Shown: positions 1 through 64,000 of the stretch, in pieces | How the letters are laid out: every line of letters begins with the position of its first letter | How positions within the stretch are numbered: position 1 is the stretch's first letter | Assembly: GCA_051870215.1 (NCBI GenBank) | Contig: JBJEBQ010000020.1 | Location: forward strand, 1,449 to 65,448 | DNA from: Candidatus Cryptobacteroides sp. | GTDB lineage: Bacteria; Bacteroidota; Bacteroidia; Bacteroidales; UBA932 | Length of the DNA stretch: 64,000 nucleotides | Reading direction: 5' to 3' | The notes under the pieces: generated by a model | What the model was told of the DNA's origin: nothing | Databases searched by the model: none | Seen by the model: the letters and a program-made list of their open reading frames with translations, nothing else | Position numbers and translations under genes: made by a program

Positions 1-1
1 T

Positions 2-1534
2 TTTGCGGGTATACTTGCCGGGCATTTCGGTCTGATCATAGACCCGCAAATGCTGGCTTTTGCCCAGAATTTTGGCCTTGTACTCTTCATCTACTCCCTT
101 GGAGTACAGGTCGGTCCAGGCTTCTTCTCGGCATTCAAGCGAGGCGGAGTCAAGCTCAACAGTTTGGCTCTCAGCGTGTTGGCCGTCGGCACAATCATGG
201 CTCTGCTTGTCTGGCAGTTCTCAGGCATGGGCATCAGCACAATTATGGGTCTGTTCTCAGGAGCGGTGACCAACACCCCTATGCTCGGTGCAGCCCAACA
301 GACTCTGCTGCAGATCAATCCGGGGGCTGTCGATGAGGCGAACAATATGGCGATGGCCTGCGCCGTAGGCTACCCGTTCGGTGTAGTTGGCGTGATACTC
401 TGCATCATCATACTGCGAGCCATTTTTTCCAGGAGAATTACGCACAAGCAGAACACCAAAGGTGCAGACAGCGTTTATATCGCTGAGTATCAGGTATGTA
501 ATCCTGCCGTATTCGGTAAAAGCATCAAAGAGATAATGCAGCCGGTAAGCCGCAAATTCATCATCACAAGAGTATGGCGTGACGGCAAGGTACGCATACC
601 GACATCGGACACAGTGATTGAAAACGACGACCACCTGCTGATCATTTCAACAAAAGCCGACGTAGACACCATCAATACGGTGTTCGGGCATCAGGAGAGC
701 AAAGACTGGAACAAACAGGACATCGACTGGGACATCATTGACGAACACGTAGTGTCGCGTCACATCCTTGTGACAAAGCGCGAACTCAACGGAGTCAAGC
801 TCGGCTCGCTTCATCTTCGCAACAACTACGGCATCAATATCACCCGTATCAACCGCGCGGGCATAGACCTGTTGGCAACCCCGGCGCTCAGGCTGCAGAT
901 GGGAGACAAGCTGACTGTCGTCGGAGATCACGAGGACATTGACAAAGTGGCAGATATTCTCGGAAACGAAGCGAAACAGCTGAACACGCCGAACTTGTTC
1001 TCAATATTCATCGGAGTGCTGCTCGGTCTCGTCGTCGGGAGCATACCGTTCTTCATTCCGGGCATAAGCGCTCCGGTAAAACTCGGCATTGCAGGCGGCC
1101 CAATCATCGTCGGTCTTCTAATGGGAGCTTTCGGACCGCGTATCCACATACTCACCTACACCACACGCAGCGCCAATATGATGCTCCGCCAGCTCGGCAT
1201 CACTCTCTACCTTGCAGGTTTGGGACTCAGCGCCGGACCGGGATTCTTCTCAACGGTATTCACAGTCCAGGGACTCGTGTGGGTGTCCATCGCAATCGCC
1301 CTCGCGGTGCTGCCTGTACTGGTCATCGGCTTCATAGCAACGAAATTCTTCAATGTGGACTTCGGCAACAACATCGGAATGCTTTGCGGCAGCATGGCAA
1401 ATCCCATGGCGCTCAACTACGCAAACACTCTCACCGACGACGACAATCCGTCCGTCTCCTACGCGACGGTCTACCCTGTCTGCATCTTCCTGCGCGTCAT
1501 CATCGCACAAATTATCATGCTGATTTTAGCATAG
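2..1534 (+). CDS. YidE/YbjL-family (AAE) putative transporter with two central RCK_C/TrkA-C-like domains; 5' end cut by window edge
   Basis: The frame is open from base 2, with no stop before the first ATG at 50. The translation resembles E. coli YidE along its length (GLVLFIYSLGVQVGPGFF, FSGAVTNTPMLGAAQ, two soluble repeats, second membrane half with SMANPMAL and ATVYP). Confidence 0.85.
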   Translation, partial: FAGILAGHFGLIIDPQMLAFAQNFGLVLFIYSLGVQVGPGFFSAFKRGGVKLNSLALSVLAVGTIMALLVWQFSGMGISTIMGLFSGAVTNTPMLGAAQQTLLQINPGAVDEANNMAMACAVGYPFGVVGVILCIIILRAIFSRRITHKQNTKGADSVYIAEYQVCNPAVFGKSIKEIMQPVSRKFIITRVWRDGKVRIPTSDTVIENDDHLLIISTKADVDTINTVFGHQESKDWNKQDIDWDIIDEHVVSRHILVTKRELNGVKLGSLHLRNNYGINITRINRAGIDLLATPALRLQMGDKLTVVGDHEDIDKVADILGNEAKQLNTPNLFSIFIGVLLGLVVGSIPFFIPGISAPVKLGIAGGPIIVGLLMGAFGPRIHILTYTTRSANMMLRQLGITLYLAGLGLSAGPGFFSTVFTVQGLVWVSIAIALAVLPVLVIGFIATKFFNVDFGNNIGMLCGSMANPMALNYANTLTDDDNPSVSYATVYPVCIFLRVIIAQIIMLILA

Positions 1535-1619
1535 GACCTTCGGACCGCTACGCTCGCCCAGGAAAACAGAGAATGGCTTAATTAAAATGACAGTGAGAAG
1601 GGACACGGAATAACAAGAT

Positions 1620-1651
1620 GAACGGCGTTCGATTCACATCGGACGCCGTTC
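1620..1651. terminator. Hairpin between convergent genes (possible bidirectional terminator)
   Basis: GAACGGCGT (1620-1628) pairs perfectly with ACGCCGTTC (1643-1651) around a 14-nt loop. It lies between the two convergent stop codons. There is no clear U-tract. Confidence 0.4.
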
Positions 1652-1729
1652 GCAATTCTAACCTAAAACTTAACCTATGAAAAAACTATTCGGTTAAAAG
1701 TATTTGCAATTTCTATGCCAAAAGCCGTT

Positions 1730-2425
1730 TTACAACAAATTAATTACGTCTTTTATGCATTTTACTTCGAAAATTCTATTGTTTTCCGGCATATCCATCA
1801 TTTCATGCACCCAAATTACTTCGTGAGGGGTATGAATGGCAGTGCCGCCGATGTTCACGACAGGTGCTATGTCAGATTTGACAGAATTACCTATCATAAG
1901 CAATTCGGACGGGGCGATGTTGTGCATACGGCAGAGTTCGAGGTAATCCCTCTCGCTTTTGTTTTCAAGGACGACGATATGATGAAAATATTTGTCGAGG
2001 CCCGAGCGTCTGTATTTGTACTGCTGTTCCACTATATCGCCTTTGGTGGCACAGACTAGAATGTATTTTTCCTTCAGTGTCTTCAAAGTCTCCACCACGC
2101 CGTCAATCAGTCGGAATTCATGAAATGCCAGTTCTTTGATTATCTTTTTGATGCCTTCGTAGACGTCCTTGGGCAGAGAACCGCCGCAGAGTTCGATTGC
2201 AGCATCAGTCATTCCGATGAGATAGGTTTTCGAGCCATAGCCGAAATAAGGGATATTTTCCTCCTGCTTTGCCCACAGTAGCTTCTGCAGGCCTTCCTTC
2301 GGAGCATACGGAGCCAGGAGCCCGGCAAACTGAGCTTCGGCCTCACGGAAAAAATGCTCGTTTTCCCAGAGAGTGTCGTCAGCGTCAAAGAAGACGTACT
2401 TGTATTTACCGGCAAGAGTTCCCAT
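1730..2425 (-). CDS. HAD-superfamily hydrolase
   Basis: 231-aa ORF with N-terminal YVFFDADDTLW (DxDxT motif I) and a later GNSVKSD-type motif. Its start overlaps the upstream stop by 1 nt. Confidence 0.8.
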   Translation of the reverse strand: MGTLAGKYKYVFFDADDTLWENEHFFREAEAQFAGLLAPYAPKEGLQKLLWAKQEENIPYFGYGSKTYLIGMTDAAIELCGGSLPKDVYEGIKKIIKELAFHEFRLIDGVVETLKTLKEKYILVCATKGDIVEQQYKYRRSGLDKYFHHIVVLENKSERDYLELCRMHNIAPSELLMIGNSVKSDIAPVVNIGGTAIHTPHEVIWVHEMMDMPENNRIFEVKCIKDVINLL

Positions 2426-3144
2426 TATTCCACCGGTTTTTCGTGTGCAAGGCTGTCGGTCCCAGCTGCGAGACTGTCCGATTTGACCGCAAGGCTGTCA
2501 GCCGCTTCCTCAGGCACTGCAGGCTCCACCGGAATGATGGTAATGATGCGCACATCCTCGTAAGGACGGTCATAGCGGTCGGTAGGGACGGAGGCAATCT
2601 TGTCTATCACATCCAGTCCGTCGATGGTTTCGCCGAAGATGGTGTACTGGCCGTCGAGATGCAGGCAGTTGTTTTCGTCCTGTACGATGTAGAACTGCGA
2701 GCCTGATGAAGCCTTGCGCGGATTGGCGATGTCACCCTTGCGGGCTGCTGCCAAAGCGCCCTTTTTGTGCCAGTATTCATTCACAAACTCGGCAGGAATG
2801 GTGTAATCAGGGCCGCCCTGACCGTAGAGTTCCGCTTTGGAAGTGTCCCTGGTGTAAGGGTCTCCGGTCTGTATCATGAATCCGTTGATGACACGATGGA
2901 AGAGAAGACTGTCATAGTAGTGCTCTGCCACAAGTTTCCTGAAATTCTCCCTGTGCAAAGGCGTCTTGCCGTAGAGTTTCACACGCATTGTACCCAAAGT
3001 GGTGACAATGTCAAATTCCGGTTCTGCAATCACATTTTCCATTTTATTCTCCTCATTTTCAATGTTTTTCTTTCTGTTTCCGCAGGAAGCCACCATAAGC
3101 AGGGCCGCTGCGATTACCGATGATACAAGCAATATTCGTTTCAT
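2425..3144 (-). CDS. Cyclophilin-type peptidyl-prolyl cis-trans isomerase, lipoprotein
   Basis: Contains FHRVINGFMIQTGDP and GSQFYIV cyclophilin signatures. The first ATG (3144) gives MKRILLVSSVIAAALLMVASC, a lipoprotein signal. The ORF-track start at 3171 is a TTG lying inside a CAAATTTA -7 box. Confidence 0.9.
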   Translation of the reverse strand: MKRILLVSSVIAAALLMVASCGNRKKNIENEENKMENVIAEPEFDIVTTLGTMRVKLYGKTPLHRENFRKLVAEHYYDSLLFHRVINGFMIQTGDPYTRDTSKAELYGQGGPDYTIPAEFVNEYWHKKGALAAARKGDIANPRKASSGSQFYIVQDENNCLHLDGQYTIFGETIDGLDVIDKIASVPTDRYDRPYEDVRIITIIPVEPAVPEEAADSLAVKSDSLAAGTDSLAHEKPVE

Positions 3145-3168
3145 ACCTTTCTTTTTTGTTACATCCTG

Positions 3169-3176
3169 CAAATTTA
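3169..3176 (-). promoter_or_regulatory. Candidate Bacteroidetes -7 box (TAnnTTTG) for the PPIase gene
   Basis: Plus-strand CAAATTTA is TAAATTTG on the minus strand, 25 nt upstream of the ATG at 3144. Confidence 0.4.
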
Positions 3177-3189
3177 GATAAAATTTCCG

Positions 3190-3197
3190 TATTTTTG
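3190..3197 (+). promoter_or_regulatory. Candidate -7 box (TAnnTTTG) for the flippase gene
   Basis: TATTTTTG about 92 nt upstream of the ATG at 3289, in a divergent intergenic region. Confidence 0.3.
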
Positions 3198-3288
3198 TAA
3201 GCGCATTGCAGATCCTTCGACTTCGCCCTCCGGGCTTCGCTCAGGATGATATAAGGGAGAAGGGTCTGCATGGTATGACATTTTATTA

Positions 3289-4884
3289 ATGAAAACAATG
3301 GCAAATCCGCTTAAACAACTTGCCGGAGAGACGGCTATATACGGTCTGAGTACCATACTCGCAAGAATTATCAACTTTCTTTTCGTTCCGTTCTACACCA
3401 GGCTTCTGACTACGGAAAGCTACGGAGTGGTCACGGAATTCATGGCTTATATCGCAGTGCTGCAGGTCGTGCTCACAATAGGCCTTGAAACGGGCTGTTT
3501 CCGCTTCGCAAACAAAGAAGGGGCAAATGCAAAAGCCGTATATTCAAACGCTTTGGCAGCGGTTTTCGGACTTAATGCAGCCTTCCTGGCAATACTCATA
3601 GCCTTTGCCAAGCCTATAGCCGGAATGCTCGGCTACAGCGGCTACGAAGCGGTCGTAATGTATATGGGAGGCATACTCCTTCTCGACAATGTCACTGCAA
3701 TTCTTTTCGCAAAACTCCGTCAGGAACACAAGGCGCTAAAATTCGCGATATTCAAGACCGTCAAAATCCTCACGGAAACCCTTGCCAACATCGTACTCTT
3801 CTTCTGCTTCCCTGCCTACTGTCTGCGCATTGCGGACTCTCTCGGAAAGACAGTTGACCCGGCAGCTGCAGCGTCATCGGGACTCGGGTTGCTCGACAGC
3901 GGTGATGTATGGCTGCTGCATTTCATCAGTCCCACGCCGGACTTCAGCTATGTGATTTTCGCAGTACTGCTCAGCTGCATAGTCTGCGGTCTGCTTTTCC
4001 TTCCCACCCTGCTGAAATTCAGCTTCGAATTTGACGGCAGACTCTTCAGGCAGATGCTCGCCTACTCACTTCCGCTGATGGTGGCCGCTCTTCCCGGCAT
4101 TGTGAACGACTTTCTCGACCGCATACTCTTCCGCTTCTTCGACACCAACGCGGACGCATGGCGCTCCAGCCTCGGCATCTTCCAGGCGGCCGTCAAGCTC
4201 TCCGTCATAATGAACCTCTTCATACAGATGTTCCGCTACGCCGCCGAACCGTTCTTCTTCCAAAGGGCAAAAGACCGCAACAGCAAGGAGCTGTATGCAC
4301 AGGTCATGGACTATTTCACGGCATTCTGCGGACTGGTATTTCTCGGCGTCATACTCTACATTGACGTCATCTCGCTGATACTCGGACGTGACTTCCGCTC
4401 CGGCGTGGGCGTCGTGCCGATAATGCTATTGAGTTATATGTTCCTCGGAATGCTCTTCAACGTTTCGATGTGGTACAAACTCTCCGGCAAGACCACCATG
4501 TCAATATGGATAACCCTCGCCGGACTTGCCGTCACCACCGCCATCATTGTGATTTTCATGCCGGAATATTCCTATTGGGCAGCCGCCTTCGGACACCTTG
4601 CCAGCTATATAGTGATGTTCATCATCAGCGCGGTGCTCGGCCAGAAATACTACCCGATACCTTACCGCTGGAAACGTCTGTTTGCGATTTTCCTCTGCAT
4701 GGGTGCGGTCTACGGCATTGCACTGCTGTGCGACAGCCTGTTGTTTACCGGTGTCAGCATAGGGACAGGCCATATCGCGGCAGAAATCGGCAAACTCGCC
4801 CTACACACTGTTCTGATCGGTCTCTACGGCTTGGCAGTATGGAAAATCATCCGCCGTCCTGTGAAGACAAGCAACCATCTGTAG
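3289..4884 (+). CDS. MOP-superfamily polysaccharide/oligosaccharide flippase (Wzx/MurJ-like)
   Basis: 531-aa polytopic membrane protein (about 14 hydrophobic segments). Its N-terminus (LAGETAIYGLSTILARIINFLFVPFYTRLL) is typical of polysaccharide biosynthesis flippases. Confidence 0.75.
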   Translation: MKTMANPLKQLAGETAIYGLSTILARIINFLFVPFYTRLLTTESYGVVTEFMAYIAVLQVVLTIGLETGCFRFANKEGANAKAVYSNALAAVFGLNAAFLAILIAFAKPIAGMLGYSGYEAVVMYMGGILLLDNVTAILFAKLRQEHKALKFAIFKTVKILTETLANIVLFFCFPAYCLRIADSLGKTVDPAAAASSGLGLLDSGDVWLLHFISPTPDFSYVIFAVLLSCIVCGLLFLPTLLKFSFEFDGRLFRQMLAYSLPLMVAALPGIVNDFLDRILFRFFDTNADAWRSSLGIFQAAVKLSVIMNLFIQMFRYAAEPFFFQRAKDRNSKELYAQVMDYFTAFCGLVFLGVILYIDVISLILGRDFRSGVGVVPIMLLSYMFLGMLFNVSMWYKLSGKTTMSIWITLAGLAVTTAIIVIFMPEYSYWAAAFGHLASYIVMFIISAVLGQKYYPIPYRWKRLFAIFLCMGAVYGIALLCDSLLFTGVSIGTGHIAAEIGKLALHTVLIGLYGLAVWKIIRRPVKTSNHL

Positions 4885-4928
4885 CGTTGTTAGGATATAA
4901 GAATAAAATTCACAAAAAAAATAATTAA

Positions 4929-4968
4929 AGTCAGTTGCCAATCCCATCTTGACAACTGACTATTTTTT
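4929..4968 (+). terminator. Rho-independent terminator after the flippase gene
   Basis: AGTCAGTTG (4929-4937) pairs with CAACTGACT (4953-4961), followed by T6 (4963-4968). Confidence 0.6.
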
Positions 4969-4991
4969 ATAAGCTATTGATTTTGCTATAT

Positions 4992-7319
4992 TTATTGGTT
5001 GTTACCGACGTTGATATCCTGTCGTATCACAATATCACTATGTTCAAAATTGTGCTCCGAAAGATGTCTGTAGCATTCTGTATAGACTATACCTTTTTTC
5101 TTGGGATCTCTAATCGTAATGATAACTGTGGCTTTAACAGAATCAAATACTCCATCAAATTCACGGTCAGCAATAGTTGCGTCTCTGTAGAGAGCATTAA
5201 TCCTCAGACACCACTTTCTGTCCGACTCAATATATTGAAGATTCCCTTTTCTGATCTGTTCCAGATTTATATGGTATTTTTTGATTGGCTGATACTTCTG
5301 CGCAGTTTCAATCAATGTCCGCTCTTCCATGTATTCGGTCTTCATTGCTCTCTGACTGTACAAATCTTTCGCGAGCATATTTTTCGGATTGACCAGTCTT
5401 ATGGAGTTCCTATACATTGGTGACGTCCCCACTGCTCCCAGAGTATAATACTGAGTCCTATCATAGGTTTGCAGCAACACTTCAACATCGCTTTGGCAGT
5501 ACTCACTTCCTTCTGTCGGTTTCAAGATAGGATCAGTCACTACAGTAACAGTAATATCACCATAGAAATGGCCATCCTCCACCAATGAGACAGGGAAAGG
5601 GATGTCTCTAATCTGTACATCATTAGATAGATCAGGCTGCCAAATCATAGTGAACTCGTCATTATCATTATTGAGGATAGAATCAATGTCCGGCGGTATA
5701 CCATGGCCAAGTTCATTGAGAAGGGTTTTGCTATCTTTCCCGGATACATTTGGATATGTTGCATTATGAACAAGCAGGGCTTTAATCAAATAAGGATCAA
5801 AATCCCTATTGAGACGATGAGCGAGATTTGCCGCCAAAGCCGTAATTCTTGGCGTTGAAAAGCTTGTCCCACGCAATGATGCACACTGATACCCGGTCTC
5901 TGTAAACGAGCAGACCCCAGTATTAGTATTACCTCCATAATGAGCTATGTCAGGTTTAGACAGAAATTCCGGACCAGGTCCAACTCTGGAGAACGGTGAT
6001 TTCTGACCGGCAAGAGCATCTCCTTTCCCTGTATATTCATGGGCTGCAGATGCTACAACCAAACTCCTGACAGAGTCAGCCCCCTGGCAAATCCTTGTCT
6101 CATCGGGCCTCGTATAATCAATATTTCCCGCAGACTTGCATATCAGAATATTGAATTCTTTTTGCAGACTGTCAAGAGCAAACGCAAAGTCAGAAAATGA
6201 TGTATCACTTACCTCAGTCGTAGAGCCCTGCGAAAGATTCCAAACTTTAACATCAGGATTATTTCTTATGGAGGATTTAATGTGTTCAATCATCTCCGAC
6301 TCATACATCCTTACATTACTCTCATCGGTATTGATGATGCAAGATGTTATCTTCATCGGTGAGCACCCAGTCCAATTCTGCCCCTGAAGTTCATCTCCAT
6401 AATTCAGGATTCCAGCAACGGCAGTACCATGACGAAGATTAATATCTTCATCCGCCAAGTCAGCAATGTTCTGATTTGCGCCTTCCATCCAATCACCAAG
6501 ATGTGGGATAGTCTCAATGCCAGAATCCATCAGGCCAACTTTGGGGTAATCCTCACCTTGAATCGGCGCTTTGAGTTCAATTTGAGTGTTGAACGGCTCA
6601 GGAGAGATTGAGAGTTCAATGTATGGCATCTTTTTGACAGAAATTACAGAGTCCATGGTCGCGAGCATGGCAACATCCCGGCGTCCTCTAATGTCAGCAC
6701 AAAAAACATGTACACCTGAGGCGTAGTCAACTCGTTTCACTGAAATTCCAGCAGTTTTACAGTCTGTCATGAAGATATCTTCGGCTATTCTATTGAGCTC
6801 TGCGTTCAGATAATCCACCAACTTGACTTTTACCTGATCCGTATCGATTCCATCATCTATATAAGGTGTAAACAGAGCTATTCCTGTAACAGCCGCAATA
6901 CCAAATTTCTTGTCTTTGCTTATTGTTGACAATCTATCCGGACTCACATTCCTACTGATTCTATCGAGTTCGCTTTTATTGTCTATCTTTACAAGCAACT
7001 TATTGGTGTCACTGACACCGATAATATTTCGCTTCTGCCTTCCATCAAAAATTGACCGCGCATTTGCCCTATATGATTTCGCAGTCGCATGCTCATTAAG
7101 CGTAGCAACGAACAAGACCGGGAGCGGATTTCGGTTATGCTCTCGTTCTGCGAATAACTCCTCAAATGCGCCAAATGATTCTCTTAGAGATGACGCGTTT
7201 GTCATTATTGCATCATCAGTAGCCCATGAAGGAACGTTATTTCCGCCACCACCTTCTTTAAGAAACACGTCAGATTGACCTCGTGTCTTTACTAACTGAA
7301 TTGGATTTGTCTTTTCCAT
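4992..7319 (-). CDS. S8 (subtilisin-like) serine peptidase, IetS-like
   Basis: 775 aa with a complete Asp/His/Ser triad context: VGLMDSGIE, LRHGTAVAGIL, LRGTSFSTPRITALAANLA. There is no signal peptide. About 260 aa N-terminal and about 250 aa C-terminal to the catalytic domain are unassigned. It lies 10 nt downstream of the ATPase gene. Confidence 0.85.
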   Translation of the reverse strand: MEKTNPIQLVKTRGQSDVFLKEGGGGNNVPSWATDDAIMTNASSLRESFGAFEELFAEREHNRNPLPVLFVATLNEHATAKSYRANARSIFDGRQKRNIIGVSDTNKLLVKIDNKSELDRISRNVSPDRLSTISKDKKFGIAAVTGIALFTPYIDDGIDTDQVKVKLVDYLNAELNRIAEDIFMTDCKTAGISVKRVDYASGVHVFCADIRGRRDVAMLATMDSVISVKKMPYIELSISPEPFNTQIELKAPIQGEDYPKVGLMDSGIETIPHLGDWMEGANQNIADLADEDINLRHGTAVAGILNYGDELQGQNWTGCSPMKITSCIINTDESNVRMYESEMIEHIKSSIRNNPDVKVWNLSQGSTTEVSDTSFSDFAFALDSLQKEFNILICKSAGNIDYTRPDETRICQGADSVRSLVVASAAHEYTGKGDALAGQKSPFSRVGPGPEFLSKPDIAHYGGNTNTGVCSFTETGYQCASLRGTSFSTPRITALAANLAHRLNRDFDPYLIKALLVHNATYPNVSGKDSKTLLNELGHGIPPDIDSILNNDNDEFTMIWQPDLSNDVQIRDIPFPVSLVEDGHFYGDITVTVVTDPILKPTEGSEYCQSDVEVLLQTYDRTQYYTLGAVGTSPMYRNSIRLVNPKNMLAKDLYSQRAMKTEYMEERTLIETAQKYQPIKKYHINLEQIRKGNLQYIESDRKWCLRINALYRDATIADREFDGVFDSVKATVIITIRDPKKKGIVYTECYRHLSEHNFEHSDIVIRQDINVGNNQ

Positions 7320-7329
7320 AGCCCGACCG

Positions 7330-8424
7330 TTATTTTGTTGATGCCAGATATTTTTTTACCTTCCTTAAACTAATCCCGGTATCTTGGTTAATTGCCATTT
7401 GCGTCATTCCATGATCACTAAGGAATCGCACATACGACTCCTCCGATTTCTCTGGGAAAACAAGCTCATATGTGGCTGTCAATAGCCTTTCAAGAGGTAT
7501 CTCTTTACTTCCTTCAATCACGCTTTTAACTTTTGCCCTATCAAATATTGTTTTGATATCCGAAGGGGATAAACTTGAAACACTGTTGATGAAAGAATTC
7601 ATCTTCTGTGCATCCGATTTAAGTTCACAAGAAAAAGGAGCCGAGAATACTTCAACCATATCTGCTATCACTTCTTTATCTGGAAGTCCCACTTCTATGG
7701 TTTGCACAAAACGTCTCCATACCGCTTTATCCAAAAGCTCAGGATGATTGGTCGCTGCAATAAGTACACAATTAGCCCCCATGGCATCAATGTTTTGCAA
7801 CAAACTATTGATTACTCTCTTAAGTTCTCCTAATTCGTACTGATCATCCCTTGCTTTAGCTATAGCATCAAACTCATCAAGGAATAAGATACATGGCATG
7901 CTCTGAGCATATTCAAATATCTTTCTGATGTTTTTTGCGGTACTTCCAAGCAAAGAGGAAACAACGCCATCAAGCCTGGCAATAACAAGAGGAAGCCCTG
8001 TCTTCTCGCTGATATAGTGAGCGATGCTGGTTTTGCCACACCCCGGTTTTCCATAAAGGAGCAGAGTCTTCTTAATATCGACACCTGCGATTTCCAAATC
8101 GGCTCCATGCTTGACAATCTCGATAAACTCAGAAACTTGTTTATCTACGGTTTCATTCAGGACAATCAACTGACGTTGATTATCAGATGGATGAATCTCG
8201 ACAATCTGCAATCTGCTATCTGCATCAATGGGGATTGTTTTCATGGCATCTGATAAAACCTGATTCCGACCTTCGTTAGTATCGATGATTTGCCGGATAC
8301 ATTTAGCCAATGACACATCTCCTTCATTTGAAATTCTTTCTGCCAATTTTGAGGAATATGTCAGTATCTTCCTTCTATCATTGGATAACCCACCTTCAAT
8401 TATCCTTAAAATCTCTGTGTTCAT
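7330..8424 (-). CDS. Classical AAA+ ATPase, IetA-like
   Basis: 364 aa with Walker A GKPGCGKTS, Walker B ILFLDEFDAI, sensor-1 ATNHPELLD and an RRF arginine-finger region. Confidence 0.85.
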   Translation of the reverse strand: MNTEILRIIEGGLSNDRRKILTYSSKLAERISNEGDVSLAKCIRQIIDTNEGRNQVLSDAMKTIPIDADSRLQIVEIHPSDNQRQLIVLNETVDKQVSEFIEIVKHGADLEIAGVDIKKTLLLYGKPGCGKTSIAHYISEKTGLPLVIARLDGVVSSLLGSTAKNIRKIFEYAQSMPCILFLDEFDAIAKARDDQYELGELKRVINSLLQNIDAMGANCVLIAATNHPELLDKAVWRRFVQTIEVGLPDKEVIADMVEVFSAPFSCELKSDAQKMNSFINSVSSLSPSDIKTIFDRAKVKSVIEGSKEIPLERLLTATYELVFPEKSEESYVRFLSDHGMTQMAINQDTGISLRKVKKYLASTK

Positions 8425-8445
8425 ATGCGTTCATTTTTGATATTG

Positions 8446-8453
8446 CAAAGATA
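8446..8453 (-). promoter_or_regulatory. Candidate -7 box for the ATPase/protease pair
   Basis: Plus-strand CAAAGATA is TATCTTTG on the minus strand, 22 nt upstream of the ATG at 8424. Confidence 0.35.
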
Positions 8454-8568
8454 TCAATATTTTTGATTATCTGTTCTATTTTCAAAAAAAAACGTTCCAA
8501 ACACAACACATTATGTTCTATTTAAATCTAATTTTGTTCTATAAATGAAGATTCCGGTTTTAAAACAA

Positions 8569-9528
8569 TCAAGCTACAAAAGAAAGGTAATGCGCCACGA
8601 AGAAGCTGAGCGACAATGCAAGGCTGAAAAACAGCTGGATTCTTGCGGTGGCGGCATCAAGTGTGGCAATGCGTCTGGCTCCCAATTTGAGGGATTTGGC
8701 CATATTGTAGCATAGTCCGCAGGCGAAAGGCAGGGTCAGAAAGACCACCACAGTCGAAAGCGGAAAAATACCCACAATAGATAAAACGGCTATCCAGACG
8801 TATGGAATGAGGATTTCACAGCAATAAACGACAACGGAAGCCTTAGGCCCTATGACTATAGGCAGGGTATGAATGCCGGCGGCTTTGTCCGTGGCGGCAT
8901 CCCTGGTGTTGTTGGCGTGAAGTATGCCGACTGTAATCAGACCGACAGGGACGGCAAGCAGCATAATTTCATCAAAGGCATCTCCCCATAATTCCGGACG
9001 GCCTGAAAAAAGCGCCATAAAAAGATCATTCGTGAATATATTGTTCAAGGCCAGCCAAATACCCGAAATCGGAAGTATCGCGTAAGTAATGAAAATATTA
9101 AGGTCACCCAAAACATGGTATTTGCACCACGGATAAACCAATGTAAGGACTATACCGGCAAGTCCGAACCAGAGCAACTGCCAGCCTGCAAGAGCGCAGA
9201 CGGCAATGCCGCAAGCCGAAGCAAGCGTCATCAGTATCAAAGCCAAGAAAATGAATTCCTTAGGCTCGAATATTCCGCGGGTAAGAGTAAACACTCCGTA
9301 AGACTCTTTGGTGTCGACATGTTCCCTGAAATCGAAATAATCATCCCAGACATTTCCTGCAGCCTGAAAAAGGACCATAGTTGCCAATGCGAGCAGGGCC
9401 ACAAGCCAGTTGATTGGAGATTGTATCCAGACCATATAAAAGACCGTAACCACAACAGGCATAGCCGACGCCGGAAAAGTCCACGGACGCACCGCGAGCA
9501 GATATTCTTTGAATGTATGCTTTCTCAT
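8569..9528 (-). CDS. UbiA-family prenyltransferase (MenA-like)
   Basis: Polytopic membrane protein with NVWDDYFDFREHVD (NxxxDxxxD). I take the start at MRKHTF (ATG 9528). The longer track ORF (to 9702) would overlap pheS and has a low-complexity Ser/Thr/Ala-rich extension. Confidence 0.8.
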   Translation of the reverse strand: MRKHTFKEYLLAVRPWTFPASAMPVVVTVFYMVWIQSPINWLVALLALATMVLFQAAGNVWDDYFDFREHVDTKESYGVFTLTRGIFEPKEFIFLALILMTLASACGIAVCALAGWQLLWFGLAGIVLTLVYPWCKYHVLGDLNIFITYAILPISGIWLALNNIFTNDLFMALFSGRPELWGDAFDEIMLLAVPVGLITVGILHANNTRDAATDKAAGIHTLPIVIGPKASVVVYCCEILIPYVWIAVLSIVGIFPLSTVVVFLTLPFACGLCYNMAKSLKLGARRIATLDAATARIQLFFSLALSLSFFVAHYLSFVA

Positions 9529-9532
9529 TATG

Positions 9533-10564
9533 TTATATGTTGCTTTCGAATTCTTTGAGGAAGCGGAGGTCGTTCTCGAAGTAGTTGCGGAGGTCTTTGA
9601 CCTGCCATTTGAGCATTGCGATACGCTCGACGCCCATACCGAAGGCAAAACCGCTGTATTTGCTGCTGTCGATGCCCGAAGCCTCGAGGACATTAGGGTC
9701 AACCATACCGCAGCCGAGAATTTCGAGCCAGCCGGTGCCTTTGCAGATGTTGCAGCCTTTGCCGTGGCAGATATTACAGCTCACGTCAACCTCTGCGGAA
9801 GGCTCGGTAAACGGAAAGTACGACGGACGCATACGGATCTGGGTCTCCGGTCCGAACATCTCGCGGGCGAAAAGCAGGATAGCCTGCTTCATATCTGCAA
9901 ATGTCACATTTTCATCGATATACAAGCCCTCAACCTGGTGGAAGATGCAGTGTGCGCGTGCAGAAATGGCCTCATTGCGGAACACCCTTCCGGGACAGAC
10001 GATACGGATAGGAAGCGGCATTTTTTCCATTGCCCGCACCTGTACGCTCGAAGTGTGGGTACGCAGGAGAATAGGATTCAGCGCACCGTCGGTGATGAAG
10101 AAAGTGTCCTGCATTTCACGGGCAGGATGCTCGGGAGGGAAATTCAGAGCCTCGAAAACGTGATAATCGTCTTCGATTTCAGGTCCTTCAGCCACGTCGT
10201 AACCGAATTTGCGGAAAATTCCCACGATCTCCTCGCGGACGATGGACACAGGGTGACGCGAACCGAGCGGATAAGGATCGCCCGGCATGGTGCAGTCTGT
10301 AGCCGAACCCGCAGACACTGCACCAGCCTCAGCCTTGCTCTTCAATTCCTCAATCTTGGCCGCCGCCGCATTCTTGAGCTGATTGAGCTTCTGACCGAAT
10401 TCACGTTTATATTCCGGAGCAACTGTTTTGAATTCATCAAAAAGTGCGGTAATTTCACCTTTTTTACCGAGCCATTTGATTCTCGCCTGCTCGACTTCCT
10501 GTGCACTCGCCTCTTTAAGTGCTTCAATTTCAGCCATCAAGGCTTCTATTCTTTCCTTAGTCAT
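9533..10564 (-). CDS. pheS: Phenylalanine--tRNA ligase alpha subunit
   Basis: 343 aa with an N-terminal coiled region and a class II core (FPPEHPAREMQDTFF, LRTHTSSVQVR, GFAFGMGVERIAML). Confidence 0.95.
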   Translation of the reverse strand: MTKERIEALMAEIEALKEASAQEVEQARIKWLGKKGEITALFDEFKTVAPEYKREFGQKLNQLKNAAAAKIEELKSKAEAGAVSAGSATDCTMPGDPYPLGSRHPVSIVREEIVGIFRKFGYDVAEGPEIEDDYHVFEALNFPPEHPAREMQDTFFITDGALNPILLRTHTSSVQVRAMEKMPLPIRIVCPGRVFRNEAISARAHCIFHQVEGLYIDENVTFADMKQAILLFAREMFGPETQIRMRPSYFPFTEPSAEVDVSCNICHGKGCNICKGTGWLEILGCGMVDPNVLEASGIDSSKYSGFAFGMGVERIAMLKWQVKDLRNYFENDLRFLKEFESNI

Positions 10565-10594
10565 TTCTATATAACTCTTAAATTATCTTTCAAA

Positions 10595-11002
10595 TCAATT
10601 CTGCGCTTTCTTACGGCGCTTCTCCCTTTTTTTCATTTCTTTGGCCACACCGGTCTTCAGATATTTCTCCCACTGCTCCGCGGTGAAAATCTTCTTGTAT
10701 GAAGCGTCAATCGCCTCCATCCATTTGTCCTGAACCGCCTGATATGAATTCGAATTTTCCACTTTCATCTTCTGCAGTTTCTCATACTCCGCCTGCATGG
10801 CCGTCAGATCGTGCTTCAACGTGGAATCCACATAAAAGGCCTGCCAATCTTCGAGCTCAAGCTTTGTCTGAAGACGGTCCGCCTCCTCTTCGATTCTTTC
10901 CTCCAAAGACGGCTGTTTCTCCTTCTCCTGGGCAAACGCCGGCACGCAGAACATACAAAACGCCAATATCAAAACAGATTCAAGTACTCTCTTCATATCC
11001 AA
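10595..11002 (-). CDS. Hypothetical secreted protein, Lys-rich C-terminus
   Basis: Signal peptide (VLILAFCMFCVPAFAQ), predicted helical and charged body, and KKREKRRKKAQN tail. No family recognised. Confidence 0.6.
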   Translation of the reverse strand: MDMKRVLESVLILAFCMFCVPAFAQEKEKQPSLEERIEEEADRLQTKLELEDWQAFYVDSTLKHDLTAMQAEYEKLQKMKVENSNSYQAVQDKWMEAIDASYKKIFTAEQWEKYLKTGVAKEMKKREKRRKKAQN

Positions 11003-11062
11003 ACTTCTTTAAGCAATTTTCATCATTTCCCGACAAAGGTAGCAAAAAACACATTTTTTTCC

Positions 11063-11070
11063 TATTTTTG
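11063..11070 (+). promoter_or_regulatory. Candidate -7 box for the C69 dipeptidase gene
   Basis: TATTTTTG 28 nt upstream of the ATG at 11098. The track start at 11077 is a TTG only 7 nt downstream of this box. Confidence 0.4.
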
Positions 11071-11097
11071 TAAGAATTGTTTGAAAAGAATAAAAAT

Positions 11098-12867
11098 ATG
11101 AATAGAAGAATGAAATTGGCGGCCTGGGCGTTGGGAATGTTGGCGGCCGTGGTGTCGGGAGAAATTAATTCAAATGCGTGCACAAATGTGCTCATAACGA
11201 AGGGAGCGAGTGCCGACGGCTCGTGTATGGTGTCGTATGCGGCTGACAGTCACCAGCTTTACGGCGAATTGTACTACCTCGCGGGAGGAAAATGGGAGCG
11301 TGGAGCAATGAGGCGGATTACAGATTGGGACAGCGGAAAACCGCTCGGAGAGATTCCCCAGCCGGCGTTCACCTACCAGAGGGTGGGAAATATGAACGAG
11401 CACCAGCTGATTATTGCGGAGACGACCTACGGCGGACGTCCCGAATTGTGGGATTCAACCGGAGTAATGGACTATGGTTCATTGATTTATGTTGCTTTGG
11501 AAAGAGCCAAGACAGCCCGCGAGGCCATTGATGTAATCGTCTCTCTGGCAAATGAATACGGCTACTATTCCGAGGGCGAGTCATTCTCGATTGCGGACAA
11601 GGACGAAGTGTGGGTGATGGACCTTATCGGCAAGGGTCCGGGCAACAAAGGCATCGTGTGGGTGGCACGCAGGGTTCCCGACGGATATATCTGTGCGCAC
11701 GCCAACCAGGCACGCATCAGCACTTTTCCGTTGAATGACCCCGAGAACTGTCTGTATGCGCCTGATGTCATCAGTTTTGCACGCGGGAAAGGCTGGTTCA
11801 GCGGCGAGGACAAGGATTTCAGCTTCTGCGACGCATACGCACCGCTGGATTTCGGCGGAATGAGGGGCTGCGAGGCACGCGCATGGGCGGCGTTCAACAT
11901 ACTTTGCGACGGCAACTTCACTTTCACCGATGAGAACGGTCTGGAGGTGACCCGCCCTGCAATGGACTACATCGACTATGCCATGGGCTATGACAAGACA
12001 AAACGCTTCCCGCTTTTCGTCAAACCTGCACGCAAAATCACAGTCACAGACGTGGCGAATGTGATGAGGGACCACTACGAGAATACTCCTATGGATATGC
12101 GAGGCGACATCGGAGCAGGCGGGAATGCCCTGCCTTACAGATGGAGACCTATGTCTTTCAAGTATGAGGGCAAGACCTATATGAACGAGCGTGCGATTGC
12201 TACCCAGCAGACAGGTTTCTGGTTTGTGGGACAGGCGCGCAGCCAGTATCCTGACGAAATCGGAGGCATCATCTGGTTCGGTACTGACGACGCCGCAACC
12301 TCCTATCTGACACCGATTTACACTTCCACAAACGAGGTGCCTGAATGCTTTAGGCCCGGCAACGGCAGCATGATCAGCTACTCGCCTACTTCGGCATTCT
12401 GGATGACCAACCGCGTGGCCAATGCCTGCTACAGGATGTACAACATCATGGAACCGACCGTCCGCGCAGAGATTGACAAATGGCAGGCTGAAATGGATGC
12501 TGCCGTGGCTGCAATGGACGCGGAGGCTCTTGAGTTATACAAAGAACTCGACAGCAGACCGCGCATGAAAATCCGCCGCAATGACAAGCTCAGGAAGACA
12601 GCATATCCTTTCGGCCCGGTTCGCGAAAAACTGACGGAATTTTCTATAGCCAAAGCTCAGGTAATTTTTGACAGATGGGTGGCTTTAGAGCAGCTCCTGC
12701 TCGTCAAATACATCGACGGCAATGTCAAGGCCCAGAATGCTGACGGCAGTTTTGTCACCAACCCTTACACCGACTGCATTCCTGACGGCATCACCCAGCC
12801 GGGCTACACGGAAAAATGGAAAGAAGCCGTGGCCAAAGACCATGGCGAGGTCATTGAAGAACGATAA
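11098..12867 (+). CDS. C69-family dipeptidase
   Basis: Signal peptide followed by NACTNVLITKGASADGS, the N-terminal nucleophile Cys context of C69 peptidases. Length about 590 aa. Confidence 0.85.
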   Translation: MNRRMKLAAWALGMLAAVVSGEINSNACTNVLITKGASADGSCMVSYAADSHQLYGELYYLAGGKWERGAMRRITDWDSGKPLGEIPQPAFTYQRVGNMNEHQLIIAETTYGGRPELWDSTGVMDYGSLIYVALERAKTAREAIDVIVSLANEYGYYSEGESFSIADKDEVWVMDLIGKGPGNKGIVWVARRVPDGYICAHANQARISTFPLNDPENCLYAPDVISFARGKGWFSGEDKDFSFCDAYAPLDFGGMRGCEARAWAAFNILCDGNFTFTDENGLEVTRPAMDYIDYAMGYDKTKRFPLFVKPARKITVTDVANVMRDHYENTPMDMRGDIGAGGNALPYRWRPMSFKYEGKTYMNERAIATQQTGFWFVGQARSQYPDEIGGIIWFGTDDAATSYLTPIYTSTNEVPECFRPGNGSMISYSPTSAFWMTNRVANACYRMYNIMEPTVRAEIDKWQAEMDAAVAAMDAEALELYKELDSRPRMKIRRNDKLRKTAYPFGPVREKLTEFSIAKAQVIFDRWVALEQLLLVKYIDGNVKAQNADGSFVTNPYTDCIPDGITQPGYTEKWKEAVAKDHGEVIEER

Positions 12868-12880
12868 ATATTAAAAAAAT

Positions 12881-14869
12881 ATGAAAAAGAAATCCGTATT
12901 TTTGAAAAACTGGCAGAAGAATCTGCTCCAGCTCGGAGTGCTCCTTGCCCTTATAGTTTTCATCACAGGCCTGGTCAAGTCTGCCGAGCCTGCAGATCCT
13001 GAGAAATACTGTCCTGTAGGCGGCTTGGAGGCTTTCACGACTTATCTTGTCAACGGTTCTCTGCCCTGCTCAATGAGTTCAGTGCAGATTATGATGGGCC
13101 TCGTACTCGCCGCTGCAGTCATATTATTCAGCAAACTGTTCTGCGGATATCTCTGTCCAGTAGGCACAGTGGAAGACCTGATGACACGACTGCGCAAGGC
13201 TGTGCATTTCAAAGCCCTCAAAGTGCGCAACGGAAGCATTGCGGATTCAATCCTGCGCATAATCAAATACATACTCCTGTTCTGGATTTTCTATATGACA
13301 GCCACAGCCAGCGAGCTTTTCTGCAAGAATCTCGACCCGTACTATGCCGTTGCGACCGGCTTCAAAGGCGAAATCACGCTCTGGATGTCGATAGTCACCT
13401 TGGTGCTTGTCATCGTCGGAGGATTCCTGATTGACAGATTCTGGTGCAAATACCTCTGCCCGCTCGGAGCCATTTCCAATTCACTGAAATTCTGGGAATG
13501 GATTGCCGTGCTTTTCCTCATATATTGGATTCTGGGCATTATAGGCCTGCACATTCCATGGTTCTGGCTGCTCGCTGCGTTCTGCCTGCTCGGTTACCTG
13601 CTTGAAATTCTGTGCAGAAAGCCTAAGCTCCAGCTGCTACATATCGTCAAGGACGAGAGTGTCTGCAACCATTGCGGAGCCTGCAGCAAACACTGTCCTT
13701 ACGGCATCAATCTTGAGGAATTCGGCGGCTGCATCAATCACGTGGACTGTACGCTCTGTGGAGACTGCGTGGCGGCATGTACGACCAAGGCGCTCAATGT
13801 CGGCGTGACGAAACCTGCGCACAACAAATTCATGAACTACCTGCCTGCAATACTCACGGTAGTGCTTTTCGCAGTCGCCGTGGTAGCCGGCAATCAGTTT
13901 GAGCTTCCTACCATCGACGAGAAATGGGGCATTGAAAATGTAGACGAATCCGGGCTTGAAACCTGCGAAATCGAAGGTCTGCGCTCTGTCAAATGCTACG
14001 GCAGTTCTATGGCGTTCAAGGCAAAACTTGAGCAGATTCCTGGCGTCTATGGTGTGAAGACCTACGTCAACCACCACAGAGCCGTAATCACATACGACCC
14101 GGCCAAAATCACTCCGGAACGCATTCAGGAACTGATTTTCGTACCATCAAACTTCAGGGTGAACTCTCCTGATCCAGATGAAGTGTCACAGGTGAAAGTC
14201 ATCACCTTCCGTACCGAGAATATGTACGACAAGATGGATATCAACTATCTCGGACTGCAGATGCGCCAGACGGACAAGAAGATTTACGGACTTGAGACTG
14301 AGTTCGGCTGCCCTCTCATTGTGCGTATGTATATGGACCCTGAAGAGACTGTGGACAAGGCCTGGCTGAAGAATATCACTGAAATGAAGGAACTCGAAAT
14401 GCCTGTTCACGGCGGCGGAAGCAAAGTAATTCCGGTGGATTTCAAATTTGTGTCACTCGAGGAAGGCGAGAGCTATATCAGCCTTGAGGAATACCTCAAG
14501 AAGATGTTCAAAGGCTTCAAGGCCGAGTTCAAGAGCCGTGTGGAAGCAGCTGAAGGCAAGGCACAGTTCATATACGAAATCCCTGACCAGAATTACGAAA
14601 AACCTATCATCCTCAGAAATATGCCTTTCGTCAGCAACCATCTTTCGAGCCACGAGGGCATCATAGGCATCTATCTGAATCTCAATGCGGAGCTTGTGCC
14701 TGCCATCCAAATCAGATATTGCGAGCCTATGACCGAGGCCGAAATCTGGAAACTGCTCACCATGGACACCTGGACCATCACCTACAAGGCCGATGACGTG
14801 CGCGAGGAGCCTGCCAAACTTTCGTTCAAGACTCCGGGACACTCTCTGCCATACGCAGTTATGGAATAA
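12881..14869 (+). CDS. Membrane 4Fe-4S binding protein (NapH/NosR-like N-terminus) with a long unassigned C-terminal region
   Basis: Membrane CxxCP-type motifs (CGYLCPVG, WCKYLCPLG) and two ferredoxin motifs (CNHCGACSKHCP, CTLCGDCVAAC). These are followed by about 300 aa including an HMA-like segment without CxxC. Confidence 0.75.
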   Translation: MKKKSVFLKNWQKNLLQLGVLLALIVFITGLVKSAEPADPEKYCPVGGLEAFTTYLVNGSLPCSMSSVQIMMGLVLAAAVILFSKLFCGYLCPVGTVEDLMTRLRKAVHFKALKVRNGSIADSILRIIKYILLFWIFYMTATASELFCKNLDPYYAVATGFKGEITLWMSIVTLVLVIVGGFLIDRFWCKYLCPLGAISNSLKFWEWIAVLFLIYWILGIIGLHIPWFWLLAAFCLLGYLLEILCRKPKLQLLHIVKDESVCNHCGACSKHCPYGINLEEFGGCINHVDCTLCGDCVAACTTKALNVGVTKPAHNKFMNYLPAILTVVLFAVAVVAGNQFELPTIDEKWGIENVDESGLETCEIEGLRSVKCYGSSMAFKAKLEQIPGVYGVKTYVNHHRAVITYDPAKITPERIQELIFVPSNFRVNSPDPDEVSQVKVITFRTENMYDKMDINYLGLQMRQTDKKIYGLETEFGCPLIVRMYMDPEETVDKAWLKNITEMKELEMPVHGGGSKVIPVDFKFVSLEEGESYISLEEYLKKMFKGFKAEFKSRVEAAEGKAQFIYEIPDQNYEKPIILRNMPFVSNHLSSHEGIIGIYLNLNAELVPAIQIRYCEPMTEAEIWKLLTMDTWTITYKADDVREEPAKLSFKTPGHSLPYAVME

Positions 14870-14945
14870 TTTTTTAGTCTCAGTATGGACATTTGAGTTT
14901 TGCCCATGCTGAGGCCTAATTTTAAAAAGCCACCTTCAAAACAAA

Positions 14946-17180
14946 ATGAAATATTTTAAATTCCTACTAATCAGTTCTTTGTGCCTTTTAATGGCAGCAC
15001 CGGCCCTACGTGCGGACGAAGGAATGTGGATGATAAACGCCATCAATTCGGCGATTGAGAAGAATATGAAGGCTCGCGGACTCAAACTCTCCGCCCGCGA
15101 AATCTACAACGCAGATGCTGATGGAGCAGGTCTGTCGGACGCCGTTGTGTCATTGGAATTCGGCTGCACAGGCAGCATTATTTCAGACAGAGGCTTAGTG
15201 ATTACCAACCACCATTGCGCCTACGGGGATGTCCATGCCCTCAGCAGCGATGAGCACAACTATCTCGAAGATGGCTTTTGGGCAATGACCTCCAATGAGG
15301 AAGTCCCAATCAGGGGCAAGCAGATGCTTTTCCTCAAGAAGGTGTTTGACGTGACCGAGGAAGTCAGGGATTTGTCCGAACAGCTCCGAAAAGAGGGCAA
15401 GCCTTTTGGTATGCGCAGACTTTCTTCCATTATGGAAAGGAAATATTCGAAGGAATACGGCTATGAGGCTTATCTTTCGTCAATGTGGTCAGGCACAGAG
15501 TATTACATCGCACTCTACCAGGTATATTCGGACGTGCGGCTGGTAGCTGCCCCGCCTGTGTCGATGTCGGCTTTCGGCGGAGACATAGACAACTGGGAGT
15601 GGCCGCAGCACAAATGCGATTTTGCAATGTACCGCATATATACCGCCCCTGACGGTTCTCCTGCCACTTATTCAGAGGAGAATGTGCCGCTCGTACCGTC
15701 CAGAAAACTGAACATTTCCCTCGCCGGCTATCGTCCGGGCGACTTTACCATGGTCATAGGCTATCCGGGCCGCACAAAGAGATACGTGAACTCCGATGTG
15801 CTGAATCTGCAGATGACATCCAGGCTTCCTGTTTCCAATGAGATACGCGGGGAGCAGATCAGGATTATGAACGCTCTCATGAATGCCGATCCCGCTGTAA
15901 GGCTGAAATATTCGGATTTTTATTTCTCGCTCACCAATGTCCAGGAACTGAACGAGGGCCAGGTGCAGTGCTGCAAACGCTTCGGAACAGTGGCAGGCAA
16001 AGCCGCAGAGGAGAGGCAGCTGCAGGCATGGATTGACGCAGACCCGGCACGACAGGCAAAATGGGGCAGTCTGCTGCAGAATCTGCATGATGAATGCGGG
16101 GCGGTCAGCGACATTGTGCGCAATAAGACTGTCTTTCAGGAGACTATCGTCCGCGGCAACAATCTCTCGCGTTTCTGCTCGAGAATCCACGCCTGCAACA
16201 GGGAGAAAGACCCTGAAAGCTGCGCAAACAGGCTCAAATTGGCGCTTTCGACCATTGGGCGTGACGCTGCAGACTATGACATGAAGGTGGAGAAAGCCCT
16301 TTTCCGCTATTCTTTCACAAAGTACATGACTGAGATTGACGCAGAATATTTCGGCCCGTATCAGAGTGAAATAGCGGCCGCTTTGGGCTTGCCGGCAGAC
16401 GCTGCGCAACGCAAGACTGCAGCAATAACGGCTGCACTGCAGGCAAAGGCCGATGAAATCTGGGACAACAGTCTGCTCACCCACCCCGAGCGCCATGCCG
16501 AACTCGAGGGGAAATGTCTCTGCGATATGAACAACGACCCTTTCGTAAGGTTCATGAGCGATACAGAAATAATGGTTTTCAATGAAAAAATGCAGGAAGC
16601 GCAGGCCATTCCACTCAACGGACTTGAAAAGGAATACACCCGCGCCTTGTATGAAATGCGTGCTGAAAAAGGCATTGCGCAGTATCCTGATGCCAATTCC
16701 ACCATGCGCATCACCTACGGCACCGTGGGTGAAATTTCGCCTCGTGACGCGGTCAGATGTTCTTGGCACAGCACGACAAAGGGCATTTTGGAGAAATACA
16801 ATCCCGAAAGTTACGAGTTCACCCTCAGTGACAGCCAGCGTCAGCTTTATGCCGTCGGAGACTGGGGCCGCTGGGGCACACAGCCGTGGATACGTACCGC
16901 AGGAGGCAAATGGAAACATGACAGGAAGGCTCCGGCCGTCATGTACGTCAACTTCCTGACTGACAATGACATCACCGGTGGAAATTCAGGCTCGCCTGTC
17001 CTCAACGCACGCGGAGAACTGATAGGACTTGCTTTCGACGGCAACAAGGAATCCCTCGCCAGCGATGCCGAGTTCGTGGACGGCTACAACAAATGCGTCT
17101 GCGTCGACATCCGCTACATCCTCTGGACACTTGACCGCTACGCCGGCATGACCCGCATCCTCTCGGAGCTGGGGTATTGA
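14946..17180 (+). CDS. S46-family dipeptidyl-peptidase (DPP7/DPP11-like)
   Basis: Signal peptide, ADEGMW, catalytic His context VITNHHCAYG and Ser context ITGGNSGSPVLN. 744 aa. Confidence 0.9.
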   Translation: MKYFKFLLISSLCLLMAAPALRADEGMWMINAINSAIEKNMKARGLKLSAREIYNADADGAGLSDAVVSLEFGCTGSIISDRGLVITNHHCAYGDVHALSSDEHNYLEDGFWAMTSNEEVPIRGKQMLFLKKVFDVTEEVRDLSEQLRKEGKPFGMRRLSSIMERKYSKEYGYEAYLSSMWSGTEYYIALYQVYSDVRLVAAPPVSMSAFGGDIDNWEWPQHKCDFAMYRIYTAPDGSPATYSEENVPLVPSRKLNISLAGYRPGDFTMVIGYPGRTKRYVNSDVLNLQMTSRLPVSNEIRGEQIRIMNALMNADPAVRLKYSDFYFSLTNVQELNEGQVQCCKRFGTVAGKAAEERQLQAWIDADPARQAKWGSLLQNLHDECGAVSDIVRNKTVFQETIVRGNNLSRFCSRIHACNREKDPESCANRLKLALSTIGRDAADYDMKVEKALFRYSFTKYMTEIDAEYFGPYQSEIAAALGLPADAAQRKTAAITAALQAKADEIWDNSLLTHPERHAELEGKCLCDMNNDPFVRFMSDTEIMVFNEKMQEAQAIPLNGLEKEYTRALYEMRAEKGIAQYPDANSTMRITYGTVGEISPRDAVRCSWHSTTKGILEKYNPESYEFTLSDSQRQLYAVGDWGRWGTQPWIRTAGGKWKHDRKAPAVMYVNFLTDNDITGGNSGSPVLNARGELIGLAFDGNKESLASDAEFVDGYNKCVCVDIRYILWTLDRYAGMTRILSELGY

Positions 17181-17191
17181 GGATGATCACA

Positions 17192-17268
17192 ATATGTACA
17201 AGATCCTTCGACTCGCTGCGCTCGCTCAGGATGACAGAAAGGAGGCTGCGCTCGCTCAGGATGACAGA
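17192..17268 (+). repeat. Short copy of the intergenic repeat family, with an internal 24-nt direct duplication
   Basis: ATATGTACAAGAT (17192-17204) is identical to 57674-57686. GCTGCGCTCGCTCAGGATGACAGA occurs at 17215-17238 and again at 17245-17268. Confidence 0.75.
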
Positions 17269-17281
17269 TGGATGTTGCGCC

Positions 17282-18037
17282 CTATGCCTTCAGCGAAAGA
17301 GCGATTTTTTTATTGATTTTTTCGGCGGCGGCAAAGAGGGTGTGCAGGATATGTGTCTGGTTATGAATACGATATTTCGGGAGAAATGTTCCTATGCTCC
17401 CGATTACATGCCCTTCATTGAACAGAGGCACGGCAAAACCTATAAGGTCATTGTCGTCAATCTGTATTGAATAGCCGTTGTTCCTTATGGACGAAAGCAG
17501 GTTCCGCAATTCCCCTTCCGGATTCTGTGAGACATATATTTCCGGCCATTCTTTCTTCGACGGAATACCGTTTCTGATGATGAAGCGTTCGAGATGTGAA
17601 GGTGAATAATTGGCGAGAATCACCCTGCCTGTGTTTGCCATATAGACTGACTTGTCCTCGCTCGGACGTATGAACATGGTCCTGTCCGGCGTAGTGCTGT
17701 AGAGCGAAATCCTCTTGTCGTTTCTTATCACAGAAAGCAGAGTCGTCTCGTTCAGTTCCCTTCCCAAAATCTCCATGTCCTCCCTCGCTATCTTGGTCAG
17801 TTCCTCATTCATCACCTCGCCGCTTGTCATCTGATAGAGTGCATAACCCAATTTATATCCGCCTCGCGGTGTGGACTGCTGCACATAGCCGCCGTCAAGA
17901 AGCGTCTTGATTATATTTGCGCAGGTAGGACGCTCCATACCCAATATCCTGGCTATTTCACTCGGAGAAAATTCCTTCTGAGGCTGTTTTGAAAGCAGCT
18001 TCAGTATAGCCATCGCCTTGACAACCGATTTAATCAT
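17282..18037 (-). CDS. IclR-family transcriptional regulator
   Basis: N-terminal wHTH (ILKLLSKQPQKEFSPSEIARILGMERPTCANIIKTLLDGGYV) plus a C-terminal effector-binding domain. 251 aa. Confidence 0.85.
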   Translation of the reverse strand: MIKSVVKAMAILKLLSKQPQKEFSPSEIARILGMERPTCANIIKTLLDGGYVQQSTPRGGYKLGYALYQMTSGEVMNEELTKIAREDMEILGRELNETTLLSVIRNDKRISLYSTTPDRTMFIRPSEDKSVYMANTGRVILANYSPSHLERFIIRNGIPSKKEWPEIYVSQNPEGELRNLLSSIRNNGYSIQIDDNDLIGFAVPLFNEGHVIGSIGTFLPKYRIHNQTHILHTLFAAAEKINKKIALSLKA

Positions 18038-18061
18038 AAGTTTACATTATAAACAACGGTA

Positions 18062-18111
18062 CAAAAATACAAAATCTTTGATAGAACGCTGTCAAATTCT
18101 TGTTAAGTTTG
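18062..18111. promoter_or_regulatory. Divergent promoter region with candidate operator
   Basis: CAAAAATA (18062-18069) is a minus-strand -7 box 25 nt from the IclR ATG. TAAGTTTG (18104-18111) is a plus-strand -7 box 37 nt from the MFS ATG. TTTGA(18077-18081)-N10-TCAAA(18092-18096) is an inverted repeat between them. Confidence 0.4.
18071..18084 (+). repeat. Partial copy of the ATGAAA cassette (14-mer AAAATCTTTGATAG)
   Basis: 14/14 identical to 21889-21902. Confidence 0.7.
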
Positions 18112-18147
18112 TATCAAGGCAATAACATAAAAGGCCGAAAGTTTATA

Positions 18148-19401
18148 ATGCGAACTATGAAAACTCAGAATTCGAACTACAAATGGGTGGTGCTGCTATT
18201 GGTATCGATAGCATATTTCCTTGCCCAGGGAACGAGGCTCATCTATTCAGCCGTACTTCCCCAGATCAGGCTTGACTTCGCCGGCTCCGGAGTTACGGAC
18301 GCCCAATTGGGCCTTGTCAGCGGTGCATTCACCCTTATATTCGGCTTGGCCATGCCTTTCGCCGGACTCGCCGCGGATCTGTTCAGGCGCAAATGGGTAC
18401 TTGTCCTCGGTACAGGCGTTTTCGCAATGGGAATCATCGCGACAGGCTTTGCCGACGGCATTGTCACCATGTTCATTTTTTATGGAGTCATCAATGCCAT
18501 AGGACAGAGTCTCATGCCTCCATGCAATTCCTCCCTCATCAGTCATTACCACACGGACACGAGAGGCACGGCGTTCGCAATCTATCAGACAGCAATATAC
18601 GCCGGCATCATCATCTGTTCGGTGTCAAGCGGATACATCGCCGGACTCGGAGAAGGCAAGTGGCGCTATGCATTCTGGATTTTCGGTGCAATCGCATTCC
18701 TCTGGGCAATGGCAATCGCTTTCGCACTCAAGGACAAACCCCGGAAGCAGGACTCGAAACCGGGCATGGAATCTGTCAAAAAAGCATTCAAGGCCTTTGT
18801 TTCCAAGCCGTCGGCACTCATTATGATGCTCGCGCTCGGCTGCTATTTCTTTGCCACATACGGATTCAAGACCTGGTCGCCTATATTTCTGCTGCGTGCC
18901 TTCCCGGATCTTCCCCCTGCCACAGCCGTGTTCCATGCAGTGTTCTGGTTCAATATAGGGGCATTTGCCGGCGTCAACATTGCAGGCCGTACCTCAGACA
19001 AACTGAAGGCCAGACGCGAAAAAATACGCTTTGAAATAGAACTTACCGGCATGGCACTCTGCATACCGTTCATTCTGCTCATGGCATTTGCCCAGAATTT
19101 GGCTGTAATGATAACGGCCATCGCACTTTTCGGTTTTGCGACGGGAATCTATGATTCAAATCTGTATGCAGCCCTTTTCGATGTCATCGATCCTGAATAT
19201 CATGCCGTGGCGACAGGCATTTTCGGAGGAGGCGGATGCGTCATCGGAGCCCTCGGCCCCATTGTGATGGGACTGCTGAACGATGTGTTTACTCCGAGAA
19301 TATCAATGGCTTCCCTCGCGGCTTTCGCAGTCATCGGCATAGGGGCCATCTGCACCGTATTATATGTAACTTATCAAAAAGACAAAATATGTTCAATCTG
19401 A
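18148..19401 (+). CDS. MFS transporter (anion:cation symporter-like, probable sugar-acid importer)
   Basis: 12-TM profile with LFRRKWVLVLG-type loop motifs. The first ATG is at 18148 (MRTMKTQNS); the track start at 18100 is a TTG. Confidence 0.85.
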   Translation: MRTMKTQNSNYKWVVLLLVSIAYFLAQGTRLIYSAVLPQIRLDFAGSGVTDAQLGLVSGAFTLIFGLAMPFAGLAADLFRRKWVLVLGTGVFAMGIIATGFADGIVTMFIFYGVINAIGQSLMPPCNSSLISHYHTDTRGTAFAIYQTAIYAGIIICSVSSGYIAGLGEGKWRYAFWIFGAIAFLWAMAIAFALKDKPRKQDSKPGMESVKKAFKAFVSKPSALIMMLALGCYFFATYGFKTWSPIFLLRAFPDLPPATAVFHAVFWFNIGAFAGVNIAGRTSDKLKARREKIRFEIELTGMALCIPFILLMAFAQNLAVMITAIALFGFATGIYDSNLYAALFDVIDPEYHAVATGIFGGGGCVIGALGPIVMGLLNDVFTPRISMASLAAFAVIGIGAICTVLYVTYQKDKICSI

Positions 19402-20159
19402 AAGGTAAAACAGCTCTGATAACCGGTAGCGGTCAGGGCATAGGCAGCGCCTGCGCTTTGCTTATGGCAAGACAGGGGGCGAGGGTGATAATCAACTGGC
19501 GGTCAAACGATGCGGCAGCCTCGGAAACCGTCGGAAAGCTCAAAGAAATGGGCGCAGATTTCCTGATATGGAAACACGACCTCTCCGCAGCGGATGTCAA
19601 GACCTCTTTCGAGGCTTTCATGCAGGAGCACAGACTCAGCGTGGACATTCTCGTGCTTAACGCATCCACACAGGTCCGCAACAGTTGGGAAGAAATCACC
19701 GCCGAAGAATTCGACATGCAGATGCACACCAACCTGAGGGCTTCCCTCATGCTTATACAGGCCTGCGTGCCGGGAATGAGAATCAAGCACTGGGGACGCA
19801 TACTCACGGTTGGTAGCGTGCAGCAGTACAGGCCGAATACTGCGATGGCGGTTTATGCCGCGAGCAAGGCAGCCCAGAGAAATCTGGTGATGACCTTGTG
19901 CGCAAGTCTGGCGGCTGACGGCATCACCATCAACAATGTCGCTCCGGGAGTGGTCGGCACAGTACGCAATGCCAAGGCACTTTCCGACCCGGACTACTGC
20001 AAGATGATAGAAAATTCCATACCTGCGGGCTTTATAGCAAGCAAGGAGGATATAGCTCCCATAATGATGGTGCTCTGCTCTGAGGAAGGCCGTTATATCA
20101 CGGGAGCGGATATACCCGTGGATGGAGGAATGTCAATCCCTGTAACTAAAGGAAAATGA
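19389..20159 (+). CDS. SDR-family oxidoreductase
   Basis: Start at MFNLKGKTALITGSGQGIGSA (TGxxxGxG), YAASKAA (YxxxK) and PGVV. The longer track ORF (19236) overlaps the MFS gene and is Arg/His-rich. Confidence 0.9.
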   Translation: MFNLKGKTALITGSGQGIGSACALLMARQGARVIINWRSNDAAASETVGKLKEMGADFLIWKHDLSAADVKTSFEAFMQEHRLSVDILVLNASTQVRNSWEEITAEEFDMQMHTNLRASLMLIQACVPGMRIKHWGRILTVGSVQQYRPNTAMAVYAASKAAQRNLVMTLCASLAADGITINNVAPGVVGTVRNAKALSDPDYCKMIENSIPAGFIASKEDIAPIMMVLCSEEGRYITGADIPVDGGMSIPVTKGK

Positions 20160-20905
20160 ATATGAGTGTAGATCAGTACAAAAAAGAGGTCGGCATGATG
20201 AACCTGGAAAAGCTCATCAGGACAAGGGAGGAAATCAGTACAAAAGAGTTTCCGATACCGGAAAAAGAACTGCTCAGAAGGTTTGAAAACCTATATCTCG
20301 GTGCGGTGAATGATGTTCTGCGTGAATTCTGCCTGCTTCACCAGGCACTTCCGAACAGAATCAGGCCTCTGCGCGAATACCACACCGTCGCAGGTATCGC
20401 ATTTACTGTAAAAAGCGCCCCGAACTGCAAGATTACTGGAGAAATGGAATTCCGCACACAGATGCTGGACAGTCTTGGAGAAGACCATTTTGTCGTATGG
20501 GACACCAGCCGCGACCAGGAAGCGACTCTCTGGGGCGGAGTGATGACTTCTACGGCAAAAGGCAAGAAAGTCAAGGCCGCGTGCATTGACGGAGGAATAC
20601 GCGACACCCATCAGATTTTGGCGGCGGATTTTCCCGTTTTCTATGAATACCGCATTTCCAACGGCTCACTCGGCCGCTGTCTCATAACCCACTATCAGAT
20701 TCCTATCCGTATAGGGGACGTGGATATCAAGCCCGGCGACATTGTGTTGGGCGATATAGACGGAGTGCTGGTTGTGCCGCGTGATATTGCCTACGACGTG
20801 CTTGTCCGTGCCGAGGAAATCAAGGAGAACGAGAAAAAAATCTTCTCCTGGGTACACGAGGGCCAGACCATACAGGAAATCAAGGACAAAGGCGGTTATT
20901 TTTAG
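20156..20905 (+). CDS. RraA-family protein (RraA/HMG-CHA aldolase-like)
   Basis: GGVMTSTAKGKKVKAACIDGGIRD and GDIVLGDIDGVLVVP are RraA-fold signatures. Its ATG overlaps the SDR stop (ATGA). Confidence 0.8.
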   Translation: MNMSVDQYKKEVGMMNLEKLIRTREEISTKEFPIPEKELLRRFENLYLGAVNDVLREFCLLHQALPNRIRPLREYHTVAGIAFTVKSAPNCKITGEMEFRTQMLDSLGEDHFVVWDTSRDQEATLWGGVMTSTAKGKKVKAACIDGGIRDTHQILAADFPVFYEYRISNGSLGRCLITHYQIPIRIGDVDIKPGDIVLGDIDGVLVVPRDIAYDVLVRAEEIKENEKKIFSWVHEGQTIQEIKDKGGYF

Positions 20906-20927
20906 CATACTGACGGACGAAGGCTCT

Positions 20928-21872
20928 ATGAAACTGCTCACAGGCATATACGATTCCCACTGGGGACATTGCTGGTTCGCGAAGGCTTCCGGCGGCTGTT
21001 TCTATGCAGTCCGAAGCCTGGCGGAAGGGTCATCGCTGTGCCTGATGAAAGCTCCCGGGCAGGAAAAAACAGCAGGCACACAGTACGATTGTGAACTGCT
21101 CTGCGAACTCCCGTTGCCCGGCTTGCACCCCTGCCATATCACAGTCCTGGCTTCGCAGCTTGTGATAAGCGATTACAGTTCCGGCAGCATGACTCTCGTC
21201 GGGACGGCGGCAGACGGAGCTCCTATAAAAGTTTCCGAAGTGATGAAGTTCGGGGGACATGGGCCTGATCCCCAAAGGCAGTCCGGCCCGCACATCCACT
21301 CAAGCTGGATTTCCCCTGACGGAAAGGAGCTTGTCGTGTGCGATTTGGGCTGCGACAAAATCTACCGCTTCGGTATCATAAACGGGAAAACGGACACAGC
21401 CTCGCGCGAGGATTTCCTTCTGCCCGCCGGCTGCGGTCCGCGGCATTGCGCCTTCCATCCGGACGGCAGAAAACTATATGTAGCCACGGAGCTGAGCGAT
21501 GAACTTTTAGTGTATGATTATCCGTCCATGGAACTGCTGCAGAGACTCACGGTGAATGATTCCAGGCCCGGAGGCGGAGGACATATTCTGTTCAGTAAGG
21601 GGAAACTCTACATCTCTTCCAGAGGCGGGAACGACGGAATAGCCATATTCCGGACAGATGGAAAAGGGCTCGCAACGGCTGAGACCTATCTTCATTGCGG
21701 CTCCCATCCGCGCCACTTCTGCATCAACGCTTCCGGAGACCGTCTCGCCGTAGCCTGCCGCGACGATGACAAAATTGAAATATACGACATAGAACCATCC
21801 GCTTCAATGCCGGCTGAAATCTCGGAAATATCTGTACGGAAGCCGGTGTTCGTGGAATTTGAAAATGAATGA
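20928..21872 (+). CDS. 7-bladed beta-propeller lactonase
   Basis: GPHIHSSWISPDGKELVVCDLGCDKIY and GPRHCAFHPDGRKLYVATELSDELLVY repeats. I take the start at MKLLTGIY (ATG 20928); the track extension overlaps the RraA gene. Confidence 0.75.
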   Translation: MKLLTGIYDSHWGHCWFAKASGGCFYAVRSLAEGSSLCLMKAPGQEKTAGTQYDCELLCELPLPGLHPCHITVLASQLVISDYSSGSMTLVGTAADGAPIKVSEVMKFGGHGPDPQRQSGPHIHSSWISPDGKELVVCDLGCDKIYRFGIINGKTDTASREDFLLPAGCGPRHCAFHPDGRKLYVATELSDELLVYDYPSMELLQRLTVNDSRPGGGGHILFSKGKLYISSRGGNDGIAIFRTDGKGLATAETYLHCGSHPRHFCINASGDRLAVACRDDDKIEIYDIEPSASMPAEISEISVRKPVFVEFENE

Positions 21873-21873
21873 A

Positions 21874-21909
21874 ATGAAACCGAACATGAAAATCTTTGAT
21901 AGTATGAAA
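21874..21909 (+). repeat. Start-proximal multi-ATGAAA cassette, reference copy
   Basis: ATGAAACCGAACATGAAAATCTTTGATAGTATGAAA. It begins 1 nt after the lactonase stop codon (21870-21872). Confidence 0.85.
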
Positions 21910-23244
21910 CGGAAAATCGACCCCTCAAATCTGAAAATCACAGACATGAGGTTTGCAGACATCACCGATGCCCCGAAAAGGTGCACTCTGCTCAAACTAT
22001 ACACCAACCAGGGCATTATAGGTTACGGAGAAGTGCGTGACGCCTCATCCAAGACCTACGCCCTCATGCTCAAGAGCCGTCTTTTGGGAGAGAATCCCTG
22101 CAATATCGACAGGCTCTTCCGCAAAATCAAACAGTTCGGAGGCCCTTCCCGTCAAGGAGGCGGAGTGAGCGGAGTGGAGATTGCTCTCTGGGATATAGTG
22201 GGCAAGGTATATGAAATACCGCTTTACCAGTTGCTCGGCGGCAAGTTCAGAGACAGAATCAGAATCTACTGCGACACCGATGCCGACGGCAAGGACCATG
22301 ACGGGCACGCAATGGGCCTGGCCTTGAAAAAGCGTATGGAAATGGGCTTCACCTTCCTGAAAATGGACTTGGGCATTGGCCTGCTCATGGATGTGCCGGG
22401 TGCGCTCAATGCCCCTTTGGGATTCATCGATGACATGAAGGCAAACGCCCCGCACATACTGAATGTGCAGAGCGGCTCCGTAACGGCTGAAATGATGAAG
22501 AAAATCAAAAGCTACGACATAGTCACCACAGCCCACCCGTTCACAGGCATACATCTCACCGAAAAAGGTCTGGACATACTTGAGCAGTATGTGAAAGATG
22601 TCAGGGAGGTCATAGGCTATGAAGTACCGCTCGCCATAGACCATTTCGGGCACGTATGTGTCGAAGACTGTATCCGTTTCGGACGCAGGATGGAGAAATA
22701 CAATATAGCATGGATGGAAGATATGGTGCCGTGGATATATACGGACCAGTATATACGTCTCGCCCAGTCCCAGAATGTGCCTGTATGCACGGGTGAGGAC
22801 ATATATCTGAAAGAGAATTTCGAAGCCCTGATCAAGAATCACGGAGTCTCCGTAATCCATCCGGACATACTCACCTGCGGCGGTGCGCTTGAGTTGAAGA
22901 AAATTGCGGATATGGCTGACGAACACGGGGTTGCAGTGGCAATCCACATGGCTGAAAGCCCTATAGCCGCCATGGCTGCGGTGCATGTTGCGGCTGCCAT
23001 GCACAACGTTCTCGCCATGGAGCTGCACTCTGTGGATGTGCCGTGGTGGAAGGACATCGTGAAAGGTCTGCCGGAAAATCTCGTGGAAAACGGCTTCATC
23101 AGAGTGCCGGAAGGTCCGGGATTGGGAATCACGGAATTGAACGAAGAATTGATTGCCGAACACATAAATCCTGACATCCCCGGTATATGGGAACCCACGG
23201 ACCAGTGGAATACTGAATTTTCGAACGATCGTACCTGGAGTTAA
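21874..23244 (+). CDS. Enolase-superfamily sugar-acid dehydratase (ManD/RspA/galactonate dehydratase-like)
   Basis: IALWDIVGKVYEIPLYQLLGG, AIDHFGH, IAWMEDMVPW and a C-terminal RTWS tail resemble the RspA/ManD subgroup. The start is ambiguous: in-frame ATGs at 21865, 21874, 21886 and 21904, with the last three inside the cassette. Confidence 0.85.
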   Translation: MKPNMKIFDSMKRKIDPSNLKITDMRFADITDAPKRCTLLKLYTNQGIIGYGEVRDASSKTYALMLKSRLLGENPCNIDRLFRKIKQFGGPSRQGGGVSGVEIALWDIVGKVYEIPLYQLLGGKFRDRIRIYCDTDADGKDHDGHAMGLALKKRMEMGFTFLKMDLGIGLLMDVPGALNAPLGFIDDMKANAPHILNVQSGSVTAEMMKKIKSYDIVTTAHPFTGIHLTEKGLDILEQYVKDVREVIGYEVPLAIDHFGHVCVEDCIRFGRRMEKYNIAWMEDMVPWIYTDQYIRLAQSQNVPVCTGEDIYLKENFEALIKNHGVSVIHPDILTCGGALELKKIADMADEHGVAVAIHMAESPIAAMAAVHVAAAMHNVLAMELHSVDVPWWKDIVKGLPENLVENGFIRVPEGPGLGITELNEELIAEHINPDIPGIWEPTDQWNTEFSNDRTWS

Positions 23245-23255
23245 TACATTGAATC

Positions 23256-23933
23256 ATGCAAGCATTTAGCGAAATTATGACCAAGCCTGTTACCCCAAAA
23301 AATATATTGATAGTGGATGATGGCACCGAACTGTCCGCTGCATTGAAGTGCGAACTGTCCAAATGTTTTGAAATTCATACGGTGGACAGCGGCAACGAAG
23401 CCATTGTCGTATTGGAAAACAATGCCGTGGATGCGATTGTATGCAATGCCGACGACGGGCTTGAGCTATGCAGAAAGGTGAAAAACAGCAGGTCTCACAG
23501 CCACATTCCGTTCATTCTCTACCCATCCGGGGGGGTCAGCAGCAGGGAGAACGTAAGGGACAAGGTCCAGACAAACTCCGAAAAGCAGGACAGGGAGTTC
23601 ATAGAGAAAATTGACTCGCTGATTGAAGCCCAGATCAGCAATGAATCATTCTCAATAGACACCATAGCACGCCAGATGTGCATGTCCAAATCCAATTTCT
23701 ACAGGAAATTCCACTCGATCAGCGGAACGTCCCCGAATGAATATCTCAAAAACTACAGGCTCGAAAAAGCCGCACAGATGATTCAGGACGGCACGAGGAT
23801 CAATGAGGCGGCCATGGCCATGGGGTACAGTTCAGCCTCCTACTTCGCGAAATGTTTCCTCGCAAAATTCGGAGTGCTTCCGAAAGACTATCTTGAATCA
23901 CTAAGGAACAGCGAAGAACTGCTCTGCAGTTAA
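23256..23933 (+). CDS. Degenerate receiver domain fused to AraC-type HTH
   Basis: ILIVDDGTEL start of a CheY-like fold. Asn replaces Asp at the expected phospho-acceptor (DAIVCNADDG), and there is no conserved T/K region. The C-terminal AraC HTH includes SKSNFYRKFHSISGTSPNEYLKNYRLEKA and GYSSASYFAKCF. Confidence 0.8.
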   Translation: MQAFSEIMTKPVTPKNILIVDDGTELSAALKCELSKCFEIHTVDSGNEAIVVLENNAVDAIVCNADDGLELCRKVKNSRSHSHIPFILYPSGGVSSRENVRDKVQTNSEKQDREFIEKIDSLIEAQISNESFSIDTIARQMCMSKSNFYRKFHSISGTSPNEYLKNYRLEKAAQMIQDGTRINEAAMAMGYSSASYFAKCFLAKFGVLPKDYLESLRNSEELLCS

Positions 23934-23957
23934 GTAATCTTCAAAAAATAACCTGCC

Positions 23958-24953
23958 TCACTTTGCATAAAATTTTTGAGGTCTCACGCAAAAAGCCGAA
24001 CTGTTGTAGTAATGGGAGCCGAGTCCTATACCCAGGCTCCAGAGATAGAAGTCGCTTGCTCCATTGCGGGAGTTTCTGCCTATGGTGGCGCACCAGTAGT
24101 AGCCAAATTCACCGACCTTGTCCGGAACCGCAGGCTGCACGTCGTACCAGCGGGCCCCGGCCTTGACAAAAGAATGGCTGCCGGAAGCCTTGATCAGGGA
24201 TATATCGCAGTAATTGGGCACATGGTAACCGGGAGGACAAGGATCGTACATGGTCTTGGTCTGTACGCTGAGTCTGACCGTCCTGCTGTCTTGCCTCGCG
24301 GAACCTTTGCACCACAAAGCCTCGTTTATGTCGACAATACGCCCGTCACGGGAGACAAAAGTCTGAGGATGCGAACTGAGAAATCCTGTCGTGACCTTTC
24401 CACAATATATAGCCTTCTCAAGTGCTCCTGTCTGGGGAAAAGGATCTTTCCTGCCCCACTGGTAGAAAAGTCCGTTACGTCCGTTCTCCTGCAGATCTGT
24501 GCCGTCCGCGCCCAAATTGCGGTCAAGAAATTCAAAATCTGCCATCCAGCAGTCCTTCGCATCAGTCATCCATATATGCCAGGACCAGATACAACTGCCA
24601 TCAGAACATTCCTTGTCAGAATATATTGCTATCACGGCATTGCCCGTAAGGACTTCGGCCCTGGTCTTGAAAAATATCCTGCCTTTAGAGAAACGCACGG
24701 ACGAAGCATCTATGATTTCCGCATCCTGCCAGAGCAGTTTCACGGACTTTATCTGAGATGCAGGAATGACGGTCGGCTCTCCGTACGGAGCGATGCCGTT
24801 GCCTTTCACAAGAGCATTGAAACTGTAGGACCGTTTTCCTGACGAAACCATATAGCAGTTTGCCGTCTCCATATTGGACAAATCCAGAGCTTCGGCATTG
24901 GCCGCCAAAGAAACAAGAGCAGCGACGGCAACAAATAATATTCTCTTTGTCAT
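23958..24953 (-). CDS. Secreted hypothetical protein with FISUMP/DUF1566-like C-terminal signature
   Basis: Signal peptide, then WHIWMTD, LFYQWGRKDPFP, DPCPPGYHVP and FCVRPQ. These resemble the CPxGWxxP-type paralogous domain in the 43180-44535 protein. The family assignment is tentative. Confidence 0.65.
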   Translation of the reverse strand: MTKRILFVAVAALVSLAANAEALDLSNMETANCYMVSSGKRSYSFNALVKGNGIAPYGEPTVIPASQIKSVKLLWQDAEIIDASSVRFSKGRIFFKTRAEVLTGNAVIAIYSDKECSDGSCIWSWHIWMTDAKDCWMADFEFLDRNLGADGTDLQENGRNGLFYQWGRKDPFPQTGALEKAIYCGKVTTGFLSSHPQTFVSRDGRIVDINEALWCKGSARQDSRTVRLSVQTKTMYDPCPPGYHVPNYCDISLIKASGSHSFVKAGARWYDVQPAVPDKVGEFGYYWCATIGRNSRNGASDFYLWSLGIGLGSHYYNSSAFCVRPQKFYAK

Positions 24954-24954
24954 A

Positions 24955-26202
24955 CTAATCGACTTTATTCCCGTTCATATCCACCCAGTCCTCACCGTTG
25001 AATATCACCGTTTTGCCCAAATCAGTGTCGTAGTAGGTCTGGACATAATTGGGAGCATAACTCAGGCGTTCCGCAGTCGTGCCTCCGAGGGCATGGGCCG
25101 AGTTGCGTGTTGTGAAACGGTGTCCGCTGCCTTTTTCCCAGAACTGTACGTCCACAGCGTTTTCCTTGCTCAGAGGCTTGGTATTGGCTGCAAATGTGAT
25201 GTTTCCGCACCATGTTCCCGGAATCACCTCGCGTGCGGGCAACACCGGTTTTAATGTGCCGTTCTGTGTCTCACGCAGCTCCATGGTGTGGGAAATGAAA
25301 TCCACGCATTGGCGGCCGGCGTTGTTGGGGTCACGCGCCTCTCCGCATTGGTTGAAAAGCGGCAGAGCGCAGCAGAGTTCTTCACTGCAGTTGATGAGGG
25401 TGATGGGATGCTCCCAGACGCCCCACTCCGCCCGCTCGTAGTTTCCGAAGGTGTAGCCGTAATAACTCAGATAGGCGAGCAGCCCGATGCAGACTGTGTG
25501 CTCTCCGCCCATCTGGAATGCCTCATAGAAGCCTCTTGCAAGTACATCTTTCCAGAACTGGCCTATGCCGTTGGTGTTCACATTCTGTCCGCGTATTCCG
25601 ACAGACCCCTCAACAGGGATTACTCCTGCACCTGCCCCTTTTGCCTCCAACACCAAGTTCTCCACTATCGCTCCGAAACAGCGGAAGAGATTGAGACAGA
25701 TGACTTTATGCCTTGTATCCGGAAGGGTAATGCTGAACGCTTTGAGTTTCGCATCATTGGCATTCCTGGAGATATTGTCGGAAAAGAGTATTACACAGAC
25801 CTGTTCGTCGTGGTCAAGCCCGTCGTAAGCCTGCTGGCGTACGCAGAACTCGACCGTCAAGCCTTTTCTTGCACGCAGTTCCCCGTTGCCGCCGAATACG
25901 AGACTTGCAATCTCAGGAATCTTGATGGCAGCCTTGTGGGTTGCGTCAGGGTGCCTGTGGAAGCCGTCTATATTATACACTCCGTCATACAACAGCACTT
26001 TCACGGCTTCCATCGAAACCCCGTCAAACTGATCCAGGACTTTCTGGATGGTCAGTTCGTCGTGCGTGCCGCTGCACACCACATCGGCTGCAGCCTTTTC
26101 CTCTTCGAGGGAATTGTATGCAGCTATCCTGACCGTGCGGGCGGATACTCCAAGGCAGCACAGCAGGACAAGAAAAAACACAACAGTGCGATAAATTCTC
26201 AT
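24955..26202 (-). CDS. Secreted hypothetical protein (possible beta-helix / tailspike-like)
   Basis: Signal peptide. The C-terminus YYDTDLGKTVIFNGEDWVDMNGNKV resembles tails seen on pectate-lyase-fold or tail-fibre-like proteins (from memory). The first ATG is at 26202. It sits 1 nt from the downstream gene. Confidence 0.65.
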   Translation of the reverse strand: MRIYRTVVFFLVLLCCLGVSARTVRIAAYNSLEEEKAAADVVCSGTHDELTIQKVLDQFDGVSMEAVKVLLYDGVYNIDGFHRHPDATHKAAIKIPEIASLVFGGNGELRARKGLTVEFCVRQQAYDGLDHDEQVCVILFSDNISRNANDAKLKAFSITLPDTRHKVICLNLFRCFGAIVENLVLEAKGAGAGVIPVEGSVGIRGQNVNTNGIGQFWKDVLARGFYEAFQMGGEHTVCIGLLAYLSYYGYTFGNYERAEWGVWEHPITLINCSEELCCALPLFNQCGEARDPNNAGRQCVDFISHTMELRETQNGTLKPVLPAREVIPGTWCGNITFAANTKPLSKENAVDVQFWEKGSGHRFTTRNSAHALGGTTAERLSYAPNYVQTYYDTDLGKTVIFNGEDWVDMNGNKVD

Positions 26203-26222
26203 AAACAATCAAATTTTATGGA

Positions 26223-26403
26223 CTTGTCATCTCGACCAAGCGTAGCGCGTGGAGAGATCTTGGTCATTTACGCGATGTTCCCAAGATTTCTCCATTCCGC
26301 TTCGCTCCAGTCGAAATGACAACGAGCCGAGAGCAGAGTCAAGCTTGCTTGAACTTTGCCGAGACGAGGCAGTCATTGTAAAACCACAGGTTTTAAAATG
26401 ACA
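26223..26403 (+). repeat. Intergenic repeat element (REP/MITE-like), copy A
   Basis: 26282-26403 aligns with 57681-57800 at high identity. 26223-26262 is an inverted copy of the first 40 nt. The terminal hairpin is GTCATTGTAAAACC/GGTTTTAAAATGAC (26372-26402). Confidence 0.85.
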
Positions 26404-26443
26404 GATTATTCAAATCTGCCGCATCATCGCAAAGATAGCAACT

Positions 26444-28951
26444 TTATTCGACAAGATATGTTCCCTCTATAGTCGGAGCAGTTGCTTTCTTGTAAACATA
26501 ATCCTCCATATTCTCTTCGGTTATCTCGGTGCCGTTTATACTTCCTCCGACGCCACAGTTGGAAATTACTCTGGTTGTCACAGATGTGGTTGCCAACGAC
26601 CTTCCGAGAATGGCGGCGATATTGTTGTTAGTTATAGTGCCGGCAGATGTGAGGGAAGACTTGCTGTCGCATGAAGCAATGGTATAGGCATTGTTTCCGA
26701 TATAACCCACAACTCCTCCGCAGTCAAGATTCGGGCAGGTAACGCTGCCGGTAATTTTGACAGAGATACTGCCGGTATTGTGCAGATTATACAAATTGGT
26801 AGCTTTGCTTGTTGCCGAACCGACACAGCCCGATGCTCTGAGATCCTTGTTTTGAGGAGAGTTGATGATGATATTGCCGCTGTTGTAACATGGAGCATCT
26901 TCCCCGGCAGAAGTTTTGCCCAAAGTTCCACCGACAGAAAGGTTGCCTATAAGTCCTCCTATACGGAATTGGTCACTTGTGCTTCCACTTCCGGCCGTAC
27001 CGGTAATCTCGATATCGCCGCTGTTGGTAACATTCTGCAGGAAATAGCCACCGCTGGTTTTTCCGGCTATTCCGACAACACCTCCGATATCAACCCTATT
27101 GGTGGCCTTGCTGCTGAATGTCAGTTTTCCCTTGTTTTCAGAATCTGATATCACAATGGAATCATGATTTGCGTTACCGATAATACCACCGAATATGGCG
27201 TATGCAGCCGTCTCCGCAACATATCTGACTTCTCCTGAGTTCTCGCAGGACTTGACAGCCAAAGCGGCAACAGCTTTTCCGACAAGTCCTCCTGCCGCAC
27301 ATGATTTACCGACATTGACAGTAACAATACCACTATTTATGCAGTTTTCACAAACAGATGCCGCTGTGGTGTAACCAAGGACGCCGCCCACATTAGGAGT
27401 TCCGCTGGCAATATTCTTGTCCAAAGTGACATTACCATTATTCGTGCAGGTTTTAAACAACACGGCTTGAGTACTATTTCCTACGACTCCTCCTATAGAA
27501 GGAGTGCCGACGCATCCTCCCGCCATAACGATATCGCCATTGTTTGTACAATTTGTAAGATCAGCATTAACCCCAGTTTGAGTTGCACCTACGATGCCTC
27601 CGACAGCAACGAACGTTCCACTACCGGTCGTTGTTCCGCTTTCGTAAGTAACTGCAGCATTATTTATACAGCCGACCAAAGGAACATTGTTGGAAGCACC
27701 AAGAACTCCACCCAAATTGTAGTTGTGAGCTGCACTGAGCCCTGAAACGGTGATTGAACCTGAAACCTCGACATTCTCGATTTTAGGATTCTCACGGGTG
27801 GCGGCAGCAACGTTTCCTTTCGGATAGGCATAGTGGCCGAGGATACCGACGCCGTAGTCTATACCCTTGATTTGGGCGGAAGTCTTGCCGTTGGTCGTTA
27901 TATTGGCGGAAAGTTTCAGGTCGTGGATGTATGCACTTTGGATGTTACCGAAAAGAGGACAGGTAAGTCCGGAAATCGTGTGGCTGTTGCCGTTGAACTC
28001 GCCGTAGAAATTGTTTGCCTCGACATACTTGCTTGCCTCGTCTGCCGAAAGCGCGATATCATTTTTCAAAGTAACCACATCCCATGCTGTGAATTTGGCG
28101 GACTGTCTTGCCCATTTGATGAGATCTTCGGCAGTGTTGATTTCATACACGAAGAAACTGCCGAGATCCTGGCCGTTGCTGCGGACAAAAGCGGTAGCCG
28201 CCTTTTTGGTCACCGTCACTGTCTCATCAGCCAGGTTTGTGAAAGTGACTGCTATTTCTGAAATCCTGGAAGGAATGACGGAAATATAATATGTGCCGGC
28301 TTCAAAGCTCTCCCCTTCCGGTTTGAGAACCACATTTGAAGCTGCATCCCCAGCCGCAGCGGGGGCAAGAACATCAGCAGACAAATCCATTGTGAACTTA
28401 CCTGAGAGTTTCTCCCCTTCTTTGGTTGCAGCCACTTCAACCTGCTTGATTCCGGCAGGAACAGTAAGCTGCATCAGAGCCACGCAGTTCTTGAAGGAAA
28501 GGGTGGTATTCTCCGATTTGCATGCTGCGACAAGAGCGCCTGGAGCCACTTTCTGACCTTTCGCAAGCTGCTGCTCTGAAGGCACGACCGCCGTAAGGAC
28601 ATCTCCCTCGAAAGTGTTCCCTTCGGCGTATGGATAGACTGCAAGGAAAGGAGCCGAACCGTTGATATTCTCCGCACTGAAAGTCCCCTTTGCCGCATCG
28701 AGCAGTCTGCACCCGACGTTTGCGTCATCAGCGGTAGTCACGCCTATTACATCGTCCTCAACCCACTTAGGAGTGTGGCCTTCAAGGGTGGATTTGGTTT
28801 CCAAGGTCTCGAAAGAGGCAGTGAATGCCGGCACATCCACCACAGGCCTGTCCACATCTTCAGGCTTGTCCTGCACGGCCTCTTTGACACATGAAACACT
28901 CGCGAAAATGCCTAACACGGCAAATGCTTTGATAAAGAAAGTATTTTTCAT
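26444..28951 (-). CDS. Large surface lipoprotein with about 11 GLUG-like beta-helix repeats
   Basis: Lipoprotein signal (AVLGIFASVSC). The N-terminal module is fimbrillin-like (tentative). Residues ~410-800 carry repeats of GG[VIL][VIL]G...C.N.G.[VI] (GGVLGASNN, GGIVGATQT, GGVVGNSTQ, GGVLGYTTA, GGLVGKAVA, GGIIGNANH, GGVVGIAGK, GGLIGNLSV, GGVVGYIGN). Confidence 0.8.
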   Translation of the reverse strand: MKNTFFIKAFAVLGIFASVSCVKEAVQDKPEDVDRPVVDVPAFTASFETLETKSTLEGHTPKWVEDDVIGVTTADDANVGCRLLDAAKGTFSAENINGSAPFLAVYPYAEGNTFEGDVLTAVVPSEQQLAKGQKVAPGALVAACKSENTTLSFKNCVALMQLTVPAGIKQVEVAATKEGEKLSGKFTMDLSADVLAPAAAGDAASNVVLKPEGESFEAGTYYISVIPSRISEIAVTFTNLADETVTVTKKAATAFVRSNGQDLGSFFVYEINTAEDLIKWARQSAKFTAWDVVTLKNDIALSADEASKYVEANNFYGEFNGNSHTISGLTCPLFGNIQSAYIHDLKLSANITTNGKTSAQIKGIDYGVGILGHYAYPKGNVAAATRENPKIENVEVSGSITVSGLSAAHNYNLGGVLGASNNVPLVGCINNAAVTYESGTTTGSGTFVAVGGIVGATQTGVNADLTNCTNNGDIVMAGGCVGTPSIGGVVGNSTQAVLFKTCTNNGNVTLDKNIASGTPNVGGVLGYTTAASVCENCINSGIVTVNVGKSCAAGGLVGKAVAALAVKSCENSGEVRYVAETAAYAIFGGIIGNANHDSIVISDSENKGKLTFSSKATNRVDIGGVVGIAGKTSGGYFLQNVTNSGDIEITGTAGSGSTSDQFRIGGLIGNLSVGGTLGKTSAGEDAPCYNSGNIIINSPQNKDLRASGCVGSATSKATNLYNLHNTGSISVKITGSVTCPNLDCGGVVGYIGNNAYTIASCDSKSSLTSAGTITNNNIAAILGRSLATTSVTTRVISNCGVGGSINGTEITEENMEDYVYKKATAPTIEGTYLVE

Positions 28952-28973
28952 TATATATCCTCCTATTCATTTA

Positions 28974-29123
28974 TTAACCCCAAAAATCATCAAATTGATC
29001 ATTGAAAGACTCGTAATTTTCACCATCGGTGTTGATATTACCCGAGACAGTACATACGACCCCCTCTGGGATACAGCTGATTTCCGTCAGTTCCGGCTTT
29101 TGATAAAATTGTTTTAGTTCCAT
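28974..29123 (-). CDS. Possible 49-aa acidic small ORF upstream of the GLUG lipoprotein
   Basis: MELKQFYQKPELTEISCIPEGVVCTVSGNINTDGENYESFNDQFDDFWG, ending in a double stop. It lies 22 nt upstream of the 28951 start and downstream of a -7 box. It is below the ORF-track length cutoff, and there is no homology evidence. Confidence 0.3.
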   Translation of the reverse strand: MELKQFYQKPELTEISCIPEGVVCTVSGNINTDGENYESFNDQFDDFWG

Positions 29124-29160
29124 AATCATGTTTTCTGTTTATCTTCAAACTAATCATCGG

Positions 29161-29168
29161 CAAATTTA
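29161..29168 (-). promoter_or_regulatory. Candidate -7 box for the small ORF / GLUG gene
   Basis: Plus-strand CAAATTTA is TAAATTTG on the minus strand, 32-38 nt upstream of the ATGs at 29129 and 29123. Confidence 0.35.
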
Positions 29169-29249
29169 TGATTTTCAGAAGTTCTCAAGGGATATTCCGT
29201 GTTCAAAAAAAGACAATATCTTCCCATTTTATCCCGACAGGGCGATTTG

Positions 29250-30842
29250 CTAATTGAAAGTCAGCACAGCCATGACAGGGATATGGTCCGAAGGGTAAAT
29301 CTCGCCGAGAGTCCTGTTGTTGTACTTTGTGTATATCTGCCTGTAGGACTTGAGATTGAAGCCTTCATACCATATATGGTCGATGCGCATGCTCTCGCTG
29401 TGGTCGTAGGACGCGATGTTTTTGCCCGGACAGGTACCTGGCCTGGTCGCCGTCTGCGCATCCATGACTCCGGCATCCGCTGCCGCCTCGAAAGCATTCA
29501 CGAGGGACGTTTTCTTCAGGACATCCCTGTAGCTGACATGAGAGGAGCAGGTATTGAAATCCCCGGCCACGATGTAAGGGAGACTCTCCGCATTTACGTA
29601 TGGGATCTGCTTGAGCAGGCTGCGTATGTTTCCGGCATTGAGACAGCTGATGCTGCCCGCAAGAGAAGACGCCGCGTCGTCACCCCGTATATGCGGATGA
29701 GGTGCGAACCAGCAGAACTTCCTGCCGGTGTGGATATCCCTGAAAACCGCCCACAGACATACCCTGTTGGAACCTGCAGAATAGAGTTTGCCGTTGGATG
29801 TGTCGGTATAGGAATATGCCGAAGCCGCTGTTATCAGAGCGGCAGCCTCCGGCTCGGAAAGCCAGAATATGCCATCAGAGAGTTTTTCGAGTCTCGATGA
29901 CTTATAGATTATACCGGGCGCGTATGAATAGGAAATCCCGTTGGCGGTATTTGGCTTTATAAGCCACTCATAATCGCCGGAATTTGCCCTGAGCCAATAA
30001 AATTCAGAAAGACTCAACTCGTTTATTGTCATGATGTCACAGTCCATATTCCTGATTATGGCGGCCACTGCAGACTTCGCTTCTCCCCAAGGATTGTCCG
30101 GACAGTCGGAGCGGCCGGCATCATTCAGAATGTTGTATGTCCCGACCTTGAGCAGTCCCGAATCGAAAAGTATATTCTCTTCATAGTCGTCCAAAATGAC
30201 CGTGGATGCATCCGGATTGAACTTGAACGAAGGGAGGGTATAAGTTTCTCCCGCCGACAGGGTTTTGCCTTCAGTATAGAATTTCAGTTCTGAATAATGT
30301 CCCGAAGCGGTATAGATTTTAGCAGAGAAACCCTCTGCAAAAGACTGTGCCAGGACGGGCAGGGAAATTTTCATATTTTCCTGAGTAATCTTCAGTTCCG
30401 GGCTGAAGCTGATTTCAAGCGCATTGCCGTTACCGCCTGCAGCCACCCATTCCCCGTTGAAAGCACCGTTGGAATAGCCCATTGCGAAACTGCCGCTGAC
30501 GGGTTCGGCTCCGGAAGCCTCAAGCCGTATTGCAGAGACGTGGTACTGCTTTTCCGAACTCAGGCTGAACTCTAACATCGCACAGAGAGGCTGCATCACA
30601 GGCTCTTCGGGATACACGGCCGAGCCCCATTGAGGTGAGGAGCTGTCCGGGAACACCCCGTCCGCACACAACTGCTCTGAAGGAATTTCAAAGCGGGCAT
30701 TGTCGCTCTCAGGTATCAGACGGTTGATTACAGTGCCATCTTCCGGTACTTCCTTGTCCGGAATAAAGTTTTCATTTTTCTTCTCACAGGCTGAAAAGGC
30801 AAAAAAAGCCGCAGCCAAATATAAAACAGTCCTTTTCATCAT
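29250..30842 (-). CDS. Endonuclease/exonuclease/phosphatase (EEP) family lipoprotein
   Basis: Lipoprotein signal (LAAAFFAFSAC) and an N-terminal beta-sandwich region. The C-terminal EEP domain includes VGTYNILND and PSDHIPVMAVLTF. Its ATG at 30842 overlaps the upstream stop (ATGA). Confidence 0.85.
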   Translation of the reverse strand: MMKRTVLYLAAAFFAFSACEKKNENFIPDKEVPEDGTVINRLIPESDNARFEIPSEQLCADGVFPDSSSPQWGSAVYPEEPVMQPLCAMLEFSLSSEKQYHVSAIRLEASGAEPVSGSFAMGYSNGAFNGEWVAAGGNGNALEISFSPELKITQENMKISLPVLAQSFAEGFSAKIYTASGHYSELKFYTEGKTLSAGETYTLPSFKFNPDASTVILDDYEENILFDSGLLKVGTYNILNDAGRSDCPDNPWGEAKSAVAAIIRNMDCDIMTINELSLSEFYWLRANSGDYEWLIKPNTANGISYSYAPGIIYKSSRLEKLSDGIFWLSEPEAAALITAASAYSYTDTSNGKLYSAGSNRVCLWAVFRDIHTGRKFCWFAPHPHIRGDDAASSLAGSISCLNAGNIRSLLKQIPYVNAESLPYIVAGDFNTCSSHVSYRDVLKKTSLVNAFEAAADAGVMDAQTATRPGTCPGKNIASYDHSESMRIDHIWYEGFNLKSYRQIYTKYNNRTLGEIYPSDHIPVMAVLTFN

Positions 30843-31684
30843 TCCCAAAAATTATTGTCCGACCACACGAATCCTTCAAGAGGTGAGGCAAAATCTCCTG
30901 AAACATCCTGATAGAGACGGATTATATTCAACTTGCCGCTCCTGATTACTATTCCGCCGGCCGGAACAGAGAGTTTCTTTGTGTACTTCCCGCCACCGCC
31001 GGCTTCGACAGTGACCTGCAGCTTTGTCCCGGCAGACAGGGCGACATCATACCATGGCAGCATCATATAGACAGTCAGACTATGCGAAGACAAATCCACA
31101 TCCTCCAGTTCCAGACGCATCCCGTTTGTCATAGGCCCTTCGGCATCGTTGGTCAGATAAAAGACATCGGAACCGGCACTGATTGAAACAGCCTCCACTG
31201 ACGGCACATCTTCCGGAAGCATGAGCGAAATCATCAGGACAGAGTTTTGCCTTGCCTCCGCGAAATTCAGATGCAGATAGTCCGCGCAATCCTCAAGCAG
31301 CGCATTCCACTCCAAATGCGCGGTGCTGCCGTTGCCTTTCTGATGCTGGACATTATATTTCCTCGCCTTGATAGCCTCAGGACCATCGTATTTCTGTCCC
31401 GGGTAATAGACCGTGAACCTGTCGCCGCTGAGCGGCTCCCCGGAAAATTGCGCCTGATGCGCAGTAAAACCGTCCATAATGGAATACAGTTTTGTCGTGC
31501 CGCCGGCGCATACGCCGAGTTTGTCCCCCGCCTGCCATGCAAGGGAGAGCCCCGTTTCGGAAGGCATCATTGACACCTTGGTGTCAGAGGGAAGGCTGGC
31601 ACTGATTGTTTTCTCATTCAAGACCGGTTCTTTGGAACAGGACGCCAGCAATACAGCGCTCAGGAGAGCGGCCATTAATTTCAT
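30839..31684 (-). CDS. Hypothetical lipoprotein (fimbrillin-like N-terminal fold, tentative)
   Basis: MKLMAALLSAVLLASCS signal and LSLAWQAGDKLGV motif. Its ATG at 31684 overlaps the upstream stop (ATGA). Confidence 0.65.
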   Translation of the reverse strand: MKLMAALLSAVLLASCSKEPVLNEKTISASLPSDTKVSMMPSETGLSLAWQAGDKLGVCAGGTTKLYSIMDGFTAHQAQFSGEPLSGDRFTVYYPGQKYDGPEAIKARKYNVQHQKGNGSTAHLEWNALLEDCADYLHLNFAEARQNSVLMISLMLPEDVPSVEAVSISAGSDVFYLTNDAEGPMTNGMRLELEDVDLSSHSLTVYMMLPWYDVALSAGTKLQVTVEAGGGGKYTKKLSVPAGGIVIRSGKLNIIRLYQDVSGDFASPLEGFVWSDNNFWE

Positions 31685-33549
31685 TTGAGTATTTGCCATT
31701 GTATTTTGATTGGATTATGGTCTGAGCCTGCTGTCAGTCCGCAGTGCGGTTCCGAGAGAATCTCCCAGGAATCCACCCGGCTGAGTCCAGGCGTAAAGAA
31801 TATATGATCGATATGGTTGGAATTTTGGGGATGATTGTCCCTTGTGCGGTATCTTCCCCTGGAATCGGATTTGGGGTTGACGGATTTCTTCGCCCGGGTC
31901 ATGCTGTCCATGAGCCATGGCCCTTCTGCCAGATACCTCATCGCCGGATTGGCGTCAGGGCTGTTGTAGTCTCCGGTGCATAATGCAGGATAACCGCCGG
32001 CAATCTCACGCACTTTCGATACGAGCAGGCGGGCCGATGTCATCATGGCCTCGTGACTTACAAAGTCGAAATGGGAATTGAACACAAAGAAAACATTTCC
32101 ATCGGTCCTGTCCCTGAATTTCGCCCAGATGCAAAGCCTGCTGGATATTCCTCCGAAGCCGCGCGGTTTTCCCGGGACTTCCGTATACCAGAATATGCCG
32201 TTGTCCAAAAGTTCCACGCGTTCCTTCCTGTAGAATATGGAATTGGAAAAATCGTCCTTTTCAAGATTGGTGCACGCGAAGATGCCGCCCCATTTGTCTC
32301 CCAATGCGGTGCAGAGCTCATCATACTCTGGACGGTGCGGCTCCTGAACGCCCACAACATCAAAATTGTGCTGACGGAACAGTTCGTTCACATACTTGAG
32401 CCTTTCCTCCCACGGAGCGCCCTCTCCGGGATTTCTGTACTCGATGTTGTAGGTCGCAACAGTCAGCGGGGCTCCGGAAGGCCTGCCCTTTGTATTCATA
32501 TAAGGCGCTATGTCTTTAACGTAGGAATCCACGGTAGCCGATGCCACAGGAAATCTGTTCGCGGCTTCCATATTTCTCGTGGCTGCCGCATTGTTGATTT
32601 CCATTTCACTTGTCCGCACGCACCAGACTTCGCTGCACTGCCCGTTGTGGGGTTTGTAGGCATACATCAGATAGATGTAACCGTTGCCCGGAGCGCACAC
32701 GCAAGGATGGACCGCATCCACCCTGCTGTCTATAATCAAATCCCCGTACCAGCTCTTGCCCTCGTCATCTGAAAGGTATGCAATCAGACGGTCGGGAGTG
32801 TAGTACAGTTCCTGGTCGAGGCGTCCGTTTTTCACCGCCAGCCATTTCCCGCCGGGAAGTACGCTGACACTCATAGGCGTGTCCGGGCTGTAGATGAATT
32901 TATCCGCCGGAGTCCAGCTTCTGCCAAAATCGGCAGACAGCGAGCCCCATCTCCACTGATAGCCGGTGCCACGGTTGAGCATAAGCAATTTGCCGTTTCT
33001 GTACGGCAGGAGTATAGGGTCAGGGCGCTGTGTGCGGACTTTTTCAGGGATATCAGCCTTAGCCGGAAGAGCTATCCATGAATCGGCCCTGTCCATTGAG
33101 AACAATACGCCCGGGCTGCCTTTTTCAGAAAGGAAAACAGGCAGAAGCACAGCCCCGTTTCTGAGTGCGACAGGTGCGCTGCTGCAATATCCTTTTGCGA
33201 TTACGACCGCATCTGTCCACACGTCCGGTTCGCTGTCAGGTGCGGGGCATATTCTCATGCAGATGTCTCCGGAATGCGTATAAAAAAGCCTCAGTTCTCC
33301 GGCAAAACCGCGCCACAGCACTGCATCCGTGGCACCGTCCAGTTTCATAAACTGAGTCCAGCTGTCCGCTGTGGCATTTCCCTTAATCAGTATGCTCGAA
33401 TTGTCAGCCTGCAGAGCCGCGACAAGCACACCGCCTTTTGTGGCGGCAAGACCGCTCGGACGGAGTTCGTCGGCAGAAATCTTCAGGACCGCTCCGAAAC
33501 CCGGCACAGACAGCAGCAGGAGCAATAATATTCCAAACAATTTTTTCAT
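31681..33549 (-). CDS. BNR/sialidase-like beta-propeller fused to an EEP domain
   Basis: Signal peptide and Asp-boxes SADFGRSWT and SDDEGKSWY. The C-terminal EEP domain includes VATYNIEYRN, VGVQEP and GSDHNPIKIQW. Confidence 0.85.
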   Translation of the reverse strand: MKKLFGILLLLLLSVPGFGAVLKISADELRPSGLAATKGGVLVAALQADNSSILIKGNATADSWTQFMKLDGATDAVLWRGFAGELRLFYTHSGDICMRICPAPDSEPDVWTDAVVIAKGYCSSAPVALRNGAVLLPVFLSEKGSPGVLFSMDRADSWIALPAKADIPEKVRTQRPDPILLPYRNGKLLMLNRGTGYQWRWGSLSADFGRSWTPADKFIYSPDTPMSVSVLPGGKWLAVKNGRLDQELYYTPDRLIAYLSDDEGKSWYGDLIIDSRVDAVHPCVCAPGNGYIYLMYAYKPHNGQCSEVWCVRTSEMEINNAAATRNMEAANRFPVASATVDSYVKDIAPYMNTKGRPSGAPLTVATYNIEYRNPGEGAPWEERLKYVNELFRQHNFDVVGVQEPHRPEYDELCTALGDKWGGIFACTNLEKDDFSNSIFYRKERVELLDNGIFWYTEVPGKPRGFGGISSRLCIWAKFRDRTDGNVFFVFNSHFDFVSHEAMMTSARLLVSKVREIAGGYPALCTGDYNSPDANPAMRYLAEGPWLMDSMTRAKKSVNPKSDSRGRYRTRDNHPQNSNHIDHIFFTPGLSRVDSWEILSEPHCGLTAGSDHNPIKIQWQILK

Positions 33550-33550
33550 A

Positions 33551-35119
33551 CTATCTGTATCTAATGCTTATAGCTCCAAATCTTACAAAAGTCCAGTCCT
33601 CCATATTCTGTCTCAAAGAATACAGATGTTTTTCCTCCATAGCCAAAGTGGTGAGATTCTTACGGACCGGACAGATTCTCACATACACGGTCTCCTGCCC
33701 TATGAGGGAGGACGGCAGTTCCACAATATGTTCCGTCAGCCCCATTCCGGCATCGGTGGATGTGAAGTAGCGCACGCCGTTCTGGGAACTCTCCCACCAC
33801 GGGAGGGTACGCAGCTGTATATCGGGCATATCCAACTTGGAAATATGGACATTGTCAGTGGAATACTCCACGCCCCAGAATGCAGGGGCAAATCTGGACG
33901 TCGTTGCGGAAACGGCACCTGCCGCAAAAGAGAATGCAAGATAAAGTCTTTCACCGTCAAGGTCCTTGGTGGAGAATTTCAATACCACTGCGCTGCCGCA
34001 GTCCTCCGCCCAGTTCCACCAGTTTTTCACCTGGGTCCTGATTTCCATAGCTCCCTTGTTGACCTTTCCCCTCGTACCCCGGATTTCCTTGTCAGTGTCT
34101 TCAAGAACGGGATTATTGACATCCATGCCCCTGTAGGTCGAGCTTAAGAAATCCAGGCTGAGTTCGCCCCTGCCTATATCAGGAAGCATTTTTTCATAGC
34201 GGAAACGCTCAACCGCCCCGTCAGTGGTATTGAACTGCGGTGCATTGTCGTTCCAGTTCCATTCGCAGAGAGTAGTGAATGAGGAGCGTTCTTCACGGCT
34301 GAAAGCTATGTCGCTTTCCTCCATAGGACGTATCTGCCATGCCTCGACATGACCGTAGCGGGGTATGTCGCTGCGGAGCAATATGCCGGAAATGCTGCCT
34401 GTCCCCTGCGGGACGCCGGCGCCGGACCTTCTCCACGGCACACGGGAATTTATCACGAGATACAACGGAGCGGCGTTTCTGTCCCAAAGCAGAGTCTGCC
34501 ATGTGTCCATATATCCGACAGGAGAATATTTTGCGTTCAATGCGGTTTTCTTTCCGTACTGCTCCAGTATGTTCACGTATGCCCCGTCCTTGAAGACAAA
34601 TTCGCAGTCAGGAACAGTAACCCAGGTATAAATATCGTCTGCACTCAGTTCGGAGAGCGCCTTGACTTTCCGCGGAACATCAGACCCGCTGCCGGGAACT
34701 ACGGAAACAATGCTGCCGTCGGGGATGTTTTCAATGACAAGTGCCCCGTTGGCATCCTTACGCAACGACGCTCCGCAAAGATTGAGTGTTATTACAGAAT
34801 ACCGCACGGCTTTTTTTGCTTCGGTGTTGAAATGCCGGAACACGAGTCTGGCTCCGAGTTTCCCGTCAAGGCTCTCCACGTATGCTGTACGGTTGCTCAT
34901 CGTGGCAGAGGCGTCCCTATAGGATATCTGCCGGCTGTCGGCAAGGTTTTCATTGCCCGGAGAACTCACCACGAGAGCGCTGAGATACAGGCTGTCGCTT
35001 ACCAACACGGGCTCCGGTCCCGCGGCTTTTTCCTTAAGCTGCCCTATCTCCAGCGTCTGCGCAGAGAGCTTAGCCGGAGTAAGGAGCAGAATCATATATG
35101 ACAGAAGTCTTTTCATCAT
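33551..35119 (-). CDS. PUL-associated secreted protein, paralogue of the C-terminal two-thirds of 35131-37374
   Basis: Signal peptide. It shares blocks with the neighbour: SELSADDIYTWVTVPDCEF vs SELSDDDIYTRITLKDCEF, and SGILLRSD vs SGILVHEK. The tail is FVRFGAISIRYR vs IDYVAVRYNK. A DUF5689 / choice-of-anchor-J-like assignment is only tentative. Confidence 0.7.
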   Translation of the reverse strand: MMKRLLSYMILLLTPAKLSAQTLEIGQLKEKAAGPEPVLVSDSLYLSALVVSSPGNENLADSRQISYRDASATMSNRTAYVESLDGKLGARLVFRHFNTEAKKAVRYSVITLNLCGASLRKDANGALVIENIPDGSIVSVVPGSGSDVPRKVKALSELSADDIYTWVTVPDCEFVFKDGAYVNILEQYGKKTALNAKYSPVGYMDTWQTLLWDRNAAPLYLVINSRVPWRRSGAGVPQGTGSISGILLRSDIPRYGHVEAWQIRPMEESDIAFSREERSSFTTLCEWNWNDNAPQFNTTDGAVERFRYEKMLPDIGRGELSLDFLSSTYRGMDVNNPVLEDTDKEIRGTRGKVNKGAMEIRTQVKNWWNWAEDCGSAVVLKFSTKDLDGERLYLAFSFAAGAVSATTSRFAPAFWGVEYSTDNVHISKLDMPDIQLRTLPWWESSQNGVRYFTSTDAGMGLTEHIVELPSSLIGQETVYVRICPVRKNLTTLAMEEKHLYSLRQNMEDWTFVRFGAISIRYR

Positions 35120-35130
35120 TGGCGTCCGCT

Positions 35131-37356
35131 TTATTTGTTGTATCTGACGGCTACATAGTCAATGGCATTGTTGGCTTTTGCGGAATTGCCAGAACTTCCG
35201 TTTTTGTAGTCCGCGGCAAGATATGCCTGAGTTGTGTTGCCGTTGCCTGTCCTACCGTCGGGTATCATTCTGATATACACATCGTCCCTGTCAAGCATTT
35301 CGAGAGGCAGTCTGAAGTCCATAGCCTTGTAGCCCGGGCTCTGCCATGGCTGGGTTACAGTGTAGAGCACCACATCCGGAACCACATATTCCGCTATGTC
35401 GGTCCATACAGTAGAGGCGTCATTTGATTCCGCCCACTGAAGTTTCCATTTTACAGGGCTGTGACCTTCCTGGGATGCGTTCAGAGAGGAAAGCTGCAGG
35501 GAGAGGCAGTCCGTCGATATGCCTTTTGTAGAGAAACGGATGAACCAGTATTCAGGACTCTTGCTGCCGTCGTTCCACCAGATGGACGACATCCATGCCA
35601 TAGGGACAGTGTTGTTGGCAGAAAGGACTCCCTTTCCGGCATCGAAATCATAGTCCCGTCCGTAGTCGGTACCGTCTTCCAATATCACTCCGAAACCGCT
35701 CTGATTATTCTTGATTTTACCTCCGCACTGACCGAGATATGAATAACTGTAGACAGGATATGCGTGAGTGTTGAATGTTCCCTGAACGGCTGCTCCGCTG
35801 CTGTGGTTCATGGTTCCACTGCCGTAGGTCGCATTCCAGCCGTGGTCCGAATCATTGCCTTGGGTGAGATAACGCCATTCGCATATCATTTCTGAAAAAC
35901 TGTCCCTGAAACTATCCTCAAAAGCAAGATCGCCGCGAGACTGATGGCGAAGCTGGTATCTGCCGATGTTGCCGCAAAGTTCCTCATCGGCGGCGTCCCT
36001 GTCTATGAAGCGGCGGTATTTTTCATGCACCAGGATTCCGCTGACGCTGCCCCTGCCGTATCCCATGCGCGATCCGTCCCTGCGGTATCTGCACGTCACA
36101 TTGGTATAGAGATACATGCTTTCTCCTTCTATATCCCTTATCAGGGTTGGAAATTTGGTAAATCTGTTGGCTTTGAAAAGGTAGGTATAACCATCGTTCA
36201 CCGGGGTGAGACTGCCCTTGCGCACAGGAAATTCGCAATCCTTGAGGGTGATGCGGGTGTATATGTCATCATCGCTCAGTTCTGACATCCTTTTTTCCTT
36301 GAGCGGTATTTCAGCAGGATCAACGGCATCGCAGGAAATGACTTTTGATGACACCAGTCCGGTCAGAGAGTATCTGAGAGGCTCATTGTCGCCGGTGTCA
36401 ACAGTTCCGTTCCTATGCAGTTTCACGCCTTCAAGATTGATTATGGCCTTGCTGTTGTTGTCAAGTATATTGTCATCTGCTGTAGCGAACTCCAGCAGAA
36501 CGCCATATCTGCCGTCGAGGCTCTCCATATAGGCAGTTTTATGACAGACGGTGGTGTCGATTGTGGTGGATGTACTTTGGATATTGTCTCCGGCATTTCC
36601 ACTGTTCCTGTCACTCACCACATATCCCTCAAGGGTATAGTCATCGTTCAATTCCACAGGGGCGTCACCGGCAAGATTACGCAGTTCCTCAAAGCTAAGC
36701 TGGTTTCCTATGCGGTTCCTGGCATTGGCCTGCGTCACATTCAGCCGGCTTACCGTCTCTTCTCCCCATCCGTCACGGTAGCGTATTTCCAATACGGCCT
36801 TGCGGACATTCTTCTCGTCTGTATTATCTATAGTACTGAGACACAGAAAACCATCCTCTATCTTCACGGAACTTATCCAATTCCCGGCATCCAGATAGAC
36901 AGTTCTGAGCTGAAGGGCTTCGCTTTGTATATTCGATTTGAATCCGACGCGTACAGGCCCGCCGAGTCCGTTGTAGACAATGACGCCTGCCGACTCCAGT
37001 TCGAACATTTCCTCGTATGCTCCCTCCTGTTTCAGACGGATGGTGTCTTTGCGTACATCCGTCGCCACCTCAATGGACAGGCTTCGTTTTGCCTGCGTGT
37101 TTTCAGCCACGTCCAAGCATATAATGCCGTCGCAGTCAAAGACCGGATTGTCAATTTCCGCCCATGAAACGGCTTCCAGCGGAACCAGCGTTCCGGCAGC
37201 ATTGGCATAGACCTTTATCTCCACCTGTCCGCCTTCCGCAGAAACGATATATTCGTCCTTGTCGGTGCCCAATTCCTCCGGTTTCTGCAGACGCATACCG
37301 TCGAAAGAACACGAAACTGCCAGTGCAGCGGCCAACAACATATAAATTCTTTTCAT
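35131..37356 (-). CDS. BACON-domain lipoprotein with the same C-terminal module as 33551-35119
   Basis: MKRIYMLLAAALAVSCS lipoprotein signal from the ATG at 37356 (an in-frame ATG also lies at 37374). N-terminal BACON-like repeats are followed by the paralogous module. Confidence 0.75.
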   Translation of the reverse strand: MKRIYMLLAAALAVSCSFDGMRLQKPEELGTDKDEYIVSAEGGQVEIKVYANAAGTLVPLEAVSWAEIDNPVFDCDGIICLDVAENTQAKRSLSIEVATDVRKDTIRLKQEGAYEEMFELESAGVIVYNGLGGPVRVGFKSNIQSEALQLRTVYLDAGNWISSVKIEDGFLCLSTIDNTDEKNVRKAVLEIRYRDGWGEETVSRLNVTQANARNRIGNQLSFEELRNLAGDAPVELNDDYTLEGYVVSDRNSGNAGDNIQSTSTTIDTTVCHKTAYMESLDGRYGVLLEFATADDNILDNNSKAIINLEGVKLHRNGTVDTGDNEPLRYSLTGLVSSKVISCDAVDPAEIPLKEKRMSELSDDDIYTRITLKDCEFPVRKGSLTPVNDGYTYLFKANRFTKFPTLIRDIEGESMYLYTNVTCRYRRDGSRMGYGRGSVSGILVHEKYRRFIDRDAADEELCGNIGRYQLRHQSRGDLAFEDSFRDSFSEMICEWRYLTQGNDSDHGWNATYGSGTMNHSSGAAVQGTFNTHAYPVYSYSYLGQCGGKIKNNQSGFGVILEDGTDYGRDYDFDAGKGVLSANNTVPMAWMSSIWWNDGSKSPEYWFIRFSTKGISTDCLSLQLSSLNASQEGHSPVKWKLQWAESNDASTVWTDIAEYVVPDVVLYTVTQPWQSPGYKAMDFRLPLEMLDRDDVYIRMIPDGRTGNGNTTQAYLAADYKNGSSGNSAKANNAIDYVAVRYNK

Positions 37357-37386
37357 ATTATCAAAAATTTTCATGCCCGGTTTCCT
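37351..37386 (-). repeat. Start-proximal multi-ATGAAA cassette copy
   Basis: Minus strand AGGAAACCGGGCATGAAAATTTTTGATAATATGAAA, 31/36 identical to the reference. It begins 12 nt after the BACON gene stop. Confidence 0.8.
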
Positions 37387-37398
37387 ACCCGGTAGTTT

Positions 37399-38361
37399 TT
37401 ATTTTTCCTCCGTCTCCATATATGCCTCTTGGGCAATCAGACAATCGAAATTGAAAATCGTGCCTGCTGCATCGGTATAGGACATACTTAATTTCGCGAC
37501 TCTGTCTCCGCCTTCATTCGCGGCAAGTCCGACCACAAGTTCCTGTTTCAAATCAGTTCCCTTCTCTATCACCGCCCAGTCCTGATTGCTGGAAGCGCTG
37601 CCCAAAAGCTGCGGCAGGAACAGTCCGAGATTTGTGTCGAACGGTATCGTTATTTTCGCAGACGCGGACGGAAACATGGAGGAAGTCACTTTGGAATCAT
37701 ACTTCACATAAGGATTGGAAGTGCTCTGCTCCACGCTTATGTTTTTGCTCAGTTCCTCGCCGAAATCATCGGCATATTTGAAAGAGATGGTGGCTTTGCG
37801 CACTTTCCCGCTGTTGTTTTCAGCCAGGTCGAAGTTGAGCCTGTCAGCAAAGACGGTAAGTTTCTCTATCCAGTCCGCCGCACTGCCGTTCTGATTGGCT
37901 GCAGAGACCGTCACCTTCGACATCTCTGTCTCCGGTATATTGGAAACGAAAGGTATCGCAGCACGTCCCGCGCACTTGGAAGCCTTGACGCTGCCATACG
38001 GGAAAGTAAGTGCAAGACCGCCTTCCAAGCCGGATTTCTGAGCCATTTCTATGCGGGAAACGCTGCCTTCGGAATACACGGTCACCACAACCTTTCTTGC
38101 AGCATCAGAGTTCCCGTCAAAATTGAAAACGAACTCACCAAGGCCGTTGCCTTCAGCCTTCTCCAGGCTCGCCCAAACGCAGTTCTCAGGAAGATGTGCA
38201 GTCCATTTCCCGTTTGCGAATACAATCACAGGCACGCTCCCGCCCTTCGCAGACAATTCATTCCTCCTGGCGGAAAGCGACAAGGGATTGTCATAAGACA
38301 CATCCTCGGCACAGCCTGCAAAAAGCAGCACAATCAAAAGTATAGGAATCAATTTTCTCAT
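37399..38361 (-). CDS. BACON-domain lipoprotein
   Basis: Lipoprotein signal LLIVLLFAGCA, with LSAKGGSVPVIVFANGKWTAHLPENCVWASL and repeated Ig-like segments. It sits immediately downstream of susD. Confidence 0.8.
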   Translation of the reverse strand: MRKLIPILLIVLLFAGCAEDVSYDNPLSLSARRNELSAKGGSVPVIVFANGKWTAHLPENCVWASLEKAEGNGLGEFVFNFDGNSDAARKVVVTVYSEGSVSRIEMAQKSGLEGGLALTFPYGSVKASKCAGRAAIPFVSNIPETEMSKVTVSAANQNGSAADWIEKLTVFADRLNFDLAENNSGKVRKATISFKYADDFGEELSKNISVEQSTSNPYVKYDSKVTSSMFPSASAKITIPFDTNLGLFLPQLLGSASSNQDWAVIEKGTDLKQELVVGLAANEGGDRVAKLSMSYTDAAGTIFNFDCLIAQEAYMETEEK

Positions 38362-39872
38362 TACAGTCCCTCCTCATATTCTTTATTGTCCAGCACGCCA
38401 CCGGACAGCGCCACCTGGGTGTCCGGAATCGGATAGTACCTGTGGCATTTCCTTATGTTGTTTCTCAGCACCGCATAATCGGTGAATTCGTAAGTTCTCT
38501 GATACCAGACGTCCCAGCGCACGAGGTCGAACTTGCGCTGGAATTCTCCGCAGAGTTCGCGGCCGCGCTCGTTCATGATTTCCTCCCTCAGTTTCTCTTT
38601 GGTCCTGAAACTTCCGTATGAACCTATGCCAGCACGCTGCTTCACCTGGTCGAGGCAGGCAATCGCCTCTTCGCTTTCGTCAAGTTCATTGTGACATTCG
38701 GCCAGCATCAGCAGGGCATCTGCATAGCGCAGAATTGTGTAGTTGTTGGAATCGTAATTGTTGTACATCCCGTAACACCAGAATTTCGGGCCGCTCCATG
38801 CCCTGGAAAAAGATTTTTTCGTACCGTCAGGCTGCACCCAATCCCACACGAGCGTCATATTCTTTCTCTTGTCAGTACCGGTCCTGCTGTAAAGGCCGCT
38901 GCTCAGGAAAGCATTCGGGCGCAAAGGCTGCCAGACAATGCAGTCCGTGCCTAACTCGCCTATCTCCACTCCGTTGAAAGTGACCTTGCCGGTACTTGTG
39001 TCGGTATGTTTCGGATAAGGCATGGTCACGGCACCGAGAGAAGCATACACTTTCTGTCCCGAAGGGGAATAGATATGCTGGACTTCATAGATGGATTCAG
39101 GAGTATTCTTCACGGAGTAAGGAATGTCGGAAAGAGGATATCGGGACAGATCTCCGTACATGTCCTGCACTTTCAGCAGCGCATCCTTCGCCGACTTCCA
39201 GTCCTTGTTCCACATTGCCATCTTGGCGAGTATCATATAACCGGCGGCAGCACCCATTCTCTGGAGCTCCCTGTCCCCTTTCATAATGTCGCAGCGGCGC
39301 ATCTGGGGCAGGTCGTCCAGACATTCCTGCAATTCAGACACGAGTTTCGCCCTGGTGTCAAAAGCAGGCATCCGTGGCAGCCTGCGTACGGCCTCCAAAT
39401 CCCCGACTGTCCTGATATAGTTCTCGTAGAACGGCACATCTCCGAAAAAGGAGGTAAGATAATAATACCAGAACGCCCTCATTATCCTGGCTTCCGCCAT
39501 AAGGGCAGCGGTTTCGCTTTCGGGCAGGCCCGAATGTTCTATGCCGTAAATTGCATAATTGGCATTTCTCACTCCCGCGTATGCATATTCCCACATGGTG
39601 TTGCCGAAACGCGGATTTGCCGGGGATATGTCCAGCTGGGCATCCTGGGTACCCGACTGAATCGAATACAAGTCGGTACAGCCCTCAACGGCTATTTCAA
39701 ACATATAGCCGAAAACCAAATTAATCTGGGAATATGCAGAGAGTACTGCCGCATCACACTGCTCCACAGTCTTGCAGAAGTTGTCCGGAGACAGGTAAAG
39801 CGAGGAATCTTCTTTCAGGGAACATCCCGTAATGACTGACAGTACAGTTAAAATATATAATGACTTTTTCAT
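38361..39872 (-). CDS. susD: RagB/SusD-family nutrient-binding outer membrane lipoprotein
   Basis: About 500-aa TPR-like protein directly after SusC. MKKSLYILTVLSVITGCS signal from the ATG at 39872 (in-frame ATGs also at 39890 and 39902). Confidence 0.9.
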   Translation of the reverse strand: MKKSLYILTVLSVITGCSLKEDSSLYLSPDNFCKTVEQCDAAVLSAYSQINLVFGYMFEIAVEGCTDLYSIQSGTQDAQLDISPANPRFGNTMWEYAYAGVRNANYAIYGIEHSGLPESETAALMAEARIMRAFWYYYLTSFFGDVPFYENYIRTVGDLEAVRRLPRMPAFDTRAKLVSELQECLDDLPQMRRCDIMKGDRELQRMGAAAGYMILAKMAMWNKDWKSAKDALLKVQDMYGDLSRYPLSDIPYSVKNTPESIYEVQHIYSPSGQKVYASLGAVTMPYPKHTDTSTGKVTFNGVEIGELGTDCIVWQPLRPNAFLSSGLYSRTGTDKRKNMTLVWDWVQPDGTKKSFSRAWSGPKFWCYGMYNNYDSNNYTILRYADALLMLAECHNELDESEEAIACLDQVKQRAGIGSYGSFRTKEKLREEIMNERGRELCGEFQRKFDLVRWDVWYQRTYEFTDYAVLRNNIRKCHRYYPIPDTQVALSGGVLDNKEYEEGL

Positions 39873-39902
39873 TCTATCAAAGTTTTTCATGTCCGTTTTC
39901 AT
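39867..39902 (-). repeat. Start-proximal multi-ATGAAA cassette copy
   Basis: Minus strand ATGAAAACGGACATGAAAAACTTTGATAGAATGAAA, 32/36 identical to the reference. It begins 6 nt after the susC stop. Confidence 0.85.
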
Positions 39903-39908
39903 TGCAAT

Positions 39909-42900
39909 TTAATAACGGATTTGGATACTGAATACAATGCGGCGTGCCTTAGGATATACACCCACGTCCATACGCCTTACGGTCGAACTGGTGCCGGAAC
40001 TCGAGACATCCGGGTCAAATCCGTTGTAATACTTTGCAAGCCAGAGATTATTGCCGGAAAGTGTAAACACGATATCATTCAGCACGGATTTCCTGAATTT
40101 CAGAGTATATGAAACGCTAAGGTCCTGAAGGCGCAGGAATGATGCGTTGTAAATCATGAAATCGCTCGGCACCGCACTCTCATAATATCCTGCACGCGGG
40201 ATGTCCGACTCCGGATTGCGTATAGGATGCCATGCGTTTTTCATGAACCTGTACTGGTTGGTGTACCGGCCGCCGGCAGTATAGAACATGGAATAGTTAT
40301 AGATTTTGCCGCCGAGGGAATATGTCCAATACATATTGATTCTGAAATTGCCTATACGGAAATTGTTCTGGAGGCCGCCATAGACCACCGGGTCGCAGTT
40401 GCCGAGATAGCACAGATCGTCCTGGGTAAGCGTACCGTCGTGGTTGACATCCACATATTTCGGAGTACCCAATGCCTGTGAAGCCGTCTGGGATACATAG
40501 GTATGGGTCCTGCCGTTGCGCTCGACCTCCTCCTGATTGTGCCATACGCCCGCGTAGGTGAAGCCCCAGAGCGAATTAAGAGGATAGCCGGCCCTGTAGC
40601 CCATCATCATATAAGGGTTGTTGCCCGGCGAGTTGAATGTGGATACATAAGCCTCTTCACCGACATCCTTCACCATCTGGCTGTTGTGGGCTATTGTAAA
40701 GGTAGTGCTCCATGAGAAATTCTTTCTGATTATATTCCTGCTGTCAATGGTGAGCTCCACTCCGTTGTTGGTCGTACGGCCGAGGTTCGCATAACGGGAG
40801 CCGTAGCCGGTGCTGAACGGAACCTTGACCGAGAGCAGAAGCCCGTCAGTATGGGAGAGATAGCCTTCCGCCGAGACAGACAGGCGGTTGTTGAAGAATT
40901 TGCCTGTAAGTCCGAAATTATACATGGTTGTGGTCTCCCATGTCAGGTCAGGGCTTTCGATTCTCGACGGACGGTACACCACCGGACGGGACTCATTGAC
41001 GAGAGGTCCTGTTGCCGAGACAAGAGCGTCGTGGGAATAAAAATATCCTATGGAGTCATTTCCCGTCTGGCCCACGCTTGCCTTGAACGAAAGTTCATCA
41101 ACATTCTTTGCGGCAGCCATGAAAGACTCATTATGGATATTCCATTTCACTGCGGCTGAAGGGAAGAACCCCCATTTGTGGTTATCCGCGAAATTGGATG
41201 CGGCATCGGTGCGGAAAGTCATAGTGAGATAGTACCTCTGCCTGTAGTTGTAGTCCGCACGCCCTATCACCGAGAGGTTGTTTTTCATCCTCGCATACGT
41301 CGAGGCATTGTAGGTGTTCTTGTCAACCACACTTCCCATATCGTTCCACTTCATCTCATCGACCATATATCCCGAACCGGACAGGCCGAAGAGGGAACTG
41401 TTGAATCTCACGCCCGTAAAGCCGGCAAGAACATCGACATTGTGGATTTTGGACCAGGATTTCTTGAAATTGAGAGTAGTCTCGAATGTGTGCCTGCCCT
41501 CTTTATATACCTCGCGCCTGGCATCCCCGCCGACCCCTTCCAGTTTCGCCGGCATTTCGGAAGATGTGTAGACATACTGCTGTCTGTCGTAGTAGAAAAA
41601 GTTGTATGAAGCCTTCCATTTGAACCATTTTGCGAAAGAAGCCTCAGCCCACACCGTCTGATTGAGGAAGAGACGCTCGTAATAGTTGGTGGAATATCTG
41701 ATGACATTGGTCGGGGTGTTGATGAGACCGCCTTCAAAATAATACGGATTATAGATGTCGTCAGGGGCAATGGAAGGAGAAAGATACTGTGAGGAATTCC
41801 ACCATCCCGTACCTCCGATTTTTGTGAGAGGATTGTCCTGATGACGCCATGTAATCGAATTCTTGTATCCGACTTTCAGGAAAGGGAAAAGCTGGTGGGA
41901 TATGCTCACCACACCGGAAACCTTGTTCTCACCGCTTTTCTTTATGATACCCTGGTTGTCGGAATAACCGGCCGACGCCCAATAATTGGTCTTGCCGTTT
42001 CCTCCGCTGAGGGAGAGGTGATAGTTCTGATATGCGGCTATACGGGTGATTTCCTTCACCCAATCCGTTCCTTTGCCTCTGCTGAGAGGATCAGTCGTCT
42101 GCTTGTCCGGAATAGGAGTGTTGTAGATGTCCGGGTTGTTGAAATGTTTGTCCCAATCGGTCAGATCCATGCGGTATATCGCATACTCGGTGGCATTCAT
42201 CATATCCAGACCTGACGGCAGCATGGATATTCCGGCTTCGGCCTTGAAAGTGATTTTAGGCCTGGAAGAGGCTCCTGAAGACGAGCCTTTCGTCGTTACC
42301 ATAATCACGCCGTTCGCTCCCCTTGCCCCGTAGATCGCCGTTGAGGACGCGTCTTTCAATATGGATATATCATCTATGTCGGCAGGATTAATGTCATTGA
42401 GGTCGCTTACCGCATCCATGACACCGTCCACGACAATCAAAGGCTCGTTTGAAGCCGTAATTGAACGTGTACCCCTGATACGGATGGATGTGGTCGCTCC
42501 GGGTTCGCCTGAAGTTGTCATCACGTCCGCACCTGCGACCCTTCCCTGCAGAGCCTGGTCGACAGATGTGACGGGAGATTCCTTTATGTCCCCCATCTTT
42601 ACATTGGCGACCGAGCCGGTAAGGTCCTCCCTGCGCACCGAGCCATAGCCTATGACCACCGACTCGTCCAATACCGTGGAGGCGTCCACCTGCATCACGA
42701 CATTACAGACAGTTTTCCCGTCAACCTTCAATGCGTATTCCTTCATGCCTAAAAAATTGAACACGAGAACATCGCCTACGGTACATTCCATTGAATATTT
42801 TCCGTCTATATCCGCCATCACGGTCTCTTTCACCATCTGCGAATCCGCCTGCCTGAGAGAGACGATTGCCCCGGGGAGAGCTTCGCCCGCTGCGTCAGTC

Positions 42901-42992
42901 ACCGAACCTTTCACGAGCACTTTGTCCTGTGCGGACATCGCGAAAGTCAAAAGCAGGAGGCCAATTATCAGCAATAATCGTTTCATTGTCAT
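39909..42992 (-). CDS. susC: SusC/RagA-family TonB-linked outer membrane transporter
   Basis: 1027 aa with a signal peptide, a carboxypeptidase-regulatory-like domain (VKGSVTDAAGEALPGAIVSL), a plug region (VVIGYGSVRREDLTGSV) and a large barrel. There is no N-terminal STN/anti-sigma domain. Confidence 0.95.
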   Translation of the reverse strand: MTMKRLLLIIGLLLLTFAMSAQDKVLVKGSVTDAAGEALPGAIVSLRQADSQMVKETVMADIDGKYSMECTVGDVLVFNFLGMKEYALKVDGKTVCNVVMQVDASTVLDESVVIGYGSVRREDLTGSVANVKMGDIKESPVTSVDQALQGRVAGADVMTTSGEPGATTSIRIRGTRSITASNEPLIVVDGVMDAVSDLNDINPADIDDISILKDASSTAIYGARGANGVIMVTTKGSSSGASSRPKITFKAEAGISMLPSGLDMMNATEYAIYRMDLTDWDKHFNNPDIYNTPIPDKQTTDPLSRGKGTDWVKEITRIAAYQNYHLSLSGGNGKTNYWASAGYSDNQGIIKKSGENKVSGVVSISHQLFPFLKVGYKNSITWRHQDNPLTKIGGTGWWNSSQYLSPSIAPDDIYNPYYFEGGLINTPTNVIRYSTNYYERLFLNQTVWAEASFAKWFKWKASYNFFYYDRQQYVYTSSEMPAKLEGVGGDARREVYKEGRHTFETTLNFKKSWSKIHNVDVLAGFTGVRFNSSLFGLSGSGYMVDEMKWNDMGSVVDKNTYNASTYARMKNNLSVIGRADYNYRQRYYLTMTFRTDAASNFADNHKWGFFPSAAVKWNIHNESFMAAAKNVDELSFKASVGQTGNDSIGYFYSHDALVSATGPLVNESRPVVYRPSRIESPDLTWETTTMYNFGLTGKFFNNRLSVSAEGYLSHTDGLLLSVKVPFSTGYGSRYANLGRTTNNGVELTIDSRNIIRKNFSWSTTFTIAHNSQMVKDVGEEAYVSTFNSPGNNPYMMMGYRAGYPLNSLWGFTYAGVWHNQEEVERNGRTHTYVSQTASQALGTPKYVDVNHDGTLTQDDLCYLGNCDPVVYGGLQNNFRIGNFRINMYWTYSLGGKIYNYSMFYTAGGRYTNQYRFMKNAWHPIRNPESDIPRAGYYESAVPSDFMIYNASFLRLQDLSVSYTLKFRKSVLNDIVFTLSGNNLWLAKYYNGFDPDVSSSGTSSTVRRMDVGVYPKARRIVFSIQIRY

Positions 42993-43010
42993 TAATTATA
43001 TCCTTACCTG

Positions 43011-43018
43011 CAAATTTA
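43011..43018 (-). promoter_or_regulatory. Candidate -7 box for the PUL
   Basis: Plus-strand CAAATTTA is TAAATTTG on the minus strand, 19 nt upstream of the susC ATG. Confidence 0.4.
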
Positions 43019-43116
43019 AGGAATCCACACTCATTGCAGGGAAAAGATATGACCATAAAAGGAAAAATTCTGCCCGAATGATAACATATTTCGCCCTGGA
43101 CCAGCTGTTCAAATGG

Positions 43117-43156
43117 AAAAAAGCCCCGAAAGTCTGTTGAAATGACTCCCGGGGCT
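43117..43156 (-). terminator. Rho-independent terminator after the Big_2/FISUMP gene
   Basis: AGCCCCG (43122-43128) pairs with CGGGGCT (43150-43156), with an inner AGTC/GACT extension. On the minus strand it is followed by a T-run (plus-strand A-run 43117-43122). Confidence 0.6.
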
Positions 43157-43179
43157 GATTGTTGTATTAGAGACGGCTT

Positions 43180-44535
43180 CTATTCAGCGTCTTTGACACA
43201 GCGTACGGATTGTCCGCTGCGGACATTTGAATAACCGCCCTGATATTTTCCCTCCGGACTGTTCGTTATAAACATAGAGTTCAGAGAAAAGAACTGGATG
43301 TTCGTCATAACATTTTCCTTGTTGGTAATTACCTTATATCCGGTAGAACCCATGAAATATGACATTGAAGGTCTGCCGATAAATTCCGCTACAGAGCAGT
43401 TGCCGCTTGCCTTATTGTCTCCCTCTGCAGGTACATACTCAGTACACAATACAGTACCGTATGACAGAGCTGCAGTCAAGGTATTCCCGTTCACTGCACC
43501 CGGGGCATTGAAATTGAAGCCGAGTCCGTTGCTTTTGTTGATGTTTCCACCTTTATAATTTGCCTCGTAGAAAGGGGCATCCGCATTATCAGCTGCGTCT
43601 CCAAGAACATTACCGACAAGTGCCTTGATATCAGCCTTGGTAGGAATATGCCATCCTTCAGGACAGATACCCCTCTTGCCTTCAAAACTCTGGAAATTAT
43701 CCGCTGTGATTTCCGTTCCGAACACTGCCTGATAGTCATAGAGAAGACCGTATTTCGCAATCGAAGCCTCATCGGTCAAAGCAACAGCCTTTTTGTCTAC
43801 GACCTCGTATGGATAATACACATGACCGCCCTTGCTTACATCCGCATCGAGAGTCAGGCCCTCCGGAACATAGCGGAGGTTCTCCACCATCCAGGTCTGA
43901 CCGTTGGCAAACATCCTGATTCTGTATTTCACGCCGGCAAGCTCGACAACAGGCTCAACCACACTCAGCTTGCAGACGCCGGTGATTTCACTGTTTTCCT
44001 TTGATACTGCAGAAATCTCGCATTCACCGGTCTTCAAGGCAGTCACAACGCCATTCTCATCGACAGTAGCAATTGTCGCGTCACTTGAAACCCATTCAAC
44101 TTCACGATTGTCGGCTTCCTCAGGCAAAACCGTAGCCTGAAGAGTCGCAAATGCACCCTCGATAAGCTTCAGAGATGAAGGCTCGACAGTTATACCTGTC
44201 ACGGCGATGACGCCGGACCCGACAGTCACACGGCACTCGCCACTCTTGCCGTTTGAGGCTGTCGCAGTAATAAGCGCTGTACCGACACCCTTAAGTTCAT
44301 ATTCACCTTTCTGGTTGACAACTACAACATTTTCGTCCGAACTTGACCATACAAGAACTGTATTTGTAGCATCGCTTGGAGCAACAGTTGCCGTGATGAC
44401 TCCTGTAAGCACTTCCGCAGTCATTACACCATTGATGTTATCCGGATTGAGTGTGACTGAACTTACCTCAACCTCCGGATTGCAGGCTGCAAACATTGTC
44501 ATTGCAGCTGCAAGGATTAATACTAAACGTTTCAT
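43180..44535 (-). CDS. Lipoprotein with two Big_2 Ig-like domains and a FISUMP (Fibrobacter succinogenes major paralogous) domain
   Basis: Signal ending AACN and two Big_2 repeats (VTSVTLNP..., VTGITVEPS...). The FISUMP part includes QTWMVENLRY, GLLYDY, GICPEGWHIPTKADIKAL and SVRCVKD. Confidence 0.85.
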   Translation of the reverse strand: MKRLVLILAAAMTMFAACNPEVEVSSVTLNPDNINGVMTAEVLTGVITATVAPSDATNTVLVWSSSDENVVVVNQKGEYELKGVGTALITATASNGKSGECRVTVGSGVIAVTGITVEPSSLKLIEGAFATLQATVLPEEADNREVEWVSSDATIATVDENGVVTALKTGECEISAVSKENSEITGVCKLSVVEPVVELAGVKYRIRMFANGQTWMVENLRYVPEGLTLDADVSKGGHVYYPYEVVDKKAVALTDEASIAKYGLLYDYQAVFGTEITADNFQSFEGKRGICPEGWHIPTKADIKALVGNVLGDAADNADAPFYEANYKGGNINKSNGLGFNFNAPGAVNGNTLTAALSYGTVLCTEYVPAEGDNKASGNCSVAEFIGRPSMSYFMGSTGYKVITNKENVMTNIQFFSLNSMFITNSPEGKYQGGYSNVRSGQSVRCVKDAE

Positions 44536-44559
44536 TCTTATTTGTTTTTAGTTAAACAT

Positions 44560-44581
44560 TTTCATTCTATCAAATATTCAT
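44560..44581 (-). repeat. Partial cassette copy (second half)
   Basis: Minus strand ATGAATATTTGATAGAATGAAA. TTTGATAGAATGAAA is identical to the susD copy. Here its last ATG opens only a 5-codon mini-ORF (MKMFN), and the real start (44535) is 25 nt further on. Confidence 0.7.
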
Positions 44582-44594
44582 AATTCTATTCTGT

Positions 44595-46124
44595 CTAAAA
44601 CTCTATGCCATACTTCAGACCGAGGGCCCAGCGGCCTGGAACTGCGATTTTGGCGAGTTCAAAGCCGTGAAGGTAGCTGCCATTGAGCGAGACATACATT
44701 CCTTTCCAGAAATTATACCTCAGGCTCAGCCCCACATTCAGTTTCGTACTCCGGAGATACTCCATCTCCCAAGCGTAATACTCCGCGTGGCGATAAGGCT
44801 CCGAAGCACCCTCAGGCACAAGCTTCTTTTCATCAGCAAACGACTTGCACACTGCCACATCCACCCTCAAATCGAACTTCCGGATATGACCTTCCACATA
44901 GCCTTGGGTATCAAGCGTGAACACATCCCGCTGCCCGGCACAAGGATAAATCTGAGTAGCCACTTCATTTGCGAAATCATAACGCAGACTTACGCCGGCA
45001 TCCACATATCTGCTCCACAACTTGTATGACGGGACCACGGAGAAGACGGCCTCCGAATAAACGGTATTCGTGGCAATACGCATATAATTTGTCACGCCGC
45101 CCTCCACATATTCATCAAGCGTGTGCTCCTTATTGCGCAAAAGTCTGCATTCCGCATCAATTGAAGCAAGATACATTACAGCATTCTTCTCTCCTTTATA
45201 CGCCACTCTGCCACCAAACAGATGAGACGGGAAATTATACCAGATTACATTCCTTTCCCCCACAGTACCAAGCCCACAGGCATAACTCAATTCGGCATAC
45301 AGACCGTCGTATTGCGCCTGCAGACTGACTTTATGGATATTTTCCCTCACGGGCAGCCCTTTCGCTCCATTACCGACGAGCAGCACTCCGGCTCCCCGCC
45401 AGTCCTGCAGCAGTCCATAACCGAGCCCTTTGTCAAGAAAAACCTCGTAGTTTGTCGCACCGGCCACTATCTGTTCGGCCTCCACCCTTTCGCTGTTCTT
45501 TCTGAACATATATGTCAGGCCGAGCACAAAACCATCACCGCGATACATCACCGCAGGTGCCACTCCGAAATCCAGCCTGTAATTGGTATGTCTCAAATCC
45601 TTTCTTTTGGCGATATTGTCGGAAGTGAAATCCACATCCACCCCCAAACTCCAGGCTGACGACAATCCGTATGTCAGGCCTCCTTCAACCTCATAGGTCT
45701 GCCGGTTTTTCGTTCCGGGAGTAAACTCAAGCAGATCAATAGGATAAAAGCCGGGATATATGTACATGGAGCCGCTCATCCGCGTGCCCTGCCACTGGCG
45801 GAAGCCAAAACGCCCGCGCATGGAAAGTTTCTCCAGATGCAACACACCTTCAGTCCTCACTCCGGCATTCCACTCCGACAGAGCATCTGAATAACGCCTG
45901 AATCCGCCCTGTTCATAGCCTCCGTAAAGTTCGGCCACATTCATCTTCCTCTTGTCCAGACGCAGCCCGTTGATATTGCCGTCAACATTCCACAGTTCGG
46001 CCTCCTTCACCTTGTCAAACGACAATTTATACGGCTCCCCGGCCCGGCCTGACTGAACACCGGCCGAGAGACAAAGCAGAAGCGCCACTGCCTTACTTAT
46101 GTAACAACTGCCTATCGCTCTCAT
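44595..46124 (-). CDS. Outer membrane beta-barrel protein (DUF6850-like, tentative)
   Basis: Signal peptide, alternating beta-strand pattern and C-terminal GLKYGIEF with a terminal Phe. It sits in the receptor / DUF4876-like / barrel gene order that I recall from Bacteroidetes. Confidence 0.65.
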   Translation of the reverse strand: MRAIGSCYISKAVALLLCLSAGVQSGRAGEPYKLSFDKVKEAELWNVDGNINGLRLDKRKMNVAELYGGYEQGGFRRYSDALSEWNAGVRTEGVLHLEKLSMRGRFGFRQWQGTRMSGSMYIYPGFYPIDLLEFTPGTKNRQTYEVEGGLTYGLSSAWSLGVDVDFTSDNIAKRKDLRHTNYRLDFGVAPAVMYRGDGFVLGLTYMFRKNSERVEAEQIVAGATNYEVFLDKGLGYGLLQDWRGAGVLLVGNGAKGLPVRENIHKVSLQAQYDGLYAELSYACGLGTVGERNVIWYNFPSHLFGGRVAYKGEKNAVMYLASIDAECRLLRNKEHTLDEYVEGGVTNYMRIATNTVYSEAVFSVVPSYKLWSRYVDAGVSLRYDFANEVATQIYPCAGQRDVFTLDTQGYVEGHIRKFDLRVDVAVCKSFADEKKLVPEGASEPYRHAEYYAWEMEYLRSTKLNVGLSLRYNFWKGMYVSLNGSYLHGFELAKIAVPGRWALGLKYGIEF

Positions 46125-47292
46125 AAAAATCGTTGCTTGAATTGTTGGTATCCATCAAAACTTCATAGCCTCTCTCCGCAGAAGCCTCTTCGTCACGCCG
46201 TCTGACAAGGCTGTGCCCGAGCTGAGTGTTCGACAAAGTCACATAACCTCCGTCCAAAGACGGCACTAAGCGTTTCCTGTTGCCGGTAGACTGACCGTTG
46301 AACACTTCCACAGCATCCTCAACCCATTCGAAAGGCACTTTCACGACCCTGTCCACAGCAGAACCGGGCATCTGTATCACGTTTTCAGCCGACGAGACAA
46401 ATTCCTGAATCGTCGTATCCTTTGCGCGGAAAATTATCACGGCCGGAGAACTGTAAGAAAAGGTATATGCATTTGCCTGTCCTGTCTTTATCACCACATC
46501 CAGAATACGTTCAGGCTTTATCTTGTTTCCCGGAGCCGGATGCAATGCGGTATTCCAGAAATAAGTGGCATTGTAGCAGACAAAATAATCTTCATTGTTC
46601 AGATTGACAGACTCAGGAAACTGCGAGCTGTGATCAATGGCTCCATATACCACAATGACGGCATCCTCGCCGGGCGCAAGCGGAAAAGCCCTGCCGTCAC
46701 CGCCTATCTGCCAGACGGCCTGGATTACAGGACAATAGTCCTCAGGCGCTTTTCCCCAAGGATTTGCGCCGTTTGAATTATATGGAGCAAGAGTTCCAAG
46801 ACAAAGACCGTCAAGATAAGTCACGGAATCACCGTTATTATGGACCATGAGGTACACATCGGCATTGTACTTGTCCTCCTGAACAGGCCTCTTCGTACAG
46901 CCTCCGCAATAGATTTCCTTTATGACCAGATCTCTGGTGACGACCTCCGTCAGATTCATCCTGACATTGGTCTCCCCGCTGCCGACATATACCTTATCCA
47001 CAGAAGCATTATATCTCAGTCCCCCTATTATCGAAGAAAGCGAGAGCCGGTAGACACCCCCTGTCAGGACGATCGAAGCGATTCCGTCTTCATCAGCCAC
47101 AGCCACGAGTTCAGCGCTGTTCTTGACATTCGCTACCTTTACTTCCGTCCCTGCATACGATTCAATCTCATTTTCAGCAGACAATTCGATATTCAGGCGG
47201 CTCAGTCCGTCAGCATACGGATCCCGGCTGCCTATATCCGTGCAGGAAGCAAAAGCCCAAAGGCAGAATATTATAGAAATCAATCTTTTCAT
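46093..47292 (-). CDS. Lipoprotein (DUF4876-like, tentative)
   Basis: MKRLISIIFCLWAFASC signal from the ATG at 47292 (an in-frame ATG also lies at 47304). N-terminal Ig-like domain and an LVIKEIYCGG segment. Confidence 0.65.
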   Translation of the reverse strand: MKRLISIIFCLWAFASCTDIGSRDPYADGLSRLNIELSAENEIESYAGTEVKVANVKNSAELVAVADEDGIASIVLTGGVYRLSLSSIIGGLRYNASVDKVYVGSGETNVRMNLTEVVTRDLVIKEIYCGGCTKRPVQEDKYNADVYLMVHNNGDSVTYLDGLCLGTLAPYNSNGANPWGKAPEDYCPVIQAVWQIGGDGRAFPLAPGEDAVIVVYGAIDHSSQFPESVNLNNEDYFVCYNATYFWNTALHPAPGNKIKPERILDVVIKTGQANAYTFSYSSPAVIIFRAKDTTIQEFVSSAENVIQMPGSAVDRVVKVPFEWVEDAVEVFNGQSTGNRKRLVPSLDGGYVTLSNTQLGHSLVRRRDEEASAERGYEVLMDTNNSSNDFYESDRQLLHK

Positions 47293-47304
47293 GTTCGGTT
47301 TCAT
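47286..47304 (-). repeat. Partial cassette copy (first half)
   Basis: Minus strand ATGAAACCGAACATGAAAA, 19/19 identical to the reference. It begins 3 nt after the TonB receptor stop. Confidence 0.8.
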
Positions 47305-47307
47305 ACC

Positions 47308-50181
47308 TTAAAATTTAAGTCTGCAGGTGAGTCCGTAATAAAACTTCGGAGTCAGGACAGCACTTACTCCCGTCGCTTTCGAAGTCACCGCCATACGGCT
47401 GTTGGTGAAGTTGTTGGCAAAGAATGACAGGGAGACATGGTCTCCTATTTCTTTGGTAACACTCAGATTGGCAGAAAAATAAGCTCCATAGCCGTCCTGG
47501 GCAAAAGTGTAGGCGTTGCCTGACTTTACAATCAAACGGTCCAAGTCCGGATTTGCCGCATCGAACTCGGTGAAAGGATGGATATTTCCATCCGTGTCCA
47601 TATATTTTATCGGACGGATGGCGGTGTATGAATTGCCGTCATAAATATTACCGTTTGTCGGTGTAAGCCCCTCATCAGTGACAGTGTAGGCATAATCCCC
47701 GCCATTATAACGTGACAGATTGCGGCTGAGACTGAACAGCGACATTTCCAGACGGCAGGTGATGATCAGCCTTGCGGAAGGAATATGCGTAATGGCCGTC
47801 AGATTGGCATCCATGCTGTGGGTCTCTCTGCCGTTAAAGACCTTCAGATCCCCGCCGACCGCGTAAATACCGACATACTGATAGGACAGATTCGGGTCCT
47901 TGGTATGCGACCAGCCGTCACTGTAATATGCCCTTTCAGTATCATCCACGTAATAGGTGTAGGCGTATGAAGCATCCAGGCGGAACGAAGTGCGTATTGG
48001 CTTGATCTCCGGAAAATCCACAATCAGCTCGGCTCCGGCGCGATGTACAGGCGCACCGTTGCTCTGATAGTTGTATTTCACAAAGGTAGTATTCGTGTAT
48101 TTTTTCTCTAAATTGACCGCCTTCCCGTTGTCAATGACCGACACCGCACCCGTGTTCCTGTCGACCATCACCGTCGGATTCTCCGAACTTATGGTCTGGC
48201 CTGAAGCCAACGCATAATAATTGTAGCTGAACGGTGCATAACGTATGGCGTATTTATACGGATTTTTGGTCAGATTATAGAAGCCGACAAGCGAAATCCT
48301 TGTTTTCCATACAGTTGCGTCAACTGCTATTTCAGCGTTCTGGTTTCTCTGCCATTTCAGTTCAGGATTGTATTCCATCTTGAACGGCTGGGTGTAAAAT
48401 ACATAGGCAGAACCCCCGCCGGGATAGCTGAACTGGGCCGAAAGGATGTCGCGATAATCCTGTTTAGGATAAAGGATATAGAATGAAGGCATTTTTTCGG
48501 TTATGCCCCAACCGCCTCTGATAGCGACAGCATCGCTGAAAGTCCATTTCAGATTGAAGCGTGGAGAGAAAGAATTGGTGCCCTTGTATGACGAACCCTT
48601 GACATAGAGGTTTTCATAACGCACTCCGGCTATTAGTTCCACCTTCGTTCTGCCTACAGGGAATTTCAGCTCATCTTCCAGGTAGACGGAAGTATTGTGC
48701 ATATACGGATAGTCGGCATAGACCTGGGGACGATAGCCGTGGGCCGCCGTTGCCGGATCGAGATAATAGCCTCCGCGCCCCTCATTTCCCGAAGTGTTCC
48801 ACTGCACGCCCGCCTTGAGATTGTTGCTCAGACCGTTCTGAGTATTCATATACCAATTGTATTTCAGCGAAGCCGAAGCCGTCACTTCCTTGCTGTCATC
48901 CACATAATCCTGGAAATACTGGCCCGCAGGCAGGTTCGCAGCCAGGAAATATCCCTCGCTCTGCGACCATGCGGCAGGTTTGGTCACAGCCTCCGCAATG
49001 GACTTTCTCTGAGAACTCTTTTTGTCATTGTAGCTGACAGAGCCGGTGAATTTGAGCGAGGTAATGCCTGGACGGTTGACCAGCCAGGACACCGTTGTAT
49101 TGAAGCGGTAGAGATTGTCCCTGTCTTTTTCGAATTCTCCTTTCATCGCATCAGGGTCATCCTTGCTGTTCATGCCGCCTATATTTCCTGTAAAGCCCGC
49201 CTCAAAATGCAGAGCCTTGAGGAAAGTATTGCTGTAGCCGACCGAAAAATTGCCCCTTGTATACGAAGTGTAAGGAGAAGCCAGATTGTTTGTAGCTCTG
49301 ACATATTCACCGCTCGCATTGATTATCCCCCTGTTGTTGTGCAGGTCAAAGCCCTTTGAAAGCGACGCGGAGAGTGTACGCGGATTGACTGACAGCACCA
49401 CATTCACTGGCGTGCGTCCTTTGCGGGTATGTATCTTCAGCATTCCGCTGTTCAAATCGCCGTATTCCACCGAAGGCACTCCGGTCACGATCTCCACTGA
49501 TTCGATATTGTCCACCGCCACGTTTCTCGTGCCCACTCCGGACATTCCTCCGAACGACGCATTTCCGTTCAGTCGCACCCCATCCACTTCCACAGCAGTA
49601 CCGAAAGCCGCATTTCCGGCAGCCAGCCCGCCTGAACGCAGGCTGAGAGGGTTTTCCTTTGTCAAGTCAGGATCTTTTACAGTCTTTCCACCGGGAAGCA
49701 GCGAAGAAATGTCCGACATTCCGGACATCTGCAGGTGGTCAAGAGCATTCCGCCCCAAAGAAATCGAAGTGTTGAGTCCGTCCTTGGTCTGTTCCGCCGT
49801 CACCATCACGCCCTCCAAAGCCAGACTGTTCTCGTCCAGAGTCAAATCCAAGGCATCGTGCGTGGCGTCCACGGTGATGTTCATTGTGATTTTTGCATAT
49901 CCGAGGCAGGAAACTTCCAATTTGTAAGTGCCAGGATAGATTTTGTCGATAAAATATCGTCCGTTTTCGTCAGAAACGTCCCAAAGATAATTTTCTCCTA
50001 TCCTGACGACTGCTCCGACTATAGGTTCTCCCGTATTACGTTCCGTAAGTACCCCTACAAGATGATAAGTTTTGTCTTTTTGATATTCATTAGCACAACT
50101 GACTGAAGCATAAGATATTGTAGAACAAGCCAACAGAAAGCCGACTGAAAAAACTGCTGATATTATCCCCCTGAGCCTCAT
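47308..50181 (-). CDS. TonB-dependent receptor with carboxypeptidase-regulatory-like N-terminal domain
   Basis: 957 aa with VGVLTERNTGEPIVGAVVRI...GTYKLEVSCLGYAKI, a plug region and a C-terminal GLTCRLKF barrel end. Confidence 0.9.
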   Translation of the reverse strand: MRLRGIISAVFSVGFLLACSTISYASVSCANEYQKDKTYHLVGVLTERNTGEPIVGAVVRIGENYLWDVSDENGRYFIDKIYPGTYKLEVSCLGYAKITMNITVDATHDALDLTLDENSLALEGVMVTAEQTKDGLNTSISLGRNALDHLQMSGMSDISSLLPGGKTVKDPDLTKENPLSLRSGGLAAGNAAFGTAVEVDGVRLNGNASFGGMSGVGTRNVAVDNIESVEIVTGVPSVEYGDLNSGMLKIHTRKGRTPVNVVLSVNPRTLSASLSKGFDLHNNRGIINASGEYVRATNNLASPYTSYTRGNFSVGYSNTFLKALHFEAGFTGNIGGMNSKDDPDAMKGEFEKDRDNLYRFNTTVSWLVNRPGITSLKFTGSVSYNDKKSSQRKSIAEAVTKPAAWSQSEGYFLAANLPAGQYFQDYVDDSKEVTASASLKYNWYMNTQNGLSNNLKAGVQWNTSGNEGRGGYYLDPATAAHGYRPQVYADYPYMHNTSVYLEDELKFPVGRTKVELIAGVRYENLYVKGSSYKGTNSFSPRFNLKWTFSDAVAIRGGWGITEKMPSFYILYPKQDYRDILSAQFSYPGGGSAYVFYTQPFKMEYNPELKWQRNQNAEIAVDATVWKTRISLVGFYNLTKNPYKYAIRYAPFSYNYYALASGQTISSENPTVMVDRNTGAVSVIDNGKAVNLEKKYTNTTFVKYNYQSNGAPVHRAGAELIVDFPEIKPIRTSFRLDASYAYTYYVDDTERAYYSDGWSHTKDPNLSYQYVGIYAVGGDLKVFNGRETHSMDANLTAITHIPSARLIITCRLEMSLFSLSRNLSRYNGGDYAYTVTDEGLTPTNGNIYDGNSYTAIRPIKYMDTDGNIHPFTEFDAANPDLDRLIVKSGNAYTFAQDGYGAYFSANLSVTKEIGDHVSLSFFANNFTNSRMAVTSKATGVSAVLTPKFYYGLTCRLKF

Positions 50182-50212
50182 CCCTTTTTACATTTCGTAA
50201 CATTTCAATCAG

Positions 50213-50220
50213 CAAATATA
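50213..50220 (-). promoter_or_regulatory. Candidate -7 box for the receptor operon
   Basis: Plus-strand CAAATATA is TATATTTG on the minus strand, 32 nt upstream of the ATG at 50181. Confidence 0.35.
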
Positions 50221-50286
50221 ACAATTTTTATTTTTCCGTAAAATCGGGAAGGACAACTTTTTTCATTTTTATTACCAAGCCGGCCT

Positions 50287-51657
50287 TTACCATCCGCCGC
50301 CGAGAGCCTTGTAGAGAGAGACAAGTGCCAGATATTCTCCGCAAATTGCATCATTGAGCCCGACCTGGGCATCGAAATACTTACGCTGGGCGTCAAGGAA
50401 GTTGAGATAATCTATCGCCCCCTGGATATACTGCCTTCTTGCAAGATCCTCATTTTTTTGTGCCGCATCCCTCAGCGCCGTCATCAATTCGGAGTTTTCA
50501 CGTGCCGTCCTATAATTTATGACCGCATCATACACTTCCCTGAACGCCTCCATCACAATCTGCTCGTATGCCAATTTGGACTGGTTGTACGAAGCTATCG
50601 CAGCCTTGAATTTCGCTTTTCTTTTGCCGAATTCAAACAAAGGAGCTACGAGATTGCCTGCAGTATAGAACCACGGCGACCGGAAGAATGAAGCGAACTC
50701 ACCATTTTCAAGGCCGGCGCTCAGATTGATGGTGAAGCGCGGAAATCTCTCAGCCTGGGCGACACCCACTGCCGCCATTGCCGCCATCAGCTGCTGCTCC
50801 GCCCTACGCAGGTCAGGACGCCTGCGGACAAGATCCGAAGGTATGCCGACCGGCACATCGGCATCATACAGGACAGTGCCCGTCTCAGTCGTCCTCTCCA
50901 CCTTGGAAGGATAACTGCCCGCAAGAATGCATATCTGACTTTCTTTCCGGGCAATTTTCCGTTTCAGGTCCGGAATCTCAGCCGCAGTGGAGGCGAGTTC
51001 CACCAATGCCTGCTGATAAGGCACCTCGGAAGTCAGACCTCCGTCAAGACGCAGCTTTGCCTGACGTACTCCCTCCCGGCGAGTCTCAAGAGTCCGATTC
51101 ACTATCTGAAGTTCATTATCGAGAGAGACAAGTTCAAAATATGCAGTTGCAACTTCCGCAATGAGAGTCATCTGCATCGCCCTTTTGGCCTCTATCGACG
51201 ACAGATACTCCGCAGCCCCCTTTCTGCCTGCCCAGCGCAGATTTCCCCAAAGGTCTATCTCCCAGACCAAATCCAATTTCAAATTCACCTCAGGATCGCT
51301 TGTCATACCCTTGCCTCCGTGGTCCGTCCACTCATGGTCTCCTCCAGTCCTTGCCGAAAGCGACGGCCACAAATCCGACTTGTCCATTCTGTATCTGTAG
51401 CGCATCTCCTCTATCCTTTCAGAAGCGATAAGCATATCCTTGTTATATTCCAAAGTCCGCTTTATCAGCTTCTGAAGCAGAGTATCGGAATAAACCTTCC
51501 ACCACTCCATATCCGCAATGGTCGAACTGTCAGTCGCAGCCGTCCCGAAAGAAGCAGGAAGCGACAAATCAGGCTTGACGCAGTATTTTGCCGGTGAACA
51601 GGCGGTTGCCAAGAAAAACGGAAGAACTAAAATATATTTAAACAGTTTTTTTGCCAT
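50287..51657 (-). CDS. RND efflux outer membrane factor (NodT/TolC family lipoprotein)
   Basis: Lipoprotein signal (FFLATACS), two OEP repeats and a C-terminal LVSLYKALGGGW. Confidence 0.9.
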   Translation of the reverse strand: MAKKLFKYILVLPFFLATACSPAKYCVKPDLSLPASFGTAATDSSTIADMEWWKVYSDTLLQKLIKRTLEYNKDMLIASERIEEMRYRYRMDKSDLWPSLSARTGGDHEWTDHGGKGMTSDPEVNLKLDLVWEIDLWGNLRWAGRKGAAEYLSSIEAKRAMQMTLIAEVATAYFELVSLDNELQIVNRTLETRREGVRQAKLRLDGGLTSEVPYQQALVELASTAAEIPDLKRKIARKESQICILAGSYPSKVERTTETGTVLYDADVPVGIPSDLVRRRPDLRRAEQQLMAAMAAVGVAQAERFPRFTINLSAGLENGEFASFFRSPWFYTAGNLVAPLFEFGKRKAKFKAAIASYNQSKLAYEQIVMEAFREVYDAVINYRTARENSELMTALRDAAQKNEDLARRQYIQGAIDYLNFLDAQRKYFDAQVGLNDAICGEYLALVSLYKALGGGW

Positions 51658-54600
51658 GACGAGAAAATTTTGCCTTCAATCTGTATATCCAAACGAAAAA
51701 GAACGGCACGAACACTATGCCGACGGTGATTGCCACAATCATTCCGAAGAACACTCCCGTACCGATGTTCTGCCGGCTTGCCGAACCGGGACCTGATGCC
51801 AGGACGAGAGGAAGCATACCGAGCATAAATGCAAGAGAGGTCATCACAATGGGCCTGAAACGGAGTTTGGCCGCCGTGACCACTGATTCTACAAGTTCCT
51901 TTCCTGCATCCACCTCTTCTTTTGCAAACTCCACAATCAGAATTGCATTTTTGGCGACAAGCCCCATAAGCATCACAAGTCCGATCTGGAAATAGATATT
52001 GCTTTCAAGCCCACACACTGCAACTCCCAAATAGGCGCCGAGAGCCGCAATAGGAAGCGAGAAAAGCACCGCAACCGGCACAGACCAGCTTTCATATTGT
52101 GCAGCAAGGAAAAGGAAAACGAAAAGCAGGGCAAGACCGAGAATAAGCCCTGTCTGTCCGCCCTCCTTCTTCTCCTGATAGGAAAGCCCGCTCCATTCTA
52201 TGCCGATATTGTCAGGAAGGTGCCCGCGTGCAATTTCTTCGAGTACGGCCATCGCCTCTCCCGAACTGTAGCCGTGGGCCGCCTCCCCGTTGATTGTGGA
52301 AGAATTGAACATATTGAACCTCTTGATGGTCCCGGGCCCCGTAGTGTACGAGGTGGTACCCAAAGAAGTGACAGGTATCATGTCCCCGTCATGTCCTTTC
52401 ACAAAGAAAAGATTGAGATTGTCCCTATAGGAACGGTATGACGCATCCGCTTGAATATAAACACGGTAAATCCGGTTAAACATATTAAAGTCATTGATGT
52501 ACACCGAACCGGTAAAAGCCTTCAGCGTAGAGAACACATCAGCCACGGGCACTCCCAAAAGCTTGACCTTGTCACGGTCCACATCGAAATACAGCTGAGG
52601 GATATCGCTTTGCATTGATGACGACAGACCGGCCAGTTCCTTGCGTTGCGAAGCTATGGCAAGCAATGTGTCAGTCGCTCTCTGAAGATCTTCATATGTA
52701 GCATCTCCACGGGCTTCAAGCACCATAGAAAAGCCTCCGGAAGTACCCAGACCCGGAATGACAGCCGGAGTACTGACATAGACCTTGCTCTCCGGATATT
52801 GGGACAAATGCCCGGAAATGAGCTTCATCGTCTTGTTGATGTCGCGTTCCTTCCTTTTGTTCCAAGGCTTCAATATGACAGTCAGAGCCGTATTCGCCTG
52901 ACTCGCACCGACACGGGGACTCGAACCGGTAACATTCAGCACGTATGCCACATCCGGATTTTCCATCAGATAATCCATCGCCCTTTCAGTGATTATACGG
53001 GTCCTTTCAAGAGTTGAGTTGACAGGCAGCTCAAGTTCCACGGTAAAGTAACCCTGGTCTTCCTTAGGGATGAAACTCTGGGGAACAAGCCTGTTCAGAA
53101 CAATGATTCCGACAATAGTCAGAGCGAAGAAAAAGAACATCCGCCCGGAATGGTCCAGGGAAGAACGTATCATTCTTTCGTAAAACCGGTTGCCTTTTTC
53201 AAGCCATTTGTTGATAAAACGGAATACCACATTCTTTTCCCCGTCGGACTGAGGTCTCAGAAGAAGAGAGCACATCACCGGACTAAGAGTAAGTGCGACT
53301 ATGGTGGAAATCACCACGGACACGGCAATAGTTATCGTGAACTGCCGGAAAAGCTGCCCTGTAATGCCCGAAAGGAAACTTACGGGGACAAATACGGCAC
53401 AGAGAACAAGAGAAGTCGCAATGAGCGCCCCGGAAATTTCCGCCATCGCCTTTTTGGTGGCTTCGTAGGCAGAAAGCCGCTCCCGGTGCATGATACGGTC
53501 CACATTTTCGACCACCACAATGGCGTCATCCACAACAATACCGATTGCCAGCACAAGGCCGAGCAGAGTCATCATATTCAGAGAGAAACCGAACACAAGC
53601 ATCACCCCGAAAGTGCCAATCAAAGAAATCGGCACGGCAATCATAGGAATAAGCGTTGACCTCCAGCTCTGAAGAGAGAGGAACACTACAAACATCACAA
53701 GAAGCAGAGCCTCAAACAGGGTCTTGTAAACCTCGTGGATGGACTCCGAAATGTAAGTGGTCATATCGAAAGGAATATCATAGCCGATACCCTCAGGAAA
53801 ATTCGCACTTATATCCTTCATCGCCGACTTCACGCTCTTGGCGACGTCCATTGCATTCGCTCCGGGGAGCATATTCACATTGATGACAGCCGCATTTCCA
53901 CCGTTGATACCGCTCTCGGTATTGTAGGACTGTGCTTCGAGCGACACCCTGGCCACATCCCTCAGGCGGATGACAGCGCCCTCGGGAGTCGCCCGGATAA
54001 CTATGTCTTCAAACTGACTGACCGATGACAGACGCCCCTTTGCGGTAATCGGAGTGGTCACATCCACATTTTCTATAGGCTGCTGCCCGAGTACACCTGC
54101 CGCGGACTCCCTGTTCTGGTCTTTCAAGGCATTCTGCAGATCCTGGACCGTCAAGCCGAAATTTGCCAGCTTGTCAGGCTGCACCCATATCTGCATGGCA
54201 TAATAACGCCCGCCCGAACTCGTAACCCTGCCGACTCCGGGAATACGCCTTAGCATATCCACAACATTAAGCGTGGCGTAATTGCTGAGATAAATTTCGT
54301 CAAATTTAGGATCCTGCGACTGTATGGTAATGGTCATCAATTTGCTCGCCGCCTGCTTTTCAATGGATATGCCATTTTGGACAACTTCCGCGGGCAGACG
54401 GCCCTCCGCTTCCTTCACACGGTTCTGTATCTCCACGGCAGCCAGGTTGGGATCCGTCGAAATGTCAAAAGTGACTGTGGCCGTAAAACTTCCCGAATTT
54501 GTATTGTTTGACTCCATATAGAGCATTCCGGGAGTACCGTTAAGCTCCTGTTCTATCGGAGTGGCGACAGCCTGAGTCACAGTCTGGGCACTCGCTCCCG

Positions 54601-54751
54601 GATATGAAGCGGAAATTCTCACCTGAGGAGGTACAATCTGCGGATACTGGTCTATCGGCAACTGGCTCAAGCCTATAAATCCGACGATGACAATCAGAAT
54701 TGATATCACCATCGAAAATACCGGTCTGTCTATAAAGAAAGAGGTTTTCAT
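51638..54751 (-). CDS. RND efflux permease (AcrB/HAE1 family)
   Basis: 1037 aa starting FFIDRPVFSMVISILIVIVG, with 12 TM segments and two large periplasmic loops. Confidence 0.95.
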   Translation of the reverse strand: MKTSFFIDRPVFSMVISILIVIVGFIGLSQLPIDQYPQIVPPQVRISASYPGASAQTVTQAVATPIEQELNGTPGMLYMESNNTNSGSFTATVTFDISTDPNLAAVEIQNRVKEAEGRLPAEVVQNGISIEKQAASKLMTITIQSQDPKFDEIYLSNYATLNVVDMLRRIPGVGRVTSSGGRYYAMQIWVQPDKLANFGLTVQDLQNALKDQNRESAAGVLGQQPIENVDVTTPITAKGRLSSVSQFEDIVIRATPEGAVIRLRDVARVSLEAQSYNTESGINGGNAAVINVNMLPGANAMDVAKSVKSAMKDISANFPEGIGYDIPFDMTTYISESIHEVYKTLFEALLLVMFVVFLSLQSWRSTLIPMIAVPISLIGTFGVMLVFGFSLNMMTLLGLVLAIGIVVDDAIVVVENVDRIMHRERLSAYEATKKAMAEISGALIATSLVLCAVFVPVSFLSGITGQLFRQFTITIAVSVVISTIVALTLSPVMCSLLLRPQSDGEKNVVFRFINKWLEKGNRFYERMIRSSLDHSGRMFFFFALTIVGIIVLNRLVPQSFIPKEDQGYFTVELELPVNSTLERTRIITERAMDYLMENPDVAYVLNVTGSSPRVGASQANTALTVILKPWNKRKERDINKTMKLISGHLSQYPESKVYVSTPAVIPGLGTSGGFSMVLEARGDATYEDLQRATDTLLAIASQRKELAGLSSSMQSDIPQLYFDVDRDKVKLLGVPVADVFSTLKAFTGSVYINDFNMFNRIYRVYIQADASYRSYRDNLNLFFVKGHDGDMIPVTSLGTTSYTTGPGTIKRFNMFNSSTINGEAAHGYSSGEAMAVLEEIARGHLPDNIGIEWSGLSYQEKKEGGQTGLILGLALLFVFLFLAAQYESWSVPVAVLFSLPIAALGAYLGVAVCGLESNIYFQIGLVMLMGLVAKNAILIVEFAKEEVDAGKELVESVVTAAKLRFRPIVMTSLAFMLGMLPLVLASGPGSASRQNIGTGVFFGMIVAITVGIVFVPFFFVWIYRLKAKFSRHGKKTV

Positions 54752-54763
54752 ACTGTGCCGTTT

Positions 54764-55987
54764 TTATTGTTCTGCTGCCTTGCTGTCGGCTACAACGACC
54801 TTCATACCGTGAGCAAGTTTGTGATAGCCCTCGACGACAATACGCTCATATCTGCCCAAGCCCCTCTCTATCACGGTGTTATTGCCGACTTCCGGGCCGA
54901 GTTCCACAAAACGCTTCTCCACGACATCGTCCCTGCGCACCACGAAGATATATGCGCCGCCCTTCTCTATAACTATGGCTTTTGTCGGTACGACTATCGC
55001 GTTTTCCCTGACGTCGAGCAGAAGTTTCACCTTGGTGAACTGCCCCGGGAGAAGTACATGGTCAGGATTCGGCATTTCCGCGCGCACCGAGAAAGTACCG
55101 GTGTTCGGATCCACCTGAGGGTCGGCGAAGTCCACGAGACCTTTCAGCGGATACACTGAATTGTCTGCAAGAGTGACAGTCACGTATGGGTTCCATGTCC
55201 TTGAAGTGTCCTTCTGCCCCAAATTGACATTTCTCTCCTTGCTTTTGAGATAATCCAATCCTGTCATACTGAAATCCACACGCACGGTGTCACTTTTCAC
55301 TATAGTTGCAAGAAGTGATTTTCCGCCCGGCCCCACCAACGTTCCTATATCCACATTTCTTTCACTGATGTAGCCGCTGATAGGAGAAGTCACTGTGGTG
55401 TAGCTGAGTGCCATTTCATCCTGAGCCAGGTCAGCCTCACTCATCAACACCTCTGAAGTCGCGCTTTCGTATGATGCAATGGCATTGTCCAGATCAAGCT
55501 GGCTTGCGGCATTCTGCTCGTACAGAGGACGTATTCTGTTCAGGTCACGCTCCGCCTTCTGGGCAAGCGCCTTGTTTTTGTTCAGCTGCGCCTTCGCCTT
55601 GTCCACCTTTGCCTTATACTGTCTCGGGTCTATGATAAACAACACCTGGCCTTTCCGTATGTACGTACCTTCTTCAAAAAGCATACTTTCAAGATAGCCT
55701 TCCACCCTGGCACGTATTTCCACGAACTGCTGGGCCCTGATACGTCCCACATATTCACCGTAGATTTCCACATCCTGGGTCTGCACAGCCTCAGCACTGA
55801 CTACAGGGTAAACCGGCTCTGCAGGTTTCTTCATCGTCATTATGAACACGAGCATCACGATGAAGACCGCCGCAACAGCTATCATCACCCACTCGCGCCA
55901 GGTGAATCTTTTAAACCTTATCGTGACATATTTCGACCCCTGACTCAATTTGTCGCGGGTTTTCTCGATATATTGTTTACCGTTCAT
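54764..55987 (-). CDS. RND efflux periplasmic adaptor (MFP)
   Basis: N-terminal TM segment, coiled-coil hairpin and lipoyl/beta-barrel segments (LFIIDPRQYKAKVDKAKAQL). Confidence 0.9.
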   Translation of the reverse strand: MNGKQYIEKTRDKLSQGSKYVTIRFKRFTWREWVMIAVAAVFIVMLVFIMTMKKPAEPVYPVVSAEAVQTQDVEIYGEYVGRIRAQQFVEIRARVEGYLESMLFEEGTYIRKGQVLFIIDPRQYKAKVDKAKAQLNKNKALAQKAERDLNRIRPLYEQNAASQLDLDNAIASYESATSEVLMSEADLAQDEMALSYTTVTSPISGYISERNVDIGTLVGPGGKSLLATIVKSDTVRVDFSMTGLDYLKSKERNVNLGQKDTSRTWNPYVTVTLADNSVYPLKGLVDFADPQVDPNTGTFSVRAEMPNPDHVLLPGQFTKVKLLLDVRENAIVVPTKAIVIEKGGAYIFVVRRDDVVEKRFVELGPEVGNNTVIERGLGRYERIVVEGYHKLAHGMKVVVADSKAAEQ

Positions 55988-56105
55988 CCTCCAAAATTTT
56001 TAGCAAAAGGGACAACGCCACAAAAATTATGCTCAATTTTCCGCAGAGAAGGATTCCCCTGGAAAATCGAGCATTATTCTATGCAGTCCTTTGATGATTG
56101 AAGCC

Positions 56106-56924
56106 TTATTTCGAAAGTTCCGAATATTCTTCGTCCGTCACCGGCTCGAGCCATTCATTGGAAGTCTTCTCGCCTGCAACCTCAACGGCAAGATGTGCGA
56201 ACCAGCTGTCCGCTGCAGCACCGTGCCAATGTTTGACACCTGCAGGAATGTTGATAACGGTGCCCGGAAGGATTTCCTGCGCAGGCTTGCCCTCTTCCTG
56301 ATACCAGCCGCGGCCTGCAACACCGATGAGCATCTGTCCGCCGCCCTTCTTCGCATGGTGGATATGCCAGTTGTTGCGGCAGCCGGGCTCGAAAGTCACA
56401 TTTGAAATGTTGACCTGCTCGCGTGAAATAGGAGCGAGGTAGCTGTTGCCGATGAAATATTTGGCGTAAGCTGTATTTGGCTCGCCGATAGGGAAAATCA
56501 TTTCGCGCTGGAATGCAGCCTTCGCATCTTCGGATTCCGACTCCTCAGCCCACACTTCTTTGGCTATGCGAAAACCGGCCCACGCATTCGGCCAACCGGC
56601 ATAAAACGCAGCCTGAGTGAGCAGAGCGGCGATTTCACTACGTGTAATTCCGTGTTTTTTCCCCAATTCAAGATGAGAACGGAATGAAGAGTCAATCAAT
56701 CCCTTGCCGAGGAGGATTGAAATAGTGACCATACTGTGGTCGTGAAGGCTCAAAGTCGAATCATTCCAGACAGCATCGCCGAATAAAACTTTGTCGTTAA
56801 GCTCCGCAAATTTCGGTGCGAATCCGCCAAGTACAGTCTGTCCGGCGGTCTGGGTAATTTTTTCCTGTGCCATAAGATTAAATGATAAAATGACTAAAAG
56901 TAATGTTATTGCAATTCTTTTCAT
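56106..56924 (-). CDS. Secreted carboxymuconolactone decarboxylase (AhpD-like) domain fused to a cupin domain
   Basis: Signal peptide, a CMD-like region (TRSEIAALLTQAAFYAGWPNAW) and a C-terminal cupin (NWHIHHAKKGGGQMLIGVAGRGWYQEEG...VKHWHGA). Confidence 0.8.
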   Translation of the reverse strand: MKRIAITLLLVILSFNLMAQEKITQTAGQTVLGGFAPKFAELNDKVLFGDAVWNDSTLSLHDHSMVTISILLGKGLIDSSFRSHLELGKKHGITRSEIAALLTQAAFYAGWPNAWAGFRIAKEVWAEESESEDAKAAFQREMIFPIGEPNTAYAKYFIGNSYLAPISREQVNISNVTFEPGCRNNWHIHHAKKGGGQMLIGVAGRGWYQEEGKPAQEILPGTVINIPAGVKHWHGAAADSWFAHLAVEVAGEKTSNEWLEPVTDEEYSELSK

Positions 56925-56944
56925 ACTTTCAAAAATTTTTACAT
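56919..56944 (-). repeat. Partial cassette copy (second half)
   Basis: Minus strand ATGTAAAAATTTTTGAAAGTATGAAA. The last 21 nt are 19/21 identical to the reference. Here the upstream ATG is followed directly by TAA. Confidence 0.65.
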
Positions 56945-57083
56945 TGCAAAATTACGCATTTACCCCTTCCCCAAAATACCTTTTTTACCGAAATTCTTAT
57001 ACAAATTACCGATAATCGGATTATCAGTCCGCCTGTTCCAATTTTTCTTTTCCAAGAGACCTCTTTGGCCTGTCCATCCGGAA

Positions 57084-57572
57084 TTATTCCTTTCTGAAAT
57101 AAGCATTTGCGCAATCAAATTGTGCTATAGGGCAATATTGGTAAATATTGGAAAGTGGCGACACCTTATAGAATTTTATATCCATACTCTTGGTTGTCAG
57201 GCGGCTGACAGTATACGAGACTATCCACTCGTAATCATCGTTGCTATCTACAATGCCGTCATAGTTTACGTCATGCAAATGAAACAGGCCGATAGTCCCC
57301 TCACTTTTATCAAGAGAATATTTGTAACTTTCTTTAATTTCCTCTCCGTTTTTCACACCTTTCACTACCAATATGCCGTCCGTACCGAAAGTCCACTCCT
57401 GGGAAATCCCGTAGGAATAGGACACATCTTCTTCCTCAGGTTCAAGCATTTTCCACGTTCCATAGAGATTTGTTTCATTCACCGGCACTTTCTTTCCGTC
57501 AAAAAGTCCCTCACATGATACACAGCACGCTGCAAGCACAGCAATGGCAAAAGCCGCCACAATCCGTTTCAT
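57084..57572 (-). CDS. Small lipoprotein, lipocalin-like (tentative)
   Basis: Signal AVLAACCVSCEG and LYGTWKM near the N-terminus. Confidence 0.6.
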   Translation of the reverse strand: MKRIVAAFAIAVLAACCVSCEGLFDGKKVPVNETNLYGTWKMLEPEEEDVSYSYGISQEWTFGTDGILVVKGVKNGEEIKESYKYSLDKSEGTIGLFHLHDVNYDGIVDSNDDYEWIVSYTVSRLTTKSMDIKFYKVSPLSNIYQYCPIAQFDCANAYFRKE

Positions 57573-57673
57573 ATAATCTGATTTTTTAAATAATTTTCCG
57601 CAAATTTAACAATTCTCAAAATTTTTTTCAGACTGTTGCCGTTTATTTTGCATTTGCGATAAGCGTATTGATA

Positions 57674-57800
57674 ATATGTACAAGATTTCTCCACTCGCTT
57701 CGCTCGGTCGAAATGACAACGAGCAGAGCGCAGAGTCAAGCTTGCTTGAACTATGCCGAGGCGAGGAAGTCATTGTAAAACCGTAGGTTTTAAAATGACA
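57674..57800 (+). repeat. Intergenic repeat element, copy B
   Basis: 57681-57800 aligns with 26282-26403, with the same terminal hairpin (57769-57799). It begins about 10 nt beyond the NhaC stop. Confidence 0.85.
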
Positions 57801-57808
57801 ACGAGCTA

Positions 57809-59281
57809 TTATTCGGTTTTCTGCGACGGGGATTTACGGAAAATCTTGTAGCCGATGGCGGCGATAAAGATGGACATCAGAGGGGAAATGATGTTGAAAA
57901 GGCAGTAGGGCAAGTAGTCCATCGTCGGTACTTTCAGCACGGTGGCCTGGGTCATACCGCAGGAATTCCACGGTATCAGCACAGACACAACGGTCGCTGA
58001 ATCCTCAACGGAACGGCTCAGAAGCCTGTTTTCATAACCTTTGTCCTCGTATAATTTGCGGTAGAGATTGCTGGTCAGAATGATTGAAAGGTACTGGTCT
58101 CCGGTAATCATATTGCAGAACACGCCGGTACCGACAGTAGCTCCCACAAGACTCGCCGTACGATTCACACAGCGCACAAGCAGATTTGTCAGACTCTGCA
58201 GCATGCCGCTTCCCGCAAGCACTCCTCCGAAAGTCACGGCCATGACAATCAGGAACACCGTATTCAGCATGCCTGTCATTCCGCGGGTCGCAATCAGCGC
58301 ATTCAGCACCTCGTTTCCCGTCTCGATACCTGTCGAACCATAGAAAGTAATCATCAGCCCCTTGAAGCCTTCGGTAAATGACACCGGCCCGGTGCTTGCC
58401 GCACCGCCTGCCACCTCAGCCAGAATGTCAGGCTGGAAAATCACGGCAGCAATGGCCGCAAGCAGCGAAGCCACCGACAATGTGATGATTGCAGGCACTT
58501 TCCTCACTATCAGATAGGCCGTAATCAGAGGCACGATGAAAAGCAGCGGAGTGATATGGAAAGTGTCTTTCAACGCATTGGAGATTTCCACCACCTGCAC
58601 GGCATTTTCCGTCGGGTGCATCAGGCTGGCAACGAGAAAGACAACAGTCGCAATGACAAACGACGGCACCGTAGTAATCATCATGTACCTGATGTGCGTG
58701 AACAGCGGAGTGCCGGATGAAGACGAAGCCAGAATCGTAGTATCAGAAAGAGGGGAAATCTTGTCTCCGAAATATGCACCTGAAATGATGGCACCGGCCG
58801 TCCAGCCCGCGTCATAACCCAAAGCCGTGCCTATGCCGATAAGCGCCACGCCAATTGTCGCTATCGTAGTCCACGAACTGCCGGTCATCACAGCCACGAG
58901 AGCACTGATGAGCGTAGCCGCAAGCAGGAAAATCCCCGGAGTTATGACCTTAAGGCCATAATATATGAGCGTAGGAACGACCCCGCTGACCATCCATGTG
59001 CCTGCAATTGCCCCGATAAGAAAAAGAATGACAATAGCCGAACCCACCGCACGTATATTGTCGAGTACCGCATCCTCTAATTTTTTCCACGGGACACGAT
59101 AGACTACCATTGAAATCATCACCACCAGGGCAGAAGCGAAAAGCAGGGCGACCTGACTTCCGCCGGCCAAGGCATCTGCACCGAAAACCCGGATTACGCA
59201 CACAAGCACTGCCACCAAAAACACGAAAGGCACGAGCGACACCGCCCACGACGGCTTTTCAGGATGTCTGAGAAATTTCAT
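57809..59281 (-). CDS. nhaC: NhaC-family Na+/H+ antiporter
   Basis: Polytopic membrane protein with SGAYFGDKISPLSDTT. I take the start at MKFLRHPEK (59281); the track ORF extends to 59341. Confidence 0.9.
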   Translation of the reverse strand: MKFLRHPEKPSWAVSLVPFVFLVAVLVCVIRVFGADALAGGSQVALLFASALVVMISMVVYRVPWKKLEDAVLDNIRAVGSAIVILFLIGAIAGTWMVSGVVPTLIYYGLKVITPGIFLLAATLISALVAVMTGSSWTTIATIGVALIGIGTALGYDAGWTAGAIISGAYFGDKISPLSDTTILASSSSGTPLFTHIRYMMITTVPSFVIATVVFLVASLMHPTENAVQVVEISNALKDTFHITPLLFIVPLITAYLIVRKVPAIITLSVASLLAAIAAVIFQPDILAEVAGGAASTGPVSFTEGFKGLMITFYGSTGIETGNEVLNALIATRGMTGMLNTVFLIVMAVTFGGVLAGSGMLQSLTNLLVRCVNRTASLVGATVGTGVFCNMITGDQYLSIILTSNLYRKLYEDKGYENRLLSRSVEDSATVVSVLIPWNSCGMTQATVLKVPTMDYLPYCLFNIISPLMSIFIAAIGYKIFRKSPSQKTE

Positions 59282-59410
59282 TTTCCAAGCACTTAATTCT
59301 TTGTCAATCAATTTTCCACCAAAAAGACCGCAAAGATACACTTATTCCCTCTATCTCACAAAAAAACATCGTGTTCCGTATTGTCCGCCAAATCAGGAAA
59401 GATCAGATTA

Positions 59411-59460
59411 CTTTCTGCTTTAAGCAAAAAATCATAAAATCTGCTTTTTTCAATTAACAA
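59411..59460 (+). repeat. Left 50-nt imperfect direct repeat flanking the ATPase gene
   Basis: 40/50 ungapped identity with 60901-60950 (CTTTCTGCTTTAAGCAAAAAATCATAAAATCTGCTTTTTTCAATTAACAA). Confidence 0.8.
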
Positions 59461-59465
59461 ATTAT

Positions 59466-59473
59466 TATATTTG
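59466..59473 (+). promoter_or_regulatory. Candidate -7 box for the ATPase gene
   Basis: TATATTTG 87 nt upstream of the ATG at 59560. Confidence 0.3.
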
Positions 59474-59525
59474 CACTATCGTAACTGCCGTTACGGTAAT
59501 TGGCATTACGATAAAACGTGCAGAT

Positions 59526-59565
59526 ATGAAACCGAACATGAAAATCTTTGTTTGATAGTATGAAA
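59526..59565 (+). repeat. Start-proximal multi-ATGAAA cassette copy with a 4-nt TTTG duplication
   Basis: All 36 cassette bases are identical to 21874-21909. An extra TTTG after position 25 puts the first two ATGs out of frame (atg aaa ccg aac atg aaa atc ttt gtt TGA). The last ATG (59560) is the ATPase start. Confidence 0.9.
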
Positions 59566-60885
59566 TTTTTTGATAGAGAAGCTGAATTTGAAAAACTTAG
59601 GGAAATTGAAGAATTGTCCCTTGAAGCAGCCCGATTTACCATCATAACGGGAAGACGGCGTATCGGTAAAACAGAGATGGTCAAGAAGTTTTATGAGAAC
59701 AAGACAATACTCGACTTTTTTGTTGCCAGAAAAGCCGAAACCGACCTGTGTGATATATTTATTGAAGAAATTCGCACAAAACTCAACATACCAATGCTTG
59801 ATGGCAAAGGGATGTCTTTTGCTGCGATATTCAGATTCATTATGGAACTGTCGCAGACTCAACATATCACGCTCTTTATTGACGAATTTCAGGATTTCTA
59901 CAGAGTGAATCCGTCTATCTATTCTGATATGCAGAATATCTGGGACAGCTATAAAAACAAGGCACACATCAATCTGATAGTGGCAGGTTCAGTAAACACT
60001 TTAATGAATAAGATATTCAAGGATAAGAAGCAGCCCCTGTTTGGCAGGCAGACCGACACTATACATATCCGACCGTTCAGTCCCTCCGTAATGAAAGAAA
60101 TAATGTCTGAATATTGTCCTGACTATAAGAAGTCGGACCTGTTAGCTCTTTATACTCTGACCGGCGGAGTGGCCAAATATGTCGAGTTGTTCGTCGACAA
60201 GAAAAAGTTCACTGAGAAAAAGATGCTGGATATGTTCTTTGAACGTGATTCTTATTTTTTGTCAGAAGGCAAGAATATGCTTGTTGATGAATTCGGAAAG
60301 GATTACGGCATCTATTTCTCAATTCTGACACTTATAGCCCAAGGCAGAAATACACGCTCAGAACTGGAAAGTGCCCTCAATATAAAAGAATTGTCAGGTT
60401 ACTTGAAAAACCTTAATGAAGAGTATGGCCTGATAGCCAAGATGCAACCGGTTTACGAAAAGTCATCCAACAAGAACGTGCATTATACAATCAACGACCA
60501 GTTCCTGAAATTCTGGTTCCGGTTTATATATAAATACGTACACATCATCGAAGCCGGCGGTAATGAGAAATTGAAAACAATAGCAGAGCGCGATTTTACA
60601 ACATTCAGCGGAAAATCTCTTGAACATTATTTTAATGAAGTACTGAAGGAGTCCGGTCAATACACAAGACTTGGATACTGGCATGACAGAAAAGGCGAAA
60701 ATGAAATTGACATTATTGCAGAAGACGAACTGGAGAAAAAGATTGAATTCATTGAAGTCAAGCGACAGGCAAAAAACTTTGACGAAGAAGTATTAAAAGC
60801 CAAATCCGAATTGTTCCTGAAGGCGGTAGGATCTTTCAAAGAGTACGAGGTTATCTATAAAGGACTGTCGATAGAGGATATGTGA
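59560..60885 (+). CDS. ATPase_2/DUF234-type ATP-binding protein (AAA+ ATPase with nuclease-like C-terminus)
   Basis: MKFFDREAEF start, Walker A GRRRIGKTE and Walker B LFIDEFQDF. The C-terminal EIDIIAEDELEKKIEFIEVKRQ has D...ExK spacing. The track start at 59548 is a TTG. Confidence 0.85.
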   Translation: MKFFDREAEFEKLREIEELSLEAARFTIITGRRRIGKTEMVKKFYENKTILDFFVARKAETDLCDIFIEEIRTKLNIPMLDGKGMSFAAIFRFIMELSQTQHITLFIDEFQDFYRVNPSIYSDMQNIWDSYKNKAHINLIVAGSVNTLMNKIFKDKKQPLFGRQTDTIHIRPFSPSVMKEIMSEYCPDYKKSDLLALYTLTGGVAKYVELFVDKKKFTEKKMLDMFFERDSYFLSEGKNMLVDEFGKDYGIYFSILTLIAQGRNTRSELESALNIKELSGYLKNLNEEYGLIAKMQPVYEKSSNKNVHYTINDQFLKFWFRFIYKYVHIIEAGGNEKLKTIAERDFTTFSGKSLEHYFNEVLKESGQYTRLGYWHDRKGENEIDIIAEDELEKKIEFIEVKRQAKNFDEEVLKAKSELFLKAVGSFKEYEVIYKGLSIEDM

Positions 60886-60900
60886 TTTTATTGAATTTTG

Positions 60901-60950
60901 CTTTCCGCTTTGAGCAAAAATCCCTAAAATTTGCTTTCTTCAATAAGCAA
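60901..60950 (+). repeat. Right 50-nt imperfect direct repeat flanking the ATPase gene
   Basis: CTTTCCGCTTTGAGCAAAAATCCCTAAAATTTGCTTTCTTCAATAAGCAA. TAAGCAAAAAATCA recurs at 60944-60957 and 59421-59434. Confidence 0.8.
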
Positions 60951-61069
60951 AAAATCACCCATCTGGCTTGTCGGCTTCCTATATTGAACCGGAAAAAATT
61001 GCCGGCAAACCAAAAGCCGGCCACGAAAGAACACCATCAGTGTAGAGGATTAACTTATTTATCAGAACT

Positions 61070-61270
61070 ATGAAACACAAGGAATTAAGAATTACAGAAA
61101 CTGATTTCATCCTTGCAAACCGAAGGGCATCAAGGATGGAGGAGATTGAAAGGCATGGACGGCAGGTCCAGTCAAGAAGGTCTGTGCACAAATCCAAGAA
61201 GGTCTATGACCGCAAGCGCATCAAGAGAGCCGGCATCAAGAGCGATGACGGCTCTTATTGTTTTGCTTGA
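61070..61270 (+). CDS. Possible small basic protein (66 aa)
   Basis: MKHKELRITETDFILANRRASRMEEIERHG...HKSKKVYDRKRIKRAG. It resembles small basic hypothetical proteins that I recall from Bacteroidetes, but no family name can be given. Confidence 0.4.
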   Translation: MKHKELRITETDFILANRRASRMEEIERHGRQVQSRRSVHKSKKVYDRKRIKRAGIKSDDGSYCFA

Positions 61271-61404
61271 AAATCATTATTCCAGCAGCCACCGCCAAAT
61301 CGGTACGACTCGTATTGAGGATGCTTCAGAAACTGCAACGGTACTTTTCTTTTTCAAATTATTCAAAAAAAATATATGGAACAATTCTGTTTCACGCATA
61401 TAAA

Positions 61405-61439
61405 CAAAAAAGTGGTCGCGGGAGGATTCCCATGACCAC
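61405..61439 (-). terminator. Terminator after the DUF3791/DUF3990 operon
   Basis: GTGGTC (61412-61417) pairs with GACCAC (61434-61439), with an inner GGGA/TCCC. On the minus strand it is followed by T-rich sequence (plus-strand A-run 61405-61411). Confidence 0.5.
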
Positions 61440-61577
61440 CTTGTTGCATTATCATAAAATCTGCTAATCATTCAGACTGCCGATAGGGACAAATAATACA
61501 GAACATTCATCAATCAGTCTCCGTCAGTTTCGATTGCAATTATATTTTTCCTGACAAAAAAGCCTAAGGCTATTTTG

Positions 61578-61784
61578 TTATTGTAATTCACGAAGCTCTG
61601 CAATGAGTTCATCTAAAATATAATCATCACTCATCAGATGTAAACCATATTTTGGGGAAGATAACTGTCGGTAAACATTTGATGAATAAAACAAATCAAG
61701 AGCACGCTCTGGAGCAATTTGCAGAGAGTCAGCCAAACGCATAATTATACGGCTTTCCTTGCGCCAAAGAACACTATCTCTCAT
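61578..61784 (-). CDS. DUF3791-family protein (second copy)
   Basis: 68 aa (APERALDLFYSSNVYRQLSSPKYGLHLMSDDYILDELIAE). Its ATG overlaps the stop of the DUF3990 reading frame (ATGA). Confidence 0.75.
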   Translation of the reverse strand: MRDSVLWRKESRIIMRLADSLQIAPERALDLFYSSNVYRQLSSPKYGLHLMSDDYILDELIAELRELQ

Positions 61785-62289
61785 AGCTGCCCCTCCTTTA
61801 ATGTTTCTGATGAGACAAATGTTAAATAATTATCTGCTATTTCCTGATTTAAGATACAAATCTGGTGATTTACTTCTTTATATCTTAATTGTCCCAAAGC
61901 TTGTTCGGCTGTAATGATCCCGTTTTCATAGTCCTCAACTGTATCAATGACATTGTCATTGGCAACACCACCTTCTACCAGATCATACAGATTCTGTAAT
62001 TTACCGTCTTTCCTGCAATCAACTACATATTCAAGCCACTCATGATTATATGCATCAAATTTTTTTATTCGATTTCACCAGATGTAACAGCATTATAGTC
62101 AAATGAATATAAAGATACAACCGCTTCTGCACTACGACCTTTTCTCTCAGCAATGGTTCTTGCCCAAGATTCTGCTTGTTTACGTAACTTTGTTAGGTAA
62201 AATCCTTGTCCGAAATCTACTTTTTTCCTGCCTAATTTCACGAGTGGGGCAGATACTGTAACGTATGAACCATGAAATAATGTTATCAT
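61781..62289 (-). pseudogene. DUF3990-family gene interrupted by a frameshift
   Basis: Segment 1 (62289-62068) reads MITLFHGSYVTVSAPLVKLGRKKVDFGQGFYLT...GEIE, then TAA at 62065-62067. Segment 2 continues in another frame: (I)KKFDAYNHEWLEYVVDCRKDGKLQNLYDLVEGGVANDNV..., ending at TGA 61781-61783. Together they give about 169 codons, the normal DUF3990 size. Confidence 0.75.
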
Positions 62290-62519
62290 GCTCCAGCCTC
62301 CCAATTTAAAAGTGTCTCGCTAATATCCTCAGCGACCCAATCGATGCTCTGAGTATGCAGGTCTTCATATCTTCCAAACAGACGACGATGAATCAAGCCC
62401 TGTTTTTTTAGTCTGTCATGCATCTCTTTTCCGCTTATACCCAATTTACGGGCACCACTTTCTATGGCTATAACGGCAAAATGGACGCGTCTATATGTTT
62501 CATTATTTGTGTAATTCAT
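62286..62519 (-). CDS. DUF3791-family protein (first copy)
   Basis: MNYTNNETYRRVHFAVIAIESGARKLGISGKEMHDRLKKQGLIHRRLFGRYEDLHTQS... The ATG at 62519 is 28 nt downstream of a -7 box, and the track start at 62576 lies upstream of that box. Its stop overlaps the DUF3990 ATG (ATGA). Confidence 0.8.
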   Translation of the reverse strand: MNYTNNETYRRVHFAVIAIESGARKLGISGKEMHDRLKKQGLIHRRLFGRYEDLHTQSIDWVAEDISETLLNWEAGA

Positions 62520-62546
62520 AACACATGGTATATAATTCGTATAGTG

Positions 62547-62554
62547 CAAATTTA
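62547..62554 (-). promoter_or_regulatory. Candidate -7 box for the DUF3791/DUF3990 operon
   Basis: Plus-strand CAAATTTA is TAAATTTG on the minus strand. Confidence 0.4.
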
Positions 62555-62974
62555 ATAATAAAAATGATTTTTTCAAGCCCTCCCTGTCTTATGTACAGGA
62601 TACATTCAAGCACATTCACTTACCCGGAAAAATATAGTGCAACATTTTCATCCGGAAAATAAAGTCATAATGAGGATGATTCAATCAAAAACAGTGAATC
62701 GTCCACAAAACGATACGAATTTTGGACGACTCACTGAAAAATAAGCGATATTTTGTGTCACTTTTCGGTGACGACGATCTGGCCGTCTTTGACAGTGACG
62801 AGAATTTCGCTGTCGCGGCGTACCTTGCCGTCGAGGATATTGTTTTTCCGGCACAATCCAAGATTTTGTTAAATAAACTTTATAAAATTACACTGTTTTT
62901 ATAAAGTACACTTTACAAAAAGCACTATAATCTCTACTTTCGGTAAAAAATTTGCAGGATTGAAATAAAAGCAC

Positions 62975-62982
62975 TACTTTTG
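62975..62982 (+). promoter_or_regulatory. Candidate -7 box for the Abi gene
   Basis: TACTTTTG 114 nt upstream of the ATG at 63096. Confidence 0.3.
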
Positions 62983-63095
62983 CATCGACAATTTCCGCCA
63001 CGCCTCTTCTCAATGCGTACCAGGGCGGAACTTTTGCTTTTTATACACTTACGGATTATACTAAACAACCGCTGGATTATCCACAGATTCTTCAG

Positions 63096-63944
63096 ATGCT
63101 GAAAGACCGGGGACTAATCATTAGAGATGATAATGATGCTTCAGCGCAGTTAAAAATCATGAGTTATTTCCGTCTGGCGAATTACCTCCGTCCGATGGAG
63201 CAGGACAAGACCACTCATATATTCAAGTCCAACAGCCATTTCGATAATGCCGTCAATCTTTATTACTTTGACAAGAAACTGAGGGCGTTGCTGTTCACGG
63301 CCATCCAAAGTTTTGAGATAGCTCTTCGCTCGAAACTCATACACCATTTTTCGATGGCTTACGGTTCTTTTTGGATAATGGACAGAAGTCTATTTACTGA
63401 CAAGAAAATTTTCACTGATTGCTCTATCCGTGTTCAGCAGGAAGTTTTCCGTTCTAAAGAGGATTTTATCCAGGAGCATATTGACAAATACTCTAATCCG
63501 ATAATACCACCTGTTTGGAAAACTTTGGAAGTGGTTTCTTTCGGTACATTGTCAAAGATATTCTGTAACTTGAAGGACACTAAAATCAAGAAGAAAATTG
63601 CGAGGGAATTTAACTTGCCACAGCATGAATATCTTGAGAGTTGGTGTAAATGTGCCGTTGCCCTGCGTAACTGTCTCGCACATCATTCACGCACATGGAA
63701 CAGAAGATACCCTCTGAAACCACAGCTTCCCGGTAAGCTGAAAGGTGACTGGATAAATGCATCCATAACACTGCCCACCAAACTCTACGCCCAGCTTTGC
63801 TGCTTGGCATACTTGCAAAACGCCACCCATCCTGCCAATGATTTCAAGCAGCAATTAAAATCGTTACTGCAAGCTCATCCTAATGTCGATGTGGCAGCGA
63901 TGGGCTTCCCTGCCGGTTGGGAAAATGAACCGCTTTGGAAGTAA
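63096..63944 (+). CDS. Abi_2 (AbiD/AbiF-like) abortive-infection family protein
   Basis: LKDRGLIIRDDNDASAQLKIMSYFRLANYLRP, FDKKLRALLFTAIQSFEIALRS and RNCLAHHSRTWNR are typical Abi_2 blocks. Family-like sequence continues upstream of the first ATG without an in-frame start. Confidence 0.85.
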   Translation: MLKDRGLIIRDDNDASAQLKIMSYFRLANYLRPMEQDKTTHIFKSNSHFDNAVNLYYFDKKLRALLFTAIQSFEIALRSKLIHHFSMAYGSFWIMDRSLFTDKKIFTDCSIRVQQEVFRSKEDFIQEHIDKYSNPIIPPVWKTLEVVSFGTLSKIFCNLKDTKIKKKIAREFNLPQHEYLESWCKCAVALRNCLAHHSRTWNRRYPLKPQLPGKLKGDWINASITLPTKLYAQLCCLAYLQNATHPANDFKQQLKSLLQAHPNVDVAAMGFPAGWENEPLWK

Positions 63945-64000
63945 GGCAATACTTCAAACAGTTTTATTGCTGATTCCAAGCCAATTCTATTGAAGAAAGT

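Follow-up and report, generated by a model that had tools for sequence, protein, structure and literature searches.

Identification of an IetAS pair on a Candidatus Cryptobacteroides chromosome

The two-gene locus found on the chromosome of a Candidatus Cryptobacteroides MAG (gut Bacteroidales, Bacteroidota) is very probably a canonical, already known IetAS module, a recently acquired new copy and not a new variant. The window, i.e., the whole 64,000-nucleotide stretch of DNA that was analysed, contains the following elements of the locus:

7330-8424, minus strand: ietA, 364 aa, ATG start, classical-clade AAA+ ATPase, the antitoxin of the family
4992-7319, minus strand: ietS, 775 aa, ATG start, S8 serine protease, the toxin/effector of the family
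7320-7329, minus strand: ietA-ietS spacer CGGTCGGGCT, 10 nt, genes tightly coupled
8473-8540, minus strand: array of four RGAACR repeats ("iterons") with exact 21-nt spacing, candidate operator
8446-8453, minus strand: predicted promoter box TATCTTTG, -29 to -22 from the ietA ATG
4929-4961, minus strand: hairpin with a 13-bp stem and then a T-rich tail, 30 nt past the ietS stop codon

The sequence-only reading had described two co-oriented genes 10 nt apart, one for a 364-aa AAA+ ATPase and the other for a 775-aa S8 peptidase with an intact catalytic triad and no signal peptide. Both ORFs were verified on the minus strand, as were the ATPase motifs GKPGCGKT and ILFLDEFD together with an intact sensor-1, and the triad motifs MDSGI, HGTAVAG and GTSFSTP. 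The Pfam scores (AAA, PF00004, 1.7e-32 for IetA and Peptidase_S8, 1.8e-32 for IetS) mean that both matches are far beyond chance. Hydropathy analysis of the protease revealed a hydrophilic N-terminus and no TM segment. No 19-residue Kyte-Doolittle window exceeded a mean of 1.3 in either protein and the N-terminus of IetA was hydrophilic as well, which is consistent with the cytoplasmic location of IetA and IetS.

Membership of the IetAS family

An IetAS-type defence pair had been proposed from the order of the two genes, with PADLOC HMMs as the way to check it, and the profiles bore this out. IetA matched PDLC02196 with E=1e-128 (428 bits, residues 1-362 to positions 3-370 of the 374-position profile) and IetS matched PDLC02201 with E=8.3e-249 (825.9 bits, residues 1-774 to positions 2-780 of 781), both end to end, and seven more PADLOC IetS profiles also matched IetS. 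A subfamily-specific HMM for exactly this IetAS type has been part of PADLOC-DB v2.0.0 since 2023. The top NCBIfam matches, near full length, were IteA_antiphage (NF042959) for IetA and IteS_antiphage (NF042956) for IetS, with scores below the equivalog cut-offs (355 bits against 510 and 319.5 bits against 900, respectively). Judged by these profiles, the pair is outside the narrow NCBIfam equivalog clade and inside the wider IetAS family. The ietA gene was located directly 5' of ietS in all 30 related loci inspected, and in homologues the two genes overlapped by up to 8 nt or were up to 14 nt apart.

About 260 residues on the N-terminal side of the protease core and 250 on its C-terminal side had been reported to match nothing and were taken for possible sensor or effector modules, but PDLC02201 aligns with residues 1-774, and the flanks are conserved domains of the family itself. 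That this IetAS is a divergent or new variant with novel domains at both ends of the protease is thus very unlikely, even if Pfam detects the S8 core only, the full IetS has no PDB sequence match, the NCBIfam scores stay below the equivalog cut-offs and the N-domain could not be aligned by BLASTP with Agrobacterium-type IetS. Besides the 826-bit alignment over residues 1-774, more than 100 full-length homologues have the same length (45-90% identity, 99-100% coverage). All 172 clusters that contain the N-domain (among 1.84 billion) are IetS-length proteins or fragments with the domain at the N-terminus, the C-domain can be aligned with IetS of the Agrobacterium plasmid, and there is no third gene, e.g., for the ietH helicase.

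The pair from an A. vitis plasmid (L002) was used as a proxy for the IetAS of A. tumefaciens pTiC58. It shares with the canonical module described here the order ietA then ietS, tight coupling, the 21-nt-phased repeats 5' of ietA and a predicted HTH-like C-terminal tail of IetA. The AAA module of its IetA is 46% identical to that of Cryptobacteroides, and its IetS aligns by BLASTP with residues 258-763, comprising the protease and the C-domain. The IetS proteins are only 25% identical, with the N-domain not alignable by BLASTP, and A. vitis has TGCA[ACT]C as repeat core in place of the RGAACR seen here. Moreover, the A. vitis pair is plasmid-borne beside Shedu, whereas the Cryptobacteroides pair is chromosomal and solitary.

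IetAS was reportedly tested experimentally as an anti-phage system by Gao et al. 2020. Other tested anti-phage IetAS are those of B. cereus m1293 (Stokar-Avihail et al.) and E. coli ECOR52. The Cryptobacteroides pair belongs to the same two families according to the best PADLOC and NCBIfam matches, and a protease-dependent abortive infection would be the expected mode of action. Because the NCBIfam scores are below the equivalog cut-offs, its subfamily (PDLC02196/PDLC02201) differs from the tested systems and functional equivalence with them is an extrapolation; the host phylum, Bacteroidota, differs as well. The three-gene variant ietHAS (Liu-DS4; PMC13069673) has the IetA and IetS components in common with this locus and additionally encodes an SNF2 helicase; no helicase gene adjoins the pair here, which is flanked by genes of a UbiA prenyltransferase and a Wzx-like flippase (Polysacc_synt). 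Judged by its description, SgiAT (S026-S025) of Salmonella Genomic Island 1 is a homologous AAA-ATPase antitoxin and subtilisin-like toxin, differing in its role in island maintenance and in a native promoter that appeared to need activation (PMC5006074).

Domain organisation of the IetS protease

The domains and catalytic residues of IetS were located as follows:

6615-7319, minus strand: N-terminal region, aa 1-235, a long helix and two βαββαβ modules (AF2)
5700-6548, minus strand: S8 catalytic domain, aa 258-540, Pfam PF00082 (1.8e-32)
5016-5687, minus strand: C-terminal region, aa 545-768, a β-rich part and then an α/β part
6525-6527, minus strand: catalytic D265 (MDSGI)
6429-6431, minus strand: catalytic H297 (HGTAVAG)
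6123-6125, minus strand: oxyanion N399
5862-5864, minus strand: catalytic S486 (GTSFSTP)

Residues D265, H297, N399 and S486 were invariant in 69 IetS sequences, and the C-terminal region is common to Agrobacterium-type IetS. In the AF2 model (pLDDT 85.9), the second βαββαβ module (aa 162-230) is placed right before the catalytic domain, like the I9 propeptide of subtilisin, and the linker at aa 235-243 is modelled at low confidence. The best Foldseek matches of this model were pro-forms, i.e., ProN-Tk-SP (3afg), pro-subtilisin E (3whi) and PCSK9, with alignments exceeding the mature domain (621 aligned columns for 3afg, 716 for PCSK9). Subtilases with C-terminal β-jelly-roll/P domains (Tk-SP, KP-43, furin, kexin) were also retrieved. 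The phmmer search of IetS against PDB sequences gave no match and the Pfam scan of IetS gave no I9 match. With the family profile only, the nearest solved relative by sequence was Tk-SP (E=1.3e-7).

The topology and the lengths of the Foldseek alignments suggest that the modelled IetS is zymogen-like, with I9-like modules, an S8 core and a P-domain-like β-domain. The pro-subtilases that match it beyond the catalytic domain (Tk-SP/ProN-Tk-SP, KP-43, kexin/furin, PCSK9) are secreted and self-processing, whereas IetS appears to be cytoplasmic and is partnered with an ATPase; it also differs in having two N-terminal βαββαβ modules and an extra α/β part at the C-terminus. If IetS is indeed an unprocessed pro-subtilase, prodomain control could be the step that the ATPase governs.

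The IetA ATPase and its C-terminal tail

The following elements were recognised in IetA:

8029-8052, minus strand: Walker A GKPGCGKT, aa 125-132
within 7939-7962, minus strand: pore-loop-1 SLLG
7867-7890, minus strand: Walker B ILFLDEFD, aa 179-186
7705-7758, minus strand: sensor-1 and Arg fingers (NH...WRRF)
7342-7443, minus strand: C-terminal extension past the AAA lid, EESYVRFLSDHGMTQMAINQDTGISLRKVKKYLA, aa 328-361, three short helices

The Walker A and B motifs, N226 and R237/R238 were invariant in 69 IetA sequences. Structure comparison placed the AAA module nearest p97-D1, FtsH, PAN and Rpt, and the Sigma54_activ_2 match was sub-threshold (15.8 bits with a cut-off of 25). The pore loop is non-aromatic, with Leu in place of the aromatic residue.

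The tail following the AAA lid is modelled as helices 328-337, 342-349 and 353-361 (AF2, pLDDT ~90), and its pattern G..Q..I....[SP].R..[VI] is conserved across clades. The model points to a helix-turn-helix-like tail. Its sequence similarity to the Fis/NtrC-type HTH was non-significant, the hhalign comparison with the Fis HTH being in register (E=0.25). The best interpretable HTH match among PDB profiles was weak (2x48, E=0.12), and the Pfam scan of IetA, also with the termini alone, gave no HTH match.

A 21-nt-phased repeat array upstream of ietA

The GAAC cores of the candidate operator were mapped at four positions:

8539-8536, minus strand: GAAC core, -115 from the ietA ATG
8518-8515, minus strand: GAAC core, -94
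8497-8494, minus strand: GAAC core, -73
8476-8473, minus strand: GAAC core, -52

The Bacteroidetes -7 promoter consensus is known from the Bacteroides promoter literature as TAnnTTTG. The box TATCTTTG fits this consensus and is presumably the promoter of the operon. The array abuts the promoter, its nearest repeat lying roughly at the expected place of the -33 element. In an ungapped alignment of the upstream regions of nine loci (61-93% IetA identity), the invariant positions were the GAAC blocks, the promoter box (TATnTTTG in all nine), one lone T and the ATG, with the exception of the third position of the promoter-proximal GAAC block, variable in one locus. A palindrome over the promoter box, TTGATAT-N7-ATATCAA, was dismissed as a family operator since it is not kept even in the 93% relative.

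Short repeats, three to five at 21-nt spacing, were found 5' of ietA across clades including Agrobacterium. The 21-nt periodicity of 5-mer self-matches reached 114 in comparison with 8.4±4.1 in shuffled controls, and a second, independent set of loci gave 307 and 21.6±6.4, respectively. The A. vitis plasmid carries TGCA[ACT]C five times, at intervals of 21/20/21/21 nt, and a chain of three was obtained in none of 20000 shuffles. The third helix of the IetA tail with the sequence SLRKVK was paired with the GAAC repeat core in 10 of 10 loci, SIRQIK with GCAC(G), SIRQ[VI]R mostly with TTACG and P[IL]R[KR] mostly with ATAAC. The repeat core therefore seems to track the helix-3 sequence, a covariation confounded by shared ancestry. 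The repeat architecture appears to be conserved in Bacteroidota, Bacillota and the founding Agrobacterium clade alike, with repeats co-varying with the putative recognition helix. No mention of the IetA-repeat architecture was found in the searchable literature, a scope that leaves the 2009 founding paper outside.

The chances are evenly balanced that IetA, besides being an antitoxin, is an AAA+ protein that binds DNA, its HTH-like tails docking the oligomer on the three to five repeats, which are exactly two helical turns (21 bp) apart over the upstream half of the promoter. Such an arrangement would resemble the NtrC-type enhancer-binding proteins, which combine an AAA+ ring, a small C-terminal DNA-binding tail (here a candidate) and phased upstream sites. 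Unlike NtrC, IetA is of the classical (p97/FtsH) clade, has no significant HTH_8/Fis similarity and would be expected to repress, not to activate sigma-54 promoters. The phased array and the HTH-like tail give a testable hypothesis of autoregulation and assembly: if it is true, one IetA ring couples operon dosage with toxin restraint, and infection could be sensed partly through IetA being lost from the DNA or IetS.

Proposed mode of action

Homologues of IetS are toxic proteases neutralised by the ATPase IetA, with the protease activity being essential, and the molecular mechanism of IetAS is still listed as unknown (PMC13069673). Abortive infection by IetAS is set off by YosG of SPbeta (10.1101/2022.08.27.505566). 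Phage defence was seen in a few distant homologues and may be extended to the Bacteroidales pair by analogy; likewise, the toxicity of IetS alone and its neutralisation by IetA, described for pTiC58, SgiAT and ietHAS homologues only, would be expected here on the grounds of homology.

As a canonical two-gene IetAS, the pair would be triggered by a phage protein and lead to abortive infection as in homologues. IetS would be made as a zymogen-like protein with an I9-like N-module and a P-domain-like C-module around the S8 core, and an IetA ring, built of the p97-D1-like AAA module with the SLLG pore loop, would restrain it in an ATP-dependent manner. Phage infection would disable or titrate IetA, so that the freed protease arrests the cell. 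The IetA tail would bind the repeats abutting the promoter and autoregulate the operon, as classical antitoxins do. The locus alone, which PADLOC would call automatically, is one more Bacteroidales example of a known defence/TA module; the repeat array and the IetS model could help to work out how IetAS acts.

Acquisition, selection and genomic context

The GC3 of the cassette was 0.36-0.39, in comparison with 0.52-0.67 in the adjoining housekeeping genes, and the pair was found beside the conserved HAD-PPIase-flippase block in none of 80 related species. The hairpin is kept in the 93%-identical locus L117, and the similarity stops just past it; the hairpin with its T-tail probably serves as the terminator and marks the 3' border of the acquired cassette. 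From the repeats to this putative terminator, with the promoter, ietA and ietS in between, the cassette spans ~3.6 kb (about 4927-8545), and by base composition and occurrence this self-contained unit is a horizontal gain of the Candidatus Cryptobacteroides chromosome. The dN/dS values relative to one 90-93%-identical relative (0.063 for ietA and 0.086 for ietS) indicate strong purifying selection on both genes; those relative to 73-75% relatives were unusable due to saturated synonymous sites. No tRNA, Rfam family, integrase or transposase was detected in the window and no convincing direct repeats flanked the insertion edges. When the 3.8-kb region was searched at the DNA level in E. coli genomes and plasmids, no match was obtained; the host belongs to the Bacteroidales and is not an enterobacterium. 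The whole system evidently moves as a cassette without its own recombinase.

The homologues also support the IetAS reading, being located beside Shedu, TIR, restriction-modification/McrBC-like and AbiL/PtuA-like genes and on mobile elements and viral contigs. Pairs of 73% identity occur in unrelated contexts adjoining restriction-modification/McrBC-like and AAA_15/21 genes, plasmid homologues adjoin Shedu and TIR genes, and AbiLi, PtuA/AriA-like, methyltransferase, relaxase and integrase genes are among the upstream neighbours. Full-length relatives were carried by 28 IMG/VR (viral) contigs.

The first IetAS to be described was that of pTiC58, in the role of a stability/incompatibility TA (by Yamamoto et al. 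2009, cited in PMC13069673), and its functional TA homologue SgiAT stabilises SGI1 (PMC5006074). With this first-described role and with many homologues on conjugative plasmids or beside relaxases and integrases, the pair could be mainly a plasmid or mobile-element addiction (post-segregational killing) module, a stranded remnant having no role in phage defence here. This is unlikely, since no plasmid, integrase, transposase or tRNA is nearby within the window, leaving nothing for the pair to stabilise, both genes are still under strong purifying selection and homologues have experimental anti-phage activity. The addiction and anti-phage roles are not mutually exclusive.

The similarity of the AAA module to p97, FtsH, PAN and Rpt unfoldases and the housekeeping neighbours would suit a pair unrelated to conflict systems, acting in regulated proteolysis or quality control as an unfoldase feeding a protease (as FtsH, Lon and the proteasome). 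The foreign base composition, the lack of the pair at the locus in 80 related species, the patchy spread over phyla, plasmids and viral contigs, the membership of specific defence-family HMMs and the Leu in the pore loop, atypical of processive unfoldases, leave such a role hardly any probability. The IetAS copy analysed here is solitary, among housekeeping genes and outside any defence island; the cassette can evidently land in such places.

The YidE-type transporter is placed differently in related species, and a simple inversion did not fit as the cause. The 775/776-aa ORF located 3' of the flippase gene in related species was considered as a diverged IetS because of its length and turned out to encode a GH20 hexosaminidase; a gene for a ROK kinase adjoins it. 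The presence of this hexosaminidase at the same site in relatives indicates that the site is variable and not a defence hotspot.

Membership of the pair in the IetAS family

An ATPase gene is followed in the window by the gene of an S8 protease:

7330–8424, minus strand: ietA, AAA+ ATPase of 364 aa
4992–7319, minus strand: ietS, S8 protease of 775 aa
10-nt spacer between ietA and ietS: CGGTCGGGCT

The two-gene pair, its spacing and the motifs quoted in the sequence-only reading were all found in the ORFs, namely GKPGCGKT (aa 125–132) and ILFLDEFD (aa 179–186) in IetA and the triad residues D265 (within MDSGI), H297 (within HGTAVAG) and S486 (within GTSFSTP) in IetS. The architecture of an ATPase with an S8 protease had been read rightly, the Pfam search returning AAA for IetA (1.7e-32) and Peptidase_S8 for IetS (1.8e-32) and otherwise nothing of note. 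No membrane-type segment or hydrophobic N-terminus was detected in either protein (maximal 19-residue Kyte-Doolittle mean of 1.3).

The proposed assignment to the IetAS family proved correct, with the PADLOC-DB profiles being decisive. IetA matched PDLC02196 with E = 1e-128 (residues 1–362 on positions 3–370 of the 374-position profile) and IetS matched PDLC02201 with E = 8.3e-249 and 826 bits (residues 1–774 on positions 2–780 of 781). The best NCBIfam matches were IteA_antiphage for the ATPase and IteS_antiphage for the protease, both below the equivalog cut-offs (355 versus 510 bits and 319.5 versus 900 bits, respectively), so the pair is a member of the IetAS family from a subfamily other than that of the strict NCBIfam models. 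The flanks of the IetS protease core had been said to match nothing recognisable, and a divergent or new variant had been considered. Both ideas had to be abandoned, since PDLC02201 spans these flanks, which are the family's own domains, and the subfamily is already modelled in PADLOC. The locus is a further IetAS member.

IetS relatives of about 775 aa were present in more than 100 database clusters (45–90% identity, 99–100% coverage), and conserved residues were distributed across both protease flanks. An exhaustive search of residues 1–255 alone against 1.84 billion representatives gave 172 clusters; apart from a few short fragment-like ones, the matches lay at the extreme N-terminus, and the matched proteins were about 750–820 aa long or fragments. 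The IetS of an Agrobacterium vitis plasmid aligned by BLASTP with 25% identity over 258–763, the C-terminal region included, whereas its N-terminal region could not be aligned with the window IetS. The AAA module of the IetA from the same plasmid was 46% identical to that of the window IetA.

The earliest description of IetAS was that of a toxin–antitoxin system that stabilises plasmids, with the protease as the toxin and the ATPase as the antitoxin, and its role in phage defence was demonstrated later (PMC13069673). The protease activity is needed, ietA mutants were not constructible and the anti-phage mechanism "remains unknown" as of 2026 (PMC13069673). An E. coli IetAS has been employed in synergy studies. 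A B. cereus IetAS acts by abortive infection, with YosG of SPbeta as the trigger (10.1101/2022.08.27.505566), and a functional TA homologue is known from SGI1, namely SgiAT (PMC5006074).

Predicted structures of IetS and IetA

The AlphaFold2 model of IetS was confident (mean pLDDT 85.9, pTM 0.82). Its N-terminal part is composed of a long helix (aa 35–62) and two βαββαβ-type modules, the second of which spans 162–230 and is followed by a low-confidence linker (235–243) and the catalytic domain, past which a β-rich part and then an α/β part are located. The best Foldseek matches were pro-forms or multi-domain subtilases, including ProN-Tk-SP 3afg (621 aligned columns), KP-43, unprocessed pro-subtilisin E, furin/kexin and PCSK9, and Tk-SP was also the nearest solved relative by sequence. 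No I9 domain was found in IetS by Pfam. From the model, we infer a zymogen-like organisation in which the S8 core is preceded by an I9-like module and followed by a P-domain-like one, a modest, testable lead on the IetAS mechanism.

The IetA model (pLDDT 78) contained an AAA module similar to those of FtsH, PAN, Rpt and p97, and the top sequence match was p97 residues 215–386, which we take to correspond to D1. Pore-loop-1 of IetA (window 7939–7962, aa 155–162) reads SLLG and was essentially invariant in 69 homologues. Unlike substrate-threading classical AAA ATPases, which usually have an aromatic residue in this loop, IetA has none, like p97-D1, the pore loop of which reads KLAG. The lack of the aromatic residue argues for a clamping or regulatory role of IetA and against strongly processive unfolding. 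Past the lid, the model showed three short confident helices (aa 328–361), and the tail has the conserved pattern G-x-[ST]-Q-x-x-I-…-[SP]-x-R-[KQR]-[VI]. In the model this tail looks like a helix-turn-helix; Pfam reported no HTH domain in it, and comparisons with HTH families were not significant (hhalign versus Fis, E = 0.25; best PDB HTH match, E = 0.12).

Phased direct repeats upstream of ietA

Four RGAACR motifs at exactly 21-nt spacing, followed by a putative promoter box, were found in the 144 nt that separate the stop codon of the prenyltransferase gene from the ietA start:

8473–8540, minus strand: GAAC cores at −115, −94, −73 and −52 from the ATG
−29 to −22 from the ATG: putative promoter box TATCTTTG

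The sequence TATCTTTG agrees with TAnnTTTG, which we take to be the Bacteroidetes −7 box. In an ungapped alignment of nine loci from unrelated contexts (61–93% IetA identity), the only invariant upstream columns, besides one isolated T and the ATG, were the GAAC blocks and TATnTTTG, with one of the nine loci differing at position three of the GAAC block nearest the promoter. A perfect palindrome, TTGATAT-N7-ATATCAA (window 8437–8457, minus strand), straddles TATCTTTG; it is probably incidental or strain-specific, because it was missing from the 93%-identical metagenome copy (L117) and from comparison loci L005 and L007.

Other subfamilies had the same spacing with other cores: AGAAAC in Hymenobacter, GGAAC in Enterococcus and, further, ATTACGAT/TTACG, GCACG, ATAAC and TAACG. 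On the A. vitis plasmid, the repeat TGCA[ACT]C occurred five times (−128, −107, −87, −66 and −45), and a chain of at least three was obtained in 0 of 20,000 shuffles. Pooled 5-mer self-matches from 18 loci gave a sharp peak at 21 nt (114 versus 8.4 ± 4.1 in shuffled sequences, the maximum of which at any shift was 31). Among 53 non-redundant loci from metagenomes, which formed an independent set, the count at 21 nt was 307 versus 21.6 ± 6.4, with a 42-nt harmonic of 135, and the signal was seen in 40 of these loci. Across the surveyed loci (window, L001–L003, L005, L007 and L089–L196), three to five short direct repeats, exactly 21 nt apart, were located ahead of ietA in most cases, across phyla. 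No mention of the repeats was found in the searchable literature, the 2009 founding paper lying outside this search.

The repeat core tracked the putative recognition helix of IetA by subfamily. The helix SLRKVK and the GAAC core occurred together in 10 of 10 loci; TTACG was the usual core for SIRQ[VI]R and ATAAC for P[IL]R[KR], and SIRQIK went with GCAC(G), with shared ancestry uncontrolled in all these pairings. Only IetA and IetS accompany the repeats and the promoter-proximal repeat is located about where a −33 element is expected, from which we infer that IetA may bind these repeats and would thereby autoregulate the ietAS operon. The phased repeats and the HTH-like tail of IetA are modest, testable leads on how IetAS works.

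Genomic context and acquisition of ietAS

The genes flanking ietAS are ordinary in kind and encode a YidE-type transporter, a HAD hydrolase, a cyclophilin-type peptidyl-prolyl isomerase, a Wzx-like flippase, a UbiA/MenA-like prenyltransferase, PheS, and C69 and Dpp7 peptidases, with SusC-like receptors and an RND pump among the more distant neighbours. Searches of the window revealed no tRNA, no integrase or transposase, and no defence gene besides ietAS. The composition of ietAS is foreign relative to its surroundings (GC 0.40–0.42 and GC3 0.36–0.39 versus GC3 of 0.52–0.67 in nine neighbouring genes). Of 80 related species with the HAD–isomerase–flippase block at least partly present, all had the flippase, 70 the isomerase and 38 the HAD hydrolase; neither ietA nor ietS was found in any of the 80 within the available downstream sequence, which reached up to 10 kb, many of the contigs being short.

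The similarity to the 93%-identical copy, whose contig holds little sequence further upstream of the repeat array, starts at this array and stops just past the terminator hairpin, which bounds a cassette of about 3.6 kb (roughly 4927–8545). The dN/dS values in this comparison (0.063 for ietA and 0.086 for ietS, at dS of 0.5–0.6) indicate that both genes are under strong purifying selection. Foreign composition, absence from the 80 species, the cassette edges and the selection together identify a functional cassette recently acquired by horizontal transfer, which stands outside any defence island. An identical IetS is on deposit as "MAG: S8 family peptidase [Candidatus Cryptobacteroides sp.]" and the same gene arrangement was seen again in a second sample.

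A local rearrangement is present beside the ietAS insertion point. In many of the related species (L009–L088), the YidE-type transporter is encoded behind the Wzx-like flippase and on the opposite strand, directly or with a GH20 hexosaminidase between them; a ROK kinase gene adjoins the hexosaminidase in the single locus checked. In the window (50–4884), the transporter lies on the other side of the HAD–isomerase genes, and ietAS, UbiA and pheS come after the flippase. A single inversion as the source of the transporter shift does not account for this arrangement. ORFs of 775 and 776 aa in an ietS-like position in two related species (L013 12390–14717 and L025 11529–13859) encode GH20 beta-hexosaminidases, not proteases, and their IetS-like length is coincidental. 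Elsewhere in the window, minus-strand ORFs of 835 aa (26444–28951) and 522 aa (33551–35119) had no Pfam match at E ≤ 1e-5; the cluster around them encodes a SusC-like receptor, a BNR/Exo_endo_phos protein and a DUF5689 protein.

Homologous loci

The ietA gene was directly upstream of ietS in 30 of 30 related loci with upstream DNA. Homologues occur in surroundings characteristic of conflict systems and mobile DNA. Those with 73% identity adjoin restriction-modification and McrBC-like genes, or AAA_15/AAA_21 ATPases and a transposase. Shedu was found beside IetAS on the A. vitis conjugative plasmid, TIR proteins and IS elements near it on an Enterococcus faecium plasmid and a ThiF-family gene near it on a Hymenobacter plasmid. 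The 39 upstream neighbours recovered at 24 metagenome loci included AbiLi, PtuA/AriA-like ATPases, methyltransferases, HipA, relaxases, an integrase and ArdC, as well as some housekeeping genes. On plasmid pHA of Hymenobacter sp. APR13 (L001 8482–11959), IetAS is directly followed by two co-oriented genes, one for a hypothetical protein of 394 aa and one for a ThiF-family adenylyltransferase of 770 aa, which may represent a further conflict system or an extended form of IetAS. The IetAS family is also carried by phage or prophage, as 28 IMG/VR viral/proviral contigs (L089–L116) encoded full-length IetS relatives with 28–45% identity, with ietA upstream of ietS wherever upstream DNA exists.

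What the first reader, a model, noticed from the sequence alone, without database searches (positions are those of the whole stretch)
21874..21909. Recurrent ~36-nt multi-ATGAAA cassette at the 5' ends of unrelated genes
ATGAAACCGAACATGAAAATCTTTGATAGTATGAAA sits at the enolase-type gene start and recurs at seven other sites.
- 59526-59565 (+): all 36 bases identical, plus a TTTG duplication, before the DUF234 ATPase.
- 39902-39867 (-): 32/36, at susD.
- 37386-37351 (-): 31/36, at the BACON protein.
- 47304-47286 (-): first 19 nt identical, at the DUF4876-like lipoprotein.
- 44581-44560 (-): second half only, before the Big_2/FISUMP gene.
- 56944-56919 (-): last 21 nt at 19/21, at the CMD-cupin gene.
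- 18071-18084 (+): 14/14.
The genes served are unrelated: cytoplasmic enzymes, an ATPase and lipoproteins. Shared protein ancestry therefore cannot explain the identity. The element is modular: ATGAAA-CCGAAC, then ATGAAA-ATCTTTGATAGT, then ATGAAA. In five cases it starts only 1-13 nt after the stop codon of the preceding co-oriented gene. In three lipoprotein genes, the last ATGAAA (the second, in the truncated 47286-47304 copy) is the start that gives a canonical signal peptide (MKKSLY...GCS, MKRIYM...SCS, MKRLIS...ASC). In two copies the upstream ATGs are closed by stops (44560 and 56919 copies), so the conserved unit is nucleotide sequence, not peptide. My hypothesis is an intercistronic translation (re)initiation or ribosome-loading cassette in an organism without Shine-Dalgarno use. 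Alternatively it could be a binding site for a regulator or sRNA.
Basis: seen in the sequence. Interest (0 to 1): 0.65.

Follow-up and report, generated by a model that had tools for sequence, protein, structure and literature searches.

The report
Start-codon-inserting mobile repeat, short form
The 36-base cassette is real, but it is best explained as the hairpin-less short form of a previously undescribed small mobile repeat of gut Bacteroidales that inserts exactly at ATGAAA start codons and leaves the gene translatable, not as a purpose-built ribosome-loading signal.

Summary
ATGAAACCGAACATGAAAATCTTTGATAGTATGAAA sits at 21874-21909. Four further copies in the window are clear and three are weak. 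The last ATGAAA is always the gene's start codon.

The cassette is a multicopy repeat with exact borders. In related gut metagenomes, many contigs diverge precisely before 21874 and after 21909. The same 36-mer heads unrelated genes in many Bacteroidales MAGs, notably Candidatus Cryptobacteroides.

The new result is a long form of about 137 nt, found in metagenome contigs. It has the same two ends, with three hairpins between them. The pairing is supported by covariation and by G-C to G-U changes.

At two loci, near-identical strains lack the whole long element. The empty and filled alleles differ by 136-137 nt flanked by the direct repeat TATGAAA. The window cassette equals the long form with everything between two internal direct repeats (AAAATYTTTGATA) removed.

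The modular copies (12, 18 or 30 nt) fit deletions between the repeated ATGAAA(A) and AAAATYTTTGATA motifs.

The identity between unrelated genes therefore reflects copy-and-paste descent. A dedicated role in translation or regulation is neither shown nor excluded. No match was found in Rfam, in plasmid records or in the literature searched.

The parts
21874..21909 (+). Full short-form cassette (consensus). ATG3 at 21904 is the start of the MR_MLE/enolase-superfamily gene. It begins 1 nt after the lactonase stop codon.
59526..59565 (+). Full short-form cassette with a 4-nt TTTG insertion. The insertion closes the upstream reading frame at TGA. ATG3 at 59560 starts the ATPase_2/DUF234 gene. The whole gene with its cassette (59477-60957) is absent in strain X1.
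39867..39902 (-). Diverged short-form cassette (32/36) at the susD start (ATG3 at 39872), 6 nt after the susC stop. Related strains lack 17 nt (39894-39910) that include most of module 1.
37351..37386 (-). Diverged short-form cassette (31/36, ATG1 is AGG) at the start of the DUF5689 lipoprotein gene (ATG3 at 37356), 12 nt after the BACON gene stop.
47286..47304 (-). Module-1-only derivative: ATGAAACCGAAC followed by the native ATGAAAA start of the DUF4876 lipoprotein gene, 3 nt after the TonB-dependent receptor stop.
   Evidence: same form in L049, L052, L061, L067, L143
56919..56944 (-). Partial copy (modules 2-3, 19/21). The upstream ATG is closed at once by TAA. ATG at 56924 starts the CMD-cupin gene.
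44560..44581 (-). Doubtful, decayed remnant (modules 2-3 with a 2-nt gap), 25 nt upstream of the Big_2/Fib_succ gene start. Its ATGs are closed by stops.
   Evidence: E 0.48; no multicopy pile-up
18071..18084 (+). Isolated 14-mer AAAATCTTTGATAG (the fused-junction type), not at a start codon. It may be a fragment of the repeat or part of an operator-like inverted repeat in the IclR/MFS intergenic region.
   Evidence: E 0.3

Best explanation
**What it is.** The cassette is the hairpin-less short form of a family of small mobile repeats of gut Bacteroidales. These repeats carry no gene of their own.

**The full element.** It is about 130 nt and reads CCGAAC-[hairpin P1 holding a second ATGAAA]-[hairpin P2]-[A/U hairpin P3]-TGATAGT. 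It inserts at (T)ATGAAA. This is the start context of about half the genes in this window. After insertion the element is flanked by two copies of that motif. The 5' copy becomes 'ATG1'. The 3' copy remains the gene's start.

**The short form.** The 30-nt short form keeps only the two ends, joined at an internal 13-nt direct repeat (AAAATYTTTGATA). The 12-nt and 18-nt 'modules' correspond to deletions between the repeated ATGAAA(A).

**Why copies survive at start codons.**
- The insertion recreates an intact ATGAAA.
- It supplies an A/U-rich, unstructured leader with A at -3.
- Its 3' end stops the two other frames just before or on the ATG.
- In the short form, the upstream ATGs stay in frame without stops. 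Ribosomes starting there make a protein that is 4-10 residues longer.

**Consequence.** The sequence identity between unrelated genes comes from recent common descent of the copies, not from selection for a shared signal.

**Shown:** repeat status, exact borders, the long form and its structure, empty versus filled alleles, and the flanking repeat.

**Inferred:** the direction long to short, the mobility of the short form itself, and translational neutrality.

**Unknown:** the enzyme that moves it.
For: **Multicopy repeat with exact borders**
- Depth bumps and contigs that diverge exactly at the cassette ends were seen.
- The summed depth corresponds to tens to about 200 copy-equivalents. This is only a bound, because the samples hold many species.

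**The same 36-mer elsewhere**
- It occurs in about 28 loci from about 12 Bacteroidales MAGs. These include six Candidatus Cryptobacteroides MAGs.
- It sits at the starts of purD, metG, lipoprotein genes and others. The flanks are unrelated.

**Long form**
- It was found in 26 loci (19 distinct sequences) with the same two ends.
- It folds into three hairpins with MFE -52.4 kcal/mol and z -6.75.
- 97.2% of cells pair, against 44-52% when the 3' partners are slid. There are 27 double-sided changes.
- G-C to G-U switches occur, and no A.C pairs are seen.

**Empty versus filled alleles in near-identical strains**
- At L055, contigs join 669 to 807, skipping 137 nt, with 7 letters shared (runs X13, X15).
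- At L139, contigs join 12451 to 12588, skipping 136 nt, with 7 letters shared, in three metagenomes.

**Short form**
- An X38 contig spans the L009 cassette site without breaking and is exactly 30 nt shorter.
- Orthologues of the window's MR_MLE gene lack the cassette.
- The two main short-form variants are ATC (13 copies) and ATT (10 copies). They match the two arms of the internal repeat in the long form.

**Other support**
- Tandem arrays (long + short, long + module 1) occur in L044, L062 and L143.
- 22 of 41 genes in the window start with ATGAAA, and 6 of those carry element-derived sequence.
Against: - No transposase or recombinase is linked to the element. There are no terminal inverted repeats.
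- No long form lies in the 64-kb window.
- The short form's own mobility rests on one inferred 30-nt gap. Its position was not printed.
- No polymorphism was seen at the L014 or window copies.
- The direction long to short is argued from parsimony only.
- The empty alleles could in principle be precise deletions between the 7-nt repeats.
- Many copies in different species are identical to the consensus. This could also reflect purifying selection for a function. Orthologous pairs were too similar to test this.
- All read evidence comes from assembled contigs of mixed communities, not from raw reads.
Confidence: 0.7

Rival explanations
1. The cassette is a selected translation (re)initiation or ribosome-loading leader for an organism that does not use Shine-Dalgarno sequences. 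Its sequence is conserved because it works best.
For: - It always abuts the true start codon, and it often lies 1-13 nt after an upstream stop.
- It is unstructured, with z +1 to +2.
- It has A at -3, a positive determinant in Bacteroidetes (PMC6847099).
- It has stops in both other frames just before or on the ATG (direct reading).
- RNA-run contigs run through copies of the 36-mer.
- Many copies are identical to the consensus across species.
Against: - Generic A/U-richness does not explain the conservation of CCGAAC and ATCTTTGATAGT.
- The same ends bound a hairpin-rich mobile element.
- Orthologues do without the cassette.
- Related strains lose module 1 at susD.
- AUGs at -18 and -30 contradict the AUG depletion of Bacteroidetes initiation regions.
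- No expression data are available.
Confidence: 0.15
2. The cassette is a shared target site for a trans-acting small RNA or RNA/DNA-binding protein, and so defines a regulon.
For: - A 36-nt identical tag covering the initiation region would be an ideal antisense target.
- The 3' arm of hairpin P1 in the long form (AUAUCAAAGAUUUUCAU) is complementary to module 2 of the short form.
Against: - The genes served have no functional coherence.
- Copies decay freely.
- There is no palindromic or direct-repeat architecture typical of protein operators.
- There is no Rfam family.
- No free-standing antisense copy occurs in 1.2 Mb of held sequence.
- In the long form the complementary arm is sequestered in cis.
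Confidence: 0.07
3. The cassette encodes a functional N-terminal peptide tag (MKPNMKIFDS-MK...).
For: - All three ATGs are in frame and the 30 nt contain no stop.
- ATC/ATT/ATA variants are synonymous.
- One variant (L015) has an in-frame 3-nt deletion.
Against: - ATG1 is lost in several copies.
- The 59526 copy has a +4 insertion. Two partial copies have immediate stops.
- Non-synonymous changes are common (N to D, S or T; S to R or N).
- The long form has stops after 14-18 codons.
- The carriers include cytoplasmic enzymes as well as lipoproteins.
Confidence: 0.04
4. The copies are crossover sites of a site-specific inversion or shufflon, or an integron-like system, that swaps genes behind promoters.
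For: Copies occur in both orientations within 40 kb, and at the 5' ends of genes in susC/susD loci.
Against: - No recombinase gene lies in the window.
- No contig changes strand or joins two cassette copies in three DNA runs.
- The only joint at a cassette is a tandem duplication.
Confidence: 0.02

Closest known systems
Small non-autonomous interspersed repeats that are co-transcribed with neighbouring genes (MITE-like elements such as ERIC, Correia/NEMIS, BOX/RUP, Bacillus bcr1; review PMC10969869)
   Same: - It is short, has no ORF and is multicopy.
- It shows presence/absence polymorphism with a flanking direct repeat.
- It folds into stable hairpins in the mRNA.
- It lies in 5' UTRs and between cistrons.
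   Different: - It has no terminal inverted repeats.
- Its target is a specific hexamer or heptamer that is the start codon itself.
- Its orientation relative to the gene is fixed.
- A 30-nt derivative without hairpins is the abundant form in this lineage.
Rickettsia palindromic elements (in-frame selfish repeats in coding genes; PMC10969869)
   Same: It is a repeat tolerated because it keeps the reading frame. The short form adds 10 in-frame, stop-free codons.
   Different: - It sits at the very N-terminus or leader. No copy seen is internal to an ORF.
- The long form is not an open reading frame.
- The sequence is unrelated.
Hairpin elements moved by Y1 HUH transposases (IS200/IS605-derived palindrome-associated elements, REP/REPIN with RAYT). 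This comparison rests on my own knowledge and was not tested.
   Same: - It has no terminal inverted repeats.
- It has hairpins near both ends.
- Its orientation is strand-specific.
- It inserts next to a short specific sequence, and its right end repeats that sequence.
   Different: - No TnpA or RAYT gene is linked to it.
- The data cannot tell a true target duplication from insertion 3' of a target.
- The short form has no hairpins.
Shine-Dalgarno-independent initiation regions of Bacteroidetes (Kozak-like A-3, low structure, AUG depletion; PMC6847099)
   Same: It has A at -3, it is A/U-rich, and it is unstructured directly upstream of the start.
   Different: It carries two extra AUGs within 30 nt upstream, which such regions normally avoid. 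Its sequence is fixed rather than merely biased in composition.

Membership tests
MITE (miniature inverted-repeat transposable element) | Small size with no transposase ORF | tested here: met
   The long form is 118-150 nt and the short form 30 nt plus the duplicated hexamer. The only internal ORF is a 14-18-codon uORF.
MITE (miniature inverted-repeat transposable element) | Many dispersed copies per genome | tested here: met
   Depth over the element is 5-35 times or more that of the flanks, and contigs diverge at its borders. There are 5-6 copies in this 64-kb window.
MITE (miniature inverted-repeat transposable element) | Flanking direct repeat of the target, with empty and filled alleles | tested here: met
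   Empty alleles at two loci skip 137 and 136 nt, and 7 letters (TATGAAA) fit both sides. The short form has an inferred 30-nt gap.
MITE (miniature inverted-repeat transposable element) | Terminal inverted repeats | tested here: not met
   The 5' end (CCGAACATGAAAATC...) and the reverse complement of the 3' end (ACTATCAAAAATTT...) are unrelated. The ends share a direct repeat, not an inverted one.
MITE (miniature inverted-repeat transposable element) | A parent insertion sequence with the same ends | not tested
   None was seen in 1.2 Mb of held loci. No genome-wide search was possible.
IS200/IS605-type palindrome-associated element or REPIN | Hairpins near the ends and no terminal inverted repeats | tested here: inconclusive
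   The long form meets this: P1 starts 6 nt from the left junction and P3 ends 13 nt from the right one. The window's short form has no hairpin.
IS200/IS605-type palindrome-associated element or REPIN | Insertion 3' of a short target without duplication | tested here: inconclusive
   The empty/filled comparison fits either a 6-7-bp duplication or an element whose right end repeats the target.
IS200/IS605-type palindrome-associated element or REPIN | Y1 HUH transposase (TnpA or RAYT) in the same genome | not testable with these tools
   Only 64 kb of the genome is available. No such domain occurs among the 40 ORFs scanned.
Curated cis-regulatory RNA (riboswitch, leader, thermometer) | Match to an Rfam model | tested here: not met
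   Only tRNAs reach gathering score. Nothing is credible at E up to 10.
Curated cis-regulatory RNA (riboswitch, leader, thermometer) | Conserved secondary structure with covariation | tested here: inconclusive
   The long form meets this. The copies are close relatives, and the loops vary. The short form is less structured than its shuffles.
Curated cis-regulatory RNA (riboswitch, leader, thermometer) | Association with a functionally coherent gene set | tested here: not met
   The genes include lpxB, radC, dapB, rfbD, purD, metG, a sugar-acid dehydratase-like enzyme, an ATPase, many lipoprotein genes and a mobilisation operon.
Bacteroidetes Shine-Dalgarno-independent initiation region (PMC6847099) | A at -3 and low structure | tested here: met
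   The sequence reads ...GATAGTATG, which puts A at -3. Fold z-scores are +1 to +2 for three of four window copies.
Bacteroidetes Shine-Dalgarno-independent initiation region (PMC6847099) | Depletion of AUG at -21 to -1 | tested here: not met
   The cassette has an AUG at -18 and another at -30.
Site-specific inversion or shufflon crossover site | A nearby recombinase, and molecules in alternative orientation | tested here: not met
   There is no recombinase domain. No strand-changing joints occur at cassettes in the DNA runs.

The most novel reading that the evidence does not exclude
The family may be a new kind of start-codon-homing mobile element.

- The internal antisense arm (…GAUUUUCAU, the 3' arm of hairpin P1) would recognise AUGAAA(A) by base pairing on single-stranded DNA or RNA. 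This would be comparable in principle to the guide-target pairing of IS200/IS605 elements, IS110 elements or group II introns.
- The host would have co-opted the two forms as alternative leaders.
  - The long form would act as a switch made of a uORF plus hairpins.
  - The short form would act as a constitutive in-frame leader with several AUGs.
- Loss of the hairpins would then act as a heritable change of translation for a sizeable fraction of genes. In this window, 6 of the 22 genes that start with ATGAAA carry element-derived sequence.
Probability: 0.2. Interest if true: 0.85.

Novelty: new variant of a known kind. Interest (0 to 1): 0.6.

Why it matters
If correct, abundant but uncultured gut Bacteroidales carry tens to hundreds of copies of a tiny element whose target is the start codon itself.

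- **Gene starts are rewritten.** The leader is replaced, and probably the N-terminus too. In this window that affects 6 of the 22 genes that start with ATGAAA.
- **Annotation is affected.** Gene callers can place these starts 12-30 nt too far upstream.
- **Assembly is affected.** Short-read contigs break at the repeat.
- **It offers a natural experiment.** The same gene exists with its native leader, with the 30-nt leader or with the hairpin leader. This could show how ribosomes that do not use Shine-Dalgarno sequences choose among neighbouring AUGs.
- **It points to an unknown insertion mechanism** with a 6-7-nt sequence-specific target.

Tried and rejected
- **Rfam.** Gathering and permissive thresholds on long-form loci gave nothing.
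- **Plasmid records.** blastn of the long form against 72,556 plasmid records gave no match.
- **Viral contigs.** All three matches are coding sequence of an unrelated protein and lack module 1.
- **Literature.** Searches with the sequences themselves and with keywords found no description.
- **Promoter idea.**
  - The cassette's AAnnTTTG resembles the Bacteroidetes -7 box TAnnTTTG. It lacks the TA, and no -33 TTTG lies at the right spacing.
  - Canonical -7 boxes lie upstream in the unrelated flanks: L004, L020, L036 and L039, L053 and L080.
- **Purifying selection on the cassette.** Orthologous pairs were 90-100% identical in the flanks, so there was no power.
- **Short-form polymorphism.** None was seen at L014 or at the window copies, apart from a 17-nt indel at susD.
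- **Resemblance to the DUF234 ATPase start.** Module 2 (MKIFDS) resembles the ATPase N-terminus (MKFFDRE), with 15 of 17 nt identical. I noted this but treat it as unexplained or coincidental.
- **The 36-nt 'goes back' joint in X1.** It may be a real tandem duplication or an assembly loop. It is not used as evidence.

Full report
**1. The observation**

The 36-mer ATGAAACCGAACATGAAAATCTTTGATAGTATGAAA is at 21874-21909. No match occurred in any of 100 shuffles.

A profile built from related copies recovers the following in the window:
- 59526-59565, identical apart from a TTTG insertion;
- 39902-39867, 32/36;
- 37386-37351, 31/36;
- 47304-47286, first 19 nt.

Three further sites are individually weak: 56939-56919, 44578-44560 and 18071-18086.

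Pfam confirms the gene context. The genes involved are an MR_MLE enzyme after a lactonase gene, susD after susC, a DUF5689 lipoprotein after a BACON protein, a DUF4876 lipoprotein after a TonB-dependent receptor, a CMD-cupin protein and an ATPase_2/DUF234 protein. In every clear copy the last ATGAAA opens the long ORF.

**2. It is a multicopy repeat with exact borders**

I laid contigs of related gut metagenomes on the window.
- The cassette bin has depth 324 and 101, against about 9 and 5 in the flanks.
- At least nine contigs per run diverge exactly before 21874 and after 21909.
- Contigs from RNA runs carry the 36-mer internally, each in a different sequence context. The repeat is therefore transcribed as part of longer mRNAs.
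- The same pattern holds at two Cryptobacteroides loci.

The summed depths correspond to tens to about 200 copy-equivalents. The samples hold many species, so this is only a bound.

**3. It is shared by a lineage**

I scanned one genome per species with only modules 2-3 as the pattern. This gave 46 loci.
- About 28 are Bacteroidales MAGs. They include six Candidatus Cryptobacteroides MAGs and several unnamed Bacteroidales.
- In nearly all of these, module 1 (which was not part of the search pattern) lies directly 5'.
- The sequence on both sides is unrelated.
- The third ATGAAA opens an ORF in almost all copies: purD, metG, a membrane protein and many lipoproteins.
- Hits outside Bacteroidales lack module 1 and are chance matches.
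- The window's own genome is not in that collection.

**4. A long form exists**

I scanned metagenome contigs with module 1 plus ATGAAAA. This showed 26 loci (19 distinct sequences) with the following order:
- ATGAAACCGAAC;
- ATGAAAATCTTTGATAT, a loop, and the complement ATATCAAAGATTTTCAT (hairpin P1);
- GTGAGAGTGAGCGATAGC-gaacg-GCTATCATACTCTCAC (hairpin P2);
- an A/T-only hairpin (P3);
- TGATAGT;
- the ATGAAA of a gene (lpxB, radC, dapB, rfbD, a HAD hydrolase, an M16 peptidase, lipoproteins).

The structural evidence is as follows.
- The RNA folds at -52.4 kcal/mol with z -6.75.
- On 16 copies, 97.2% of cells pair, against 44-52% when the 3' partners are slid.
- There are 27 cells with changes on both sides.
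- P2 varies only by G-C to G-U, and no A.C pairs occur. This fits selection on the sense-strand RNA, though only four positions are involved.

Rfam holds nothing similar. The window has no P2 motif.

**5. The long form is mobile**

At the lpxB locus (L055):
- Contigs of two runs join position 669 to 807 and skip 137 nt.
- Seven letters fit both sides.
- One of these contigs is 25.8 kb long at depth 119.

At a second locus (L139):
- Three metagenomes from different hosts skip 136 nt, again with seven shared letters.
- The flanks are 99-100% identical.

The shared letters are TATGAAA. The element, including module 1, is therefore present or absent as a unit and is bounded by a repeated start codon. 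ATG1 of the cassette is the 5' copy, and ATG3 is the 3' copy and real start.

The long form is also highly multicopy in the very runs that hold the window's species. Summed depth over P2 is 1000-2000.

Canonical Bacteroidetes -7 boxes (TAnnTTTG) lie in the unrelated flanks, 4-26 nt upstream of several copies. The element is therefore transcribed as a leader.

**6. Relation of short to long**

The first 28-29 nt and the last 15 nt of the window cassette equal the two ends of the long form.
- The long form holds the 13-mer AAAATCTTTGATA in the 5' arm of P1.
- It holds AAAATTTTTGATA just before its 3' end.
- Removing everything between these two repeats gives exactly the 36-mer.
- Short copies split ATC 13 to ATT 10. 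These are the two variants expected from crossovers on either side of the one differing base.

The other forms fit the same logic.
- Module-1-only copies (47304 here; L049, L052, L061, L067) fit deletions between the repeated ATGAAA(A).
- Module-2-only copies (L036) fit deletions of the same kind.
- A mobilisation operon exists with module 1 only in some contigs and the long form in others.
- Tandem arrays (long + short, long + module 1) share one ATGAAA at each joint.

This direction is inferred, not shown.

**7. Is the short form itself gained and lost?**

- Orthologues of the MR_MLE gene at 87-88% identity, in the same lactonase-MR_MLE context, start directly at ATGAAT without the cassette.
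- At L009, a contig at 99.4% identity spans the cassette site without breaking and is exactly 30 nt shorter. The gap position was not printed, but it must lie in the high-depth repeat. Elsewhere it would have been listed.
- At susD, related strains lack 17 nt that include most of module 1.
- No change was seen at the other copies examined.

**8. Why only at start codons?**

The window has 93 ATGAAA sites.
- 22 of 41 genes start with ATGAAA.
- 11 sites are in-frame internal and 21 are out-of-frame sense sites.
- All element copies lie at gene starts.

A hexamer target plus removal of gene-breaking insertions is enough to explain this. A mechanism that senses start codons is not required, though it is not excluded.

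**9. Consequences for translation (inference)**

- The 3' end TTTGATAGTATGA leaves frame 0 open into the gene.
- It stops frame +2 at TGA TAG.
- It stops frame +1 at the TGA that overlaps the ATG.
- A sits at -3.
- The short form is less structured than its shuffles.
- In the short form, ATG1 and ATG2 are in frame and stop-free. Ribosomes using the native leader would make proteins 4-10 residues longer.
- In frame-broken copies (59526, 56944, 44581) the upstream frames close before the start.
- In the long form, ATG1 opens a 14-18-codon uORF that ends inside P1/P2.

Bacteroidetes deplete AUG within 21 nt upstream of starts (PMC6847099). An AUG at -18 therefore argues against an evolved optimal leader. 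It fits an element that is merely tolerated.

**10. Comparison with known elements**

The element behaves like the small interspersed repeats that ride in bacterial transcripts, and like in-frame Rickettsia elements (PMC10969869). It differs in four ways:
- it lacks terminal inverted repeats;
- it has a fixed orientation;
- it targets the start codon;
- it has a dominant 30-nt derivative.

Its end hairpins and target-like right end recall Y1-transposase elements. This comparison is from my own knowledge and is untested. No enzyme is known. Sequence and keyword searches of the literature found no description.

**11. Verdict**

The translation-cassette reading is partly supported as a description of what the 3' end can do. 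It is not supported as the cause of the identity. The best explanation is a new variant of a small mobile repeat. My confidence is about 0.7 for that core claim and lower for the long-to-short direction and for neutrality.

Noticed in passing
window 57683-57718 and 57726-57763: A second, unrelated, very high-copy repeat lies in the intergenic region upstream of the Na+/H+ antiporter gene (AGATTTCTCCACTCGCTTCGCTCGGTCGAAATGACA...). Depth is 650-1065 against about 10 in the flanks, and dozens of contigs diverge at its borders. It looks like a REP-type palindromic unit.
   Followed up: partly
window 59477-60957: The whole DUF234/ATPase_2 gene, with its cassette, is absent in strain X1 (a joint skips 1481 nt). 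The segment is flanked by imperfect direct repeats of about 40 nt (around 59405-59450 and 60905-60955, sharing TAAGCAAAAAATCA). Three runs also show a joint from 60958 back to 59436.
   Followed up: partly
window 59560-59580 compared with 59538-59559: The true 5' end of the ATPase gene, ATGAAATTTTTTGATAGAGAA (MKFFDRE), resembles module 2 of the cassette, ATGAAAATCTTTGATAGT (MKIFDS), at 15 of 17 nt. As a result TTTGATAG occurs twice within 30 nt. This is unexplained.
   Followed up: no
window 39894-39910: Strain-level 17-nt indel at the susC-susD junction. In X1 and X2, susC ends at a TGA that overlaps the last bases of module 1. X5 has other small insertions at 39906 and 39909.
   Followed up: yes
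window 18071-18100: An imperfect inverted repeat, TTTGATAG-aacg-CTGTCAAA, lies between the divergent IclR-type regulator gene and the MFS transporter/sugar-acid operon. It is a plausible operator.
   Followed up: no
window 61578-63944: Small minus-strand ORFs that I recognise from memory as DUF3990/DUF3791-like lie next to an Abi_2 gene. Together with the variable ATPase gene, this end of the window looks like a small variable or defence island. Only Abi_2 and the ATPase were checked with Pfam.
   Followed up: no
L050 1774-2313 and about 50 similar loci; L060, L085, L105: The third gene of a three-gene operon carries module 1 only in many human-gut contigs. In related contigs it carries the full long element. 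The operon (139/403/175 aa) looks like a MobA/B/C mobilisation operon, judged by size and order only. If so, the repeat also sits in mobile DNA that moves between hosts.
   Followed up: partly
L009 3760-3810: One consensus cassette is followed by an ORF of only 16 codons (MKKSEDPADFLESELL*). This may be a small gene or a disrupted one.
   Followed up: no
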